The notes beneath the pieces were generated by a model, which searched no databases, was not told the DNA's origin, and saw only the letters and a program-made list of their open reading frames with translations. Positions 1-64,000 of a stretch of DNA of 64,000 bases are shown here, piece after piece (the stretch's first letter is position 1; each line of letters starts with the position of its first letter). Both the position numbers and the translations under genes were made by a program. Source of the DNA: Gemmatimonadales bacterium (GTDB taxonomy: Bacteria; Gemmatimonadota; Gemmatimonadetes; Gemmatimonadales; GWC2-71-9); NCBI GenBank assembly GCA_041613315.1, contig JBFJHJ010000010.1, positions 10,596 through 74,595 on the forward strand, in the 5' to 3' direction.

Positions 1-111
1 AACGCCGCCGACGCCGAGCGTGCCGTGCGGAGCACCCTCACGGCCGACGGCGCGGGGCAGACGGTTGACCTCATTCGCGGTGCGCTGCAACTGTTAACGC
101 ACGCGAGGTGA
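1..111 (+). CDS. ruvA: 3' end of Holliday junction DNA helicase subunit RuvA (partial)
   Basis: Frame 1 reads NAADAERAVRSTLTADGAGQTVDLIRGALQLLTHAR* (TGA 109-111), like the RuvA C-terminal domain III ending '...LIR.AL'. Lies just upstream of ruvB. Confidence 0.75.
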   Translation, partial: NAADAERAVRSTLTADGAGQTVDLIRGALQLLTHAR

Positions 112-121
112 CGGGTACCCC

Positions 122-283
122 ATGACCGCTGAGTGGATCTGCACGTCGTGCGGCGCGACGAACCGCCGCCTCGTCCCCGAGTCCGCGGCGGAGTCGGAGG
201 ATCGGTGTGTCACGTGCCGCACTCGACACCAACTGAGGAAGGACGAGCGCCCGGTCCGCTGGCGGGCGACGGCGGCGACGTGA
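122..283 (+). CDS. Small Zn-ribbon protein, 53 aa (not in the ORF track)
   Basis: ATG122 gives [53 protein letters not shown], with WxCxxC...CxxC. It fills the ruvA-ruvB gap and its TGA overlaps the ruvB GTG (GTGA 280-283). Confidence 0.75.
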
Positions 284-1326
284 CCCGCGCGGAGATCACG
301 ACGCCTGACGTGCTGCCGGACGAAAACGCCGCCGACGCGACGCTTCGGCCGTCCCGGCTGGACGAGTTCGTGGGGCAGGCCCGGGTCAAGGAGAGCCTGC
401 AGATCGCGATCGATGCCGCGCGCCAGCGCGACGAACCCCTCGACCACATCCTGTTCTTCGGACCGCCCGGCCTCGGCAAGACCACGCTCGCCATCCTGGT
501 GGCCCGAGAGCTGGGCGTGAACCTCCGGACGTCGAGCGGGCCGGTACTCGAGAAGCCGGGCGACCTCGTGGGGTTGTTGAGCGGTCTCCGGCCCCGCGAC
601 GTCCTGTTCATCGACGAGGTCCACCGCCTCCGACCCCTGCTCGAAGAGTTCCTGTATCCCGCCATGGAGGACTACCGGGTCGACGTCCGGATCGCCGAAC
701 GGTCGAGCGCCCAGACGGTGCCGATGCGCATCGAGCCGTTTACGTTGATCGGCGCGTCCACGCGCTACGGAATGCTGACGCCGCCCATGCGGGCCCGCTT
801 TGGTCTCGTCGAGCGTCTGGGCTACTACCCCACCGAGGATCTCCAGCAGATCGTCACACGCTCGGCCGGGATTCTCCAGGTCGCGATCGACTCGGACGGG
901 ACGCTGGAGATCGCGAAGCGGAGCCGCGGCACGCCCCGCGTCGCCAACCGGCTGCTCCGACGCGTGCGGGACTACGCCCAGGTACGGGCCGACGGCACCA
1001 TCACGCGCGAGGTGGCCCAGGCCGCGCTCAGCCGACTCAACGTGGACGAGTACGGCCTCGACGACATGGACACCCGGATCCTCCAGACGATCATCGAGAA
1101 GTTCGACGGCGGCCCCGTGGGCGTGAACACGATCGCCGTCGCCGTCGGCGAAGACGCCGGAACGCTGGAGGAGGTGTACGAGCCGTTCCTCATTCAGCGC
1201 GGCTTCCTCCAGCGCACACCGCGGGGGCGCGCCGCCACTCCCGCGGCGTACCGCCACTTCGGCTACAGCGCCCCGCCCGGTGCGCGGCAGCAGCCGTCCA
1301 TGTTCGGCGACGACGTCGGTGGCTAG
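280..1326 (+). CDS. ruvB: Holliday junction branch migration helicase RuvB
   Basis: [12 protein letters not shown], Walker [10 protein letters not shown], Walker [39 protein letters not shown]. Start moved to GTG280. Confidence 0.97.
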
Positions 1327-2365
1327 GCGCTATCGCGCCGCCGACTTCGACTACCCTTACCCACCGGAGCTCGTCGCCCAGCACCCGCTCCCCGACCGCA
1401 CAGCCAGCCGTCTCCTGGTGCTGGACCGCGAGACCGGCGCGGTCACCCACCGGCGGTTCCGCGAACTCCCCACCCTGCTCGACGCGGGGGACCTCCTGGT
1501 CCTCAACACCAGCCGAGTGATCCCGGCACGCCTCATCGGCCGGCGGGAGAACGGCCGCGAGGCGGAGGTCCTCTTCATCCATTCGGAGCCCGACGGCTCA
1601 TGGCTTGCGATGGTCCACCCCGGCGGCAAGCTCAAGGCGGGACGCCGCATCTTCTTCGGCGACGACGCCGTGGCCGAGATCGTCGAAGTCCGGCGGGGTG
1701 GCGTGCGCCGGCTCCGCCTGGACGGGCTCGACGTGCGGGGGCTCATGGCGCGCTCTGGCCGTGTGCCCCTCCCGCCCTACATCCATCGCGCCCCGGAACC
1801 GGACGACCGCGAGCGCTACCAAACGGTGTACGCCCGCGAAGAGGGGAGCGTCGCGGCGCCCACCGCCGGCCTGCACTTCACGGACGAGATACTGGAGTCG
1901 GTGCGCGCGCGGGGGGTTACGATCGCCCACACCGTGCTTCACGTCGGGCCCGGCACGTTCAAGCCGGTGGACGTCGAGGATCCCGCCCGCCACACGATGC
2001 ACGCCGAATGGTACGAGCTCCCGGCGGACACGGCCGACGCGGTGGGCCGCGCGAAGGCCGGCGGCCGCCGCGTGTGGGCGGTCGGCACCACCGTGGCCCG
2101 GACGCTCGAGACCGCCGGCGCCTTGACCGTCGGCCCGACCGACCGGCTGACCGCCCGCTCGGGCTGGACCGATCTGTTTGTGTATCCTCCCTACGATTTC
2201 CGCGTGGTGGACGCGCTGCTCACCAACTTCCATCTGCCGCGCTCGACGCTCCTGATGCTGGTCGCGGCCTTCGCCGGCTACGCGCACACCATGGCGGCCT
2301 ACCGGGAGGCGGTGCGGGAACGCTACCGGCTGTTCAGCTACGGCGACGCGATGGCCATCTTGTAG
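1319..2365 (+). CDS. queA: S-adenosylmethionine:tRNA ribosyltransferase-isomerase QueA
   Basis: [63 protein letters not shown]. Confidence 0.97.
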
Positions 2366-3824
<1,459 letters not shown>

Positions 3825-3828
<4 letters not shown>

Positions 3829-4370
3829 GCGTCCAGCCCATCCACTTGCTGGGCTCGCCGATCCTGCGGGAACCCGCCGGTCCGGTGGGCCAGGTGGATG
3901 ACGAGATCCGTCGCCTCGTCGAAGACCTGTTCGACACGATGCGGGCGGACCATGGGGTGGGGCTCGCCGCCAACCAGATCGGGATCGGCCGGCGCGCGGC
4001 CGTCGTGGAGACCGAGAACGACGACCCCGTCGTGCTGATCGATCCCGTGATCGTCGAGCGCGAGGACAGCGTACGCGGCGAGGAAGGGTGTCTCTCGATC
4101 CCCGAGATCTACGCCGACGTCGACCGGGCGCGGCGGGTGGTCGTGGAGACCACCACCCTCGACAACGAGCGCGTGCGCGTCGCCGCCGAGGACCTCAAGG
4201 CCCGCGCGATCCAGCACGAGATCGATCATCTGGACGGGATCCTGTTCCTAGACCGCCTGAGCCCCCTCAAGCGCCGCATGTTGCTTCGGAAATGGCAGAA
4301 GCTCCGCAAGGGACAATCGGGTCACCTGAAGGAGGTGGCACCCGCGGCCGACAAGTCGGCGAAGCTCTGA
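3825..4370 (+). CDS. def: Peptide deformylase
   Basis: GVGLAANQIG, EGCLSIP and QHEIDHLDG motifs. Confidence 0.97.
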
Positions 4371-4372
4371 CA

Positions 4373-5305
4373 GTGCGCATCGTCTTCTTCGGGACGCCCC
4401 AGTTCGCGGTGCCGTCCCTCCGGGCGCTCTTGGGCGAGGGATTCGATGTGGCGGCCGTCGTGACGCAGCCCGACCGGCCGCGCGGCCGCTCCCGTTCCCG
4501 CCTCGTCCCGCCTCGCATCAAGGTCGTCGCCCAGGAAGAGGAGCTGCCGGTCCTGCAGCCGGCCAGCCCCAACGATCCCGCGTTCGTGGAACAGTTTGGC
4601 GCGCTCGCGCCGGACCTCGGCGTCGTGGCCGCCTACGGCCACATCCTGAGGCCGGAGCTGCTGGCGACCCCGAGGCTCGGCATGGTGAACGTGCACGCCT
4701 CGCTCCTCCCCCAGCTGCGCGGCGCCGCTCCCATCGAGCACGCCGTGCTCTTCGGGCTGGAGGAGACCGGCGTCACCATCATGCAAATGGACCAGGGAAT
4801 GGACACCGGCCCGATCCTTCACCAACACGCGACCCCCATCGCGCCCGACGAGACGGGTGGTGAGCTGGGCGTGCGTCTCGCGGAACTGGGCGCGCTGGCC
4901 CTGGTCGAAGCCCTCACGCTGCTCGACTCCGGCACCGTGGAGCCTGTCCCGCAGGACGCGAGCCGCGCCACCTACGCGCCCAAGATCACCCGCGAGTTGA
5001 CCCGCATCACCTGGAAGGAACCGGCTGCCCACGTCGCGCGCCGCGTGCGGGCCTTCGACCCCCGGCCCGGGGCGTGGACCACCCTGCGCGGACGCACGCT
5101 CAAGCTGTTCGGGCCCCGGGCCGCCGACGAATGGGAGACCGACGAGGTCCCCGGGGAAGTCGTGGAGACCGATCCGGCGTTCGTCGTCGCCGCCGGCGAC
5201 GGCGCGCTGCAGTTCCTGGACGTCCAGCCCGCGGGCCGGCATCGCATGGCCGCCTCCCGGTGGCTGCGGGGTCGCCCCGTCGTGAAGGGGGACCGACTGG
5301 CATGA
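4373..5305 (+). CDS. fmt: Methionyl-tRNA formyltransferase
   Basis: RIVFFGTPQFA, VVTQPDRP, NVHASLLPQLRGAAPI, MDTGPI. Follows def. Confidence 0.96.
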   Translation: MRIVFFGTPQFAVPSLRALLGEGFDVAAVVTQPDRPRGRSRSRLVPPRIKVVAQEEELPVLQPASPNDPAFVEQFGALAPDLGVVAAYGHILRPELLATPRLGMVNVHASLLPQLRGAAPIEHAVLFGLEETGVTIMQMDQGMDTGPILHQHATPIAPDETGGELGVRLAELGALALVEALTLLDSGTVEPVPQDASRATYAPKITRELTRITWKEPAAHVARRVRAFDPRPGAWTTLRGRTLKLFGPRAADEWETDEVPGEVVETDPAFVVAAGDGALQFLDVQPAGRHRMAASRWLRGRPVVKGDRLA

Positions 5306-5934
5306 CGAGCGGCCCGGCTCGAATGAGCCGGCCGGTCCCGCGCCTCCACGCGGTCACCGACGACGACGTCCTGTCCCTGCCCGACCTGGCCGCCCGCGCT
5401 GGGGCCCTCGCCGCCGCCGGCCCCATCGCGTTGCACGTCCGCTCGCGCACCCGGGAGGCCCGGCTGCTGCTCGAGATCGCGGCGCTGTTCCGCGAGCTCG
5501 GGGCGACGGTGTTCGTGAACGACCGCGCGGACCTCGTCCAAGCCGCGGGCGCCGCGGGGCTGCACCTCCCCGCCGCGGGTCTCCCGCTCGCCGCCGCTCG
5601 CCGCGTGGTGGGTGGCGCGGTTGCGGTGGGCCGCTCGACTCATACGCCAGCGGCGGCGCGCGCCGCCGCCGCCGACGGCGCTGACTACGTGATGCTGGGA
5701 CCCATCTGGGAAACGGCGACGCATCCGAACCGGCGCGGTCTGGGGGTGGCGGCCATCGCCGCGGCGCAGCCCGCGGTGGTGATCGCCATCGGAGGGATCA
5801 CGCCCCCGCGGGTCCGGAGCTGTGTGGAGGCGGGCGCCTTCGGCGTTGCGGCGATCGGCGCCCTGTGGCGGGCGGCCGATCCCGGTTCGGCTGCGCGCGC
5901 CATGCTGGTATCTTTAGGGCAGGAAGCACGCTAG
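5302..5934 (+). CDS. thiE: Thiamine phosphate synthase / TenI family protein
   Basis: VNDRADL, GLHLP, GRSTHT, ADYVMLGPIWETATHP, VIAIGGIT. Next to thiS-thiG. Could be the TenI paralogue. Confidence 0.8.
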   Translation: MTSGPARMSRPVPRLHAVTDDDVLSLPDLAARAGALAAAGPIALHVRSRTREARLLLEIAALFRELGATVFVNDRADLVQAAGAAGLHLPAAGLPLAAARRVVGGAVAVGRSTHTPAAARAAAADGADYVMLGPIWETATHPNRRGLGVAAIAAAQPAVVIAIGGITPPRVRSCVEAGAFGVAAIGALWRAADPGSAARAMLVSLGQEAR

Positions 5935-6020
5935 GGCGGGGGAATGCCGCGATCAGGCGGCGAACCAGATCGCGAGGCACGTGCGGGCGGCCGAGCGATC
6001 GAGGAAAGGACGACCAGGCG

Positions 6021-6248
6021 ATGCGATCTATCGAGCGCGATCCCGCCGTTACCGTGATCGTGAACGGCGAGCAACGGCAGCTGAACGGCCGCTCGTCTCT
6101 GCTCGATCTCCTGCGTTCGCTCGATCTCGACCCGCGCAGCGTGGTCGTCGAGCTCAACCGCGAGATCGTGCGTGGGGCCGCGCTCGAGCGCACGCGCCTC
6201 CAGCCGGGAGACCAGGTCGAGTTGGTCCATTTCGTGGGCGGCGGGTGA
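6021..6248 (+). CDS. thiS: Sulfur carrier protein ThiS
   Basis: VIVNGE...[10 protein letters not shown]...[13 protein letters not shown] with C-terminal GG. Precedes thiG. Confidence 0.95.
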
Positions 6249-6285
6249 GCCACCGGACGTCCGTTCACGGAGGAGGGGGGTTCCC

Positions 6286-7083
6286 ATGACCACCACAGTC
6301 GCCGCGACGGTCGACGTGCCGCTCACCGTCGGCGGGCGCGCGTTCCGCTCGCGGCTGATGGTCGGGACGGGCAAGTACCGGGACAACGCCACCATGGTTC
6401 ACGCGATCGAGGCGTCCGGCGCCGAGATCGTGACGGTGGCGGTCCGTCGGGTGGATCTCGATCGGACGAAGGCCGAGAGTATCCTGCACCACCTCGATCC
6501 CGAGCGGCACTTCCTCCTCGCCAACACCGCCGGTTGTTACACGGCCGACGATGCGATCCGTTACGCGCGCCTGGCGCGGGAAGCGGGGTTCAACGCGTTC
6601 ATCAAGCTGGAAGTGATCGGCGACGAGGAGACGCTGCTGCCGGACACGGCGGGACTCTTGGTGGCAGCGGGGACCCTCGTTCGGGAGGGCTTCCAGGTCA
6701 TGGCCTATACGAACGATGACCTGGTCACCGCACTCCGACTGGAGGACGCGGGGTGCGCCGCCGTCATGCCGTTGGCGTCCCCTATCGGCAGCGGGCTCGG
6801 GTTGATGAACCCGTACAGCATCCGCACGATCAAGCGCCGACTGTCCGTGCCGGTCATCGTGGACGCCGGCGTGGGCACGGCCTCCGACGCGTGCGTGACG
6901 ATGGAGCAAGGGGTCGACGGCATCCTGATGAACACGGCGTTGGCCGCGGCGGCGGATCCGGTGTCGATGGCGCGGGCGATGCGCCATGCGGTCGAGGCGG
7001 GCCGATGGGCCTATCTCGCCGGTCGGATGCCGAAGCGGGAGATCGCCGTGCCGTCGAGCCCCACCACCGGCATGCTCGGCTGA
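6286..7083 (+). CDS. thiG: Thiazole synthase
   Basis: [52 protein letters not shown] upstream. Confidence 0.97.
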
Positions 7084-8345
7084 CCGACACCGAGGGAACG
7101 GCGGCCCGGAGCGCCGCCCTCACGATCCTCCGGGACGTGAGCGCGGGTCACCCGTTCGACCGGGCGTTGGCCCGCGCGCTGGGCTCGCTCGGCGAGCCGG
7201 ACCGGCGGCTCGCCCACGAGATCGCCGCCGGCGTGCTCCGAACACGGCGCACGCTCGATCGGCGCCTTGCCCCGCTGGTCCGCGCCGGGTGGCATGGCAC
7301 GGCGCCCGACCTCCGCGACGTGCTCCGCATCGGTGCCTACCAACTCCTCCACCTCTCGCGAATTCCGCCCTACGCCGCCGTGCAGACGACGGTGGAAGTG
7401 GCGAAGCGAACAAGCGGCGCCCGGGCGGCGGGCCTGGTGAACGCCGTGCTCCGGCGGGTCGCGGCCGAGGGATCGCTCGCGGATCCGCCCGGCGTGGAGA
7501 CGGGCGGGCTTGCGGAGCGGTACTCGCATCCCGCCTGGTTGGTGGACCGCTGGGTGGCGCGGTACGGCGCCGAGCGGACCGAGGCGTTGCTGCGTCACAA
7601 CAACAGCCGGCCACCCCTCGTACTGCAGCCCGCGCGCTGGACCCGGGACCAACTCGAGGCCGCGCTCGCCCAGGCGGACATTCCGTTCCGCGCCGCCCCG
7701 TTTGACGCGGGTCTGGCGCTCGACTCCCGGCCCGTGCGATCGCTGCCGGGTTACGCCGCTGGGGCGTTCATCGTGCAGGATGCCGCGCAGGTTCGGCTCC
7801 TCAGGTTCGCCGGCATTCCGCGCGGCGCGACGGTCTGGGACGCATGCGCGTCGCCCGGCGGCAAGAGCGTCGCCCTGGCCGCCGGGCGCTGGGTACTGGC
7901 CTCGGACCGGAGCCGGGCGCGCCTGGCCCGCCTGCGGAGCACCGTCGAGCGAGCGGCGCCCGGGGTCGCGCTCATGGTGGCCGACGCCCGCCAGTCGCCG
8001 GTCGGTCCGGGCCGGATGGACGCGGCCCTGGTGGACGCCCCGTGCAGCGCGACGGGCACGATGGCCCGGCATCCCGATGCGCGGTGGCGGCTCACCGCGT
8101 CGCGGCTCGGACACCTCGTGCGGCTCCAGGAGGCTATTTTGGACGGGGTGTCCGGGGCGGTGGTCCCCGGTGGGCTGGTGGTGTATCTGACGTGCTCCGT
8201 GGAGCCGGAAGAAAATGAGGCGCAAGTGAGTCGGTTTCTCGAGCGGCATCCGGACTTCGCCCGTGACGGGGACGATCTGCTCCTGTTTCCGCCGGATCAG
8301 GCGAGCGATGGCGGCTACGGGGCGCGTCTGCGAAGGCTCAGGTGA
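7080..8345 (+). CDS. rsmB: 16S rRNA m5C967 methyltransferase RsmB (NusB-like domain + SAM MTase)
   Basis: [56 protein letters not shown]. Start inferred at CTG7080 overlapping the thiG stop. Confidence 0.9.
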
Positions 8346-9142
8346 GGTTCCGCCGTTCCCGCCCCGGGGGGCTCGACTGGCAGGCCGCAAGCGACCACGT
8401 CGCCCGAGGACTGGCGTATGCCCGGAGCCACCGACCCGTGATCTGGCTCGCGACGTTCGCCGGGACGTTCCTGGTGGGGTACCTGGTCGCGACGCTGCTG
8501 CTCTTCCCCGCGCCGATTTTCGCGTCGAGTACGGTGGTGCCACCGCTCATCGGGATGACGCAGGAGGTGGCGGAGGCGGTGACGACGCGGTCGGGCCTCA
8601 CGCCGGGCGCCGCGGAGGGCGTGATGCATCCGACGGCGCCCCGGGGACAGGTGGTCTGGCAGAACCCGCCGGCCGGCGTGGCGGTGCCCGAGGGCACAGA
8701 GGTGCGCATCCAGGTGAGCGCCGGGCCGCAGCGCGTGCCCGTCCCCGATCTCGTGGGGTACGAGCAGCGGCTCGCGACGCGGCTGGTCAGCGCGGCGGGG
8801 CTGCGCGTCGCGCGAGTGGAACAGGCGCAGTCGCCGGCACCCAAGGACGTGGTGGTGACGACCCGTCCGCCGGCGGGGACGGCGCTCGTGCCGGGGGCTG
8901 ACGTGACGCTTGTGGTCAGCCTCGGTGCTCCTACCATTACGGTACCGAACTTGATCGGGCTCACCGAGGTCGAGGCGCAGTCGGCCCTCCAGGCGGTGAC
9001 GCTCGTGCTCGGCACGACGCTGCTCCGCACGTCGCCGACGGACGTGCCGGGGACCATCATCACCCAGACCCCCGCCCCCGGGACGCTCGCGGCGCCCGGA
9101 ACGGCGGTGATGGTGACCATCGCGCGGGAGCGGAACCCGTGA
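8342..9142 (+). CDS. Membrane-anchored PASTA-domain protein (3 PASTA repeats, no kinase domain)
   Basis: N-terminal TM helix, then VPPLIG...QNPPAG...VSAGP, VPDLVG...TRPPAG...VSLG and VPNLIG...QTPAPG repeats. Confidence 0.88.
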   Translation: MRFRRSRPGGLDWQAASDHVARGLAYARSHRPVIWLATFAGTFLVGYLVATLLLFPAPIFASSTVVPPLIGMTQEVAEAVTTRSGLTPGAAEGVMHPTAPRGQVVWQNPPAGVAVPEGTEVRIQVSAGPQRVPVPDLVGYEQRLATRLVSAAGLRVARVEQAQSPAPKDVVVTTRPPAGTALVPGADVTLVVSLGAPTITVPNLIGLTEVEAQSALQAVTLVLGTTLLRTSPTDVPGTIITQTPAPGTLAAPGTAVMVTIARERNP

Positions 9143-9810
9143 CGCACGATATCCGGATAGCGCCCAGCGTGCTCAGCGCCGATCTGGCCCGCCTGGCCGC
9201 GCAGATCGCGGCGGTCGAGGCGGGCGGCGCCGACTGGATTCACGTGGACGTGATGGACGGGCACTTCGTGCCCAACCTCACCTTCGGGGCCGATCTGGTC
9301 GCCGCCCTGCGCCGGATCACCGATCTGCCTTTGGACGTCCACCTCATGGTCGAGCGCCCGGAGTGGTACATCGCCCCATTCGCCGAGGCGGGCGCGTCGG
9401 TGTTCACCTTTCACCCGGAGACCACGGCGCACGTGCAGCGGCAACTCCAGCAGGTGCGGGCCTGTGGCATGCTGGCGGGGCTGGCGCTCAATCCCGGCAC
9501 TCCGTTGTCGTACGTCGAGGAGGTGATCGACGACATCGATCTCCTGCTGGTCATGACGGTGAATCCGGGGTTCCCCGCGCAGACGTTCATTCCCACGTCG
9601 CCCAAGAAGATCGCGCGGGCCCGGGCGCTGCTCGACGGGCACGGCAGCGGGGCGCACCTGGAGGTGGACGGGGGCATCTCGCGCGATACGATTCACGTGG
9701 CGCACGCGGCGGGCGCCAACACCTTCGTCGCCGGCTCTGCGATCTTCCGGGCCGACGACCCCGGGCGCGAAGTGAGCGAGCTGCGGAAGCGCTGCTTCGC
9801 GGCGGCCTGA
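9139..9810 (+). CDS. rpe: Ribulose-phosphate 3-epimerase
   Basis: IAPSVLSAD, IHVDVMDGHFVPNLTFG, DVHLMV, MTVNPGF, EVDGGI, FVAGSAIF. Confidence 0.97.
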   Translation: MTHDIRIAPSVLSADLARLAAQIAAVEAGGADWIHVDVMDGHFVPNLTFGADLVAALRRITDLPLDVHLMVERPEWYIAPFAEAGASVFTFHPETTAHVQRQLQQVRACGMLAGLALNPGTPLSYVEEVIDDIDLLLVMTVNPGFPAQTFIPTSPKKIARARALLDGHGSGAHLEVDGGISRDTIHVAHAAGANTFVAGSAIFRADDPGREVSELRKRCFAAA

Positions 9811-9812
9811 CG

Positions 9813-10355
9813 ATGACGCATCGCGGCCAATGGGTCCTCGTGCTGGTGATCGTCGGCGTCCTGGGCGGCGCCCTCGGCGCGGGGCTTGCGCTCTCGCCGG
9901 GGCTCACGCCAGTGGGGGTGGGCAGCGAAGCGCCCGATGTCCGCGCGATGCGCCTGCCCGCCGGCGACTCGGTGCGGCTCGACGAGTACCGGGGGGAGGT
10001 GCTGCTCGTCAACATCTGGGCGACGTGGTGCCTCCCCTGCGAGCGGGAGATGCCGTCCATGCAGCGCCTGCACGAGGCGCTCGGGCCCGAAGGGCTGCGG
10101 ATCCTCGCGGTGAGCGTCGACAACGCGGAACCGGACAAGGTCTGGTCGTGGGTACAGGAGCGCCAGCTCACTTTCGAGATCCTGCACGATCCCTCGGGAC
10201 GGATCGAACGGGCGTACCAAACCACCGGGGTCCCCGAGAGCTTTGTGATCGACCGTGACGGCGTGATCGTGAAGAAGGTGATCGGCGCGACGGAATGGGA
10301 TCACCCAGCGCAGCAGGCGCTGTTCCGCCGCTTGCTCGAGGGCGGCGGGTCATGA
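9813..10355 (+). CDS. TlpA/ResA-family thiol:disulfide reductase, membrane anchored
   Basis: N-terminal TM helix, VNIWATWCLPCEREMP, GVPESFVID. Confidence 0.92.
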   Translation: MTHRGQWVLVLVIVGVLGGALGAGLALSPGLTPVGVGSEAPDVRAMRLPAGDSVRLDEYRGEVLLVNIWATWCLPCEREMPSMQRLHEALGPEGLRILAVSVDNAEPDKVWSWVQERQLTFEILHDPSGRIERAYQTTGVPESFVIDRDGVIVKKVIGATEWDHPAQQALFRRLLEGGGS

Positions 10356-11287
10356 CGTGGCGCGACGTGGTCGCCACGCTCAAGGCGTGGGTCACCACCA
10401 ACTGGCATATGAAGCTCACCGCCCTTGGGCTCGCCACCGTGCTGTGGGCCGCCGTCGCGGCCGAGGAGCCGACGACGCAGCTCGTGCCGGTGCAGCTCGT
10501 CGTCGAGGAGCCGCCCGGCCGCACGCTGACGCGCCAGCTCCCGCCGGTGCAGGCGCTGTACGCCGGCTCGTCCCGCGAACTGATCAAGCTGTATGCGCAG
10601 CCGCCGGTCATTCGGAAGGCCATCCCCGACACGGTGAGCGGTAGCGAATACCTCTTGGAGCTCAGCCTCTCGGATCTGGCGGTGGAGGGGGCGGACGTGA
10701 AGCCCCAGGAGGTGCAGCCGCGCCTGATCACCGTGCGGCTCGACGACGTGGCCCGCCGGACCGTCCCCGTGGTGCCGCGGGTCACGGTGCGCACCGATTC
10801 GGGATTTGCCCAGATCGGGGGCGTCGCGGTGGTCCCGAACTCGTTGGTCGTGCGCGGGCCTCAGGCGGCGGTGCAGCGCGTGGCGTCTGTGGCCACGTTG
10901 CCGCTGGAGCTCACCGGTGTCAGCGCGCCCGTACGGCGACCGGTCGCAATCGATACGGCGGCGTTGGGGGTGGTCCGGGCATCCCAGCGCGAGGTGGAGA
11001 TCGCCGTGGACGTGGCGCGGGTCTCCGAGCGCGTGCTCATGGGCGTGCCGGTCGAGGTGTCGTCCGACCGGCGCGGCACGTGGGTGAGCGACCCGCCGGC
11101 AGTGAGCGTCACGCTCCGCGGCCCGAGCGGCCGCCTCGCTCGCCTCACCCGGGATAGCGTCCAGATCGTCGCCGCTATCGGGGGCAGCGAGCCGGAGCAG
11201 GCCGTGCGGCTGGACGCTCTCCCGCCGCCCGGGTTCGCCGCGCGGGCCACGCCGGACAGCGTTGTCGTACGGCGGAGGGTCCGCTGA
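10352..11287 (+). CDS. YbbR/CdaR-like domain membrane protein
   Basis: NWHMKLTALGLATVLWAAV N-terminus, and VPV...P..V.VRGP repeats typical of YbbR domains. Confidence 0.75.
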   Translation: MTWRDVVATLKAWVTTNWHMKLTALGLATVLWAAVAAEEPTTQLVPVQLVVEEPPGRTLTRQLPPVQALYAGSSRELIKLYAQPPVIRKAIPDTVSGSEYLLELSLSDLAVEGADVKPQEVQPRLITVRLDDVARRTVPVVPRVTVRTDSGFAQIGGVAVVPNSLVVRGPQAAVQRVASVATLPLELTGVSAPVRRPVAIDTAALGVVRASQREVEIAVDVARVSERVLMGVPVEVSSDRRGTWVSDPPAVSVTLRGPSGRLARLTRDSVQIVAAIGGSEPEQAVRLDALPPPGFAARATPDSVVVRRRVR

Positions 11288-12324
11288 TCGACGTCGTCCT
11301 CGGCATCGAAACCTCGTGTGACGAGACGTCGGCCGCGGTCCTCGTACGCGACCGTCGCGGGCCCGAGCTGGCGAGCCTCGTGATCCTGTCGCAGGATGTA
11401 CACGCGGTCTTCGGCGGCGTCGTGCCCGAGCTCGCCAGCCGCGCGCACCTCACCGCGCTGGGTCCCGTCGTCGACCGCGCCCTCGCGGAGGCGGGCGTGC
11501 CGTTTGCTGGGGTGGACGCGATTGCCGTCACCGCGGGTCCGGGGCTCGTGGGTGCGCTGCTCGTGGGCGTGTGCCACGCCAAAGCTCTCGCCGCGGCCGC
11601 CGGCAAGCGACTCATCGGCGTCCACCATCTCGAAGGGCACGTGTTCGCCCCGACGCTGGAGGACCCGGCGCTCGCTCCGCCCTTCGTCGCGCTCATCGTC
11701 TCGGGCGGCCATACGCTGTTGCTCGACGTGCCCGAGTGGGGACGCTACCGCGCACTCGGGGAAACGCGCGACGACGCGGCCGGCGAGGCGTTCGACAAGG
11801 TGGCCAGCATGCTGGAGCTGGGCTACCCTGGTGGACCCGCGATTGAACGCCTCGCGCGGGAGGGGACGCCCCGCTTTGATCTACCGCGCCCGATGCTGGG
11901 CCGCGGGTTCGACTTCTCGTTCAGCGGCCTCAAGACGGCCGTCCTCTACGCCGTGCGGAACTCCTCGAGCCTCGCTCGGGACCGCGCCGACCTCGCGGCG
12001 TCGTTTCAGCAGGCAGTGACCGACGTGCTCGTCGCGAAGACCCAGGCGGCCGTGGAGCAGACCGGCTATCGGACCGTCGTGCTGGGCGGCGGGGTCGCGT
12101 GCAACCGCCCGCTCGCCGAGCGGATGGCCGCCGCGCTCGCCGGCCAGGCGCACGTCGCCGTCGCACGGCCCCGGCTCAATGCGGACAATGCGGCGATGAT
12201 CGCGCGGGCGGGCTGGTTCCACCTCGAACGGGGGGAGACGAGCGACCAGTTCCTCGACGCCGATTCCCGCCTACCATGGCCCGGCCTCGAGCGCGGGCCC
12301 GCGCTCTCCCCATCGTCCGCGTGA
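11284..12324 (+). CDS. tsaD: tRNA t6A37 threonylcarbamoyltransferase TsaD
   Basis: In-frame VLGIETSCDETS upstream of the ORF-track start, plus GGVVPELASRAH, HHLEGH, SGGHT, DDAAGEAFDK, FSFSGLKTA, DNAAMIA. Start must be non-canonical (CTG11284 or ATC11287). Confidence 0.95.
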   Translation: MIDVVLGIETSCDETSAAVLVRDRRGPELASLVILSQDVHAVFGGVVPELASRAHLTALGPVVDRALAEAGVPFAGVDAIAVTAGPGLVGALLVGVCHAKALAAAAGKRLIGVHHLEGHVFAPTLEDPALAPPFVALIVSGGHTLLLDVPEWGRYRALGETRDDAAGEAFDKVASMLELGYPGGPAIERLAREGTPRFDLPRPMLGRGFDFSFSGLKTAVLYAVRNSSSLARDRADLAASFQQAVTDVLVAKTQAAVEQTGYRTVVLGGGVACNRPLAERMAAALAGQAHVAVARPRLNADNAAMIARAGWFHLERGETSDQFLDADSRLPWPGLERGPALSPSSA

Positions 12325-12328
12325 GCGC

Positions 12329-13174
12329 ATGACCGTCTATCCGCTCACCTTCCATCTGGGCCCGCTCGAGATCACGGGCTACGGCCTGATGGTGATGGTC
12401 GGCTTCCTCATGGGTGGCTGGGTCATGCAGCTCGAGCTCGGGCGCCGGGGGCTCCGCGAGGAGTACGCCGCCGACGTCATCGTGGCCGCGGTGGTGGGCG
12501 GCATCGTGGGCGCCAAGATCTACTACGCCCTCCTCTACGGCGACCTCCGCGCACTATTCTCACGGGGCGGCATGGTGTGGTACGGGGGTTTTCTCGGGGG
12601 CTTTCTCGCGGTCGTGGGCATGAGCCTGGTGCGTCGCGTGCCCGTACGGTTCACCATGGAGCTCACGGCACCGGGACTCGCCGTGGGGTACGCGCTGGGA
12701 CGGGTGGGGTGTTTCCTCGTCCAGGACGACTACGGCGTGCCCACGAGTCTTCCCTGGGGCATGCGCTTTCCAGAGGGGATGCCGCCGTCCACGGCCGCGT
12801 ATCTCAGCTCTCAATTCGGGGTGAGCCACCCCCCCGGCGTGAGCCCCTCCGAAGTGCTGGCGGTGCACCCGACCCAGCTGTATGAGGTGGCCATCATGCT
12901 CGCTGCCTTCGCGCTGATGTGGCGGCTGCGCGCGCACCGGCATGCGGTCGGCTGGCTGTTCGGGCTCTACCTCGTATGCGCCGGGCTCGAGCGGTTTCTG
13001 ATCGAGTTCCTCCGCGCCAAGGACGACCGCGTGTTCGGCGCGTTCACCATTGCGCAACTGGCGAGCCTCGCCGTCGCGAGCGTCGGCGCGGCGCTGCTGG
13101 CAACCTGGTGGACGAACACCGGGGCCCTCTCAGTGGATCTCGAACGCCTGCGGCCCCGGCGCGCCCCTCCCTAG
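12329..13174 (+). CDS. lgt: Prolipoprotein diacylglyceryl transferase
   Basis: GMVWYGG, GYALGRVGCF, LPWGMRFP, HPTQLYE, ERFLIEFLR. Confidence 0.93.
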   Translation: MTVYPLTFHLGPLEITGYGLMVMVGFLMGGWVMQLELGRRGLREEYAADVIVAAVVGGIVGAKIYYALLYGDLRALFSRGGMVWYGGFLGGFLAVVGMSLVRRVPVRFTMELTAPGLAVGYALGRVGCFLVQDDYGVPTSLPWGMRFPEGMPPSTAAYLSSQFGVSHPPGVSPSEVLAVHPTQLYEVAIMLAAFALMWRLRAHRHAVGWLFGLYLVCAGLERFLIEFLRAKDDRVFGAFTIAQLASLAVASVGAALLATWWTNTGALSVDLERLRPRRAPP

Positions 13175-13199
13175 CCACCCCGACCGCCGTGCGGCGCCG

Positions 13200-14033
13200 C
13201 TACCCGCCGGCGAGTGCCCGCCGCATCTCGCCGGCGCTCTGCCAGCGATCGTCCCGCTTGGTCGCCAATGCCCGTCCGATCGCCCCCACCAGCTCATCGG
13301 GCGCGTCGGCGCGCAGGGCCCGAAGGTCGGGGACGTTCCCTTCCAGGTGGAGCCGGAGCACGACGTCGTTGCGCGGCGCGGTGAACGGCGGCCGACCCGT
13401 GAGACACTCGAACAGCACACAGCCCAACGAGTAGAGGTCGCTCCGGTGGTCGATGTCGGGTGAACCTTCCGCCTGCTCCGGGCTCATGTAGGCCGACGTC
13501 CCCACCGCGAACCCCGAGCGGGTCAGCCGGTCGGTTCCCGCCTGCGCGATCGCCCGGGCAATGCCGAAATCCAACAGCACCGCCCCTTTCGGAGAGAGGA
13601 CGACGTTCTCCGGCTTCACGTCTCGATGCACAATCCCTTTCCCGTGCGCGAAGCTGAGCACCTCCAGAAGGTCATCGGCAATCCGTGCCGTGTCGCTGAG
13701 CGACACCCAGCGCACTCGCGCGACGTGCTCGCGGAGACTCGGCCCCTCGACGAACGGCATGACGTACCAGACTAACCACTCACTCTCTCCCCAATCGACC
13801 AGCTTCGGGATCCGCGGATGACTGATCTGGGCGAGGAAAGCGACTTCGCGCAGGAAGCGCTCTGACGTCACCGAAACGATGAGCTCGGGGTGGAGGACCT
13901 TCAGGGCTACCGGCTTACCGTCGGTGCCGTACGCGAGAAACACGCGCGCGGCTCCGCCGCGGGCAACCTCGCGATCGACCGTATAGCGCCCGGCCAGCGC
14001 CCGACGGACCAGCGGGAGCACCTCTCGGCTAAT
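13200..14033 (-). CDS. Hanks-type Ser/Thr protein kinase, kinase domain only
   Basis: ARGGAARVF, VALKVL, HRDVKPEN, LLDFGIAR, GTSAYMSPEQ, DLYSLG. Start uncertain (ATT14033 or GTG14021). Confidence 0.9.
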   Translation of the reverse strand: MSREVLPLVRRALAGRYTVDREVARGGAARVFLAYGTDGKPVALKVLHPELIVSVTSERFLREVAFLAQISHPRIPKLVDWGESEWLVWYVMPFVEGPSLREHVARVRWVSLSDTARIADDLLEVLSFAHGKGIVHRDVKPENVVLSPKGAVLLDFGIARAIAQAGTDRLTRSGFAVGTSAYMSPEQAEGSPDIDHRSDLYSLGCVLFECLTGRPPFTAPRNDVVLRLHLEGNVPDLRALRADAPDELVGAIGRALATKRDDRWQSAGEMRRALAGG

Positions 14034-14232
14034 GGCGACGCGCCTTGTTGGTCTGCGTGAACTTGGGGGGCTGGCGACGGCGCGGCAAGGCGACGCCCCG
14101 CCGCCGGACGTGTCCAAGCTGCGCTCTGCCAACGAGTTGACACCCGTGCGCCAGGAGATGTTCCCCAATTGGCCGCCGAGTCGTAGCCTAGGCCCCAGGC
14201 AGGACCAGGCGGGTTTCCTGCGATGCGCAACG

Positions 14233-14421
14233 ATGCTCGCGGTGGTGGGCTCGGTCCTTACCCTCCTCGCGTGCACCCGGTATTCGGGAATGACGGATCC
14301 GGTCTTGGCGTCGCCGAACGATCGCCGGACGGACATCCCGGTCGCGGTGCAGCCGCCGGCTGATGACGGAGGCGATGGTGGCGCCGGCGGACTCGGCGAT
14401 TCCGAGGGCCGCCGCAGGTGA
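14233..14421 (+). CDS. Possible small lipoprotein
   Basis: MLAVVGSVLTLLAC lipobox-like segment followed by a low-complexity D/G tail. Fills an otherwise empty gap. Start could be ATG14158. Confidence 0.35.
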   Translation: MLAVVGSVLTLLACTRYSGMTDPVLASPNDRRTDIPVAVQPPADDGGDGGAGGLGDSEGRRR

Positions 14422-14539
14422 CGAGAAAACGCGAACGGAAGCCGGAGGCACTCACCTTTCCTCGCTCCACGAGGACGCCCCGGCCGGGGGCGCGGGGCCG
14501 GAGGGACCCCCGCCCCCACCGTTCGTCACCCGTGCCGAC

Positions 14540-16684
14540 TCAGACCAGCCGGGCCTGGAGTGCGGCGATCTGCGTTCGGAGCGCCTGATCGCCGTCCCCG
14601 GCGGCCCGCACCGCGGCGAAGAGCGCCCGACGCGCCGTCCGGATCGAACCGGCGTCCAACGCATATTCCGCCACGCTCACGGCCTCCCGGCATGCCGCCG
14701 GTCCGGGATCGACCTTCGCCAATAGCTCCGCCCGCAACACCCGCGACTCCAGATCGTCGCGGCCCGCCAGCACCTCGGCGGCACGACGCCGGAGCCGTTG
14801 GCGCTGGCCGGGCGGCATGCACTCCTGACGCACAACTTGGGCAATCAGCGCGGCCGTGAATGCATAGCGCGTCCCGTCGTAGGTCACGAAGCGGCGCTGC
14901 TCGAGTCGGTCGAGGTGCGCCTCGACCTGTTCGACCGGCAGTTCGGTCAGGGCGGCGATCAACCCAAGATCCAGCGCCGTCCCGCCGGTGCTGGCGGCCC
15001 GCAGGACCCGCAGCTCGGGCTCGTCCAGCTCCCCGACGCGCGCGACGATGGCGAGCCGGGCCAGCTCCGGCACCGAAAACGGAAGCGGGCTCTCCAGCGT
15101 GGCCGCGCGGCTCGGCCACGTGAGCAGGTCGTCCTTGAGCGTCGAGGTCCGATCGAGGCCGCGCAGCAGGGTCACGGCGAGGAACGGATTGCCGCCGGTC
15201 TCATGGTTCAGCCGCCGGGCGAGCCGGTCCCGATCGTCCGGCCGCCGACACCAGTTGGCGTACCGATCTACCAGCTCGCGAAGCTCCTCGAGGGAGAACG
15301 GGTGGAGCTGCACGCCGCCCCCGGGGAGACCCCGACCCACCTCGCGCCGGAGATCCAGCAGTTCCCGTGGCTGGTTCTCCGCGGTCGGATCGATGGCCAG
15401 CAGGAGGACCACGCGCGCGGATCGGAGACGGCGAATCGCGGCACCGATGGCCCCGATGGTGGCTCCGTCCGCGTAGTGCGCCTCGTCGAGCACGACCCCC
15501 ACCGGCTGCTCATCCGCGATCGCCGCCAGGAGCGACTCGAGCGCGGCCGCCACCTCGGTGTGATCACGGGGCTCGCGCGGCGTCACGCGCTCCGCCAGCA
15601 CGGGATCCAGGGCGGCGAGTACGCCGAGCGCCTGCGGATCGGCAGCCTGCGCGCCGGGTGCCGACGCGAGTCCCGACCGCGCCAGGAGCCGGAGCGTGCT
15701 CCAGGGGGCGTCGTGATCGCTCGCGAGGGGACGCGCCACCGCCAGCACCGCGCCGGCCAGCGCCAACCGCTCCGCGCACTCGTCGAGCAAGCGGGTCTTG
15801 CCCATGCCGGGCTCGCCGGTCACCGCAATGCACTGCGCCCCACTCGTCAGCCCGCTCTCCACGAGCGCGAACGCCGCGCTGTGCGCCCGCGGCCGGCCCA
15901 TCAGGGGCGGCTCGCGCTCGACGTCTTCGGGCGCCGTTCGCTGCCACCGCCCGGTGCGCACGCGTTCTGCCAGCGCCCGCAGCTCACGGCCGGGCTGTTC
16001 GCCGATTTCCGCGTCAAGCCGTTGGGTGAACGCGTGGAATGCCGCGAGTGCACCGGCGGCGTCGCCCATGAGCGCTCCGGCTCGCATCAGCAGATGCGTC
16101 GCCGGCTCCCACACGGGGCTCAGGTCCAGCGCGCGCCGCGCCAGCTCCGCGGCGTCTGTGCAGCGGCTCTCCGCCAGCGCCGCTTCGCCCTCGCGGAGGA
16201 GCAGCGCGACCGCCGCGCCCCGGTAGCGCGCCCGCTGGGCGGCCGCCCAGTCCTCGAACTCGGGCGCGTCGGCGACGGTGAAGCCCTCGAGGAACGCCCC
16301 CCGCAGGACCGCCAGGGCGGCGGCGGGGTCCTTCTCGCGGACCGCGTCGAAATGCAGCGCATCCACGTCGAGACCCTCGCCGTTCAGCCGCAGGCTGTCT
16401 CCCTCGGAGATTAGGCGGTCGGCACCCAGGCTCGCCCGCAGCCGGCGGATGGCTTCGTTGAGCGAGTGTCGCGCCTTGGTCTCCTGCTTTTCCGGCCAGA
16501 GCAGCCCCAGCAGGTGGTCACGTGATCGGGCGCGGCTGGGGGACAGGGCGAGATGGAAGAGCAGCGCGAGGTGCTTGCGCCACAGGACGTCCGCTGGCGG
16601 CTCGCCGCCCGCCACGCGCACGGTAGGGGGCCCGAAGCAACACAGCTCGAGGGCCGGCATCGCGCCGGCGGCGATACCGCTCAT
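14540..16684 (-). CDS. SARP/BTAD-domain transcriptional activator with AAA ATPase domain
   Basis: N-terminal wHTH (SRDHLLGLLWPE...ARHSL), BTAD (FLEGF...EFEDWA), Walker A GEPGMGKT, TGGNPF. Confidence 0.9.
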   Translation of the reverse strand: MSGIAAGAMPALELCCFGPPTVRVAGGEPPADVLWRKHLALLFHLALSPSRARSRDHLLGLLWPEKQETKARHSLNEAIRRLRASLGADRLISEGDSLRLNGEGLDVDALHFDAVREKDPAAALAVLRGAFLEGFTVADAPEFEDWAAAQRARYRGAAVALLLREGEAALAESRCTDAAELARRALDLSPVWEPATHLLMRAGALMGDAAGALAAFHAFTQRLDAEIGEQPGRELRALAERVRTGRWQRTAPEDVEREPPLMGRPRAHSAAFALVESGLTSGAQCIAVTGEPGMGKTRLLDECAERLALAGAVLAVARPLASDHDAPWSTLRLLARSGLASAPGAQAADPQALGVLAALDPVLAERVTPREPRDHTEVAAALESLLAAIADEQPVGVVLDEAHYADGATIGAIGAAIRRLRSARVVLLLAIDPTAENQPRELLDLRREVGRGLPGGGVQLHPFSLEELRELVDRYANWCRRPDDRDRLARRLNHETGGNPFLAVTLLRGLDRTSTLKDDLLTWPSRAATLESPLPFSVPELARLAIVARVGELDEPELRVLRAASTGGTALDLGLIAALTELPVEQVEAHLDRLEQRRFVTYDGTRYAFTAALIAQVVRQECMPPGQRQRLRRRAAEVLAGRDDLESRVLRAELLAKVDPGPAACREAVSVAEYALDAGSIRTARRALFAAVRAAGDGDQALRTQIAALQARLV

Positions 16685-16837
16685 GAGAACCGCTCAGTTG
16701 GCGGGCGGCGCCCCACGCCCAGGAATCGATGTTGCATGATGCAAGGTGTGAGAGGGAGCAGTGAGCTATTATGGGGCGAATCGCCGCGCGAGGCCAGCGG
16801 ACGTCCTCGCCCGAGGCGGCCGGGAGGGCCAGGGCGC

Positions 16838-18853
16838 CTACCCCGAGGCGGTCCGCCGCGCGACGCGCGGCTGCCACCAGAACAGCCACACGATCGCCAT
16901 CAGACACGCCGCCGCCAGCACGAGTTGGACCGCGAGTGTCTGCATCGTGGGGAAGATGCCGAGCATGGGGACGTCGGGCAGCCACGAGAGCGGCGTGGTC
17001 GAGATGAGCCCCGCTTCCTGAAGCTCCGCGACGCCCTGACCCGCGAAGCTGAACGCCATTACGTAGAGGAGCGTGCTGGTCACGGTAAAGAAGGGTCGCA
17101 ACGGAAGCCGTACGCCGTACCGCGAGATCCCCAGGTAGATCGCCACGAGCATAGCGGCCCCCAGGACGATCCCGGCCACCACCCCGGTCGTGGCCCCAGC
17201 CGCACCGCCGGCGGTGCTGAAGAGCGCCCCGTAGAACAACACCGTTTCGAAGCCCTCGCGATACACGGCGAGGAACGCCACGGCGGCGAGCGCCAGGCTC
17301 CGGCGGGTCGCCAACGCTCGCTGCATCTGGCCGCGCACGAAATCCTGCCACTTGCGTGCTTCGATCTTCGAGATCAACCAATACGAGACCCAGAACAGCA
17401 CGAACGCGGCCGCCAGCATCGTGAGCCCCTCGAGCAGCTCCTGGTGCGCCGCGGCGCGCCGGAAGAGCGTGGCCAACGCGGCCGCGGTGACGCCGCTCGC
17501 GGCGAGCGCGGCGAGGACGCCAACCCCGATGTCGCGCTTGCGCTCCGAGACGCCCGCCTTCGTCAGGAAGGCGACGAGCGCCCCGATGATCAGGATCGCT
17601 TCGACCCCCTCGCGGACCATGATCACCAACGATTGTCCGAAGAGCGACGCGGGCGACCGGCCGGCGGCGAGGCTGGCAGCGGCGGCGTCCAGCGCCGCCG
17701 CGACCTCCCCGCGCGTCTGGCCCACCTGCGCGGGGTCCCCCGTCGCGACGGCCATCCGGAAGTCGGCGAACGCGCGCTCCACGCGAGCGGCAGCCCGAGG
17801 ATCGCGCGCCCGCGTGGTGCGCTCGATCCCCTCGAACACGAGGTAGGCATCGAGCGCGCGTCGCGCCGCAGCCTCCCCGTCGCCGCTCGCCGCCATCCGT
17901 ACGGCCTCGTCGGCCAGCATCTCGCTCCGGGCTACGGTTCGAGCGCCCTCGAGCGACCGGTCCGCACCCAGTTCTTCCACCGCCCCCGCCGCGCGGGCGT
18001 ACGCCACGAGATCGCTGCGGTCGGCGGGCGCGATGGCCGGCGCCGCCGTGGCCGCCAACAGCGAGTCGAGTTGCGTGTCGCTCAACGCGGCGGTCGCGTC
18101 GAAGCCACTGACCAGAACGACGCACCCGGCGCACCGCACGCGCAACCGTTCCCGGCCGCGGTCGCGCGCCTCCGCGGAGTGGCGGAGCGTCGCGGCGTAC
18201 AGCGCCAGCGCCCAACGCTCGTCGAGCGACAACTGGTCGCCGAACGCCGGCATCGCGGTACCGGCCACGCCGACGTTGATCTTGCGGAAGAACTCGAGCG
18301 GGCTGGTCGCGCGGAGTGTCGAGTCGGTGAGATCCGGCGGGGGCGGCTCCAGTCTCGCCGCCAGCGGCCCGTCGCCGCGGCCACCGTCGCCATGGCATTG
18401 GGCGCAGGCGCGAGCGTAGAGCTCGGCGCCGCGCGCCAGCGACGGCGCAGTCCGTGGCAGCGGATCGAGCGGGGCGCCGACGGCGCGGCCCAGCACCTCG
18501 CGAAGCTCGCCCAAGGCGGTCTCGACCGCGACGAGCGGCGCGAGCTCGGCGACCTGCGCAATCATCCGGTCGAGGAGCGGAAGCACGCTCCCGCGCGCGG
18601 TCGGCCCGAGCCCATCGGCACTCCGCCGCGCTTCGGCCAGGAAGAGTCGTGCTTCCTCCAACTCAGCGGGTTGCACGACCCGGCCGTGCTGGACCCCGGC
18701 CCCATACTCGGCGACCGCGATGGCCGTGACGTCGGCGATCCGGCGCGCCGTCGCCACGTCATCGTGCTGGCCCCACAGGGCGACCGGTGTGGCCAACGCG
18801 AGCGCCAGCAGCGCAGCAAGGACGAGCCGAGGTCCGGCAGGGTTGATAATCAT
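16838..18853 (-). CDS. Cytochrome c / FTR1-family iron permease fusion (PbrT/EfeU-like)
   Basis: Signal peptide, heme motif CAQCH...AMPAF, two REGxE motifs (REGVE, REGFE) in a multi-TM C-terminus. Fur box over the start codon. Confidence 0.92.
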   Translation of the reverse strand: MIINPAGPRLVLAALLALALATPVALWGQHDDVATARRIADVTAIAVAEYGAGVQHGRVVQPAELEEARLFLAEARRSADGLGPTARGSVLPLLDRMIAQVAELAPLVAVETALGELREVLGRAVGAPLDPLPRTAPSLARGAELYARACAQCHGDGGRGDGPLAARLEPPPPDLTDSTLRATSPLEFFRKINVGVAGTAMPAFGDQLSLDERWALALYAATLRHSAEARDRGRERLRVRCAGCVVLVSGFDATAALSDTQLDSLLAATAAPAIAPADRSDLVAYARAAGAVEELGADRSLEGARTVARSEMLADEAVRMAASGDGEAAARRALDAYLVFEGIERTTRARDPRAAARVERAFADFRMAVATGDPAQVGQTRGEVAAALDAAAASLAAGRSPASLFGQSLVIMVREGVEAILIIGALVAFLTKAGVSERKRDIGVGVLAALAASGVTAAALATLFRRAAAHQELLEGLTMLAAAFVLFWVSYWLISKIEARKWQDFVRGQMQRALATRRSLALAAVAFLAVYREGFETVLFYGALFSTAGGAAGATTGVVAGIVLGAAMLVAIYLGISRYGVRLPLRPFFTVTSTLLYVMAFSFAGQGVAELQEAGLISTTPLSWLPDVPMLGIFPTMQTLAVQLVLAAACLMAIVWLFWWQPRVARRTASG

Positions 18854-18859
18854 TCTCAA
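18843..18859. promoter_or_regulatory. Fur box
   Basis: TTGATAAT-C-ATTCTCAA, a near-perfect 8-1-8 inverted repeat matching the tGATAATnATTATCa Fur consensus. AT-rich in a GC-rich background and overlaps the iron permease start codon. Confidence 0.85.
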
Positions 18860-18909
18860 GTGGTTTTGTGCGCGCGGAATCTACGCCGAAAGCGGAACGG
18901 GACGCAACG

Positions 18910-19326
18910 TCACCTGGCGTGATGCGTGGGGTGACTCGATGACGAGCGGAACAAGACCACCACGGCGGCCGCCTGGCTCGCCGTGTGGGTCAGGGAGACG
19001 AGGAAGCTGGTGACCCCAAGGCGGGACGCGGTGGTCCGTGCGCGCCCGTGCAGCACGAGGGTCGGGCGTCCGTCCGCCTGGCGCACGACCTCCACGTCGC
19101 GCCAGCCGATGACCCCCATGTCCGTGCCGTCGGCCAAGGCCTTGTAGGCGGCCTCCTTCGCCGCGAGCCGCACCGCCACGTGGCGCGCCGGGACGGCCTG
19201 CGCATGGCAGTAGTCGCGCTCCTGAGCGGTGAGTAATCGGTGCCACGCGCGCTCGCCCTTGCGTTCCAGCAACCGCACGACCCGCCGCACCTCCACCAAA
19301 TCGATACCGATCGCGACGGGCGTCAC
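18910..19326 (-). CDS. acpS: Holo-[acyl-carrier-protein] synthase
   Basis: IGIDLVEV.R, RLAAKEAAYKAL, GRPTL, VSLTH. GTG19326 overlaps the upstream stop. Confidence 0.93.
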   Translation of the reverse strand: MTPVAIGIDLVEVRRVVRLLERKGERAWHRLLTAQERDYCHAQAVPARHVAVRLAAKEAAYKALADGTDMGVIGWRDVEVVRQADGRPTLVLHGRARTTASRLGVTSFLVSLTHTASQAAAVVVLFRSSSSHPTHHAR

Positions 19327-20066
19327 GGGCCGAACGCCGCCTGCCACCAGTCAGCGAGCCACGGCGGGGGCGCGAGGTAGCCACCCATCACCAGCCCGAG
19401 CGATGCGGCGCCGGCGAGCAGGAGCACCCCCACCACGACCACGGGCCACAACGGCTTGCGCCACGCGGCGACCTGGTCGGCGACCCGCTCCCAATACGCC
19501 GCCTCTCGGGCGACCGCCTCCTCCAGCGCGAGCCACGACGCCTCGAGTCGCTGAGCGGCGACCTTGAGCGCGTCCTGCCAGTCCTCCAGCGCGGCTCGGT
19601 CGAAGCCCGTGGCAGCGCGCGCCGGGCCGGTCGCTCGCTCCAACGCGTCCAGCGCGGAGACGAGCGGCGCGCCGGCAGCGCCCAACCGACCGGTGAGCGC
19701 GCGGCGCTCCGCCGCATCGAGGGCGAGGCGGCGACGGCGACGGCGGGGCACGCGCACCGCGCGCGCCTCGGCCTCGATCCGGCGGTCCACGCGCAGCGCC
19801 AGCCGTTCGGCGATCGTGGTCACCGCCTCGTCCCACGCCACGAGCCAGGCGACGCGGCCCACGGCTGCGAGAGCGGCGTCCCGTTCATCCCGTGCCGCCA
19901 GCCGGCGCGCCGCGCCCGCGCTCTCGAAGACCCGGGTCACCAGGCCGAGACGTACCGCCTCCAGTGAGAGGCCACCCGGCGCGCGACCGGTGCCGGCGAC
20001 CAGCTTGCCGAGGTAGGGACCCATCTCGGGAATGCGGACTGGGAGCAGGACGGTCGGACTGCTCAT
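19323..20066 (-). CDS. Hypothetical all-helical protein with C-terminal TM helix
   Basis: ATG20066 overlaps the HAD gene stop and its stop overlaps the acpS start. C-terminal WPVVVVGVLLLAGAASLGLVMGGY. Confidence 0.75.
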   Translation of the reverse strand: MSSPTVLLPVRIPEMGPYLGKLVAGTGRAPGGLSLEAVRLGLVTRVFESAGAARRLAARDERDAALAAVGRVAWLVAWDEAVTTIAERLALRVDRRIEAEARAVRVPRRRRRRLALDAAERRALTGRLGAAGAPLVSALDALERATGPARAATGFDRAALEDWQDALKVAAQRLEASWLALEEAVAREAAYWERVADQVAAWRKPLWPVVVVGVLLLAGAASLGLVMGGYLAPPPWLADWWQAAFGP

Positions 20067-20758
20067 GCCACCAGCACGGCGAGCGCAGCCGCCCAATCGG
20101 CGAAGCTCTCGAACGCCGTGGCCGCGCCGGCCGCCTCGAGCTCCGTCACGGAGAACGCCCCGGTCGCCACGCCGATGGCTCGGGCGCCCACCTCGCGTCC
20201 GCACGTCATGTCGGCGGGCGTGTCGCCGACGATCACGATCTCCCGGCCAGTGGGCGTGCGTCCCATCAGCGGCGCGGCGCGCTCGGCCGCGATCGCCGGC
20301 AGCCGCGACCGCTCCGCCGCGTCCGAGCCGTAGGCACCGACCCGAAACCGGTCCGGATCGATGCCCGCCGCTCGGAGCTTGAGGCGCGCTCCCTCGATGA
20401 TGTTGCCGGTCAGGAGTCCGACGAGGGCATCCTCCCGGGCCTCCAACGCATCGAGGAGCGCGAGCACGCCCGGGAAGATCTCCATGCGCCGCGTCCCCCG
20501 GCGGAGCTCCGCCTCGAGCAGCGCGGCGTACCGGCGACAGACTGTTTCCACGTGGTCATGGCTGGATGCGGCGGGGTGCCGCTCCAGCCTCAGCAGTTCT
20601 TGAATGATCTGCGGATCGGTCTTGCCGTCGAAGCGGAACCCGTCGATCGGCCCCGCGGTGCCCAATTCGGCCACGAGCGCTGCACGGATTGCGACCCGCC
20701 CGGCGCCGTCGGACCAGAGCAGCGTCCCGTCGATATCGAAAAGAATGAGCCGGCGCAT
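20063..20758 (-). CDS. HAD-superfamily hydrolase
   Basis: LFDIDGTLL, GKTD, LLTGN, VGDTPAD, IGVATG. Start may lie up to 20803. Confidence 0.92.
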   Translation of the reverse strand: MRRLILFDIDGTLLWSDGAGRVAIRAALVAELGTAGPIDGFRFDGKTDPQIIQELLRLERHPAASSHDHVETVCRRYAALLEAELRRGTRRMEIFPGVLALLDALEAREDALVGLLTGNIIEGARLKLRAAGIDPDRFRVGAYGSDAAERSRLPAIAAERAAPLMGRTPTGREIVIVGDTPADMTCGREVGARAIGVATGAFSVTELEAAGAATAFESFADWAAALAVLVA

Positions 20759-20799
20759 GGTCGAAACATACTCACGGGAGTCGGGGCGGGAGTGGCGGC

Positions 20800-21765
20800 T
20801 CACCCGTCCGCCAACCCTGGAATACCCCGCAAGCCCGTCGCCGTCCGCACGGCGCGCTCGATCGCCGTCGCCGCGGCGTCCTGCGCGAGCATCTCGACGG
20901 CGACCGGCGACTGGTCGGGGAGCGCGCCCGTCGAGGCCGCGAAGACGATATCCCCGTCGAACTGGGAGCCGGCCGGTGCGATGCGCTGCGCGAGCGCGTC
21001 TGCGGCCATCTCGGCGAGGTCGCGCAGGTCGAGCCGTCCGAGACGCGCATTGGTTGCGACGACGACGAGGGTGGTGTTCGCGCCCGCGCGCGCGAAATTT
21101 CCGAACGGGCCGCCGCCCTCCGCGAGGTACCGGCGCGTGTCCACGAACGCCCCGTCGCGGCGGGCGCCCGCGACGATCGCGCCGGTGGCATCGCGCACAT
21201 CACCGAACGCGTTCACCACCGCCAGCGCGCCGACGACGAGGGAGTCGCGACGCACCGCCCAGGTCCCGACGCCGCCCTTCATCGCGCCATCCGCCCCGAG
21301 CACCTTGCCGACCGTCGCCCCGGTGCCCGCTCCGACCGATCCCTCGGCGACCGTCTCCGTGGCGGCCTCGCAGGCCCGATAGCCGTCCGCGGGCAGCGGC
21401 CACCGATCCGCGGCCCCGATCGCCAGGTCGAAGATCACGGCGGCGGGCACGATGGGCACCACGGTGACGCCGACAGGAAACCCACGTTGCCGCTCCGCCA
21501 GCCACCGCATCACGCCGTCGGCCGCGCCCAGGCCGTACGCCGACCCGCCGGTGAGAAGGATCGCGTGGATCCGGGGCACGAGATGCCGGGGGGACAGTGC
21601 GTCCAGCTCCCGTGTGCCGGTGGCGCGCCCGCGCGTATGCGCGGCAGCGACGAGGCCCTCCGGCGGCCCCAGGACCACGGTACAGCCCGTAGCGGCGTCA
21701 GGATCGCCTGCGTGCCCGACCAGAATACCGGACACGCTGGTGAGGGCGGGGGACGGTGCACTCAT
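20800..21765 (-). CDS. Peptidase S58 / P1 family (DmpA-like)
   Basis: TGCTVVL, LTGGSAYGL, EGSVGAGTGA, G-A-NTTL autoprocessing site, FDGDIVFA. Confidence 0.9.
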   Translation of the reverse strand: MSAPSPALTSVSGILVGHAGDPDAATGCTVVLGPPEGLVAAAHTRGRATGTRELDALSPRHLVPRIHAILLTGGSAYGLGAADGVMRWLAERQRGFPVGVTVVPIVPAAVIFDLAIGAADRWPLPADGYRACEAATETVAEGSVGAGTGATVGKVLGADGAMKGGVGTWAVRRDSLVVGALAVVNAFGDVRDATGAIVAGARRDGAFVDTRRYLAEGGGPFGNFARAGANTTLVVVATNARLGRLDLRDLAEMAADALAQRIAPAGSQFDGDIVFAASTGALPDQSPVAVEMLAQDAAATAIERAVRTATGLRGIPGLADG

Positions 21766-21775
21766 CGTGGGTCGA

Positions 21776-21841
21776 AGTGTGCAGGTCGCGCGAAAACGAC
21801 GTCAAGCGGCGCTTGCCGCTGTCGACCGATCTCCTTAGGTT
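21776..21841. promoter_or_regulatory. Divergent sigma70-like promoters
   Basis: Minus strand: TTGACG(21805-21800)-18-CACACT(21781-21776). Plus strand: TTGCCG(21813-21818)-17-TAGGTT(21836-21841), 8 nt before GTG21850. Confidence 0.55.
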
Positions 21842-21849
21842 GGGCGCGC

Positions 21850-22725
21850 GTGGACACCGCTCCCCTGAAGCCTCAGCAGGTGCTCGTCGTGGACGACGAG
21901 GCCAGCATCCGCAACGCCCTCCGGCGCTACCTCGAGCACGTGGGTCACACGGTGTACGTCGCCGTCGACGGCGCAGAGGCGGTGGGACATCTGCGCCGCC
22001 ATGCCAGCCTCGCCCTGATGCTGTGCGATATCCGCATGCCGAAGATGACCGGCGTGGAGCTGGTGCCACTCGCGCTCGCGGAAAACCACGACCTCGCCAT
22101 TCTCATGCTCACGGCCGTGGACGACCCCCGCACCGCGATCGAGTGCATGAAGCTCGGCGCATTCGATTATCTCATCAAGCCGGTGGACTTCGAGGAGCTC
22201 GGCCTCCGGATCGCGCAGGCGCTGCGCCGCCGTGACCTGGAGATCGAGCGCCGTCAGCTCGAGGCGTGGCTCGCCAAGGAAGTCGCGATTCGCACTCGCG
22301 AGCTGGAGGACGGCGCCTCGCATCTGCAGGAAGCGGCGATCCGCGCCTTGACCGCCCTGGCGGATCGGCACGACCACGCCGCGAAGGTGCGCCCCGCCGG
22401 GGCGGAGACGGCGGCGACCGCGCGAAAGCTGGGGGCCGCGCTCGGGCTCAGCGGCGTCGACCTCGACGAGGTCGTCGCCGCCGCGCACCTGGGGAATATT
22501 CTCGATCTCCAAGAGGTGCGGGAAGGGCTTCGGGCCTTCGTGAACTACCAAAACGCAGTCGCCTTCGCGGAGCCGCTCAGCGACCGCGACACGGACACCG
22601 CGCTCGGCCGGCAGATCGTGGCGGCGGCCCGGCTCCACGCCGTGTCGGGTCCGGCGGCGGTGACGGCGGCGTCCTACCTGTCGGATCAGGTGAAGGCGGC
22701 GGCGCGGACGGCGCTCGCGGGGTAA
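21850..22725 (+). CDS. Response regulator: receiver domain + degenerate HD-GYP-like domain
   Basis: VLVVDDE, CDIRMPKMTG, MLTA, DYLIKP, then a coiled coil (EVAIRTREL) and a shortened HD-GYP-like tail without the HD or GYP motifs. Confidence 0.85.
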   Translation: MDTAPLKPQQVLVVDDEASIRNALRRYLEHVGHTVYVAVDGAEAVGHLRRHASLALMLCDIRMPKMTGVELVPLALAENHDLAILMLTAVDDPRTAIECMKLGAFDYLIKPVDFEELGLRIAQALRRRDLEIERRQLEAWLAKEVAIRTRELEDGASHLQEAAIRALTALADRHDHAAKVRPAGAETAATARKLGAALGLSGVDLDEVVAAAHLGNILDLQEVREGLRAFVNYQNAVAFAEPLSDRDTDTALGRQIVAAARLHAVSGPAAVTAASYLSDQVKAAARTALAG

Positions 22726-22735
22726 GGGCCGTGGG

Positions 22736-22918
22736 TCAGGCGCCCGGCCGCGCCCCGCTCCCCTGTGCCTTTGCCTGGCACGCCTTGCACAGGGTCACGC
22801 CGCGCATCGAACAGATGAGACAGATGAACGTACCGCACCCGTCGCAGGGATAGCCCTCCGAGGCCCGCTCCTGATTGCCGCACGCGCGGCAGATCATCGC
22901 ATCGACTTCCTGGCCCAT
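22736..22918 (-). CDS. Small 8-Cys Zn-finger protein (60 aa)
   Basis: CRAC...CDGC...CLIC...CKAC. Strong SD TAAGGAGG before ATG22918, and a CATATT -10-like hexamer upstream. Confidence 0.85.
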   Translation of the reverse strand: MGQEVDAMICRACGNQERASEGYPCDGCGTFICLICSMRGVTLCKACQAKAQGSGARPGA

Positions 22919-22976
22919 GCCGCCTCCTTACCGTGGAATATGCCGCTCGGGACCGCGGCGTCCAGCGCGCCCCGAC

Positions 22977-23876
22977 CTAGGGCGCCGGCGTGGGAACCAG
23001 CACGCCGATGGCCGCCGGCTGCACCTCGACCGTGAACGGCGTGTCGCCGGCCGGCTCGCCATCCAGTTGGACGGGACGCGGCACGTCCGTCTCGACCGTG
23101 ACGCGCCGGGCTCGGGCGAAGCGCACGAAGGCGCTCGTGCGCACGCGGCCGGTGAGCGCCCGCCACATGACGTCGATCCCCGCGAGCACCGTCGCGGCCT
23201 TGACGATCAGCACGTCGAGGATGCCGTCGTCGGGCACGACCCCGTCACGAATCCGTACATACGGCGGCATCACCTCGCCGCAGTTGGCGACGAGCACCAT
23301 CGTCGCGGCGGTCTCGATCACCTCATCGTCCACCGTGATCCGGTGGGGCACCGCCCGGAGATCACCCAGCGACTTGACGGTTTGGCCCACGTACGCACCC
23401 ATCCCCCACCGCCGTTTGGCCTCAGCCGTGGCGCCCGCCATGACCTGCGCGTCCACGCCGGTGCCGCCGGCCACGGCGAAGTAGCGGGCACCGGCCTCGC
23501 GGAGCACCCGCCCCAGGTCGATGCGCCGCGGCACACCGCGGGCGACCACGCGCGCCGCGGCCACGGGATCGCGCGGCAGGCGCAAATTGCCGGCGAGGAG
23601 GTTTCCGGTCCCGCCCGGAATCAGTCCAATCGGGACCTCATGGCCGATCACACCGCGCACGACTTCGGCCGTCGTGCCGTCGCCACCGTACACGGCGATG
23701 CGGTCCACGCCGTCCCTGACGCCACGGCGCGCCAACTCCGCGGCGTCGCCCGGGCGCGTCGTGCCGGCGACGTCCACGTCCCACCCCTCGGCCGCCAGGG
23801 TGCGGGACACCGACCCCACCACCTCGGCGTCGCTGCGGGCCGCCACCGGGTTGAACACCAGCAGCACCCGCGGCAC
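22977..23876 (-). CDS. Diacylglycerol/lipid kinase family protein (YegS/DagK-like)
   Basis: FNPVA, GGDGT, PGGTGNLLA, G.DA, QLDGE. Confidence 0.92.
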   Translation of the reverse strand: MPRVLLVFNPVAARSDAEVVGSVSRTLAAEGWDVDVAGTTRPGDAAELARRGVRDGVDRIAVYGGDGTTAEVVRGVIGHEVPIGLIPGGTGNLLAGNLRLPRDPVAAARVVARGVPRRIDLGRVLREAGARYFAVAGGTGVDAQVMAGATAEAKRRWGMGAYVGQTVKSLGDLRAVPHRITVDDEVIETAATMVLVANCGEVMPPYVRIRDGVVPDDGILDVLIVKAATVLAGIDVMWRALTGRVRTSAFVRFARARRVTVETDVPRPVQLDGEPAGDTPFTVEVQPAAIGVLVPTPAP

Positions 23877-26800
23877 TAGTAACGCTTTTCCCAGAAGAGA
23901 TCGAACCCCAGCTGCAGCTGTCCCGCCTCACCCGAGACGTCGCAGATCCGCAACGGATCGACGCTGGCGGCCACCAGCCACCGCCGGCTCAACCGAAACT
24001 CCAGGCTCGCGCCCAGGTTCTCCAGACTCACGACCGACTGTCGCGGACAGATGCGCGGGCTCGCCGTGAGGAACGCCGACGTGCCGAAGATCGTGAACTG
24101 CTTCCCGACGGAGATCTCCGCGGAAAGGAGACTCGAGCCGGCCGTGCGGATCTGCAGATAATCGAGCGGAATGCCCAGGTCGCCGATCAGCGACGCCCCG
24201 AGCTGGCCGGACAGCACGCCCACGACGTTGGCCAGCATCTGATCCTGCAGCCGCCGGTTCTCCGCGCCGCCCGCTCCGGTAAACGCCTGCAGGCTGGGCG
24301 CGCCGAACAGCAGATACGAGATGATCTCCGTCTCGGAGATGGCGGGGCGGATGTCGCTGCTCAGCGTGAGCTTCGGCTCGTACAGCGTTCCGCCAATGTG
24401 CACGAACACCGTTACATTGTCGCCCCGTGGCACACGCACGAGGTGGCGGGCTTCGATGTCCAGATCCGCATTGAGGTCGGGTGTCCCAAAGTACCGGACC
24501 TGGCCCCGCGTCACCTGGAACTCCCGGGTCACCGTGGGGAACAACTCGAGCCGATAGGTCCCGCGAGGCGTCTCCAGCGTCCCCGTGAATCGGTAGCGGT
24601 CGCGGAGCTTGTTGACCGTCACCGTGCCGGACAACTGGATGTTGGCCTCCCCCGAGCGCAGCCACACGTCCGACCCCATCTCGAGGCGCAGGCTGTCCAC
24701 CCGGAGGCTGTCGAGGAACCGGTTCTCGAACTCGGGCCCGAGACCCTGACGCTTGATCAGTGTCGTGTCCACGAACTCGCGGAACAGCGGGTCTTCCAGG
24801 TTAACGACGTTCTTGTTGATCAGGTCGGCAAAGTACAGCACGCCACGCGTGGCTGTGCCGTGTCCCGTGAGGGTCGCGTTGAACAACGGGCCCTTGAGCT
24901 CGAGGTCGCCCGTGGCCGTGAGCGTGAGGAAATCGCGTGCGTCGAGGCTGCGGAACTCCCGGCCCGTGACACGCAGGTCCAGGATGGGGCGGCTCAGCTC
25001 CTCGAGCCGCACGAATCCGGCGACCTCCGCGGTGCCCTGTCCGCTGCGCACCCGGAGCTGCCGCACGTGGATGGTATCGCCCGAGAGGGCGAGCGCGATG
25101 TTCAGACCCTCGTGCCGCACGCCCAGGGATGGGAAGCTCGCTGACCCGTCACGGACGTCCACCCGGCCGGTGAGGACCGGCCGCTCCCAGTTGCCCGTGA
25201 TGCCGAAGTCCGCGTCGAGGGTCCCCGCGGAGCGCCGCACGAATGGGGTGAGCGCGTCCACGAAGGCCAGGTCCACGCCCGCCGCGACGGCCCGCACCGA
25301 AAGCGGGCCGGGGAGCTGGCGTTGCGTCGCCCCCGTGATGGCGAGGTCCACGGGAAGGCTCACGTCCACCTGCAAGATTTGCTCGCCCGCACGAAACAGC
25401 GTGAACTCGCCCGCGAGCCGGCGGTCGCGATAGCTCGCCCGTCCGTCCACGATCGGCGCACGGAACGTGTCGAACCGCAGGCCCCGGAGCGCAACGGTGA
25501 GATCGATGGCGGGGGCCCGCGCCGTGCCGGTGACGCGCAGCGTGCCGCTCAACTCTCCTTCGGTCTCCTCGTAGTCGCGCTGGAGCAACAGCCACAGGTC
25601 GCGGATCGGCAGGGCACGCATCTCGCCCGTGAGGTCGCCGCGACCGGCGAACGGGAGGCGTCCCGTGAGGGAGACCGACCCCGCGCCCAGGGCGCCCGTG
25701 AACACGACGCCTCTCAGATCCACGCCGCTGTCGGAGACCGCGACGACCGCGCTCGTGTCGACGAACCAGGCGCCCGTCGCGAGGAGGACGCCGAGGGAGT
25801 CCACCGGGACCGTGTGGCCGGTCGAGTCGGCGAGCCACCGCCCACCGCCGATGAAGCCACCCACGTCGCCGAAGCGGCCGCGGCCGAACCACGAGAGGCT
25901 GTCCGGCGGACCCGCCACACGCGCTTCCACGGCACTGAAGGCGAATCCCGCCCGAGAGACGGAGTCCAGCGCCACCTGGCCCGTGAGCCGCCGGGCCGTC
26001 GGCGCCCACGACCCCCGCCCCCGGACGCCGACGAGCGACACGGCGCCGCGCTCGAGTCGCCGGGCGTCGAGCGAGCCCGCGAGCAGGTAGTCGTCCAGGG
26101 CGCCCTCGATGCGTACGGTCAGAATGGCGGCGCCGCCGGTCGGTATGAACGCGGCGCTGGTGTCGGGCGGGCCGAGCCACGTGGCGAGGAACGGCTCGAA
26201 GATCGCGAGGGAGTCCACCCGGCCCGACACCGTGAGCACGCCGCGGCGGGGCGCCACGAGCCCCAGCGAGCCGCGCCCGTCCATACGGAGGGTGTTCCCC
26301 CAAACCCGCAGGGTGCCGATCGTCAGGCTGCTGTCCGCAAGAGCCACGACCGCGCGAGCGCTGTCCACGGCGAGGCCGTGCACGACCGAGGTATCCACGT
26401 TGATGGCGAGCCGCCACCGGGCCGAGGGGTCGAACCCCATCCCGCGCGCCTCCCCTCGCGCGTACAGACGCGTCTCAGGGAAGCTGGGATGGAACGCGTG
26501 GAGGTCCACGTTGCGCAGCATTACCGCGAGGGTGTGGGCCCCCCAATCCCCGGTCCCGAGGTTCAGCACGCCCCGCGCATCGATCGCGCCGCCGCGGCCC
26601 CGCAACGTGGCGTCGACCGCCACGGAGTCCAGGTACCCGGCCAGACCGAGACGGCCGGAGAAGGCACCGCCCACCTCACTCAGCGCGGGGAAGCTGCCCG
26701 CCAGCCCGTCGAGGCTGAGCGGATCGAGGTCCACCTCCGCCCACACGCCAAGGGTCTCGCCCCGCGCGTCGAGTCGAATGCTGCCGCGCACGACCGATAG

Positions 26801-28216
26801 GGGGCGGGGCTCGTCGTCGTGCGTGAGCTCGCCGTTGAACGTGGGCGTGAGCCACGCTCCGTCCAGGCGGCCCCGGCCGCGGACGCGGCCCTCCAACGCC
26901 GCCGCCGGGATGAGGCGCCGCACGCTCCCCATGTCCACGTCCGCGTTCCGCACCGTGAACCCGCCGAAGACGACGTCACCGGGGACGCCCAGGGACACGG
27001 GGCCTTCACCGATCACGCTGGTCTCGGGCCACCCCTCCACCAGGGAATCGTGGAACGTCGCCGACGCCGTCAGCTGCATCCGCTCGCGGGGACCGTCCAT
27101 GCCGACGCGTCCTGTGAGTCGCCCGGCGATCGGCAGGGTGTCGAGGAAGCCGCGGACGTACTCGAGATCGAAGTTCTGCAGCTCCAGGCGCGTGCCGAGC
27201 TGGGCCCACGTGTCCGGTCCCAGGCGCATGCCCAGCCGGCCGCGCAGCCGCCCGCCACCGCCGGTCCCTTCGAGATCGAGGCGCTCACCGACGAACTCGA
27301 GCACTTCCCCGCTGATCGAGCGGATCGTGAAGTCGCCGCGCCCGGCCACGCCGCCCGGGAGCTCGGACACGAGTCCCAGCACCTCGGCCGACACCACGCG
27401 AGCCGCGCGGACATCGAGATTCAGGAGCAGGGTGTCGCTGCCCCACGCCAGCGAACCCCGGACGGCCGCTCGTGTCGCCGGCAGGGAGAGGTTCTGGAGC
27501 TCCAGGGTCAGCGAATCACCCCACACGTTGACCAGCCCACGAGCCGCCGTCACGTCGAGGAGCGGGTCAGACGCGGACGCGCTGAGCGCCGCCACCTCGA
27601 TGGCGACCGCCCGCTCGAACGGCAGCGGGGAGGACAGCCGCACGAAGGGGAACTGCGCGTTGACGCGGTCGATGCGCCGAACCCGGACACCTCCGCCACG
27701 GCCATCGGCCACCCCGTCGCCGGACGGCGTCCGGATCACGACCGTGGCGCCGATGAGCCGCACGTCGCTGAACGCGATGAGCGGCGGGCGGCCCCGGGGC
27801 GCCGCGGTGTCGGCGGCGCCGCGAGCGAAGATCTCATCGACGTTGAACGGCCCGCCCGGGTGCGCCTGCACCAGTGTCGCGGTGGGACGCGACAGGATCA
27901 GCTGGCCGAGGACGATACGGCCGCTCAGCAAGTCGTCCAGCCGGTAGCGGAACTGCAGGCGGGCGATCTCCAGGAGCGGGGCGCCGTCCCGGCCGACGAT
28001 GGCGATATCGTCGAGCGTGAGCCCGTCCAGGAACGAGCCGCCGACCTCTCCCACGGTCATCGTGCCGTTGATCCGGTCGTTTACGAACGTGACCGCGGCA
28101 TCGGCGACCAGGCGGCGCCCAGTCTCGGTGCGCAGCGCTGCCGACGCACCTCCGAGCAGGGTGCCACCCACCCAGATGGCGACGACGGCGCCCCCCAGCC
28201 CGAGCCGGCTACCCAC
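23876..28216 (-). CDS. tamB: Translocation/assembly module TamB (DUF490) family protein
   Basis: 1446 aa, N-terminal anchor, long beta-rich body, C-terminal DUF490-like region (GTP.LNA.LDIEA, GTLYEPKLTLSS, IISYLLFG). Adjacent to an Omp85 gene. Confidence 0.88.
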   Translation of the reverse strand: MGSRLGLGGAVVAIWVGGTLLGGASAALRTETGRRLVADAAVTFVNDRINGTMTVGEVGGSFLDGLTLDDIAIVGRDGAPLLEIARLQFRYRLDDLLSGRIVLGQLILSRPTATLVQAHPGGPFNVDEIFARGAADTAAPRGRPPLIAFSDVRLIGATVVIRTPSGDGVADGRGGGVRVRRIDRVNAQFPFVRLSSPLPFERAVAIEVAALSASASDPLLDVTAARGLVNVWGDSLTLELQNLSLPATRAAVRGSLAWGSDTLLLNLDVRAARVVSAEVLGLVSELPGGVAGRGDFTIRSISGEVLEFVGERLDLEGTGGGGRLRGRLGMRLGPDTWAQLGTRLELQNFDLEYVRGFLDTLPIAGRLTGRVGMDGPRERMQLTASATFHDSLVEGWPETSVIGEGPVSLGVPGDVVFGGFTVRNADVDMGSVRRLIPAAALEGRVRGRGRLDGAWLTPTFNGELTHDDEPRPLSVVRGSIRLDARGETLGVWAEVDLDPLSLDGLAGSFPALSEVGGAFSGRLGLAGYLDSVAVDATLRGRGGAIDARGVLNLGTGDWGAHTLAVMLRNVDLHAFHPSFPETRLYARGEARGMGFDPSARWRLAINVDTSVVHGLAVDSARAVVALADSSLTIGTLRVWGNTLRMDGRGSLGLVAPRRGVLTVSGRVDSLAIFEPFLATWLGPPDTSAAFIPTGGAAILTVRIEGALDDYLLAGSLDARRLERGAVSLVGVRGRGSWAPTARRLTGQVALDSVSRAGFAFSAVEARVAGPPDSLSWFGRGRFGDVGGFIGGGRWLADSTGHTVPVDSLGVLLATGAWFVDTSAVVAVSDSGVDLRGVVFTGALGAGSVSLTGRLPFAGRGDLTGEMRALPIRDLWLLLQRDYEETEGELSGTLRVTGTARAPAIDLTVALRGLRFDTFRAPIVDGRASYRDRRLAGEFTLFRAGEQILQVDVSLPVDLAITGATQRQLPGPLSVRAVAAGVDLAFVDALTPFVRRSAGTLDADFGITGNWERPVLTGRVDVRDGSASFPSLGVRHEGLNIALALSGDTIHVRQLRVRSGQGTAEVAGFVRLEELSRPILDLRVTGREFRSLDARDFLTLTATGDLELKGPLFNATLTGHGTATRGVLYFADLINKNVVNLEDPLFREFVDTTLIKRQGLGPEFENRFLDSLRVDSLRLEMGSDVWLRSGEANIQLSGTVTVNKLRDRYRFTGTLETPRGTYRLELFPTVTREFQVTRGQVRYFGTPDLNADLDIEARHLVRVPRGDNVTVFVHIGGTLYEPKLTLSSDIRPAISETEIISYLLFGAPSLQAFTGAGGAENRRLQDQMLANVVGVLSGQLGASLIGDLGIPLDYLQIRTAGSSLLSAEISVGKQFTIFGTSAFLTASPRICPRQSVVSLENLGASLEFRLSRRWLVAASVDPLRICDVSGEAGQLQLGFDLFWEKRY

Positions 28217-28234
28217 GGCGTCTCCCCGGCGCGG

Positions 28235-30448
28235 TCAAAACGCCTGCCCCACGGAGAAGTGCACCTGGAGGCGCTGGAAGAAGGTGCGTGGCTCGGCCGC
28301 CAGCTCTCGCGAGGGGAACTGCGGCGTGAGCAGCCGCAGGATCCGCACGCCGTTTTCCACCACTTCCTGGTACAGCGCACCCCGCTGCACGTTTGACCCA
28401 TCGTAGGCGACGTCCAACCGGACCGGCCCCAGCGGCGACCCGACGCGAATCCCCACGCCTGGCGTGACGCGGAACAATTCGAGGCTCGAGAACTGGTCGT
28501 CGCGCTCGATCAGCCGTCCCGCATCCACGAAGAGGGCGCCGGAGATGCGATTGCCCAGGCCGGGCAGGGGGAAGCGCAGCTCCACGTTGGCGAGGATCAG
28601 CTGGTTGCCGCCGACGGCGGCGGTCCGGAGCCGCCCCGTCGCCGTGTCCACCATGCCGGTGGCCGGATTCACGAACTGTACGGTGTCGGGCGGCTCGACC
28701 GTGGCGGCGAGCACCCGGACCAGTGGACCGAGCTCGTTTTGGCCAAACCCGCGGACGCTGTTGGCGCCCCCGGCAAAGAAGCGCTCCTCGGGCGGCACGA
28801 ACCGCCGCGCGACCCCTGCGGTATCCGGCAAGCTGGGGGCTGCGACGCCTCCCACCCGCACCCGCCACGCGAACACGGAGCGCCCGCCCACGCGATGGTA
28901 GACGGCGAGCTCCGTCACCGCTTTGGCGAACCGGCTCAGGGAATCCGCGCCCGTCAGGCCCGCGCCGTAGCGCAGCTCGCCGGAGAGCACGCTGCCGCGG
29001 GTCGGATCCAGCAGAGAGTTCGTCCCGTTGCGCACGACGCCCAGCGACACGGTGGAGCGCAGGCGTCGCTCCTCGAACCGCCTGGTATCCGCCTCGGCGC
29101 ACACATCGAAGAACGTACACACCGTGGCGGGATCGGCCTCGGTCTTCACGGAGCCGAGCGAATACGTGAGCGTGACCGGGACGTTGGCGCGAACCTGCCG
29201 CGTGAAGGAGATCTCGCCGCCGAAGGCCTCTCGAAAGAACGCCCGGAACTCGCTCTGCCGCTCGGCGAAGAGTGACACGGTCGCGCTCGTGCGCCGGGAG
29301 AAGAAAATGGGCTCCGTGAAACTCGCATTCAGGCTGAAGTTGAGGCGCCGGCGCGTCGAATCGTCCTTCCCGAGTTCCCAGCAGAGCGAGTTATCGAAGC
29401 CGAGGTCGAACGGATCGCCGGTGCCGATCTTGGACAGTCGCGCGCTGAGCTGCAGCTGACGGGCACCGCCGAGGACGCCCCGGCCCGTCCACGACGTCAG
29501 CGTCCGAATGCAGTCAAACGAGCCGTACCCGGTGCCCAGCCGCACGCGGTGCAACGGACCTTCGGCGACGTGCACGTGCACGGTGACCACAGAATCTCCA
29601 GGATGCTCCGGGACCGAATCTGCCAGGCTCACGTTCACGAAGTTGTATACCCCCATGCGGTACAGATCGAGCTGGCTTTCGTACAGCTCGCGCTCGCTGT
29701 ACCGCCGACCCGGGCGGATGGGAATCAGTCGGCGCACCACGTCGGCGGGAATCTGGTCTGCGCCCACCACCTCCACCTCCCCCACCGCTGCCCGCGGGCC
29801 CGGCACGACATCGAACGCGACCTCCGCCCGCCGGGCGGCCCGGTCCTCGTCGAAGCTTCGGAAGACCTCCGCGAACGGGTATCCGCGATCGTGGAGGAAC
29901 ACGCGGATCGTGTCCGCCGAGGCGAGCAGGCGAAGGCGGTTGAACGGATCGCCCACTTTGAGGGGGAGATCCCGGACGATCCGCTCGGGGGAGACGATCT
30001 CCTCGACGCCGGTGACGGCGAGCGACGCGACGCGCACCGGCTCTCCCTCGTGGATGAAGAACCGAATGTCGACCCGCCGTCCCGCGCGCCGCACCAGCGT
30101 ATCCACCGAGGCGTCCACGAAGCCGCCCTGACGGTACAGCGCTTCGATCCGGAGCACGTCCCGCCGGAACTCCGTCTCGTCGAAGTAGCGCTTTTCCCCA
30201 AGGAACCCAACCACCCGGGCGAACCACGACGAGCGCGACGTGGCGATCGAGGCGCGGAGCGTATTGTCGTCGATCGCGCGGTTGCCCTCAAAGGCGAGGC
30301 CGTAGACGATGGGCGGCGACACGTCTTCCTGCTCCTGGCCCTCCAGCGGTCCGGCGAGGGTCGTCGACGCCAGAAGGAGCATGGCCCACGTCCCCAGCGC
30401 TCGGGGCCGGCGACCGAAGCCGACCGCACCGCCACTACGCGCGTTCAA
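28235..30448 (-). CDS. BamA/TamA (Omp85) family outer membrane protein
   Basis: POTRA repeats (FEGN, Y...GF, IHEGEP), FFAGGANSVRGF, GPVRLDVAY, C-terminal HFSVGQAF. Confidence 0.93.
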   Translation of the reverse strand: MNARSGGAVGFGRRPRALGTWAMLLLASTTLAGPLEGQEQEDVSPPIVYGLAFEGNRAIDDNTLRASIATSRSSWFARVVGFLGEKRYFDETEFRRDVLRIEALYRQGGFVDASVDTLVRRAGRRVDIRFFIHEGEPVRVASLAVTGVEEIVSPERIVRDLPLKVGDPFNRLRLLASADTIRVFLHDRGYPFAEVFRSFDEDRAARRAEVAFDVVPGPRAAVGEVEVVGADQIPADVVRRLIPIRPGRRYSERELYESQLDLYRMGVYNFVNVSLADSVPEHPGDSVVTVHVHVAEGPLHRVRLGTGYGSFDCIRTLTSWTGRGVLGGARQLQLSARLSKIGTGDPFDLGFDNSLCWELGKDDSTRRRLNFSLNASFTEPIFFSRRTSATVSLFAERQSEFRAFFREAFGGEISFTRQVRANVPVTLTYSLGSVKTEADPATVCTFFDVCAEADTRRFEERRLRSTVSLGVVRNGTNSLLDPTRGSVLSGELRYGAGLTGADSLSRFAKAVTELAVYHRVGGRSVFAWRVRVGGVAAPSLPDTAGVARRFVPPEERFFAGGANSVRGFGQNELGPLVRVLAATVEPPDTVQFVNPATGMVDTATGRLRTAAVGGNQLILANVELRFPLPGLGNRISGALFVDAGRLIERDDQFSSLELFRVTPGVGIRVGSPLGPVRLDVAYDGSNVQRGALYQEVVENGVRILRLLTPQFPSRELAAEPRTFFQRLQVHFSVGQAF

Positions 30449-31835
30449 GGTTGGTCAGCATCTCGTCCACGGACGTGAACTTCACCCGCGGCCGCCCCTG
30501 CGGTTTGCCGCGGCCCACTTCGAGCGCGTCCAACCGGCGCCAGTCCCGGTAGGTGACCGGCCGTGGCTGGCGGGCTCGGATACACCGATCCGCCGCCTCC
30601 GGGTCCGGCTCGGCCGGCTCAGCCACTCGGCCCGCGGCGAGGTCCTCCAACATCGCCTCGACAGTCTCCGCGGCGTCGGCCTTGTTGGTCCCGATCACGC
30701 CGGTCGGGCCCCGCTTGATCCAACCAGCTACGTACACCCCGGGGACCGGCCCGCCGGCCGGGTCGACCACCCGCCCCCGCTCGTTCGGCACGACGCCCCA
30801 GCGCTCGTCGAACGGCAGCCCGGGGAGCGGCACGCCGTGGTAGCCCACCGAGCGGAACACCAGCTCGACCGGAAGCTCTTCCACCCGGTCGGTGGGACGC
30901 GAGCGCACGCGTCCCTGATCGTCGGCGTACAGCTCGTTCCGCACAATCCGCATGCCCACGACCTCACCGGCCTCGTTGCCCGACAACTCGATCGGCGAAA
31001 CGAGAAACCTGATGATGAGTCGCCGCGGCTTGCCACTGGGAACGCGCGTCGCGAACTCGCGCAGGATCTCCAGCTTCTTCCCGACGGTCCGGCTGTCCTG
31101 CCGCGCGAGCTCGGCTGCGCTGATCGGATCGAGCGCGACGTCCTCGGGCGGCACCCACACGTCCGCCCCGGGCATCTCACCCAGCTCCCGCGCCTCGGGG
31201 GTCGTGAACGCCGCCTGCCCGGGTCCGCGGCGGCCCAGCATGAGGATCTCCCGGATGCGGCTCTCCCGCAGGGCCGCCTCAGCCTCCGCGGTGATATCCG
31301 TCTTCGCCAGCTCGTCGGGGGTTCGACACAGGATACGCGCCACGTCCACCGCGACGTTGCCGACGCCCACGACCGCCACCCGCTCCACCGAGAGGTCGAA
31401 CCGGCAGGACTGGAAGGCCGGATGGCCGTTGTACCACGCGACGAACTCCGTCGCCGGGTGGCTCCGCGCGAGGTCCTCGCCGGGGATATTCAGGCGGCGA
31501 TCCGTCTGCGCGCCGGTGGAGAAGCAGACCTGATGGTAGTGCCGCCGCAGGTCGTCGAGCGTGAGATGCCGGCCGATCTCGACGTTGCCGTAGAACCGAA
31601 AGTGCGGGTGCGCCGCGGCCTTCTCGAACGTCCGCGTCACATTCTTGATCTTCTGGTGGTCGGGGGCGACGCCGAAGCGCACGAGTCCGAACGGCGTCGG
31701 GAGGGCCTCATACATGTCCACCCGCGCCGCGAGGTCGTCGCGCCCGAACAGATGCTCCGCCACGAAGAAGCCCGCGGGACCCGACCCCACGATGGCAACG
31801 CGGAGTGGCCGCCCGTCGGTGCCCAGTCCCGTCAT
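30435..31835 (-). CDS. Ferredoxin--NADP+ reductase, FprA/adrenodoxin reductase type
   Basis: IVGSGPAG, PFGLVRFGVAPDH, FVAWYNGHP, GVGNVAVDVAR, GWIKRGPTGVIGTN. Confidence 0.92.
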   Translation of the reverse strand: MTGLGTDGRPLRVAIVGSGPAGFFVAEHLFGRDDLAARVDMYEALPTPFGLVRFGVAPDHQKIKNVTRTFEKAAAHPHFRFYGNVEIGRHLTLDDLRRHYHQVCFSTGAQTDRRLNIPGEDLARSHPATEFVAWYNGHPAFQSCRFDLSVERVAVVGVGNVAVDVARILCRTPDELAKTDITAEAEAALRESRIREILMLGRRGPGQAAFTTPEARELGEMPGADVWVPPEDVALDPISAAELARQDSRTVGKKLEILREFATRVPSGKPRRLIIRFLVSPIELSGNEAGEVVGMRIVRNELYADDQGRVRSRPTDRVEELPVELVFRSVGYHGVPLPGLPFDERWGVVPNERGRVVDPAGGPVPGVYVAGWIKRGPTGVIGTNKADAAETVEAMLEDLAAGRVAEPAEPDPEAADRCIRARQPRPVTYRDWRRLDALEVGRGKPQGRPRVKFTSVDEMLTNLERA

Positions 31836-31984
31836 CGCACGATCCTCATCGCTCCATCCTCGCTTCGACCCCTCATGATAATGCCGACGGACAGATGGGG
31901 GGTACGGCGGTAAGTAAAAGGGGAGCACACTGATAGCCGCTCGCCCTACCGCCCTCCCCGCTCGCCCCCTAGCTTCACCCCACC

Positions 31985-32530
31985 GTGAGCATCTACACGC
32001 GGACCGGTGACGACGGTCGCACGTCACTCTTCGGCGGCGGGCGGGTGCCCAAAGACGACGCCCGCGTGGCGGCGTACGGCGACGTGGACGAATTGAATGC
32101 CGCCGTCGGCGCCGCCGCCGCGCTGGATCCCGTGGACTTCGAGCGGGAGCTGCTCGAAACGATCCAGCGGGACCTGTTCGCGATCGGCGGACGGCTCGCG
32201 AGCCCGAATCCCGCGAAGGTCGCAAAGGCGCTCGAGAAGGCGGCGATACCCGACACGCGGATCCGCGAGTTCGAAGCGGCGATCGACCGCGCCGACCGCG
32301 AGCTGACGCCGCTGACCGCGTTCGTCCTCCCGGGGGGTGCCCCTAAGGCCGCACGGCTCCACGTGGCGCGCACCGTCTGCCGACGGGCCGAGCGAAGCGT
32401 GGTGACCCTGATGCACCGCGACGTGGTGCCGGCGGAGATTCTCCGGTACTTGAATCGCCTGTCCGATGTGCTCTTCACCTTCGCCCGGCTCGCCAACCAC
32501 CGCGCCGGGCAACCCGACCAGACCTGGTGA
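31985..32530 (+). CDS. PduO-type ATP:cob(I)alamin adenosyltransferase
   Basis: IYTRTGDDGRT, YGDVDELNA, FVLPGG, ARTVCRRAER, YLNRLSD. Confidence 0.95.
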   Translation: MSIYTRTGDDGRTSLFGGGRVPKDDARVAAYGDVDELNAAVGAAAALDPVDFERELLETIQRDLFAIGGRLASPNPAKVAKALEKAAIPDTRIREFEAAIDRADRELTPLTAFVLPGGAPKAARLHVARTVCRRAERSVVTLMHRDVVPAEILRYLNRLSDVLFTFARLANHRAGQPDQTW

Positions 32531-32531
32531 T

Positions 32532-33449
32532 ATGCCGACGTACCGTTTCTACCAACTGGACGTCTTCACCGACACCCCGCTCACGGGCAACCCGCTCGCG
32601 GTCTTCCCCGACGCGACCGACCTGCGCGACGCGCAGATGCAGGCCCTGGCTCGGGAGATGAACCTCTCGGAGACCACGTATGTCCTCCCATCCACCCGCG
32701 CGACCCACCGGGTGCGGTTCTTCACGCCCACGGCGGAGATTCCGCTCGCCGGGCATCCGACGATCGGCACCTGGTGGCTGCTCGCCGCGCTGGGACGGCT
32801 CAAGCTCCCCGCGTCGGGCATCCACCGCGTTACGCAGGAGACGGGAGCCGGCGTCCTCCCCGTGGACGTGCACATCGAGGGCGGGCAGCCGCGCCGGGTG
32901 ATCATGGTTCAGGCGCAACCGGAATTCGGCGCCAACCTCGAGGATCCCACGCGCCTCGCGCGAGCCCTGGGCGGCGACGGGGATCTTTTCCCAAAGCACC
33001 CGGCGCCGCAGGTCGTCTCCACCGGGATTCCGCAAGCGATGATCCCGATTCGATCACTCGCCGCCCTCAAGGCCCTCCCGTCCGGCGGCGCCGGCGCGGA
33101 ACTCGCCCGCGTCCTCCGGGACGTCGGATCGGACTGCGCGATGTGTTACACGTTGGAGACCGAGGCCCCCGACGCCACCGTTCACTGCCGGATGTTCGCG
33201 CCCGGCCTCGGGGTGCCCGAGGACCCCGCCACCGGGAGCGCGTCGGGCGCGCTCGCGGCGTACCTCGTGTGGCACGGGATCGTGCGGCCGCACGACGGCG
33301 TCGCCACGCTCGTGGTGGAACAGGGTATCGAGATCGGCCGCCCCAGCCGCATTCACGCCGAAGTGGCCGTCGGCAACGGGGGCGAAATCACCGAGGTCCG
33401 CGTGGGCGGTCAGGCCGTCACGATCATCGAGGGCGAGGTGCGCCTATAG
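32532..33449 (+). CDS. PhzF-family isomerase
   Basis: DVFT...GNPLAV, EMNLSET, EIPLAGHPT, EDPATGSA, EQGIEIGRPS. Confidence 0.93.
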   Translation: MPTYRFYQLDVFTDTPLTGNPLAVFPDATDLRDAQMQALAREMNLSETTYVLPSTRATHRVRFFTPTAEIPLAGHPTIGTWWLLAALGRLKLPASGIHRVTQETGAGVLPVDVHIEGGQPRRVIMVQAQPEFGANLEDPTRLARALGGDGDLFPKHPAPQVVSTGIPQAMIPIRSLAALKALPSGGAGAELARVLRDVGSDCAMCYTLETEAPDATVHCRMFAPGLGVPEDPATGSASGALAAYLVWHGIVRPHDGVATLVVEQGIEIGRPSRIHAEVAVGNGGEITEVRVGGQAVTIIEGEVRL

Positions 33450-34549
33450 CCCGCGCGGTCACGACCATCCCCCTCGGCGCAGCCTCCTACGACATCGTCG
33501 TGGGCGACGGGGTCCTGGACGAGCTCGCCGACGTGTTGGGCCGCGCGTGCCCCGCGGCACGCTATGCCGTGATCACCGACTCCACCGTGGCCCTGCTGTA
33601 CGCGGAGCGGGTGGCGGCCGCCGCGGGGGGGCTCGCCCCGACGACCGTCTTCCCCTTCCCGGCCGGCGAGTGGAACAAGACTCGCGAGACCTGGGCGGAG
33701 GTCACGGACCGGCTCCTCACCGCGGAACTGGGGCGCGACGGCGCGATTCTCGCCTTGGGGGGCGGGGTGGTGGGGGATCTCGCCGGCTTCATCGCCGCGA
33801 CCTATCTGCGCGGTCTCCCCTACGTCCAGATCCCCACGACCCTCCTCGCGATGGTGGACAGCTCCATCGGCGGGAAGACCGGCGTGGACACGGCGCAGGG
33901 CAAGAACCTCGTGGGCGCGTTCTATCAGCCCCGGGCCGTCGTGGCCGATGTCGAGACGCTGACGACGCTCCCGCCCGGACAGCTGGCCGCGGGTATGGCG
34001 GAGGCCCTCAAACACGGGGTCGTCGCCGACGCCGGTCACGTGACCCGTCTCCTCGAGGCGCGCGACGCCATCGTGGCCCGCAACCGGGACGCACTCAACG
34101 CCATGGTGCGAGACAGCATCGCTCTCAAAGCCGGGGTCGTGGCGGCGGACGAGCGCGAGCGGGGGCGGCGGGCGATTCTCAACTTCGGCCACACCGTCGG
34201 CCACGCGCTGGAGGCGACGTTCGGCTATCAGCTGCTGCACGGCGAGGCCGTCGCCATCGGCATGCTCGCCGAAGCCGCCCTGGGCGGGGCCATGGGAATC
34301 ACGGATTCCGAGGTGGGTGAGACGCTGCGAACCGCGCTCGAAGCATTCGCGCTCCCGCTCGAGCCACCGGCCCCGATCGACGTGGGGCGGGCCCTCGACG
34401 TCATGCGGAAGGACAAGAAGGTGCGCGGTGGGACTGTCAGATTTGCACTCCCCACGCGGCTCGGGGAGATGGCCGGAAGCGACGCCAGCGGCTGGACCGT
34501 CGAGGTGCCGGAATCCGAGATTCATGCCGTGCTCCGGCGGTTTGGGTGA
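33446..34549 (+). CDS. aroB: 3-dehydroquinate synthase
   Basis: GGGVVGDLAGF, PTTLLAMVDSSIGGKTG, KNLVGAF, LNFGHTVGHALE, HGEAVAIGM, DKK. Start inferred at ATA33446, overlapping the upstream TAG. Confidence 0.95.
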   Translation: MARAVTTIPLGAASYDIVVGDGVLDELADVLGRACPAARYAVITDSTVALLYAERVAAAAGGLAPTTVFPFPAGEWNKTRETWAEVTDRLLTAELGRDGAILALGGGVVGDLAGFIAATYLRGLPYVQIPTTLLAMVDSSIGGKTGVDTAQGKNLVGAFYQPRAVVADVETLTTLPPGQLAAGMAEALKHGVVADAGHVTRLLEARDAIVARNRDALNAMVRDSIALKAGVVAADERERGRRAILNFGHTVGHALEATFGYQLLHGEAVAIGMLAEAALGGAMGITDSEVGETLRTALEAFALPLEPPAPIDVGRALDVMRKDKKVRGGTVRFALPTRLGEMAGSDASGWTVEVPESEIHAVLRRFG

Positions 34550-34722
34550 CCACAATCCCATCAACAGCCTTTCAACAGGCGTACCACATTTCCAGAGCGC
34601 AGAGTCCGTTGCTCCACAACCACTTACGGATCACGGGCCGCAGGGTGCGAGCGGCGTGGCGCCGCCAGGGCGTGGATAAAATCCCGAATGAATTGCGCGG
34701 GAAGAGTTTGTGATGTGGATAA
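34546..34722. promoter_or_regulatory. DnaA-box cluster
   Basis: Perfect TGTGGATAA at 34714-34722 and 1-mismatch CGTGGATAA at 34671-34679. Oppositely oriented degenerate boxes at 34546, 34558, 34569 and 34580 (11-12 bp period). Confidence 0.65.
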
Positions 34723-34744
34723 TTGAGCGCCGGGAAAATCTCGC

Positions 34745-34773
34745 TTGACGCTCTCCGAGGCCGTTTTTATATT
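34745..34773 (+). promoter_or_regulatory. Sigma70-type promoter of the sigma factor gene
   Basis: TTGACG(34745-34750)-17 bp-TATATT(34768-34773). Confidence 0.75.
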
Positions 34774-34862
34774 CGGCGCGCCGGAGTCGGTCACTTTGGC
34801 GGGGGGTTCTCAACCCCCGTCCCTCCCAGCAGTGGCCCGAATCAACAGCCTGAGGCGTGTGT

Positions 34863-35756
34863 ATGCCGCAGTCCCGCAAGAGTAAAGCGAAGGGGTTCTT
34901 TCGCTCTCCGGCATCCGGTGCATTCGATCAGTATCTGCAGGATATCCAGAAGCTCCCCCTCATCAAGGATCCGCTCGAGGAGCGCCGCCTCGCCCGCCGG
35001 GCCCGCAAGGGTGATCAGAACGCCGCCGAGCGGCTCGTGACGTCGAACCTGCGCTTCGTCATCTCCTACGTGAAGAAGTACCAGGGCCATGGGCTCGACC
35101 TCGCGGAACTCGTCGCGATCGGCAACGAGGGTCTCCTGAAGGCGGTCAAGAAGTTCGATCCCGAGCAGGGCGTGAAGTTCATCTCGTATGCGGTGTGGTG
35201 GGTGCGCCAGGCTGTGCTGAAGGCCCTCGCGGAGCAGACCCGGAGCGTGCGGATCCCGCTCAACCAGAACAGCCATCTGATCCGTATGGCCCGGACGGAG
35301 ACGTACCTCGCCCAGGAGCTGGGCCGGGAGCCCACCGACGTCGAGATCGCCAAAGCGCTGAGCGACAGCGTGGAAAACGTCCGAAGCGCGCGCCGGATGA
35401 CCGCGGCGGAGATGTCGCTCGACGCCCCGATCGACCGGACCGACAAGGACGCGGCGACCCTCGGGGAGCGCTTTGCCGGCCAAGAGGGTGGCGAGATCGA
35501 GGAAACCACGGACGGGAAGCTCCAGCGGGAGTTCATCGACAGCATCTTTCGCAAGTATCTGACGCCGCGCGAGCGCAAGATCCTCTACCTCTATTACGGC
35601 CTGGAGGAAGGGTCCGAGGGCATGACCCTGGAGAAGATCGGCGAACTGATGGGCGTCACTCGCGAGCGGATCCGGCAGATCCGCGAGCGCGCGTTCGAGA
35701 AGCTCCGGGAGAGTCCGGATGGCAAGGCGCTGATGGGATTCTGGCAAGCGGCATAA
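34863..35756 (+). CDS. RNA polymerase sigma70 factor, short RpoD/SigA type without region 1.1
   Basis: YLQDI, NLRFVIS, GNEGLLKAV.KFDP, KFISYAVWWVRQ, TLEKIG...GVTRERIRQI. 297 aa. Confidence 0.93.
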   Translation: MPQSRKSKAKGFFRSPASGAFDQYLQDIQKLPLIKDPLEERRLARRARKGDQNAAERLVTSNLRFVISYVKKYQGHGLDLAELVAIGNEGLLKAVKKFDPEQGVKFISYAVWWVRQAVLKALAEQTRSVRIPLNQNSHLIRMARTETYLAQELGREPTDVEIAKALSDSVENVRSARRMTAAEMSLDAPIDRTDKDAATLGERFAGQEGGEIEETTDGKLQREFIDSIFRKYLTPRERKILYLYYGLEEGSEGMTLEKIGELMGVTRERIRQIRERAFEKLRESPDGKALMGFWQAA

Positions 35757-35782
35757 CACCACCCTCGCGCGTGACGCTCGAC

Positions 35783-35812
35783 GCGGGCCCGGGACGGACG
35801 TTCCGGGCCCGC
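35783..35812 (+). terminator. GC-rich hairpin after the sigma gene (no U-tract)
   Basis: GCGGGCCCGGGAC-GGA/C-GTTCCGGGCCCGC inverted repeat 27 nt after the stop. Confidence 0.45.
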
Positions 35813-35869
35813 TCGCCGTCTGGGGGGCGCGGCTTACCGCTCTCCCCCGTCCCATCGTACTATTCACGT

Positions 35870-36550
35870 ATGCTGACCCGCCGGCTCCCGATCTTTCCGT
35901 TGCCGCTGGTGCTGTTCCCCGGGGCGCCGCAACTCCTGCACATCTTCGAGCCGCGTTACCGTCAGATGCTGGCGGACTGCCGTGACGCCGACGGGCGGTT
36001 CGGCGTCGCGTTCGTGGCGCCTGAAGCGGCGGGGGACGCTGCGCCGGGCGCGGTGGGGTGTGTGGCCGCCATTCGCGCAATTCGCCCGCTGCCCGACGGG
36101 CGCGCCAACATCCTGACGGTGGGGGAGGACCGCTACGTGCTCCGCGAGTACGTGGCGTGCGACCGGTTGTACCGTGTGGCGGTGGTGGAGACCTTGACCG
36201 ACGAGCCGTGGACCGATGCCGAGGTTCGTGAGCCGGCGGCGGCGGTGACCGATGGATTTCGCCGGTTTACCGCGGCCCTCAACGCGCTGAGCGGTCTCCC
36301 GGTCGGGCCGGCGGAGGTTCCGGACTCGCCGGATGCGCTCTCGTTCCACGTCGCCGCGGCGCTCGAGATCGATCCGCGTCTGAAACAGGAACTGCTGGCG
36401 GTCCGCTCGGTGCCGGAGCGCCTCCGGCGGCTGGACGGCATGCTCCAGCGACTCATCGACGAGGCGGAGCGGCGCGTCGCGGTGCAGATCCATGCGCAGC
36501 GCAATGGGCGGCGCGGGCCCGCGCCGCCGGCGACCGTGGAGGGCGGATGA
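35870..36550 (+). CDS. LON peptidase substrate-binding (N-terminal) domain protein
   Basis: LPIFPLPLVLFPG...LHIFEPRYRQML, VGC.A.I, LPDGR.NI. No AAA or protease domain. Confidence 0.92.
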   Translation: MLTRRLPIFPLPLVLFPGAPQLLHIFEPRYRQMLADCRDADGRFGVAFVAPEAAGDAAPGAVGCVAAIRAIRPLPDGRANILTVGEDRYVLREYVACDRLYRVAVVETLTDEPWTDAEVREPAAAVTDGFRRFTAALNALSGLPVGPAEVPDSPDALSFHVAAALEIDPRLKQELLAVRSVPERLRRLDGMLQRLIDEAERRVAVQIHAQRNGRRGPAPPATVEGG

Positions 36551-38010
36551 CCCTCTCTGCCGCCGTCCTGGATGCCATCACCGCCGTGGTGGGCCGCCGC
36601 TGGGTCCGCCGGGCGCCGGCCGAGTTGGAGACCTACGCGACCGACGGGCTGCCGACGAAGCATTCGCGTCCTGGGGTCGCGGTCCTACCCGGTTCCCGGG
36701 ACGAAGTCGTGCAGGTGGTCCGCATCCTCGCGGATCACCGGGTTCCATTCGTCGCGCGCGGCGCCGGCACGGGTCTCTCCGGCGGCGCCCTGGCGGCGGA
36801 CGATGCCGCCCTGATCGTGCTCACGCGGCTCAACCGCATTCTCCAGATCGACCCGGCCAACCGCCGCGCCGTCGTCGAGCCCGGCGTCGTCAACGCACGG
36901 CTGTCGGCGGCATCTGCCCCGTACGGCTTGTACTACGCGCCGGATCCGTCCAGCCAGACGGCGTGCACGATTGGTGGGAACGTCGCTGAGAACGCGGGGG
37001 GGCCGCACTGCCTCAAGTACGGCGTGACCTCGAACCACATCCTCGCGCTGGAGGTGATCCTCCCCGACGGCACGCTCGTCACCATGGGCTCGCCGGGCGG
37101 CGAGCCGTGGGGTCCGGACCTGGTGGGGCTGTTCGTGGGCAGCGAGGGCATGTTCGGCATCGCGACCCGGATCACCGTCCGGCTCACCCCGGTGCCGGCG
37201 GCGGTGCGCACGCTCCTCGCCGACTTTGATGCGCTGCGGGCCGCCGGGGCTGCGGTCTCCGCGCTCATCGCCGACGGGATCCTCCCGGCGGCGCTCGAAA
37301 TGATGGATCGCAACTGCGTCGCCGTCGTGGAGGCGTCCCCGTACGCGGCGGGGTATCCGACCGATGCGGCGGCGGTGTTGCTGGTCGAGCTCGACGGCCC
37401 GTCTGCGGAGGCGGTCGACGCGGAAGGGGAGCTCGTCGCTCGCGTGCTTGCAGCACATGGCGCCAGGCAGGTCCGGGTCGCGTCTGACCCGCGCGAGCGT
37501 GCCCGGCTCTGGCAGGGGCGAAAGAAGGCGTTCGGTGCACTGGGACGGATCAGTCCGAACCTCGTTGTGCAAGATGCCGTCGTCCCGCGTTCGGCGCTGC
37601 CCGACGTGCTGGAGCGCATCGCCGCCATCTCCGACGCCGTTGGCGTCCCGGTGAGCAACGTCTTCCACGCCGGAGACGGCAACCTCCACCCCAACATCAA
37701 CTACGACGGATCCATCCCCGGCGAGCTGGCGCGGGTCGAGCGGGCGTGTGCGGCGATCATGGAGACGTGCATCGATGCCGGCGGCACGATCACCGGGGAG
37801 CACGGGGTCGGCGCCGACAAGATCCGGTACATGCCGCTCATCTTCGACGGCGACACGCTCGCCGCGATGCGGGCGGTGCGACGCGCGTTTGACGCCAATG
37901 AGCTCGCCAACCCCGGCAAGGTCGTGCCGGTTCACGCCTGCCGCGAATGGCGGATGGGCCCCGCCGGTCGGCGCGGAATGGGCGGGGCGGCGGTGGAGGC
38001 GGCGTCATGA
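36547..38010 (+). CDS. glcD: Glycolate oxidase FAD subunit GlcD
   Basis: RGAGTGLSGGA, YAPDPSSQ, GGNVAENAGGPHCLKYG, GSEG, FHAGDGNLHP, GEHGVG, NPGK. Confidence 0.9.
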   Translation: MTLSAAVLDAITAVVGRRWVRRAPAELETYATDGLPTKHSRPGVAVLPGSRDEVVQVVRILADHRVPFVARGAGTGLSGGALAADDAALIVLTRLNRILQIDPANRRAVVEPGVVNARLSAASAPYGLYYAPDPSSQTACTIGGNVAENAGGPHCLKYGVTSNHILALEVILPDGTLVTMGSPGGEPWGPDLVGLFVGSEGMFGIATRITVRLTPVPAAVRTLLADFDALRAAGAAVSALIADGILPAALEMMDRNCVAVVEASPYAAGYPTDAAAVLLVELDGPSAEAVDAEGELVARVLAAHGARQVRVASDPRERARLWQGRKKAFGALGRISPNLVVQDAVVPRSALPDVLERIAAISDAVGVPVSNVFHAGDGNLHPNINYDGSIPGELARVERACAAIMETCIDAGGTITGEHGVGADKIRYMPLIFDGDTLAAMRAVRRAFDANELANPGKVVPVHACREWRMGPAGRRGMGGAAVEAAS

Positions 38011-38390
38011 TCGTGCCGACGCGCTGGCGCACGACCTTCGAGGATCAGCTCGTGAACGCCGAGCAACGGATCGAACGGGCCGAGCGCTACCTGAGGGAAG
38101 GCGACGGCAGTCGGGCCCTCCAGGAGGCGTACCCGGCCGTGGTCGGCGCGGCGAGCCTCCGCGTCTGGACCGACGCGCCGCCCTGGCGGCAGATGCTTGG
38201 TGCGGACGAGATGCAGCGGCGGGTGCGAGCACGGTTTCCGAGTCTCTTCGCCGCGATGGCGGAGATGAAAGTGCAGGAGGCGTTGACGAGCCCGTGGCGT
38301 CCCGAGGACGCCGCTCCCTACGTCCATGAGGCCCGCGGGTACGTGGATGAGACCCGACGGCAGATCGAGACATGGCTGACACCGGGCTGA
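38007..38390 (+). CDS. Hypothetical 127-aa helical protein, possibly HEPN-like
   Basis: ATGA overlap with the glcD stop and overlap with the glcE start. Pattern AERYLREGD..RA...AY.AV...PEDA..YV.EA..YV resembles HEPN helices. Confidence 0.7.
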   Translation: MIVPTRWRTTFEDQLVNAEQRIERAERYLREGDGSRALQEAYPAVVGAASLRVWTDAPPWRQMLGADEMQRRVRARFPSLFAAMAEMKVQEALTSPWRPEDAAPYVHEARGYVDETRRQIETWLTPG

Positions 38391-39592
38391 CCATCGTCCG
38401 TAGGCTGCGCTCCATGTTGGGGGCCGCCGCCGACGTCGAGGTGAGCGAGGGCGGCGTGCCCCGCGTTGCGCCGACGACGACTGAAGGGGTGGCCGTCGTG
38501 CTGCGTGCGGCGTCGGAGGAGGGCTGGCGCGTACGGGTCGAGGGCGCCGCCGGCTGGTCCCCGACCGACGCCCCCGCGCACCTGGCGCTCTCCACGCGCC
38601 AGCTGCGCCGGGTCACCTACTTGAACGGCGCGGACCTCGTCACCACCGTGGAGGCCGGCCTCACATGGAGCGACCTGCGGGCGCACCTCGCGGAACACGG
38701 CACCTGGATCGCCGCCGACCCGCCGGGCGCCGACCGCACCGTGGGGTCGGTGCTCGCCACCGGCACCGTCGGACCGCTCCGCTCCGGCTACGGGAACATC
38801 CGCGACCACGTCGTCGGCCTGACCCTGGTGACCGGAGAGGGGCGCGTCGTGCGCGCGGGGGGTCGCGTCGTCAAGAATGTGGCAGGGTTTGACCTCACGA
38901 AGCTCGCCGTGGGAAGCTTCGGGGCCTTCGGCGTGGTCGCCGGCGCGAGCTTGCGGCTGCGCGCGGTGCCCCGGGCGGATCTCACACTCACCACGTCCGG
39001 GGTGCGCGACGCGCTACTGACCACGGCGCGGGCGGTCATGGACGCCGGTCTCACGCCCGCCGCATTGGAGCTCCTCTCCCCGCTCGTGGCAGGAGGCGAG
39101 GACTGGGTGTTGGCTATCCGATTCCTGGGGCCGGACGCCCAGGTGGCGGCGGAGCGCGACGCCGTCACGCGCGTGGGCGGCGTCCGCTTCGAGGAGATCC
39201 CGGCGGCGGCGGCCGCAGCGTTGTGGCGGGAGCCGCTCACCGCCGCCGCCGCAGGCGCCACGACGGTTCGCCTGGGGACGCTGCCCACCGCCCTCGACGA
39301 CGCGCTGGATCTCATCGCTCACCACCTCGTCGCAGGCTGGCTCACGGCCTCGGTACCGGCCGGCGTGATCCGGTGGAGCGGCAGCGCCGCACCCCACGAA
39401 CTGCGCCTCCTGCGGCACGCCGCCGCGCAGCAGGAGATGCCGCTCACCATCGAACGGGCGCCGTGGCCGGTGCGCGAGCAGCTCGGCCATTTCGGGGCAT
39501 ATCGGGAAGGCGTCGCTCGGCTCATCTCGTCGCTCCGCCGGACGTTCGACCCGGCGGGCGTGCTCGTGACGGCCGTCGGAGCCGACGCGTGA
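38372..39592 (+). CDS. glcE: Glycolate oxidase subunit GlcE-like FAD-binding protein
   Basis: DL..TVEAG, DPPG..RTVG, GGRVVKNVAGFDL.KL.VGSFG, FDPAGV. Confidence 0.88.
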   Translation: MADTGLTIVRRLRSMLGAAADVEVSEGGVPRVAPTTTEGVAVVLRAASEEGWRVRVEGAAGWSPTDAPAHLALSTRQLRRVTYLNGADLVTTVEAGLTWSDLRAHLAEHGTWIAADPPGADRTVGSVLATGTVGPLRSGYGNIRDHVVGLTLVTGEGRVVRAGGRVVKNVAGFDLTKLAVGSFGAFGVVAGASLRLRAVPRADLTLTTSGVRDALLTTARAVMDAGLTPAALELLSPLVAGGEDWVLAIRFLGPDAQVAAERDAVTRVGGVRFEEIPAAAAAALWREPLTAAAAGATTVRLGTLPTALDDALDLIAHHLVAGWLTASVPAGVIRWSGSAAPHELRLLRHAAAQQEMPLTIERAPWPVREQLGHFGAYREGVARLISSLRRTFDPAGVLVTAVGADA

Positions 39593-40860
39593 CGGCGGGC
39601 GCGTTCGCCGGGCTCGACCCGTGCGTCCACTGCGGCTTTTGTCTGCAGAGCTGTCCGACCTTCCTCGTCACGGGGGACGAGGCCGACGGACCCCGTGGGC
39701 GCATCGTGCTGATGCAGGGGCTGCGCTCGGGACGGATGGCGCCCAACGATCCGGAGCTGACCCTGCACCTCGACCGCTGCCTGGGCTGCCGCGCCTGTGA
39801 GCCGGTGTGTCCGTCGGGCGTCCGCTACGGACCGGCGCTCGAGGCGGCCCGGCACGTCCTGGCCCATGCGCGCCCCGTCCCGCTGGCGGCTCGCGCGGTG
39901 CACGCCGTCATGGCCGAGCCCGCGCTGCGGCGGCCCGCGCTGGCGATCGCCCGCCTGCTACGTCCCATCGCACGGCGCCTCGCCGGTCCGTCGCGCGTGG
40001 GGTTCGCCCTCGGGATGCTGGCGGCGACGGCGCCCGCGCCGTTGAACGGCACGGCACGGACGCGGGAGGAGCGGCAGCGGGATGGGACGGCTCCTCCCCT
40101 CTCTGCGGCGCCGGCCACTCCCGTCGCCGTCTTCACCGGCTGCATCATGTCCGGCTTGTTCGGCCATGTGCACGCGGCGACGCGCCGGGTGCTCGCGGCC
40201 AACGGGTACACCGTGGTAGACGTGCCCGGCCAGGGGTGTTGCGGGGCGCTCCACGCCCACGCCGGCCAACACGAGGCGGCCGCGACGCTGGCCCGGCGAA
40301 ACGCCGCCCGGTTTGCCGCCCTGTCGGCGAGCACCGTCGTGGCGGTGAACAGCGCAGGGTGCGGCGCCATGCTCCGGTCGTACGGCGCGCTCCTGGCCGG
40401 CGATCCGTTACAGCTGGAGGCCGAGGCGCTGGCCGGCCGGACGCGAGACGTCACCGAGCTGCTCGCCGCACGGGGGCCGCGTCGCGGTGCGGCGGTGCCG
40501 CTGCGAGCCGCGTACGATCCCCCGTGCCACTTGCTCCACGCGCAGGGCGTGGCGGAGGCCCCGGCGGCGGTGCTGGGCGCGGTGCCGGAGCTGGACCTGG
40601 TTTCCCACGGCGAAGCCGAGGTCTGCTGTGGCAGCGCCGGAAGCTATTCACTCGTGCAGCCCGCGCTGTCACGCCAGGTACTCGAGCGAAAGCTGGAGGC
40701 GTTACGGGAGGTCCGACCGGAAATCGTGATCACCGGCAACCCGGGCTGCGCCATGCAGATCGGGGCCGGCCTCCTCGCAGACGGCGGGAGCGCGCACATC
40801 GCGCATCCGGTCGAGGTGCTCGACTGGTCGTACGAACGGGCGGGGGTCTATGACGACTGA
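39589..40860 (+). CDS. glcF: Glycolate oxidase iron-sulfur subunit GlcF
   Basis: CVHCGFCLQSCPT, CLGCRACEPVCPSGV, two CCG domains, GNPGCAMQI, HPVEVL. Confidence 0.92.
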   Translation: MTAGAFAGLDPCVHCGFCLQSCPTFLVTGDEADGPRGRIVLMQGLRSGRMAPNDPELTLHLDRCLGCRACEPVCPSGVRYGPALEAARHVLAHARPVPLAARAVHAVMAEPALRRPALAIARLLRPIARRLAGPSRVGFALGMLAATAPAPLNGTARTREERQRDGTAPPLSAAPATPVAVFTGCIMSGLFGHVHAATRRVLAANGYTVVDVPGQGCCGALHAHAGQHEAAATLARRNAARFAALSASTVVAVNSAGCGAMLRSYGALLAGDPLQLEAEALAGRTRDVTELLAARGPRRGAAVPLRAAYDPPCHLLHAQGVAEAPAAVLGAVPELDLVSHGEAEVCCGSAGSYSLVQPALSRQVLERKLEALREVRPEIVITGNPGCAMQIGAGLLADGGSAHIAHPVEVLDWSYERAGVYDD

Positions 40861-41878
40861 GGACAAGGTGACGAACGTTTCACCGCTGCCGCCCGTCGCG
40901 GTGCTCGGCTCCGGCGACGTGCCGCCGCGGGATGCGGAGGCCCTGCTGGACGGCGCCGTGCTGGCGGACTCCGGCGTCGCCGTCGTGAGCTTCACGGGAC
41001 CCGCCGTCATCCAGTGCATCCAGGGTATCCTCACAAACGATATCGAGGCGCGCGGCCCGCATGGTTTTGTCTACGGAGCGGTGCTCACGCCGAAAGGCAT
41101 GATCATCACCGACCTGTGGGTGGCCCGGTCCGGCGGCACCGTGACGGTGTACGCGCCCCCGGAGGGGCGTCAGGCGCTGTTCGACGTCTTCACGCGATCG
41201 CTCCCGCCCCGGCTGGCCCGGCCCGTCGAGCGGACCGACACGGTCACCGTGCTCCGCCTCGCGGGGCCGGGTGCCGCGGACGTGGCGCGGCGCGCCGGGC
41301 TCGCCGTGCCGGAAGCCGGCGCGGCGCGGCGCGGTGCGGTGGGCGGCGTGGAGTGCGACGTCGCGCGGCCGCCGCAGGATCAACCGTTCGTCCTTCAGCT
41401 CGCGTGCCCGCGCGACGCCCACCATGCCGTGCGATCGGCGCTCGAGCGGGCCGGCGCGGTGCCGGCTCCGAGCGCGACGCTCGAGCTCGCCCGCATCCTC
41501 GCCGGCTGGCCGCGCCTGGGGGCGGAGATCGACCAGAAGACGCTGCCGCAGGAGGTGCGCTTCGACGAGCTGGAGGGTGTGTCGTACACGAAGGGATGTT
41601 ACACGGGGCAGGAGACGGTGGCCCGCCTGCACTTTCGCGGGCACGCGAACCGGGAGGTGACGGGCCTGCTCTGGGATCGCCCACCCGCCTCGAACCACCC
41701 GGAGATCCGCTACGACGACAAGCGGGTGGGGCGGGTGTCGAGCATCGCATGGGTCGAGCGAGCCCATCGGTACATTGGCCTGGGGCTGGTGCGCACATCG
41801 GTGACACGGGGCGAGGTCGTGACGGCCAGCGGTGCCCCTGCCCGCACGGTGGATCTGCCGTTTCAACTCCCCGCGTGA
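40850..41878 (+). CDS. Folate-binding YgfZ/GcvT family protein
   Basis: LTPKG, LPQE, VSYTKGCYTGQETVAR signature. Confidence 0.9.
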   Translation: MTTEDKVTNVSPLPPVAVLGSGDVPPRDAEALLDGAVLADSGVAVVSFTGPAVIQCIQGILTNDIEARGPHGFVYGAVLTPKGMIITDLWVARSGGTVTVYAPPEGRQALFDVFTRSLPPRLARPVERTDTVTVLRLAGPGAADVARRAGLAVPEAGAARRGAVGGVECDVARPPQDQPFVLQLACPRDAHHAVRSALERAGAVPAPSATLELARILAGWPRLGAEIDQKTLPQEVRFDELEGVSYTKGCYTGQETVARLHFRGHANREVTGLLWDRPPASNHPEIRYDDKRVGRVSSIAWVERAHRYIGLGLVRTSVTRGEVVTASGAPARTVDLPFQLPA

Positions 41879-43065
41879 GGGGGTGGCGCGGCGTCGGCCC
41901 GGGGGTCGTGGTCGCCGCCGCCTTCATCGGACCGGGAACGGTCACGGCCGCCACGCTCGCAGGGGCGCGGCACGGCGTGACGCTGTTGTGGGCCCTCCTG
42001 TTTGCTACCGTCGCTACGATCGTATTGCAGGAAATGTGCGCCCGCCTCGGCCTCGCCACCGGCGCGGGGTTGGGACAGGCGCTCCGCGCGGTGCGGGGCC
42101 CCCGGTGGGTGGGCGCCGCCCTCGGAGCCCTCGCCGCCGTGGCCGTGATTGGCGGCGCCGCGGCGTACGAGGCCGGCAACCTCACGGGCGCCGCACTCGG
42201 GCTGAGCGCGGTGACCGGTCTCTCGCTCCGCACGTGGGTCGGCATCGGCACCGCGTTGGCCGGGGCGCTCCTTTGGTTCGGCGGCTATCGCGTGGTGGAG
42301 CGGGCTCTGGCCGCTTGTGTCGCCGTCATGGGGTTCGTGTTCCTCGCCACCGCGGTGCTCGTGGCGCCACACCTGGGGGAGATCGTGCGGGGCAGCCTCC
42401 TACCGGCCCTGCCCACGGGCGCGGAGCGCGACGCGCTCGCCCTGGTCGGCACCACCATCGTGCCGTACAACCTGTTCCTGCATGCGGCGGCAGTGCGCGA
42501 GCGGTGGTCCGACATCGCCGACCTCCGGGCGGCACGCCTCGATCTCGTCCTCGCCATCGCGCTCGGGGGCATCGTGTCGGCGGCCGTGGTCGTCACCGCG
42601 AGTGCGGCGCTGGCCGGCGGGCCGGTCACGTCGGCGTCCGACATGGCGCAGCAGCTGGAACCGCTCCTGGGGCGCTGGGCCGGCCGTGCGTTCGCTATGG
42701 GCTACGCCGCAGCCGGCATCTCCTCGGCGATCACGGCACCCCTCGCCGCCGCGTACACGCTCCTCGACGTCACGGGGCGAGGGCGGGATGTCTCCACGCC
42801 GCCGGCACGCGCCGTGTGGGCCGGCTGCATGGCGGTCGGCGCCGTGACCGCGCTGATCGGGTTCCGCCCGGTCCCACTCATCGTGCTCGCACAGATCGTC
42901 AACGGACTGATCCTGCCCGTGGTGGCCGTGGTGCTTCTCGTCGCGATGAACGACCGGCGCCGCTTGGGCACGCACGTGAACGGATGGAAGGGGAATATCG
43001 GGGGGACACTGGTGGCGCTCCTCTGCGCCGCGTTGGGCGCGCGGGCGGTGTGGGCGGCGCTATGA
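41875..43065 (+). CDS. Nramp-like divalent metal transporter (YcsG-like subfamily)
   Basis: GPGVVVAAAFIGPG, QEM.ARLG, GTTIVPYNLFLH, AAGISSAITAPLAA, many TM helices. Confidence 0.85.
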   Translation: MRGWRGVGPGVVVAAAFIGPGTVTAATLAGARHGVTLLWALLFATVATIVLQEMCARLGLATGAGLGQALRAVRGPRWVGAALGALAAVAVIGGAAAYEAGNLTGAALGLSAVTGLSLRTWVGIGTALAGALLWFGGYRVVERALAACVAVMGFVFLATAVLVAPHLGEIVRGSLLPALPTGAERDALALVGTTIVPYNLFLHAAAVRERWSDIADLRAARLDLVLAIALGGIVSAAVVVTASAALAGGPVTSASDMAQQLEPLLGRWAGRAFAMGYAAAGISSAITAPLAAAYTLLDVTGRGRDVSTPPARAVWAGCMAVGAVTALIGFRPVPLIVLAQIVNGLILPVVAVVLLVAMNDRRRLGTHVNGWKGNIGGTLVALLCAALGARAVWAAL

Positions 43066-43069
43066 TCAC

Positions 43070-43184
43070 GGGCGGACAGGCGGTCAGCTCAGGGTCGTCG
43101 CAGACTCGGTCTCGGCCACGAGCCCGCGCCGCCACGGCCGACCGTACCGCCCGACCGGCTATCCGCCTAATCGACCTACCGCCC
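43070..43184. repeat. Inverted arrays of degenerate 8-bp units (nACCGnCn)
   Basis: gggcggac/aggcggtc at 43070-43085 faces gccgaccg taccgccc gaccggct atccgcct aatcgacc taccgccc at 43137-43184. Confidence 0.55.
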
Positions 43185-45902
43185 GATCATCAGTGTCAGC
43201 GACGCCTCCAGCGCACGATCGATGCGCGCTTTTGACTCGTCCAGGTGGGCCCGCGTCGCGGTGTCGAGCCCAACGCTCGCTGCCAGCGCGTCGCCCAGCC
43301 GGCTCGAGAGCCGGCGGAGCTCCCAGCGCGCCAAGGAGCGCGCGTCCTCCGGGACCACGGGCGACGGATCGATCAGCAGGATCGTGAGCTCGTTCAGATA
43401 GGAGCGCTGGAGGTTACGGCGGAACGAGTTGACGGAACGCACACCCTGCCCCCCCTCGCCCGCTTCCGACCAGATCGCCGCCGTCAGCGTGCCCAGTAGC
43501 TCCGCCACCGTGTACGGCTCCGCGCCGGCGGGCATGCGCACCTCGTTGTCGATCATCCGCCGGAGGCGATAGGCGTCGGTCACGGTGTATAGCAGGAGGT
43601 CCTGCACCAGCGAGACGTAGGCGTGGACGGGATAGTCGAGGGGGACGGTGAAGAACGGCATCCCCCAATGCGCCCATCGGTTCGGCGCCATCTTGTTGAG
43701 CTGCTCGGGATCGAAGCGGAACGCATCCTCGGCGAAGACCCCGCGCACCAGCAGGTCCATGGCCTCACGTTGGGTCGCGGCGGGAATGGGCGTGAACGGC
43801 GCACGGCCGCCGGGATCGCCCTTGTGGTCACGCGCAACGTACGCGCCGCCGATCACTTTGGTGACCGGGAGGAGGGCCAGGACCTCCTCGATCAGCAGCG
43901 CGGTCATCGCTCCCCGCAGGCGCTGGTACCCCTCGCCTTCCGCCACGAGACGCGACTCGAGATGCGGCCGCACGCGTCGCACAATCTCAGCCCGGTCGCG
44001 CGCGAACGCCGCCGGGTCGGACCCGAGATCCCAGGCGCTTGTCCGTGGATCGAGCGCAAACGGTCCCAGCCAGTTGTCCTCATCGGTCCCGAACGCGTGC
44101 AGGGGCTCGGCGGCGCGGCGCGCGATGCTCGCAAGGCCGGGACGCTCGGCCTCGGGTGTCGGCACCGGCGTACCCATCGTGGCCGGCTCACCGTTGTCGC
44201 TCGACCCGTAGATCGGGGCGTAGCCGTACTGGATCACCCACTTGTCGTAGGTGCCGACGCCCGTGTTCCAGTACTGGCCCTGCCGGGCCCGATTCGGCGA
44301 CACGTTGACCGGCCCGTAGTCCATGACCGACAGCGTGAGCCCGTGGCGACGCGTGAAGCTCGTGTCCTGGAGCCGATCGTACGGGATCGCGGACGACCCC
44401 TTGAAGTTGTGCCTGAGACCGAGGGTGTGCCCCACTTCGTGCATCGTCAGGTCGCGGATCGCATCGCCGAGGTACGTCTCCGGGAGCGGCTTCCCGCCAT
44501 CCAGCTCGCCCAAGCCCACGAGGAGGGCGTACTGCAGCCCCAACTGTTGGTGCCGACCGAACTCGGCGTAGCAGACACGCTGCGCAAGGACCTGGGGGAG
44601 GCCCGCCGGCGGGCGCTGTAACTCGTCCAGGCGTCTCCGCAGCTCGTCCGGACCGGCCAACTGTTGGTATTCGTAGAGCCATGCCCGGACGATGGACGAC
44701 GAAATGAGGATGTCGGCGTTCAGGATCTCGCCGGTCCGGGGGTCGGTCTGAGAGGGACCGATGGCGTAGCCCATGCGGTGCGCCGCCGTCCAGCGCACCG
44801 TCGAGTACCGCACGTCTTCGGCGCTCCACGTCGTGTCATCCGGCGCGTCGCGGACGACGATCGCGTTCGTGAATCCCGCCGTCTCGAACGCGGCGTTCCA
44901 GGCTTCGATTCCTTCCTTCACGTGCCGCCGGTATTCCCGCGGCACGCTCCGGTCGATGTAGTAGACGATCGGCGTGACCGGATCGGAGCGGCCCGCGCCG
45001 TGGTCCTTCTTCTCGAGGCGCCACCGATTCACGTATCGGAGGTACGGCGAGTCGGTCCGGTCGCGGGAGAAGTCCTCGACCGCGTCGACGAAGTATCCGA
45101 CGCGGTCGTCCGCCAACCGGGGTCGCATCGGCGTCTCGGGCAAGGCGAACAGCGAGTAGCGTATCCCCACCGGCACCGAGCGGTAGTCCGACACCCCCTC
45201 GCCGCCGAACCGGGGAACGTCGCTCGCCTCGAACGTGACCTCGGCGTCGATCTCCACGTTGCTGGGGAACCCCATCACCGTGCCGACGTAACTGCGCTCT
45301 TTGTCGAACCGCACCGGCTTGTTGCCGTAGTAGATCTTGATGACGTCGGCGAGTCCGGCGTAGTCGGACACGATGAGCCCCGTGACGTCTACGAGCACGT
45401 GCTTCGACGCCTGCTGCTCGCTCTCGATCTTGAAGGCCGCCACGATGGAGTGGCCCACGTTGTCATCGAGGGACGCCCGCATCGGCGAACCGGAATCCGC
45501 CGTGAACCGCGTGTTGACGTGCACGAGGTAGATCTTGTCGCCCACCCGGCGGAGCCGCATCAGCCGCGCCTCGCTGAGGGGAAGCCCGTCGTGGACGTTG
45601 AAGTCGCCCACGCCCCGGCTCAAGTGCATCACCAACCCGAAGTCCCGCTCCAGCTGAGCCGGCGCCAGCTCCAACAGCAGCGACTGATCGCGCTTGAGAT
45701 GGAAGGTGAAGTACCCGGCAATCGCGCGCGTGTCCTTCAGGACGTCGTCCCACTTCTTGAGGGGGTCCTTCGACTCGTCTTTCTTCTCCTGCTGCCCAGC
45801 GGCGGACGGCGTCGGTTTCTGCTCCTGCGGATACACCTGGACACACGCGGTGAGCAGGCCCAGCGCGACGGAACGGGCGAGCAACGACACGAGGCGCGGC
45901 AT
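43176..45902 (-). CDS. Zinc-dependent metalloprotease lipoprotein (DUF5117/DUF4953, EcxA-like metzincin)
   Basis: Lipobox LLTAC, DDRVGYF, DPRTGEILNADI, HEVGHTLGLRHNF, Met-turn SVMDY. SD GGAGG. Confidence 0.9.
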   Translation of the reverse strand: MPRLVSLLARSVALGLLTACVQVYPQEQKPTPSAAGQQEKKDESKDPLKKWDDVLKDTRAIAGYFTFHLKRDQSLLLELAPAQLERDFGLVMHLSRGVGDFNVHDGLPLSEARLMRLRRVGDKIYLVHVNTRFTADSGSPMRASLDDNVGHSIVAAFKIESEQQASKHVLVDVTGLIVSDYAGLADVIKIYYGNKPVRFDKERSYVGTVMGFPSNVEIDAEVTFEASDVPRFGGEGVSDYRSVPVGIRYSLFALPETPMRPRLADDRVGYFVDAVEDFSRDRTDSPYLRYVNRWRLEKKDHGAGRSDPVTPIVYYIDRSVPREYRRHVKEGIEAWNAAFETAGFTNAIVVRDAPDDTTWSAEDVRYSTVRWTAAHRMGYAIGPSQTDPRTGEILNADILISSSIVRAWLYEYQQLAGPDELRRRLDELQRPPAGLPQVLAQRVCYAEFGRHQQLGLQYALLVGLGELDGGKPLPETYLGDAIRDLTMHEVGHTLGLRHNFKGSSAIPYDRLQDTSFTRRHGLTLSVMDYGPVNVSPNRARQGQYWNTGVGTYDKWVIQYGYAPIYGSSDNGEPATMGTPVPTPEAERPGLASIARRAAEPLHAFGTDEDNWLGPFALDPRTSAWDLGSDPAAFARDRAEIVRRVRPHLESRLVAEGEGYQRLRGAMTALLIEEVLALLPVTKVIGGAYVARDHKGDPGGRAPFTPIPAATQREAMDLLVRGVFAEDAFRFDPEQLNKMAPNRWAHWGMPFFTVPLDYPVHAYVSLVQDLLLYTVTDAYRLRRMIDNEVRMPAGAEPYTVAELLGTLTAAIWSEAGEGGQGVRSVNSFRRNLQRSYLNELTILLIDPSPVVPEDARSLARWELRRLSSRLGDALAASVGLDTATRAHLDESKARIDRALEASLTLMIGR

Positions 45903-45948
45903 CGATTCCACCTCCGACCTGGACGCCCGTCGCCGGACGTCATCGCTC

Positions 45949-45977
45949 AGCTTACCCGGGGGCGGGGAGGCGGTCAA
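45949..45977 (-). promoter_or_regulatory. Sigma70-like promoter of the metalloprotease gene
   Basis: Minus strand TTGACC(45977-45972)-17-TAAGCT(45954-45949). Confidence 0.6.
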
Positions 45978-46141
45978 GCAACGGGTGAGGCTGCCCGGCG
46001 GCTGGCGTTGCGCGTGCGCGCGGGCCTACTATTCGGTGCCGGTCGCTCGATCGGCCGTCAGCCTGGAACCCGGTCCCCGAAACCCGCGGCGTTTCGCCGG
46101 TGTTCCCTCGGTCCGTCGCCTCTCGCACACGGGAACGTTTC

Positions 46142-47428
46142 ATGATGCGCGCTTTCTTCGTGACCGCTACCCTCTTGGGCCTCGGCGCCGCGTCGGCGGC
46201 CGGGCAACACCAACAGATCGACCGCGCCGTCGAGCGCGTGACGCCGGAGATCACGGAGATCCGCCATCACATCCACCAACACCCCGAACTGGGCAACCGG
46301 GAGGTCGAGACCGCCAAGCTCGTGGCCGACTACCTGCGCCGGCTCGGCTTCGACGAGGTCCAGACCGGGGTCGCCCACACGGGCGTCGTGGCGCTGCTCA
46401 AGGGCCGCCGCCCGGGACCGGTGGTCGCGGTGCGGGCGGACATGGACGCCCTGCCGGTGACGGAGGAGACGCCGTACCCGTGGAAGTCCGTGAAGCGAAC
46501 GACGTACCTCGGACAAGAGGTCGGCGTTTCGCACGCGTGCGGTCACGACATCCACACCGCGGTCCAGCTGGGCGTGGCGTCGGTGTTGGCCTCGCTGCGC
46601 GAGCGGCTGCCGGGCACGGTCAAGTTCATCTTCCAACCCGCCGAAGAGGGGCCGCCGCCGGGCGAGGAGGGTGGCGCGGAGCTGATGCTCAAGGAGGGCG
46701 TCCTCGACAACCCACGACCCACCGCCATCTTCGGGCTCCACACGTTCGCGCACCTGGAGGCCGGCAAGATCGGGTACACGCCGGGAGGAGCGCTCGCGGC
46801 GGTGGACCACTTCTACATCACCCTGCTGGGCACGCAGGCGCACGGCGCGGCGCCGCACCTGTCGGTGGATCCCATCGTCATGGGCGCCGAGGTGGTGCTG
46901 GCGCTGCAGACAATCCGCTCCCGCAGCCTCTCGCCGCTCGAGCCCAGCGTCGTCACCGTGGGGATGTTCCGCGGCGGCCAGCGGTTCAACATCATCCCGG
47001 GCGAGGTGCAGCTCGAAGGGACGGTGCGCACCTACAGCCGGGAGGTACAGGATCAGGTGGAGCGGCGCATGCGGGAGATCTTGGCGGGCGTCACCGCGGC
47101 GTACGGCGGCAGCTTCGAGCTGCGCTACGACCGCACGACGCCGCCCACGATCAACGACGTGGCCCTGACCGAACGCATGGTCCCCAGCGTCGCCAGGGCC
47201 GTGGGCGCGGCCAACGTGGGCCGGATCGCCCCGTGGATGGCCGGCGAAGATTTTGCCTACTTTGCCAATGAGGTGCCCGGATTCTTCTTCCGCCTTGGGA
47301 CGCTCAAGCCCGGCACGACGTCGGGCGATCACCACTCGCCTACGTTCATGGCCGACGACGCGGCGATCCCCGTCGGCATCCGGGCGATGAGCTACGTGCT
47401 CTGGGACTACTTGAACGCACGGAACTAG
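46142..47428 (+). CDS. Exported M20D amidohydrolase
   Basis: Signal peptide, HQHPELG, RADMDALP, HACGHD, FQPAEEG, GEDF, HHSP. Confidence 0.93.
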   Translation: MMRAFFVTATLLGLGAASAAGQHQQIDRAVERVTPEITEIRHHIHQHPELGNREVETAKLVADYLRRLGFDEVQTGVAHTGVVALLKGRRPGPVVAVRADMDALPVTEETPYPWKSVKRTTYLGQEVGVSHACGHDIHTAVQLGVASVLASLRERLPGTVKFIFQPAEEGPPPGEEGGAELMLKEGVLDNPRPTAIFGLHTFAHLEAGKIGYTPGGALAAVDHFYITLLGTQAHGAAPHLSVDPIVMGAEVVLALQTIRSRSLSPLEPSVVTVGMFRGGQRFNIIPGEVQLEGTVRTYSREVQDQVERRMREILAGVTAAYGGSFELRYDRTTPPTINDVALTERMVPSVARAVGAANVGRIAPWMAGEDFAYFANEVPGFFFRLGTLKPGTTSGDHHSPTFMADDAAIPVGIRAMSYVLWDYLNARN

Positions 47429-47438
47429 CCGCCGCGAC

Positions 47439-49142
47439 ATGACCCCACTGACCGACCAGGAGCTGGTCGAGCGCTGGCGCGGCGAGCCCGCGCCGCTGCT
47501 CCCCCTGTTGCACGCCTTCCACGATCGGGACGGGTTTCTGTCCGAAGAGGCGATGCGGGCGGTGGCCCGGGGCCTCGACCTCCCGATCGCGGAACTCTAC
47601 GGGAACGTCACGTTCTACCATCATTTCGCGCGCCAACCAGCGCAGCGCGGGGCGGCGCGCGTTTGCACCGGTCCCATTTGCCGCCTGCTCGGTGGAGAGG
47701 CACTGCTCGAGGCGCTGGCCGGCGAAGGCGCGACCGCCATGCCGTGCGCCGGCCGGTGCGACGACCCGGTGCCGGTGCTCCGCGGCCCGACACTGCTCGT
47801 GGGCAGGACGGCCGACCAGCTCGCGTCCCGACCCTCGCCACTGCCACCGCGCAACCCGGGCGGCGTCGAAGAGTGCGTCTTCGCGGCGATTCGCGAGCCG
47901 GGGCGCGCGGGTCTCGAGGGATACCGGAAGAGCGGCGGGTACGAAGGACTGACGCGCGCCCTGACGACGATGCGACCGAGCGACGTGATCCAGCTCATCA
48001 CCGACAGCACGCTCGCGGGCCGGGGCGGTGCAGGGTTTCCGACCGGAACCAAATGGAAAGCGGTGGCCGACGCGTCCGGCCGGCCCAAGACGATTGTGTG
48101 CAACGCCGACGAAGGCGAGCCGGGCTGCTTCAAGGACCGCGCGATCCTCGATCACGACCCGCATGCGGTGCTCGAGGGCATGGTGCTGGCCGGCTACGCG
48201 ACGGGCGCGACCCGCGGATTCATCTACCTCCGCTACGAGTACCCTGAGACCGCCGACATCCTGGAGCGGGCGGTCGCCGAGGCGGGCCGGGCGGGCGTCC
48301 TCGGGGAGCGGGTGCTGGGCACCGACTTCGACTTTCGGATCTACGTGCGGCGCGGGGCCGGGGCATATATCTGCGGCGAGGAGGGATCGCTCCTCAACAG
48401 CCTGGAGGGCAAGCATCCGTTCCCGCGCAACCGGCCGCCGTTCCCCGTCACCCACGGGTACGAGGACCTGCCCACCGTCGTGAACAACGTCGAGACGCTC
48501 GCCTCGACGCCGCACATCCTCCGCCGCGGCGCCGCGTGGTACCGCGGTCTGGGCCTGAACGGCCACGCGGGCACGAAGGTCATCAGCCTCTCGGGCGACA
48601 TCCAGCGGCCCGGGAACTACGAGGTGCCCCTGGGGCTCCCGCTCCCGACGCTGCTCGGTGACTGGGCCGGTGGTCCGCCGCCGGGCCGGACCATCCAGGC
48701 CGTCACGATGGCCGGCCTGTCGGGGGGGTTCCTCGCCGGCGACGACCTGGACGTGACGCTGGACGAGGCCAGCATCCGCGCACGCGGGTCGTTCTTGGGC
48801 GCGGGGGGCATCATGGTGTTCGACGATTCACGGGACATGGTCGACGTGGCCCACGGCGCGATGGCGTTTTTCGCCCATGAGTCGTGCGGGAAGTGCTTCC
48901 CGTGCCGCATCGGCACGCAGCGGCTCACCGAGCGCCTGGCCGGCGCGGCCGGGCCCGCGGAGCTTACCGCGTGGCTCGACGAGGTGACCGACATCGGCAG
49001 GGTCATGAAGGCCATCAGCGCGTGCGGGCTCGGCACGGCGGCCCCTTTGATTACCGAGAGCCTGATGCGGTATTTTCCGGAGCGGCTCGCGGCGCACGTG
49101 CGCTCGCACGGAGCGCACCCCGACCAACAGGATCGTCCATGA
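47439..49142 (+). CDS. NuoE-NuoF fusion: diaphorase (gamma+beta) subunit of NAD-dependent formate dehydrogenase
   Basis: NuoE-like CTGPIC...CAGRC, NuoF GRGGAGFPTG.KW, NADEGEPG, YICGEE, NNVET, CGKCFPCRIG...C. ATGA overlap with the FDH alpha gene. Confidence 0.92.
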   Translation: MTPLTDQELVERWRGEPAPLLPLLHAFHDRDGFLSEEAMRAVARGLDLPIAELYGNVTFYHHFARQPAQRGAARVCTGPICRLLGGEALLEALAGEGATAMPCAGRCDDPVPVLRGPTLLVGRTADQLASRPSPLPPRNPGGVEECVFAAIREPGRAGLEGYRKSGGYEGLTRALTTMRPSDVIQLITDSTLAGRGGAGFPTGTKWKAVADASGRPKTIVCNADEGEPGCFKDRAILDHDPHAVLEGMVLAGYATGATRGFIYLRYEYPETADILERAVAEAGRAGVLGERVLGTDFDFRIYVRRGAGAYICGEEGSLLNSLEGKHPFPRNRPPFPVTHGYEDLPTVVNNVETLASTPHILRRGAAWYRGLGLNGHAGTKVISLSGDIQRPGNYEVPLGLPLPTLLGDWAGGPPPGRTIQAVTMAGLSGGFLAGDDLDVTLDEASIRARGSFLGAGGIMVFDDSRDMVDVAHGAMAFFAHESCGKCFPCRIGTQRLTERLAGAAGPAELTAWLDEVTDIGRVMKAISACGLGTAAPLITESLMRYFPERLAAHVRSHGAHPDQQDRP

Positions 49143-51889
49143 TCTCGACACAAACCGACGCGACGCAGCACGTGATGACGGTGGACGGCGAGGAGGTCGC
49201 TTTCACCGGGGGGGAGACCATCTACGCGGTGGCCTCACGGTGCGGGCGGACGATTCCGACGCTGTGCTACGACCCTCGACTCGAGCCGTTCGGGGGCTGC
49301 CGGCTCTGCGTGGTGGAGGTGGAGGGCGCCCGCGCGCCGGTTGCCTCATGCACGACGAAGGCGACGCCGGGCATGGTCGTACGGACGCAGACGGGCGCCA
49401 TCGAGGAGTTGCGCACGGTCCTGCTCGAGCTGGTGGCCTCCGAGAACCGCGCGCTCGACGTCGATCCGCTCCGGGGCTATGCCTCGCAGGAGCTCCGGAC
49501 GCTGGTTGACCGCTATGACGCGCGCACGGGCCGGTTCGCCGGCGCGCGTTCGGGAACGACCAGGCCTGATGACGACAATCCGTTCATTCTGCGCGACTAC
49601 GAGCTGTGTATCTCCTGCTATCGCTGCGTGCGGGTCTGCGCGGAGCAGGAAGGGGACTACGCGATCAGCGTGATGAACCGAGGCTTCCACACGCAGATCA
49701 CCACCGAGTTCAACGGACTCCTCAAGGACTCCGCCTGCACCTTCTGCGGGCAATGCGTGCAGACGTGTCCGACCGGGGCGCTGGCGGACCGGAAAGCGAT
49801 GCGGTTCGAAGACCACCCGGGCGCGATCGAGACGACACGCACGATCTGCCCTTACTGCGGCGTCGGTTGCTCGGTCGATGTGCTGACGAAGGACGGGACG
49901 CTCGTCGGCGTCCAGCCCGCCATGGACGGCCCGGCGAACCGCGGCGCGCTGTGCGTCAAGGGCCAGTTCGCCTACGACTTCGTGCAGCATCCTGAGCGTC
50001 TGGCCACGCCCCTCGTGCGCGGCGACGACGGCGTGCTCCACCCGACCGGCTGGGACGAGGCCCTGGACCGTGCCGCAGAGGGGTTCCGCCGGGCCGCCGC
50101 GGAGCACGGCCGGCACAGCATCTACGGCATCGCCTCCGGCCGTGCCCCGACCGAAGCAGCGTACACGATGCAGAAGTTCATCCGGGCCGGCTTCGGCACG
50201 AATCAGATCGACAACTGTAGCCGTGCCTGACACGCGCCCACGGTCGCCGGTCTGGTGGCCTCGATCGGACGCGGCGCCATGTCGAACCCCCTGGCCGACA
50301 TGGAAAAGCCCGATGTGATCTTCTGCATCGGGACCAACATGACGGAGTGTCACCCCGTGGCGGCGACCCGGATCAAGCGGGCGCTGCGCCGTGGGGCGAA
50401 GATGATCGTGGCTGATCCCCGACGGATCCCGCTCGCGGATCTCGCCGACCTCTATCTCCCCATCCGCGTCGGATCCGACGTGGCGCTCCTGCTGGGAATG
50501 GCCCACGTGATCGCGCGGGACGGCCTCGTGAACCCGGCGTTCATCGATGAGCGTACCACGGAAGCCGAGGCCTTCCTCGAGCATGTCAGGCAGTTCCCGC
50601 CGGAATGGGCGTCGTCGATCACCGGCGTGCCCGCACCGGATATCGAAACGGCCGCCCGCTGGTACGGGACCGCCGACCGCGGCGCGATCTACTACACGCT
50701 CGGCATCACCGAGCACATCTGCGGCGTGGACAACGTTCAAAGCCTGTGCAACCTGGCTCTCATGACGGGGAACGTGGGGCGCGAGGGAACCGGCATCAAC
50801 CCGATGCGGGGCCAGAACAACATCCAGGGTGCGGGAGATTCCGGAGCGTTGCCGAATAACTATCCCGGCTTCCAGGCGGTGACCGACCCCGCACACCAGG
50901 CCACGTTCCGCGAGCGCTACGGCCGCGAGATCGACGGCGAGAAGGGGATCACGAAGGTCACAGCCCTCGATCTCTGTGGAGAACAGATCCGCGCGATGCT
51001 GATCGACGGCGAGAACACCCTGCTCTCGGACCCAGACCGCTCGCACTGCGAGCATGCGCTCCGCAGCCTCGACCACCTGGTCGTCATCGACATCTTCCTC
51101 ACGGAGACCGCGCAGCTGGCCGACGTCGTGCTGCCGGCGACCGCGTGGGCCGAGACGGACGGTACGTGTACCAACACCGAGCGTCGCGTCCAGCGCCTTC
51201 ACGCCGCCGTGCCGCCGTTCGGGGAGGCCCGGCCCGACTGGTGGATCATCAGCCAGATCGCCCGGCGCCTGGGCATCCCGGGGTTCGACCTCACCTCGGC
51301 CGCCGACGTGTTCAATGAACTGTGCAGTGTCTCGGCCATCTACGCCGGCCTCGACTGGGATCGGATCGAGCACGGGGCCTACCACTGGCCCGTCCCCCAC
51401 CCCGGGCACCCGGGCACGCCGATTCTCCACCAGGGACGCTTCGAGAACGGCCGTGGCATCTTCCAGCTCATCAGTTACCGAGACCCGGCCGAGACGATCA
51501 GCGCGGACTATCCGGTGTGGCTCACGACCGGCCGCCGACTGGCCTCGTATCACACCCGCACGCAGACGGGCCGCGCGCAGGGCATCGACTACCTGCTGCC
51601 GGAGGAAGCGCTCGAGGTGCACCCGGACGATGTCGCGGCGTGGAAACTGGCGGACGGGGGATGGTGCCGCGTATCGAGCCCGCGCGGCTGCGTCGCGATC
51701 AAGGTGCGCGCCACGCGCCGCTCGCCGCGGGGCACGGTGTTCGCGAGCTTCAGCTTCGCCGATGTGCCCGTCAATGTCCTGACGGGGGCCGGCTACGACC
51801 CGGTCACCCAGACGGCGGAGCTCAAGGTGTGCCCCGTCCGGGTCGAGCCAGCAGCCATGCCACCGCGGGCCGGCACGGCGGGCGCGTGA
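49139..51889 (+). CDS. fdhF: Formate dehydrogenase alpha subunit (Mo/W-bisPGD), selenoprotein with Sec at UGA 50228-50230
   Basis: ORFs 48884..50230 and 50255..51889 are in the same frame, joined as IDNCSRA-U-HAPTVAGL..GRGAMSN, the catalytic Cys/Sec-His site. Also N-terminal 2Fe-2S, two 4Fe-4S (CISCYRC, CTFCGQC), CPYCGVGC, RGQNNIQGAGD, TNTERRVQ. Confidence 0.93.
50242..50260 (+). promoter_or_regulatory. Bacterial SECIS hairpin
   Basis: GGUCGCC-GGUCU-GGUGGCC stem-loop starting 11 nt after the UGA, with a G-led loop closely resembling the E. coli fdhF SECIS (GGUUGCA-GGUCU-GCACC). Confidence 0.85.
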
Positions 51890-51931
51890 GTCACCGCCCG
51901 GAGCGGACCGGACACCGGCGACGGAGAACGT

Positions 51932-52516
51932 CTACGCTCCGAAGTACGCCGGCTCGTTCCCCTTCTTCCATTTGATATTGCAGCCGATGCTGGGCTTCTG
52001 GTCTGCGGGGACCGGTGTGCCGGCCAACACCGCGTCCAGCGCCCGCCGGAGATCCTTGCCCGTCACGCGCACGCCGGTCTTCGGCCGGCTGTCGTCGAGT
52101 TGGCCGCGGTAGACGAGTGCCCGGTCGCCGTCGAACACATAGAAATCGGGCGTGCACGCGGCATGAAACGCCTGGGCGACCGCCTGAGTCTCGTCGTGGC
52201 AGAACGGGAATTGCCAGCCCTCCGCACGCACCAGCGCCTTCATGTTGGCCGGAGCGTCCTCCGGATAATTGGCGACGTCGTTCGAGTTGATCGCGACGAT
52301 GCCCACGCCCTTCGGCTGATAGTCCTTCGCCACCCGGCCCAACTCCGTCTTCACGTGCTTCACGAACGGGCAATGGTTGCAGATGAACATCACCAGGAGA
52401 GCCGCGCGGTCCGCAAAGTCCTCCGGTGAGACGGTCGTGCCCGTCACGACGTCCGTGAGCGAGAAGGCGGGCACGGTGGTGCCAAGAGGCAGCATGGTGG
52501 ACGCCGTCTGCACCAT
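51932..52516 (-). CDS. Thioredoxin-fold (AhpC/TSA-like) protein
   Basis: MFICNHCPFV, INSND, AACTPDF, YRGQLDDSRP, PSIGCNIKW. Confidence 0.92.
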   Translation of the reverse strand: MVQTASTMLPLGTTVPAFSLTDVVTGTTVSPEDFADRAALLVMFICNHCPFVKHVKTELGRVAKDYQPKGVGIVAINSNDVANYPEDAPANMKALVRAEGWQFPFCHDETQAVAQAFHAACTPDFYVFDGDRALVYRGQLDDSRPKTGVRVTGKDLRRALDAVLAGTPVPADQKPSIGCNIKWKKGNEPAYFGA

Positions 52517-52652
52517 GGGGACGCTCCTTTCGCGCGGGGGTCAGGGATGCGGCTCCATCCGCGTGTGCGGACAGGAAGGAATATACGCCGCCGCCGCTTC
52601 CGCCCGGAGCCCTCGCTTGACCCGCCGCCCGCTCCGCGGCCAGTATGCAGCC

Positions 52653-53465
52653 ATGGCGATCTCCTCCGATCGGCCCGACGCCAAACCCGATCCCCGCATG
52701 CGGCACGTCACGGTCGTGCGCCGCCGCGGCGGCGAGCGCGTCATCGACCACGTCGCGACCGAGGATCCGCTCGAGATCCGGTTGGGGGGGACCCCCCTTG
52801 CCGTGACCATGCGTACGCCGGGTGACGACGACGACCTGGTGTGCGGGTTTCTCCTGACCGAGGGGATTCTGCTCACCCCCGATGAGATCGCCCGCATCGA
52901 GCGACTCGACGACTCACGCGTGGCGGTGCACTTCGCGCCCGACGTCGCGGTCGATCCCGCGCGGTTCCAGCGCAACATGTTCGTCTCCAGCTCCTGCGGG
53001 ATCTGCGGCAAGGCCTCGATCGAGGCCGTCCAGCTCGTGGCGCGCCCCGCGGCCCCGTTCACGGTTTCGCGCGCCGTGCTTGGCGCGCTGACCGGCCGGC
53101 TCCGGGAGCGGCAGCCGACGTTCGACCAGACGGGCGGGCTCCATGCGGCGGGCGTCTTCGACCTCTCGGGCCGTGCCGTCGCCGTGCGGGAAGACGTGGG
53201 CCGCCACAACGCGGTGGACAAGGCCATCGGCGCCACCGCCAGAGCCGCCTGGCCCCTGCCACCGGCGCTCCTCGTCGTGTCCGGCCGCCAGAGCTTCGAG
53301 ATCGTGCAGAAGGCCGCGGTGGTCGGGATCGGCGGCGTCGTCGGCGTGTCCGCGCCGTCATCCCTCGCGGTCGAGCTCGCTCAGAGCCTCGACATGCTGC
53401 TCGTCGGATTCGCGCGGGGCACGGAGTTCAACGTGTACGCCGGCGACACACGCGTGGGACGCTAG
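52653..53465 (+). CDS. fdhD: Formate dehydrogenase accessory sulfurtransferase FdhD
   Basis: EDPLEI, TMRTPG, GFLLTEG, SSCGICG, TGGLHAAG, REDVGRHNAVDK, SAPSSLA. Confidence 0.96.
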   Translation: MAISSDRPDAKPDPRMRHVTVVRRRGGERVIDHVATEDPLEIRLGGTPLAVTMRTPGDDDDLVCGFLLTEGILLTPDEIARIERLDDSRVAVHFAPDVAVDPARFQRNMFVSSSCGICGKASIEAVQLVARPAAPFTVSRAVLGALTGRLRERQPTFDQTGGLHAAGVFDLSGRAVAVREDVGRHNAVDKAIGATARAAWPLPPALLVVSGRQSFEIVQKAAVVGIGGVVGVSAPSSLAVELAQSLDMLLVGFARGTEFNVYAGDTRVGR

Positions 53466-53497
53466 GCTGGTGACGGGCTGAGGACCGTGGTGTTGAC

Positions 53498-53677
53498 TCA
53501 GCGCGCGGTATCGCGCGCCATCACGGTGTCCCCGCGCGCACCCGTTCCCGGCGCGCCGATCGTATCGGCGACCGTGGAGCGGGACGGCGGCTCGTCGGAG
53601 CGCTCGCCGCCCCGCTCTTCGCCCCCACAGGCACCGACCAACACGACGACCAGCCCAACGTGCCACAGTGTGCGCAT
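53498..53677 (-). CDS. Small lipoprotein (59 aa)
   Basis: MRTLWHVGLVVVLVGAC lipobox, SD GGAGG, and its own TTGACG-16-TAGCTT promoter (53751-53724). Confidence 0.65.
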   Translation of the reverse strand: MRTLWHVGLVVVLVGACGGEERGGERSDEPPSRSTVADTIGAPGTGARGDTVMARDTAR

Positions 53678-53755
53678 CGTTACCCTCCGGCGAGATGCCA
53701 GGTCCGGGGTGATGGGCGGCCGCAAGCTAGCGCCCGCCGGGGAGGCGTCAAGCAC

Positions 53756-56116
53756 GTGAACCGACGGACGTTCGTGCACTCGATCGCCGCCGCAGCGTTC
53801 GCGCCGCCGGTGCTCGGCGACACCGTTGCCGCCCGAGGGTCAGCGCCTCGCGTGGACGCCGCCACCACGCTGTTCTACGCGCCGCCCGACGGCCGCGCGA
53901 GCTTGGTGCGCTTCCTCGCGCGCGAGGTCGACGCGCCGGCGGGACGGCTGCGCGTGTACGACGGCGCGCGGCGGCTCGTGGGGACGGCGGGGATGATCCG
54001 CCGCGGCGACGCGCTCTACGGCGAGCTCTGGCTCCAGGTGGGCGTCGGCCTGACCGTCGGGACCGAGCTGGAGGCACCCGGACTTCGCGGCGTGCTCCGC
54101 AATCAGCACCGCCTCCAGCCCCGCCGGCGGTGGACGATCCACTGGCTGACGGTGCTGGACCCGGCCGTCCTCACACAGACCCTGGAGGCCCTGCCGCAGC
54201 CGGGCCGCGGCGTGTTCGGCGCGACGCTCGCGAGCGCGGGCGTACGCGCCAACCCGCTCCCGCCGGGGCCTGCGCTCGGTGCCCTCGATCACCTGCCATT
54301 CCTCAGGATGGGACGCGCCGCCCAGCACGTACAGGAAGTACTCGGCGTCCCGGCGTCTGCGCTCGCCCTTGCCACGAGCCCGGGCGACTACCCGCCAACG
54401 ACGCCGATCGCCCTTGCCGGGGCGGGCACGCCTTACGCGGCGTTGCCCTGGCGGGAGGATCTCCCGTTCGCCTGGTGGCGCGGACCGGATGGCTCGCGTG
54501 TGCTCGCCATCGCCGTTCCACCCGGCGGCGACGCGAGCGCGCTAGGGTTCGCAGCAGGTCGCGCGGAGATGACGCGGCGGGTGGAGCAGTGGCTCATGAC
54601 CCTCCCACCCGGACTCGCACCGTCGTCCAACGGTCGGACCGCTGAAGCGGCGGACGCCCATGTGCTCGTCCTCGGCGCGCAGCTGCCCGAGGCCATCGCG
54701 CAGATGTACCAGGCAGTCCGGGAATGGAACAGCCGCTTCGCATATCCCCGGATCGTTGTGGGAATGGGCGACGCGCTGCTCACCGCCATCGAGCGCCGGG
54801 GTGGAGCCGCCGGGCCGCCGCTGGCCCCGATGCCACCCGCCGCATGGGAACCGCCCCAGGCCGATTTCTTCGCGGCCGCCCGCACCGCGCGCGACGCCGC
54901 GGCCGAAGACCGTGCGGCCGGCATCCTCGCTCCGTTCGTGGCGCTGCTCGGCCGCCCGGGCGCGCGCACCAGCACCGACTCGGCGCTCGACGCCGTGAGC
55001 CGGGAGATCGAAACCGAAGCCGGCGGGACGATCGTCTTCAACCCCTCGCCGTTTTCGCGGACCGATGTGGCCCGCTTTCCCGACAGCGCGGAGCGCGTGG
55101 TGACCGACGTCCCGGCGCTCGGTTACGTCTTCGTGCCAGACGCGATGTTCGGCAGAGAGGAGCGGGAGGAGCGGCACGAGCGACGGACCATCGCCGAGGG
55201 GGGCGGCTACCGCGTCAGGATCGACGAGGCGTCCGGCGCGATCGCGTCGTTTACGTCGGCGGAGGGGCGTGAGTGGGTGCGCCCGGAGAGCGACGGCCTG
55301 AACGCGCTCCCGGGGGCGATCCTCGAGGAGCTCACGCTCGTGCGGGTCGACGGGGTCGGCCAGCGCCTCGTGGCTCGGCGGTGGTCGCCGGAATACGGTG
55401 CGCTCAGGACGTCCATCACCGTGTACGACGCCTTGCCGTGGGTGGACCTCGAGAACAGCACCGACGAGACCGGTGGCGCACCGGTCCGCTACCGATTTCC
55501 ATTTGCACTCGACGCGCCGCGCGTCCGCTGGGAGATCCCGGCGGGCAGCGCGGAGAGCGCTGCCCCGGTCGCCCGCGCCGTACCCCTCCGCTGGCTCGCG
55601 CTCGACGGGCCCGGCGGGTCGGTCATGGTGAGCGGGCGCGACGCGCCCCACGCCGAGGTGACGACCGACGGTCTCCTCCTGGCCACCGCGGCGCCGGGGC
55701 GGGCGCGCTTCCGGCTGCGCACCGCGAATGAGCCGCCGCCGCCGGGCGACGTGGCGCGCCTCGGCTGGAGCACCGAAGCGTTCCGCACCGCGCGCGTCGC
55801 GCGCGGTCCGACCGGCCGTCTCCCCCGGTTCGGGTCGCTCGTGGTCGTGGACCAGCCGGGTGTTGCCCTGGTGGGCCTCAAATCCGCGGACGTGGGCGAT
55901 GGAGTCGTCGTGTATCTGCAGGAGCTGCTGGGGGCCGCACGCTTCGTATCGGTGGGCGCGGGGTTGTTGGGATTCGGGTCGGCGCGCGTCGTGGATCTCC
56001 TCGAGCGCGACGCCGGCCGTGACGCCATGCCGGTCACCGAAGGGGTGTTCGTCGAGATCCCGTCCAACGGGGTAGTGGCGCTCCGGCTCGATGACGTGCG
56101 CCTCCGCCTCACGTGA
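53756..56116 (+). CDS. Tat-exported glycoside hydrolase family 38-like protein lacking the catalytic metal motif
   Basis: NRRTFV Tat signal. GH38-like motifs FAWWRGPDGSRVL, VREWN.RFAYPRI, VFNP..F.RTDV, DVPALGY, LK.A..GDG.VVYLQE. WTIHWLTVLD sits where HSHxD is expected. Confidence 0.65.
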   Translation: MNRRTFVHSIAAAAFAPPVLGDTVAARGSAPRVDAATTLFYAPPDGRASLVRFLAREVDAPAGRLRVYDGARRLVGTAGMIRRGDALYGELWLQVGVGLTVGTELEAPGLRGVLRNQHRLQPRRRWTIHWLTVLDPAVLTQTLEALPQPGRGVFGATLASAGVRANPLPPGPALGALDHLPFLRMGRAAQHVQEVLGVPASALALATSPGDYPPTTPIALAGAGTPYAALPWREDLPFAWWRGPDGSRVLAIAVPPGGDASALGFAAGRAEMTRRVEQWLMTLPPGLAPSSNGRTAEAADAHVLVLGAQLPEAIAQMYQAVREWNSRFAYPRIVVGMGDALLTAIERRGGAAGPPLAPMPPAAWEPPQADFFAAARTARDAAAEDRAAGILAPFVALLGRPGARTSTDSALDAVSREIETEAGGTIVFNPSPFSRTDVARFPDSAERVVTDVPALGYVFVPDAMFGREEREERHERRTIAEGGGYRVRIDEASGAIASFTSAEGREWVRPESDGLNALPGAILEELTLVRVDGVGQRLVARRWSPEYGALRTSITVYDALPWVDLENSTDETGGAPVRYRFPFALDAPRVRWEIPAGSAESAAPVARAVPLRWLALDGPGGSVMVSGRDAPHAEVTTDGLLLATAAPGRARFRLRTANEPPPPGDVARLGWSTEAFRTARVARGPTGRLPRFGSLVVVDQPGVALVGLKSADVGDGVVVYLQELLGAARFVSVGAGLLGFGSARVVDLLERDAGRDAMPVTEGVFVEIPSNGVVALRLDDVRLRLT

Positions 56117-56134
56117 TCGCGGCGCAACTGCGCG

Positions 56135-58294
56135 TCAGCGCCCGCCGAACGTCCTTCGTAACGCCAGACGAAACGCCACCCGCTCGGCAGGCGTGAGAAA
56201 CCGTTCCAATTCGCCGGTCCCGCGGTTCTCGTTATAAGCGCCGAAGACGGCCCGCCTGGCGTCGAGCACGTTCGTCACCACACCGGAGACGCGCCATCCG
56301 CGGCGTTCCCACGCGACGCGAACGTCCGCCGTCACATACGCGTCCAACGGCTCAATCTCGTTCGCTTCGTCACCACGGAGCCACTGCGTTCCGTTGTACC
56401 GCGCTTCGACCCCGCCCTCGAAGCCGGCGCGAAGCTCGACGGACGCGCCGCCCCGGACGACGTGTGCGGGGATCAGCGGGAGCCGCCGGCCGGCGACCAC
56501 GGTATTGGCACCAAAGAAGGGGCTCGCCGCGAAGTCGCCATCCGAGCGGGGGCTGAAGATCTCCGCCGCCGTCTGAAAGGTGGCGTTCGTGTACGCGTAG
56601 TTGGCGTAGAAGGCGTGCCGACCGCCGATCTGGGTCCGCGCGGACAACTCCAGGCCCTCGCGTCGCGTCCCGCCGATATTGGCGAAGAACCCCTCAAACA
56701 GCGCTGCGTCCGATGCGATGAAGAAGATGTCGTCCGCGACCTCGGTGCGGTGGAGCGCTGCCGTGAAGCTCGTGGCTCCGATCGTCCAGCGCGCGCCGGC
56801 CTCGTAGGTGGTGGCGACGACGGGATCGAGGGGAGGATCGTCGCCCAGCGCGAACGGCAGCGGGCACGCCGCCGTCTCGTCGGCGCAGGCGAGCTCCACC
56901 ACCGCGGGCGCGCGGAAGCTCTGCCCGATGGACGCGTATAGCACTGCGTCCGCGCCCAGCTCGAGGGACACACCACCCCGGGGGCTGAAACGCCGGAACG
57001 TGCTCGTCGTGTCAGCCGCCGGATCGAGGTTGTCCTCGAAGGGGACGCGGATGTGGTCGTAGCGAACCCCACCGGACACGATGAGCCGGCCGATGTGGAC
57101 GTCGGCGAGCGCGTACCCCGCGAGGTCCCAGCTGGGACTGTCGACGTCGGTGGTGAGCTGCCCTGAACCGGCCGCCTCTTCGAGCAGCCGGAGGTTCACG
57201 GCGTTGGCTGCCCCATCCACGCCGACGCGGAGGGCGACCACAGCACCGCCGACCGGCGCCGTCGCTCGCCAATCGAGATTCCCGCCGAGCGTCCGGGTGC
57301 GGCTGAACCCCCGCACGTCCGGGTCGGGCGCCTGGTTCACGTTGAAGCGTTCGGCGGCGTGCCGCCGGTGATACACCGTCAGCGAGCCCCGTCCTGGCCC
57401 CATCGGCGCGTAGCCAGCGACGCTGACCTGAACCAGGTCCAGATCCTCGAAGTCCCCGGCGGTGAAGTTCGCGCGCGGCGTCGTCCGAAAGAGACTCTCG
57501 GGCAGCGAGCCGGCCGTCTCGGCGACGGACCTGGCGCCGAACACCTGGAGCGTGAGCCCGCGCCGGGCACTCAGCCTCCCGAGGTTGACGAAGACGTTGT
57601 AGCGCTCGGTCCCGGTCGCGTCGCGCCAGCCATCAGCGCTTTCGTAACCGCCCCCGAGATAGTAGTCCCACCCCCGGGCGGCACCGGCGACCGACCCTTC
57701 CACGCCGTAGCCGGCGAACGAGCCGGCGGCGATCTCGACCTCCGCCTCCCACGGCCCGTCTCCGCGTCGAGTGATGAGGTTGATCGCGCCACCCAAGGAG
57801 TTGGCGCCCAGCAGAGATCCGGCGCCGCTCAAGAGCTCCACTCGCTTCACGTGTTCCAGGGGGAGGAGGTCGAAGTTCACCTGCGCCGCGTCCGCTTCGT
57901 TTTGACGGACGCCGTCGAGGAACACCGACACCCCCGGAGGAAGGCCGACCACCGGGCCCACGTGAAAGCCGCGTGTGCTGAGCGTGAGCTTATGCGGACT
58001 CCCGAGGTCATCGTGCAGGGAGATGCCGGCCAGCGCGGCGAGGGCGCCGGCCACGGTGCGGCGCTCCCACGCCTCGAGGTCGCGCTCGAGGAGCAGCGAC
58101 ACCCGGGCGGGAACACCGGAGCCGATCCTGGGTCCCGCCAGCGGCGCAATCGTCGCGACGACCTCGACGGGGGAGAGCCTGACGGCGGCGCTGTCTCCGG
58201 CGCGAGCGGTGTCGGGTGCCTGGCCCGCCGCCGGTGCCGCGACCGCACAGGCCGCAACGGCGGCCGCAGCCCACGCCGGCAGCTCACATCGCAT
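56135..58294 (-). CDS. TonB-dependent receptor (C-x5-C motif type)
   Basis: Signal peptide, TonB-box-like LSPVEVVA, plug region SVFLDGVRQNE...RVELLSG...GGAINLIT, ELACADETAACPLP..LGDDPPL, C-terminal NVLD...RRTF. Confidence 0.92.
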   Translation of the reverse strand: MRCELPAWAAAAVAACAVAAPAAGQAPDTARAGDSAAVRLSPVEVVATIAPLAGPRIGSGVPARVSLLLERDLEAWERRTVAGALAALAGISLHDDLGSPHKLTLSTRGFHVGPVVGLPPGVSVFLDGVRQNEADAAQVNFDLLPLEHVKRVELLSGAGSLLGANSLGGAINLITRRGDGPWEAEVEIAAGSFAGYGVEGSVAGAARGWDYYLGGGYESADGWRDATGTERYNVFVNLGRLSARRGLTLQVFGARSVAETAGSLPESLFRTTPRANFTAGDFEDLDLVQVSVAGYAPMGPGRGSLTVYHRRHAAERFNVNQAPDPDVRGFSRTRTLGGNLDWRATAPVGGAVVALRVGVDGAANAVNLRLLEEAAGSGQLTTDVDSPSWDLAGYALADVHIGRLIVSGGVRYDHIRVPFEDNLDPAADTTSTFRRFSPRGGVSLELGADAVLYASIGQSFRAPAVVELACADETAACPLPFALGDDPPLDPVVATTYEAGARWTIGATSFTAALHRTEVADDIFFIASDAALFEGFFANIGGTRREGLELSARTQIGGRHAFYANYAYTNATFQTAAEIFSPRSDGDFAASPFFGANTVVAGRRLPLIPAHVVRGGASVELRAGFEGGVEARYNGTQWLRGDEANEIEPLDAYVTADVRVAWERRGWRVSGVVTNVLDARRAVFGAYNENRGTGELERFLTPAERVAFRLALRRTFGGR

Positions 58295-58361
58295 CGGCCG
58301 AGCTGCCGCCGATCCCGGCGACGCTAGGCTGGACGCCCCGTTCACGATAGGCACCAGCGCA

Positions 58362-58389
58362 CGGCGGGCCGGCTCGCGCCGGCCCGCCG
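58362..58389. terminator. Perfect 12-bp hairpin after the 58416-59015 gene
   Basis: CGGCGGGCCGGC-TCGC-GCCGGCCCGCCG, with no U-tract. Confidence 0.45.
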
Positions 58390-58415
58390 GTTGTCGCGTC
58401 GTCGTCCGCAGGGGC

Positions 58416-59015
58416 TCAGCGGGCGACCTTCCAGGGCGCGAGCGGCAAGGAAAGACCGTAGAGGAGCACTGAGCGGTCACCGAAATCGACGCCATCGGGC
58501 AGCCCGGTGAGCACGTAGGCGTACAGGGCGTACAGGCTCAGATTGGCCAGCTGACCGCGCGCGTTCGCGAGCGAGCCGATCTTCAGGAAGAAATCGGCCT
58601 CGAACAGGAACTTGTGGGTGTAGTCGCTGTTGCCGGTCGCGGCCGGACCGTAGCTGAACAGTGCATCGAAGTCGAGCGCCGCCGCCTTGGTGTTGAAAAT
58701 GTTCACGATCGGCCCATAGACGAACGACGGCGAGTTCGCCTTGCCCCCTGCCGCGTTGTCGGCAAACGGGAGCCACTGAATGATCCCGACGATCACGGTC
58801 CGCGGAATCTCGAGGGGCAGGACCGTTACGAATCGGATGTTGAAGTCGGTGTTCGTCGACGTCCCAGGGTCCTTGTCAATGAAGTTCGTCGTGATGAAGC
58901 CCGGCTGCATGACGAACACCGGGTTCAAGAACCCCTTGGTCTCCTCCTCCTGCGCGACTGCCGATGCAGCCAGACACAGCACCGCACCGCAGACCAGCGA
59001 AGTGACGCGTTTCAT
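58416..59015 (-). CDS. Hypothetical exported protein, probable small outer-membrane beta-barrel
   Basis: SD AGGAGG, signal peptide (ASAVA-Q), alternating aromatic/hydrophobic strands (FNIRFVT, LDFDALFSY, FLFEADFFL, LSLYALYAY, LLYGLSL). Confidence 0.75.
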   Translation of the reverse strand: MKRVTSLVCGAVLCLAASAVAQEEETKGFLNPVFVMQPGFITTNFIDKDPGTSTNTDFNIRFVTVLPLEIPRTVIVGIIQWLPFADNAAGGKANSPSFVYGPIVNIFNTKAAALDFDALFSYGPAATGNSDYTHKFLFEADFFLKIGSLANARGQLANLSLYALYAYVLTGLPDGVDFGDRSVLLYGLSLPLAPWKVAR

Positions 59016-59071
59016 CGCTCACTCCTCCTGAAAGGGTGCCTCAGTTAGACGGCCACGCGACCTATCGATCA

Positions 59072-59470
59072 CTACTGCCTCGCCTTAATCCGCTGGTTGA
59101 TCTCCCGTAACGTAAAGAGCATCCGGGTGTTGGTGTGCGTCTCCCACCAGTAGTGGTCGTCGAGTTGCGACGCGTAAACCCAGGCGCCGTAGGCGAACCG
59201 GAGCCCGCCCCAGCGAACGAGCGAGTCCAACGCGGCGCCGAGTGCCACGGTGTCCGCGGTCCCGGCGGCACGCTCGGCGTCGGCCAATCCGCTCCCGGCG
59301 AGAAAGCCCTGGAGATACGCGAGCTTCTGGTCGGGGTTGTACTGCGCCCACGTGATGCCGCTCGCCACGTTCCAGCGCTCTGCATCGCTCTGCGACGACG
59401 CAGCCGTGACGACCGTGGCGGCGGCTCCCACGAGCACGCCTGCCGTTACGAGCCCAAGGGTTCGGTTCAT
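59072..59470 (-). CDS. Hypothetical exported helical protein (132 aa)
   Basis: SD AGGAG, signal peptide, W......QKLAYLQGFLAG...YASQLDDHY. ATGA overlap with the sulfocyanin gene stop. Confidence 0.75.
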   Translation of the reverse strand: MNRTLGLVTAGVLVGAAATVVTAASSQSDAERWNVASGITWAQYNPDQKLAYLQGFLAGSGLADAERAAGTADTVALGAALDSLVRWGGLRFAYGAWVYASQLDDHYWWETHTNTRMLFTLREINQRIKARQ

Positions 59471-60030
59471 GGGCGCGATTCTCCTTTGGACCTGTGCTTC
59501 ATGGCGGGCTCGGCGCCCTCGACGACGTCGAGGCCGATCCACATGCCCGCCACCCCGTGCCCCGGAACGGCGCAGAAGATCATGAACGTGCCGGCGCGGT
59601 CCGCCCGGAAGCGGATGACGTCCGTCTGTCCGGCAGCCAACCCCTGGGCGAGCTTCGTGGAGTACGCCCGCTGGAACGCCGACTCCACCGGTCCCGGAGG
59701 GATCGGCCGGACGTCGTCGATGATCTGCGCGCTGTGGGGCAACACACCGTCCCGGTTGCTGAACGGCATGACGACCCGCCATCCCAGGGGCACGATCACG
59801 GTCAGCTCGCCGTCGGCGAACCCGTTGAAGTTCAGCGCCCCGTTCACACCGTTGTAGCCGGCGATCACGTCAAACGTGACCTGCCGGGCAGCGGCGTCGG
59901 AGATCAACCAGCCCGGGTCGATCTCGGTCGTGCGACCGGATCCCTGGGCGCGGGCGGCGCCCGCCCACAGCAGGGCGATGACGACCGTCCGGCCGATCCG
60001 ACGCAGTCGTTGAAGCTCCATCCGTTGCAT
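59467..60030 (-). CDS. Sulfocyanin (SoxE)-like type-1 blue copper protein
   Basis: SD GAGGAG, signal peptide, LNFNG...G..TVIVPLGWRV, LPHS (His ligand), C-terminal CAVPGHGVAGMW (Cys, His and Met ligands). Confidence 0.88.
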   Translation of the reverse strand: MQRMELQRLRRIGRTVVIALLWAGAARAQGSGRTTEIDPGWLISDAAARQVTFDVIAGYNGVNGALNFNGFADGELTVIVPLGWRVVMPFSNRDGVLPHSAQIIDDVRPIPPGPVESAFQRAYSTKLAQGLAAGQTDVIRFRADRAGTFMIFCAVPGHGVAGMWIGLDVVEGAEPAMKHRSKGESRP

Positions 60031-60108
60031 CACTCCTCGCCTGCGTCGGGGCGCACCGCGCGTCCGCAGGCGTACGCCACCCCCGTATCCGGGGCGAAAG
60101 GGGGACTG

Positions 60109-60156
60109 AAAAAAATGCGTCGGGGGGGCGGCCCGCCAAGCCGCTCCCCCCAGCGC
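60109..60156 (-). terminator. Intrinsic terminator after the PQQ dehydrogenase gene
   Basis: Minus-strand GC stem (GGGGGGAGCGGC...GCCGCCCCCCC) followed by a T7 tract, just after the stop at 60168. Confidence 0.8.
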
Positions 60157-60167
60157 CGAACTCCTGC

Positions 60168-61862
60168 TTACATGCCGCTCTTCGGCAGGCCGAAGACGAA
60201 GACCGTGCTGCCCAGCGGGTAGTTCAGCTGGAAGTTTCCGCCGGCCGCGATGGCGATCATCTGCTCGCCGTCGAGCGAGAACGACATCGGCGCGGCGTTC
60301 GCGCCGGCGCCGCACTGGAACTGCCACAACACCCGACCCGTCCTGGCGTCGTACGCCTTGAACAGCCCGTTGCCCTCGCCGGTGAAGACGAGGCCGCCGG
60401 CCGTGGCCAGTGCGCCCCCCATCATCGGCTGCTCGGTCTTGGCCTGCCAGGTGATCTTGCCGGTGCGGATGTTGATGGCCGTGAAGGTGCCCCACTGCTC
60501 CTCACCGGGGATCGCCACGAAGGCGCTCCCGAGCCAGAGCCGGCCCTTCTCCCACGGGGCGTAGTGCGTCTTGTAGTGCATCGGCTGGTGCAGGCCGAGC
60601 ACGTAGACGTTGTCCGTCTGCGGGGAGTAGGCGATGGGCGACCACTCCGCGCCACCGTTCGCGCCCGGCAGCATCCGCGTGCCTTCGGGCGTCGGCTGGG
60701 CGTACATGTTCTCCTGTGGGACGAACGCCTCGGAGTGCCGGATCAGTCTCCCGGTCTCGGCATCGATGACGTACACCCAACCGGTCTTCCCCGCGTGGAC
60801 CACGACTTTCCGGTTGCCGTCGCGCGCGATGATCGGGGGGCTCGCGGCGTCGAGGTCCCACACGTCATGGGGCAGGTACTGTAGCCCCCACTTCATCCGG
60901 CCGTTGGCCGCGTCTATGGCGACGATCGACTCCGTCCACAGGTTGTCACCGGGCCGAATGGTGCCGTCGAGATCCGGCGACGGGTTGCCGATCCCCATGT
61001 ACAGGGTCTTCGTGTCGGGGTCGTACGCCGGCGTCATCCACATGGAACCGCCGCCCCGCTGCCACGCGTCCGCATGCCTGGCGGAGTCGGCTTTCTCCTT
61101 GGCGATGTTCCGGTTGAGGCTTCGGCCGGTCGCGTCGGTCGTCGCCCACTTGCCCCACCAGCCGCCCTCCGCCGGCGAGGGAATCGTGTGCCAGCGCCAC
61201 GCACGCTGTCCGGTACGAGCATCGTAGGCCGTCACGTTGCCCCGGATGCCGTATTCCGCTCCGGAGGTCCCGACGATCACCTTGTCCTCCGCGAGCAGCG
61301 GGGCCAGGGTGAGGCTGTATCCGCCCGCCGGGTCGTTGTCCTCGACTTCCCACTTGACCTCGCCGGTCTTGGCGTCGAGCGCCACCACGCGGGCGTCCAG
61401 GGTAGCCATGTACACCATACCGTGCCCGATCGCGACGCCCCGGTTGTTCGGGCCGCAGCAGAAGATCGTGGTGCCAAGCTTGTGCTCGTAGCGCCACACT
61501 TCCTTACCCTTCCGCAGATCGTAGGCGAACACCACGTTGTACGGCGTGGTGATGTACATCATGCCGTCGGCCACGATCGGCGTGTTCTCGAAGCTCCCCA
61601 ACCGCTCGATGTTGGTCTGAATGACCATGCGGGGCACGAGCCGCGCGACATTCTGCGAGCTGATCTGGTTGAGCGTCGAGTAGCGCTGGTTGGCGTAGTT
61701 CCCGCCGTACATCAACCAGTCGCCCGGCGCCGGATTCTGCAGCATCTCCGGTGTGACCATAACGTTGGGCACGCGCTCCCCACCGTTGGTCTGCGCGATG
61801 GCCAGAGACGGCAACGCCACCATCAGCGCCGTGATGGAACACCATCGGCCTAGCGCTTTCAT
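60168..61862 (-). CDS. Periplasmic PQQ-dependent alcohol dehydrogenase-family protein, candidate lanthanide-binding
   Basis: SD GAGGAGG, signal peptide, WLMYGG.Y..QRYS.L.QI, vicinal CCGPNNRG, GAEYG, GNPSP, GDNL, HDVWDLD, W-docking repeats (TG..W). No CxxCH heme domain. Confidence 0.93.
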   Translation of the reverse strand: MKALGRWCSITALMVALPSLAIAQTNGGERVPNVMVTPEMLQNPAPGDWLMYGGNYANQRYSTLNQISSQNVARLVPRMVIQTNIERLGSFENTPIVADGMMYITTPYNVVFAYDLRKGKEVWRYEHKLGTTIFCCGPNNRGVAIGHGMVYMATLDARVVALDAKTGEVKWEVEDNDPAGGYSLTLAPLLAEDKVIVGTSGAEYGIRGNVTAYDARTGQRAWRWHTIPSPAEGGWWGKWATTDATGRSLNRNIAKEKADSARHADAWQRGGGSMWMTPAYDPDTKTLYMGIGNPSPDLDGTIRPGDNLWTESIVAIDAANGRMKWGLQYLPHDVWDLDAASPPIIARDGNRKVVVHAGKTGWVYVIDAETGRLIRHSEAFVPQENMYAQPTPEGTRMLPGANGGAEWSPIAYSPQTDNVYVLGLHQPMHYKTHYAPWEKGRLWLGSAFVAIPGEEQWGTFTAINIRTGKITWQAKTEQPMMGGALATAGGLVFTGEGNGLFKAYDARTGRVLWQFQCGAGANAAPMSFSLDGEQMIAIAAGGNFQLNYPLGSTVFVFGLPKSGM

Positions 61863-61965
61863 AAAACCCCTCCTCAATGAGAATCTCCGAATCGATCGCA
61901 CCTCAGAACCATCCACTCCCGTGATTGTCCGATGCAGATTAGGACCACGCGCACAAACCGCCCCA

Positions 61966-64000
61966 CTAGGGGGCGGCGCCAACGGACAGGCCGACATAGG
62001 CGTTCCGCGGCGGTGCCGGCTCATAGTAGCGGCCGCCCCGCGCATTGACCACGACGGACCCGACGTACGTGCTGTCAAACACGTTCTGCACTCCGACGAA
62101 CGGCGCGACGCGCCACCCGGCGATCACCCCCTGCCACCCCACCCGGAGGGCCGTTACCGCCCAGGAGTCGTTGCGCCCGGTATTCTCATCATCTACGTAA
62201 TATCCCGCGCTCCACGTGTTGTCCAGGGCGGCCCAAATGCCCACCGCGGCGCTGTACCGGAGCGAGATATGCGCGTAGTGCCGCGGCACCCCCGGGATCT
62301 CGTTGCCGTCGAGCGTGTCGGCGTCGGTCTGGTACCGGCGAAACCGATGATCGGCATAGGTATACGCCGTCACCACCTGGACACCGGGCACCGGCCGGAC
62401 CCGCAGCTCCAGCTCGGCGCCGCTGTGCCGGGCGAGGCCGGCATTGCGGAAGAACCGGCGGTTCGGAGCGCCCGGGACCTCGAACGGCACGAGCAGGTCG
62501 CGTACGTCCGAATAGAACGCTGCCGCGCTGTACGTCACGTCATCACCCACGCGGCCCCGCAGGCCGACCTCGTAATTCACGGCGCGCTGCGGATCGAGCT
62601 CGGGATTGAACCCGCCGGCTCCCTCGGGCCGGTTGGCGAGCTCCGTCGTGGTCGGTGTCTCGAACGACGTGCCGACGCTGGCGTACGGCCGGATCGTGGG
62701 CGCCGCCTCGTAGCTCACGCCCGCCGTGGCGGAGAGCGCCGACATCACGCGCCGGCCGGAGTCATCGCTGCCGTCGTCGAGAAACCGGTCCTCGGCGCGG
62801 AACCCGACCCGATCGTAGCGCACGCCGAGCGTCACGTCCATCCGCGGCGCGAGGTCGAGCACGACCTCGCCGAACGGGCCGATCTCGAACACGCGCTCGA
62901 ACTGGCTCAGCGTCAGTGCCGAGCGCGTCGGCGTGAAGTTCATGCGGTCGTCGCGCTGCCATTGCGCATCGAAGCCCAGCGTGACGACGTGGCGCGCTCG
63001 ACCGCGGACCAGCGGAACGGTCGCGGTCGCCCGGGAGCCATAGGCCCACCGATCCAGCGAGATGTACGCGAAGGCGAGCGGGTTCTCGAGATCCCGCCGG
63101 AGCCCGAAGAGCGTTGCCGACAGCCGGGCGTCTCCGCCAAAGCGATGGTCCACGCTCACGGCCACCTGCGCCTGCGTCACGGCCTTGCCCGCGTCCGCCG
63201 TCACGTTCCGCGGATCGGCGGCCGCCGGACTCGTGTCCGCCTCGACCCGGGTGAGCGCACCCGGGTTGTCCAGCGTCGGCTGGTCCGCGACGTGCGCGGC
63301 GACGGTGAGCGTCGTCCGCGGCCCCACCGGCTGCCGCAGCCTGGCCTCCGCCCGGCGCGTGTCCGCCTCGCTGTGGTCGCGGAAGCCGTCGGTGGTCGTG
63401 CGAGACGTGGTCACCGAGACGCGCCCACCCCCCAGCGGCACGGCGGCGCCCGCGACCCACTTGCGGAACCCGTACGCGCCCGCCGTCACGCGCGCGGTCG
63501 GGGCGAGCCGCGTGATGGGAGACTGGTCGGTCCATATGCTCACCACACCGCCCGACGCATTGCCGTACAGCGTCGACGAGGAGCTGCGCAAGATCTCGAT
63601 CCGCCCGACGTCGGCGACCTCGACGTTCGTGAGCTGGCCCTGCCCGTCCGGCAACGTCTGCGGCACACCATCCAACAGGACCTTGATGCCCCGTACACCG
63701 AACGCCGAGCGGGCGCCGAACCCGCGGATCGAGAGCCGCTGATCGAGTGAGTAGTTGTAGCGATTGGCCACCATGACACCGGCGAACGCGGCGAGTGCCT
63801 CGTCGAGCCCATCCGTCAGGCGGCCGAGCTGTATCTCATCGCGGTCCACCACGGACACGGCGTACGGCACCCGCGCCAGCTCGCGCTCCGTACGCGTCAC
63901 GGTCACAGTGACCGGCGCGAGCGTGATCACACGCGCGGAGTCCGCGCGCACGGAGTCGCGCGACGCCGCCTGCGGCACCGCGACGGCCGGGAACACGGCC
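61966..64000 (-). CDS. TonB-dependent receptor, YncD/PqqU-like (5' end beyond the window edge)
   Basis: SIRGFGARSAFGVRGIKVLLDGVPQTLPDGQGQ, LYGNASGGV, SFETPTTTEL and YVGSVVVN...YYEPAP.RN match recalled YncD-family motifs. Confidence 0.88.
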   Translation of the reverse strand, partial: AVFPAVAVPQAASRDSVRADSARVITLAPVTVTVTRTERELARVPYAVSVVDRDEIQLGRLTDGLDEALAAFAGVMVANRYNYSLDQRLSIRGFGARSAFGVRGIKVLLDGVPQTLPDGQGQLTNVEVADVGRIEILRSSSSTLYGNASGGVVSIWTDQSPITRLAPTARVTAGAYGFRKWVAGAAVPLGGGRVSVTTSRTTTDGFRDHSEADTRRAEARLRQPVGPRTTLTVAAHVADQPTLDNPGALTRVEADTSPAAADPRNVTADAGKAVTQAQVAVSVDHRFGGDARLSATLFGLRRDLENPLAFAYISLDRWAYGSRATATVPLVRGRARHVVTLGFDAQWQRDDRMNFTPTRSALTLSQFERVFEIGPFGEVVLDLAPRMDVTLGVRYDRVGFRAEDRFLDDGSDDSGRRVMSALSATAGVSYEAAPTIRPYASVGTSFETPTTTELANRPEGAGGFNPELDPQRAVNYEVGLRGRVGDDVTYSAAAFYSDVRDLLVPFEVPGAPNRRFFRNAGLARHSGAELELRVRPVPGVQVVTAYTYADHRFRRYQTDADTLDGNEIPGVPRHYAHISLRYSAAVGIWAALDNTWSAGYYVDDENTGRNDSWAVTALRVGWQGVIAGWRVAPFVGVQNVFDSTYVGSVVVNARGGRYYEPAPPRNAYVGLSVGAAP

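Follow-up and report, generated by a model that had tools for sequence, protein, structure and literature searches.

What accepts the electrons of a PQQ dehydrogenase whose neighbouring gene encodes a blue-copper protein, and where do its cofactors come from? To our knowledge, the type-I PQQ dehydrogenases characterised to date donate to cytochromes of the c type. The window, a stretch of 64,000 nt from a Gemmatimonadales bacterium, carries six co-oriented minus-strand genes in the order TBDR1, dehydrogenase, sulfocyanin-like cupredoxin, Orf132, Orf199 and TBDR2, as the earlier note had read them, and all six were confirmed with coordinates (Table 1). We think it rather probable (about 0.6) that together they encode a periplasmic lanthanide-type oxidation unit with a blue-copper acceptor and with receptors for PQQ and for the metal. 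What is established of this reading comprises the order of the genes, the ligands in the active site and at the copper, the match to the PqqU signature, the change from cytochrome c to cupredoxin between sister clades and the natural fusions.

Table 1. Features of the cluster, in coordinates of the window
Feature	Position	Strand	Basis or remark
TBDR2, TonB-dependent receptor, likely of the lanthanide-uptake (LutH/LanA-like) kind	56135..58294	-	motif; PqqU match without PQQ signature
Orf199, 8-stranded outer-membrane beta-barrel, OmpA/OmpW-like fold (predicted)	58416..59015	-	AF2
Orf132, secreted mainly helical protein (predicted), no known family	59072..59470	-	overlaps cupredoxin stop codon by 4 nt
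Sulfocyanin-like periplasmic cupredoxin, 187 aa, ligands H99, C153, H158, M163	59467..60030	-	PF06525
GC-rich hairpin then U7 run, possible partial terminator (weak)	60109..60151	-	between dehydrogenase and cupredoxin
Type-I PQQ dehydrogenase, 564 aa, lanthanide-type metal site, no haem domain	60168..61862	-	TIGR03075
TBDR1, PqqU-type TonB-dependent PQQ importer (putative), 5′ end cut by contig end	61966..64000	-	PqqU match

Gene order and the ends of the locus

The intergenic gaps from TBDR1 to TBDR2 were 103, 137, −4, 56 and 121 nt, GC3 in the cluster was 0.85–0.91, and all but one of the five internal starts had a purine-rich ribosome-binding site. Signal peptides were assigned by visual inspection. 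The hairpin appeared in a fold of 60085–60170 with a z-score of −0.45 and was absent from the terminator scan output. Public marine metagenome contigs covered the cluster region evenly, and single contigs spanned the junctions TBDR1–dehydrogenase, dehydrogenase–SoxE–Orf132 and Orf132–Orf199, the best-matching runs being possibly the source sample. DNA of the host bacterium occurs in marine samples.

Because the window and contig C10 end together, the first codons of TBDR1 are missing and the upstream genes are unreadable here. The possibility of a dedicated cytochrome c just beyond the window, raised earlier, finds no counterpart in relatives with the same receptor upstream, where signal peptidase I or DUF4331/TPR genes precede the receptor; the upstream genes of this locus itself lie past the contig end. 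The statement that the window holds no cytochrome c proved wrong, as a cytochrome c domain was found in an FTR1-type iron permease (16838–18859), although this protein, encoded 37 kb away, is unlikely to be the partner of the dehydrogenase. No MoxJ-type gene was found, in agreement with the claim that an MxaJ/XoxJ-type gene is lacking.

The dehydrogenase and its electron acceptor

The dehydrogenase scored 490.4 bits against TIGR03075 (cut-off 480.05), and its residues C135-C136, E203, W275, N293, D336 and D338 aligned with those of PedH (PDB 6zcv). By score, vicinal Cys-Cys, Glu, Trp, Asn, catalytic Asp and lack of haem it has the sequence features of a type-I PQQ alcohol dehydrogenase; its 564 residues contain no CxxCH, and the C-terminal cytochrome c domain of type-II quinohaemoproteins is absent. 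D338 aligned with the extra Asp of PedH, two residues past the catalytic Asp, where the Ca-type ExaA (1flg) has Ser, and it is this extra Asp that the available part of PMC5487730 gives as the criterion for lanthanide dependence. D-x-D and Cys-Cys were found in 120 of 120 listed homologues. Judged by this alignment, which bears out the earlier proposal of a lanthanide-type enzyme, it is highly probable that the dehydrogenase is lanthanide-dependent, and its periplasmic substrate is likely an alcohol or aldehyde. The protein is only about one-third identical to any solved enzyme, its scores against PedH (286 bits), ExaA (279) and XoxF (277) lie within the 264–286 bits seen for all enzymes compared, type-II included, and the acido-empty-quinoprotein model TIGR04528 gave it 356.8 bits, below the cut-off of 650. 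Such distance would suit a propeller that hands its electrons to quinone, or one that is no alcohol dehydrogenase at all, but we hold this to be very improbable since the enzyme is a soluble protein bearing a signal peptide, has retained the vicinal disulfide and every metal ligand, and exceeds the TIGR03075 cut-off.

The adjoining cupredoxin scored 33.5 bits against PF06525 (cut-off 21) and 46.7 bits against TIGR03094, the model of sulfocyanin proper, which is below its equivalog cut-off of 168.4. All four type-1 copper ligands are present, as a His and a Cys-x4-His-x4-Met loop, and the H-C-H-M set was found in 31 of 40 aligned relatives.

The partnership was placed in context with a dehydrogenase tree of 115 rows from Gemmatimonadota relatives. 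The next gene was a cytochrome c in 49 of the 50 rows of the cytochrome sister clade (support 0.999). The copper clade (support 0.999) held 51 rows, from which five database proteins found via the fusion were set aside. In the 46 genome-derived rows that were left, the cupredoxin was the next gene in 22, was fused in eight and was present only as an upstream paralogue in six, with another gene in seven and three rows cut off; two of the seven had a CoxII-type cupredoxin and CoxI next. A cytochrome c as next gene, the cognate partner that is a feature of type-I enzymes, was seen in none of the 46. The fused proteins retain H-C-H-M and carry the SoxE domain at residues 615–747, C-terminal in the place of the haem domain of type-II enzymes and with no haem motif between, and one partial fusion (P0242) falls inside the window's own subclade. 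In a family sample of 251 genomes (62 enzyme carriers and 189 non-carriers), 61 of the 62 carriers had the cupredoxin, 43 of them as the next gene, and ten had none within 3.5 kb of the enzyme, some of these at contig ends. As kin in the tree are not independent, the exchange of cytochrome for copper may be a single event. The clade-wide exchange, the fusions and the co-occurrence point to the cupredoxin as probably the first electron acceptor of the dehydrogenase, as the earlier note had proposed.

The host genome encodes many other c-type cytochromes, and the enzyme might still reduce one of these, with the cupredoxin as a second carrier like azurin for type-II quinohaemoprotein dehydrogenases. 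A monohaem cytochrome at C5:25093 is 40% identical over 116 aa to the sister-clade partner; in the part of PMC7391723 available, characterised methylotroph PQQ alcohol dehydrogenases all pair with cytochrome cL, and an excerpt of PMC8348568 has azurin accepting electrons after the haem in type-II enzymes. However, C5:25093 is part of a nosZ cluster, and the lack of a neighbouring cytochrome c throughout the copper clade and the haem-free layout of the fusions make this order of carriers unlikely. It could also be that the sulfocyanin-like protein acts as an all-purpose electron carrier or takes part in iron oxidation, as annotation pipelines assume, standing beside the dehydrogenase for co-regulation only. 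Two papers, in the portions available, take sulfocyanin of Gemmatimonadota as a putative iron oxidase (PMC11316326, PMC10367259), and the window contains the FTR1–cytochrome c permease. In 26 of the 189 non-carrier genomes the cupredoxin was present although this enzyme was not. It came straight after PqqU, no dehydrogenase intervening, in five cases and followed a Cyc2-like CxxCH protein in 3 of 20 loci inspected, and is therefore able to serve other donors. Its presence in nearly every enzyme carrier, mostly as the next gene, the eight fused genome loci and the exact swap with cytochrome c in the sister clade nevertheless render a role confined to iron or general transport quite improbable.

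With the cupredoxin as first acceptor, the dehydrogenase would likely pass its electrons to the adjoining blue-copper protein, not to cytochrome c, along a path from PQQ through the Cys135-Cys136 disulfide and the type-1 copper to CuA. The genome encodes CuA acceptors in haem-copper oxidases (aa3, caa3, ba3-like) and in nitrous-oxide reductase, one of which may be the terminal site.

Supply of PQQ and of the metal

The best solved matches of TBDR1 were PqqU/YncD 9c4o and 6v81 (E 1e-86). Its F99, R301 and R351 aligned with Y99, R304 and R365 of PqqU, and Q121, K274 and R536 were also matched; the signature described in the available part of PMC12124388 (Y/F/W99, R304, R365) was thus present as F, R, R in TBDR1, and likewise in all 36 aligned relatives. 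TBDR1 differs from E. coli PqqU in identity (31.5%), in Q84, replaced by Leu, in its score against NF041535 (355.6 bits, its best-scoring model but below the equivalog cut-off of 1200) and in its place directly before a quinoprotein gene. The signature argues that TBDR1 very probably imports PQQ. PqqU is common in Gemmatimonadetes according to the same source, and we found PqqU-like receptors in 188 of the 251 family genomes, mostly without this enzyme; in 15 genomes the receptor adjoins the enzyme, and nine of these have pqqC. No pqqC, pqqB or pqqE scored over cut-off in the host genome, which is 82.9% complete, and the four closest enzyme carriers were also without a pqqC match, in keeping with an organism that takes up PQQ. 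The pqqC model does score over cut-off in 72 of 251 relatives. Of the 62 enzyme carriers, 49 have the gene, and the lack of pqq genes does not extend to carriers at large.

TBDR2 also matched YncD/PqqU best (6v81/9c4o, E 3e-19), but the PQQ signature is absent, with the Y99 and R365 positions unmatched. An EL-x-C-x6-C-x-LP motif was found in 120 of 120 homologues and is shared with plasmid receptors that lie beside pqqBCDE, a four-EF-hand lanmodulin-like gene and ped genes; four of eight inspected plasmid relatives were in PQQ or lanmodulin contexts and four in neither a PQQ nor a lanthanide context. In a quick tree TBDR2 grouped (SH-aLRT 90) with receptors whose genes neighbour lanM and pqq, among them one of Methylobacterium nodulans beside a lanmodulin-like gene, and it is through such relatives and descriptions that it is likened to LutH/LanA. 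Among the 87 genomes that carry the enzyme, pqqC or both, 56 encode this receptor; among the 164 that have neither, none does. We lean slightly towards a lanthanide or its chelate as the substrate. The earlier claim that the cluster imports both cofactors is thus supported for PQQ, and for the lanthanide it is plausible only.

The reading of enzyme, cupredoxin and PqqU could also be right if TBDR2 imports iron, copper or another chelate and became part of the cluster in this lineage alone. None of the 94 enzyme loci fetched (many partial) had TBDR2 as a neighbour, nor did any of 29 receptor loci have the enzyme; relatives of the receptor usually stand next to ETF genes or an ECF sigma/anti-sigma pair, it is only 27–32% identical to the plasmid receptors, and an Ideonella relative lies near MbnP-type copper genes. 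Set against this are the absence of the receptor from every genome with neither enzyme nor pqqC, its grouping in the tree, and a dehydrogenase homologue (83% identity) and a TBDR2 homologue (70%) that come from contigs of one and the same length, 6766 bp, an indirect hint that a close relative has the same arrangement. Another chelate is accordingly a real possibility, if a somewhat doubtful one. As for the cluster as a whole, the idea of a conserved six-gene self-provisioning module is not supported: besides the loci without an adjacent TBDR2 and the pqqC genes of most carriers, close loci had Orf199 beside the enzyme in 2 of 33, Orf132 in 16 of 33 and TBDR1 upstream in 10 of 31. The conserved unit is the dehydrogenase with its cupredoxin, and the supply genes are gathered around the pair in this lineage.

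Likeness to known systems and the small proteins

The enzyme resembles PedH/ExaF (6zcv) in its eight-blade PQQ propeller, vicinal disulfide, Glu/Asn/Asp and extra Asp, and in being a soluble periplasmic protein with an adjoining acceptor gene, which for PedH/ExaF encodes cytochrome c550 (PedF) or ExaG. It differs in forming a separate clade about equally far from PedH, ExaA and XoxF, in the cupredoxin that stands in place of the cytochrome and in the lack of an MxaJ-type gene in our search. As in type-II quinohaemoprotein alcohol dehydrogenases with azurin (1kb0, 1kv9, 1yiq), electrons from the PQQ domain would end on blue copper, and the fused relatives share the two-domain layout, but no haem c domain lies between PQQ and copper and the fused domain is a cupredoxin. 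The sister clade is like the ‘xoxF3’ clusters of Acidobacteria and Gemmatimonadetes, with a lanthanide-type PQQ enzyme and cox and ctaG nearby; those clusters carry the XoxG cytochrome c and often XoxJ, with no cupredoxin acceptor in the available part of PMC10875860, and the window enzyme is no closer to XoxF than to PedH. The cupredoxin shares with Sulfolobus SoxE and rusticyanin the PF06525 match and the C-x4-H-x4-M loop with an upstream His, but is below TIGR03094, bacterial, secreted and encoded with a quinoprotein in place of a SoxM oxidase or rus operon. TBDR2 is like the ‘TBDT-Ln’ set in having PqqU as top PDB match without the PQQ residues (bioRxiv 10.64898/2026.07.10.737718, in part), and its relatives are like LutH in lying beside pqq genes and lanmodulin (PMC6850437, in part); unlike the LutH/LanA sets, it has no pqq, lanM or lut ABC transporter genes alongside in the window, and none of these recurs in the neighbourhoods of 29 relatives.

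Our literature search found no report showing or naming a pair of type-I PQQ dehydrogenase and blue-copper acceptor; for marine Thaumarchaeota lacking cytochrome c, an acceptor of the blue-copper kind has been suggested (PMC7300363, in part). We tentatively put forward, at somewhat less than even odds, that Gemmatimonadota have a haem-free lanthanide quinoprotein branch passing electrons from PQQ straight to type-1 copper, with fused single-chain forms, and here a lineage that produces neither cofactor itself and encodes both importers in one operon. If so, most of the ‘sulfocyanin’ matches counted as iron oxidation in Gemmatimonadota would mark lanthanide-dependent organic oxidation, and sulfocyanin as an iron-oxidation marker in this phylum is called into question. 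The enzyme clade is common, with carriers making up 62 of the 251 genomes of the family, the two-protein pair and the single-chain fusions are direct test objects that may also be used for direct-electron-transfer electrodes, and the TBDR2 family supplies candidate lanthanide receptors from beyond Proteobacteria whose occurrence across genomes is sharply tied to PQQ metabolism.

Of the two small proteins, Orf132 gave a mainly helical AF2 model of lower confidence (pLDDT 69), no fold match above Z 4.2 and an Atlas lead to Rap1a at 0.88 only, and may be an accessory protein. Orf199 was modelled as an eight-stranded closed barrel (pLDDT 92.5) with OprF, OmpA and OmpW as best fold matches (Z 10.8–11.9; for the OprF barrel, VIA Z 11.9, rmsd 3.1, 125 aligned), a predicted shared fold and not a family assignment, and the substrate may enter through it. 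A porin-like protein of about 400 aa fills its slot in 19 of 33 close loci, and among 189 Orf199 relatives one (P0283) is fused to a PQQ-type propeller.

Genes in the acceptor position behind the dehydrogenase

We mapped 94 loci around relatives of the PQQ dehydrogenase and analysed a FastTree of 115 rows, from which short fragments and two duplicate loci had been excluded and for which a PedE-type enzyme of Novosphingobium served as the root. The tree resolved two sister groups with support of 0.999 each. In the sister clade of Gemmatimonadota enzymes, a cytochrome c gene lay behind the enzyme in 49/50 rows, and many of these loci also had cox genes and another cytochrome. The window's group comprised 46 rows once five database proteins found via their fusion had been set aside, and cytochrome c was the next gene in none of them. 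Instead, a cupredoxin followed in 22 rows and was fused to the enzyme in 8; the others had an upstream paralogue only (6), another gene (7, two of them with a CoxII-type cupredoxin and CoxI immediately after the enzyme) or a contig end (3). A deep-branching enzyme (locus L041) also had a cupredoxin next. An even sampling of the family (251 genomes) revealed a cupredoxin in 61/62 enzyme carriers versus 26/189 non-carriers, as the next gene in 43 carriers and within 3.5 kb in 52, although these counts are not independent trials because the genomes are kin. We found these row and carrier counts to favour the earlier suggestion that the cupredoxin may accept the enzyme's electrons. Judging from gene content and order, a blue-copper protein likely stands in for cytochrome c in a real, widespread variant of the lanthanide-type quinoproteins.

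The fused proteins, in which a PQQ propeller carries a C-terminal SoxE-type cupredoxin domain, had uninterrupted frames of 724–765 aa and a complete His-Cys-His-Met set. Six further PQQ-plus-SoxE proteins were among 7 matches in the protein database. One of these six, the partial P0242, fell inside the subclade that contains the window's enzyme, suggesting that fusion took place more than once. Fusions look rare: when a fused protein was searched against the phylum, with no positive control, 0/301 genomes matched at E 1e-220.

The cupredoxin is not exclusive to this enzyme. It lay directly behind PqqU, with no dehydrogenase between, in 5 genomes, 4 of which had a different TIGR03075 enzyme elsewhere (33% identical). 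In 3 genomes without the enzyme (L196, L197 and L201) it followed a CxxCH outer-membrane protein that looks Cyc2-like by its motif; a Pfam search of this protein gave no match. The genome also has many c-type cytochromes, including a homologue of the sister-clade partner (40% identity) in a nosZ cluster, and CuA acceptors whose types were read from translations: contig C13 encodes caa3- and aa3-type oxidases, and C5 encodes NosZ as well as a ba3-like oxidase. Complex prediction for enzyme and cupredoxin (score 0.05, mark 0.32) was uninformative and was not counted as evidence. A CxxCH protein upstream in close relatives, considered as a cytochrome, was a redoxin.

Passages of PMC11316326 and PMC10367259 interpret Gemmatimonadota sulfocyanin as serving iron oxidation, and part of PMC7300363 raises quinone or blue copper as an acceptor in Thaumarchaeota, as a hypothesis only. 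Literature searches, with subscription papers outside their scope, returned no paper describing a sulfocyanin or cupredoxin paired with a PQQ enzyme; the portion of PMC6315138 consulted is unrelated to the pair, and a term search in PMC11996626 gave nothing on copper.

Several other arrangements were observed. In L113 and L038, genes for a CoxII-like CuA protein, a CoxI-like one and CtaG come directly after a copper-clade enzyme, and cytochrome c is not next. On a Variovorax plasmid (L223), a PQQ dehydrogenase precedes a high-potential iron-sulfur protein, which is another non-haem occupant of the acceptor slot, and a TBDR2-like receptor. A second sulfocyanin-like paralogue occurs on C1 and, upstream of the enzyme, in L026–L037. 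It has Glu for the axial Met (H-C-H-E in 7/40 aligned), with Cys lost in two, and is mostly divergent from the enzyme, with an MFS transporter and a redoxin alongside.

The dehydrogenase and its setting

The enzyme scored over the TIGR03075 cut-off, and its vicinal disulfide, Glu, Trp, Asn, catalytic Asp336 and Asp338 are all retained. In the alignment, Asp338 falls on the PedH lanthanide Asp, a position that is Ser in ExaA; the criterion was taken from a section of PMC5487730. D-x-D and Cys-Cys were found in 120/120 enzyme homologues listed. The enzyme belongs to an uncharacterised clade, since it is about equally distant from PedH, ExaA, XoxF and type-II enzymes (264–286 bits). Proteobacterial plasmid relatives reached 52–56%, and a c-type cytochrome was next in 2/3 of those inspected. 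PQQ dehydrogenases of 1155–1210 aa (L081–L085 and L087) bear a ~600-aa N-terminal membrane domain with, by eye, a glycosyl-/mannosyltransferase look.

Features of the window, of other contigs of the genome and of related loci
Feature	Location	Strand	Description
TBDR1	61966 to 64000	−	TonB-dependent receptor, truncated by contig end
PQQ dehydrogenase	60168–61862	−	564 aa
Sulfocyanin-like cupredoxin	59467–60030	−	187 aa
Orf132	59072–59470	−	132 aa, predicted mainly helical
Orf199	58416–59015	−	199 aa
TBDR2	56135–58294	−	second TonB-dependent receptor, 719 aa
Convergent gene	53660–56116	+	818 aa, twin-arginine-like start
Formate dehydrogenase-like genes	47439–53465		NAD-linked, with fdhD
Large subunit, adjoining ORFs	48884–50230; 50255–51889		formate dehydrogenase-like
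Iron permease	16838–18859	−	FTR1-type
Second sulfocyanin-like paralogue	C1, 97.8–98.4 kb		
PQQ enzyme	C36:9691–11511		glucose-dehydrogenase type
PQQ enzyme	C13:4615–6516		glucose-dehydrogenase type
CoxII-like locus	L113:9845–10390		
Iron-sulfur protein locus	L223:4019–9062		Variovorax plasmid
Cyc2-like locus	L196:4577–6519		
ECF sigma/anti-sigma-like pair	L158:318–1438		

The genome is 2.63 Mb, 82.9% complete and ~70% GC, and the window is the final 64 kb of its contig, C10. The stretch was present in five public DNA runs from two studies, every one a marine metagenome, and no RNA runs holding it were listed; contigs from the marine runs covered it evenly and bridged most gene junctions, and the top holders may be the source sample. 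The six cluster genes share one orientation with small gaps, and a scan found no sigma-70-type promoter. The window had been described as lacking cytochrome c, which is correct except for one such domain in the FTR1-type iron permease. The convergent 818-aa protein had no Pfam or NCBIfam match and was absent beside relatives of the enzyme. The formate dehydrogenase-like genes, whose large subunit is divided over adjoining ORFs, lie ~3 kb from the cluster and could fit C1 oxidation.

Receptors and PQQ supply

At the three PqqU signature positions TBDR1 carries F, R and R, and it also matched Q121, K274 and R536, consistent with the proposal that PQQ would be imported through one receptor. PqqU-like receptors occurred in 188/251 family genomes, and 183 genomes of Gemmatimonadetes have PqqU according to PMC12124388. 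No pqqC match was found in the 82.9%-complete genome, and pqqB- and pqqE-like matches were weak only; the identical pqqC search matched 74/251 family genomes (72 over cut-off). A PqqD-domain match on C14 and radical-SAM matches, being single weak or unlinked, were rejected as a pqq operon. PQQ scavenging is likely in the window's lineage, as gene content suggests, because the four closest enzyme carriers (83–95% complete) gave no pqqC match either. Scavenging is not a rule across the family, with pqqC in 49/62 carriers. Of the close loci, 31 extended far enough upstream to be scored, and a PqqU-type receptor lay immediately upstream of the enzyme in 10. As a mark of lost PQQ synthesis this adjacency fitted the first 16 carriers and was then discarded, since in the larger sample pqqC was present in 9 of the 15 genomes with an adjacent PqqU. 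The two glucose-dehydrogenase-type enzymes, both with D-x-D in translation and the C13 one adjoined by a cytochrome c gene, would likewise depend on imported PQQ.

The top solved match of TBDR2 was YncD/PqqU, with the PqqU signature absent. TBDR2 thereby shows what a 2026 preprint (10.64898/2026.07.10.737718) describes as the lanthanide-receptor pattern, Gemmatimonadetes included. An EL-x-C-x6-C-x-LP motif was found in 120/120 TBDR2 homologues listed and 5/5 plasmid receptors aligned; the receptor tree relied on was a quick tree. From 25 plasmid matches, 8 were inspected: four had no PQQ or lanthanide context, and the others lay after pqqBCDE, before a four-EF-hand lanmodulin-like gene, in a ped cluster and right behind a PQQ dehydrogenase. 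LutH adjoins lanM in an excerpt of PMC6850437, and LanM is placed on an M. nodulans plasmid in one of PMC12482762.

TBDR2 occurred in 56 of 251 family genomes (46 with the enzyme, 53 with pqqC) and in 0/164 with neither. It adjoined the enzyme in 0/94 loci, many of them cut short, and none of 29 receptor loci had other cluster genes beside the receptor. A conserved six-gene module was therefore not supported; the enzyme–cupredoxin pair is the conserved unit, and the six-gene arrangement is special to the window's lineage. Indirect support for the same enzyme–TBDR2 arrangement in close kin came from an enzyme at 83% and a TBDR2 at 70% on contigs of identical length, and from a second such pair. 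In 22/29 relatives (L157–L181), the genes directly upstream of TBDR2 encode an ECF sigma factor and a protein resembling an anti-sigma factor, with loops of the forms Cys-Cys and D-x-D-G-G-G-D-x-x-D-D-G; this is a candidate for a metal sensor in the periplasm. There was no Pfam match, and no counterpart was found in the window's genome.

Orf132 and Orf199

Orf132 followed the enzyme or the cupredoxin in 16/33 close loci. It had no fold match above Z 4.2 and no known fold or family; likeness to Rap1a (0.88) is a lead only. Because Orf132 accompanies the enzyme rather than TBDR2, it was not supported as the small cargo protein for lanthanides of the 2026 preprint cited above.

Orf199 is an 8-stranded outer-membrane barrel. 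Its slot in 33 close loci held a ~400-aa porin-like protein in 19 and Orf199 in 2, and the two proteins had no detectable kinship (probability 6.5). Distant Orf199 relatives flank sister-clade enzymes, and in P0283 (708 aa) an Orf199-family barrel sits on the C-terminus of a PQQ-type propeller. Orf199 may act as a substrate channel.
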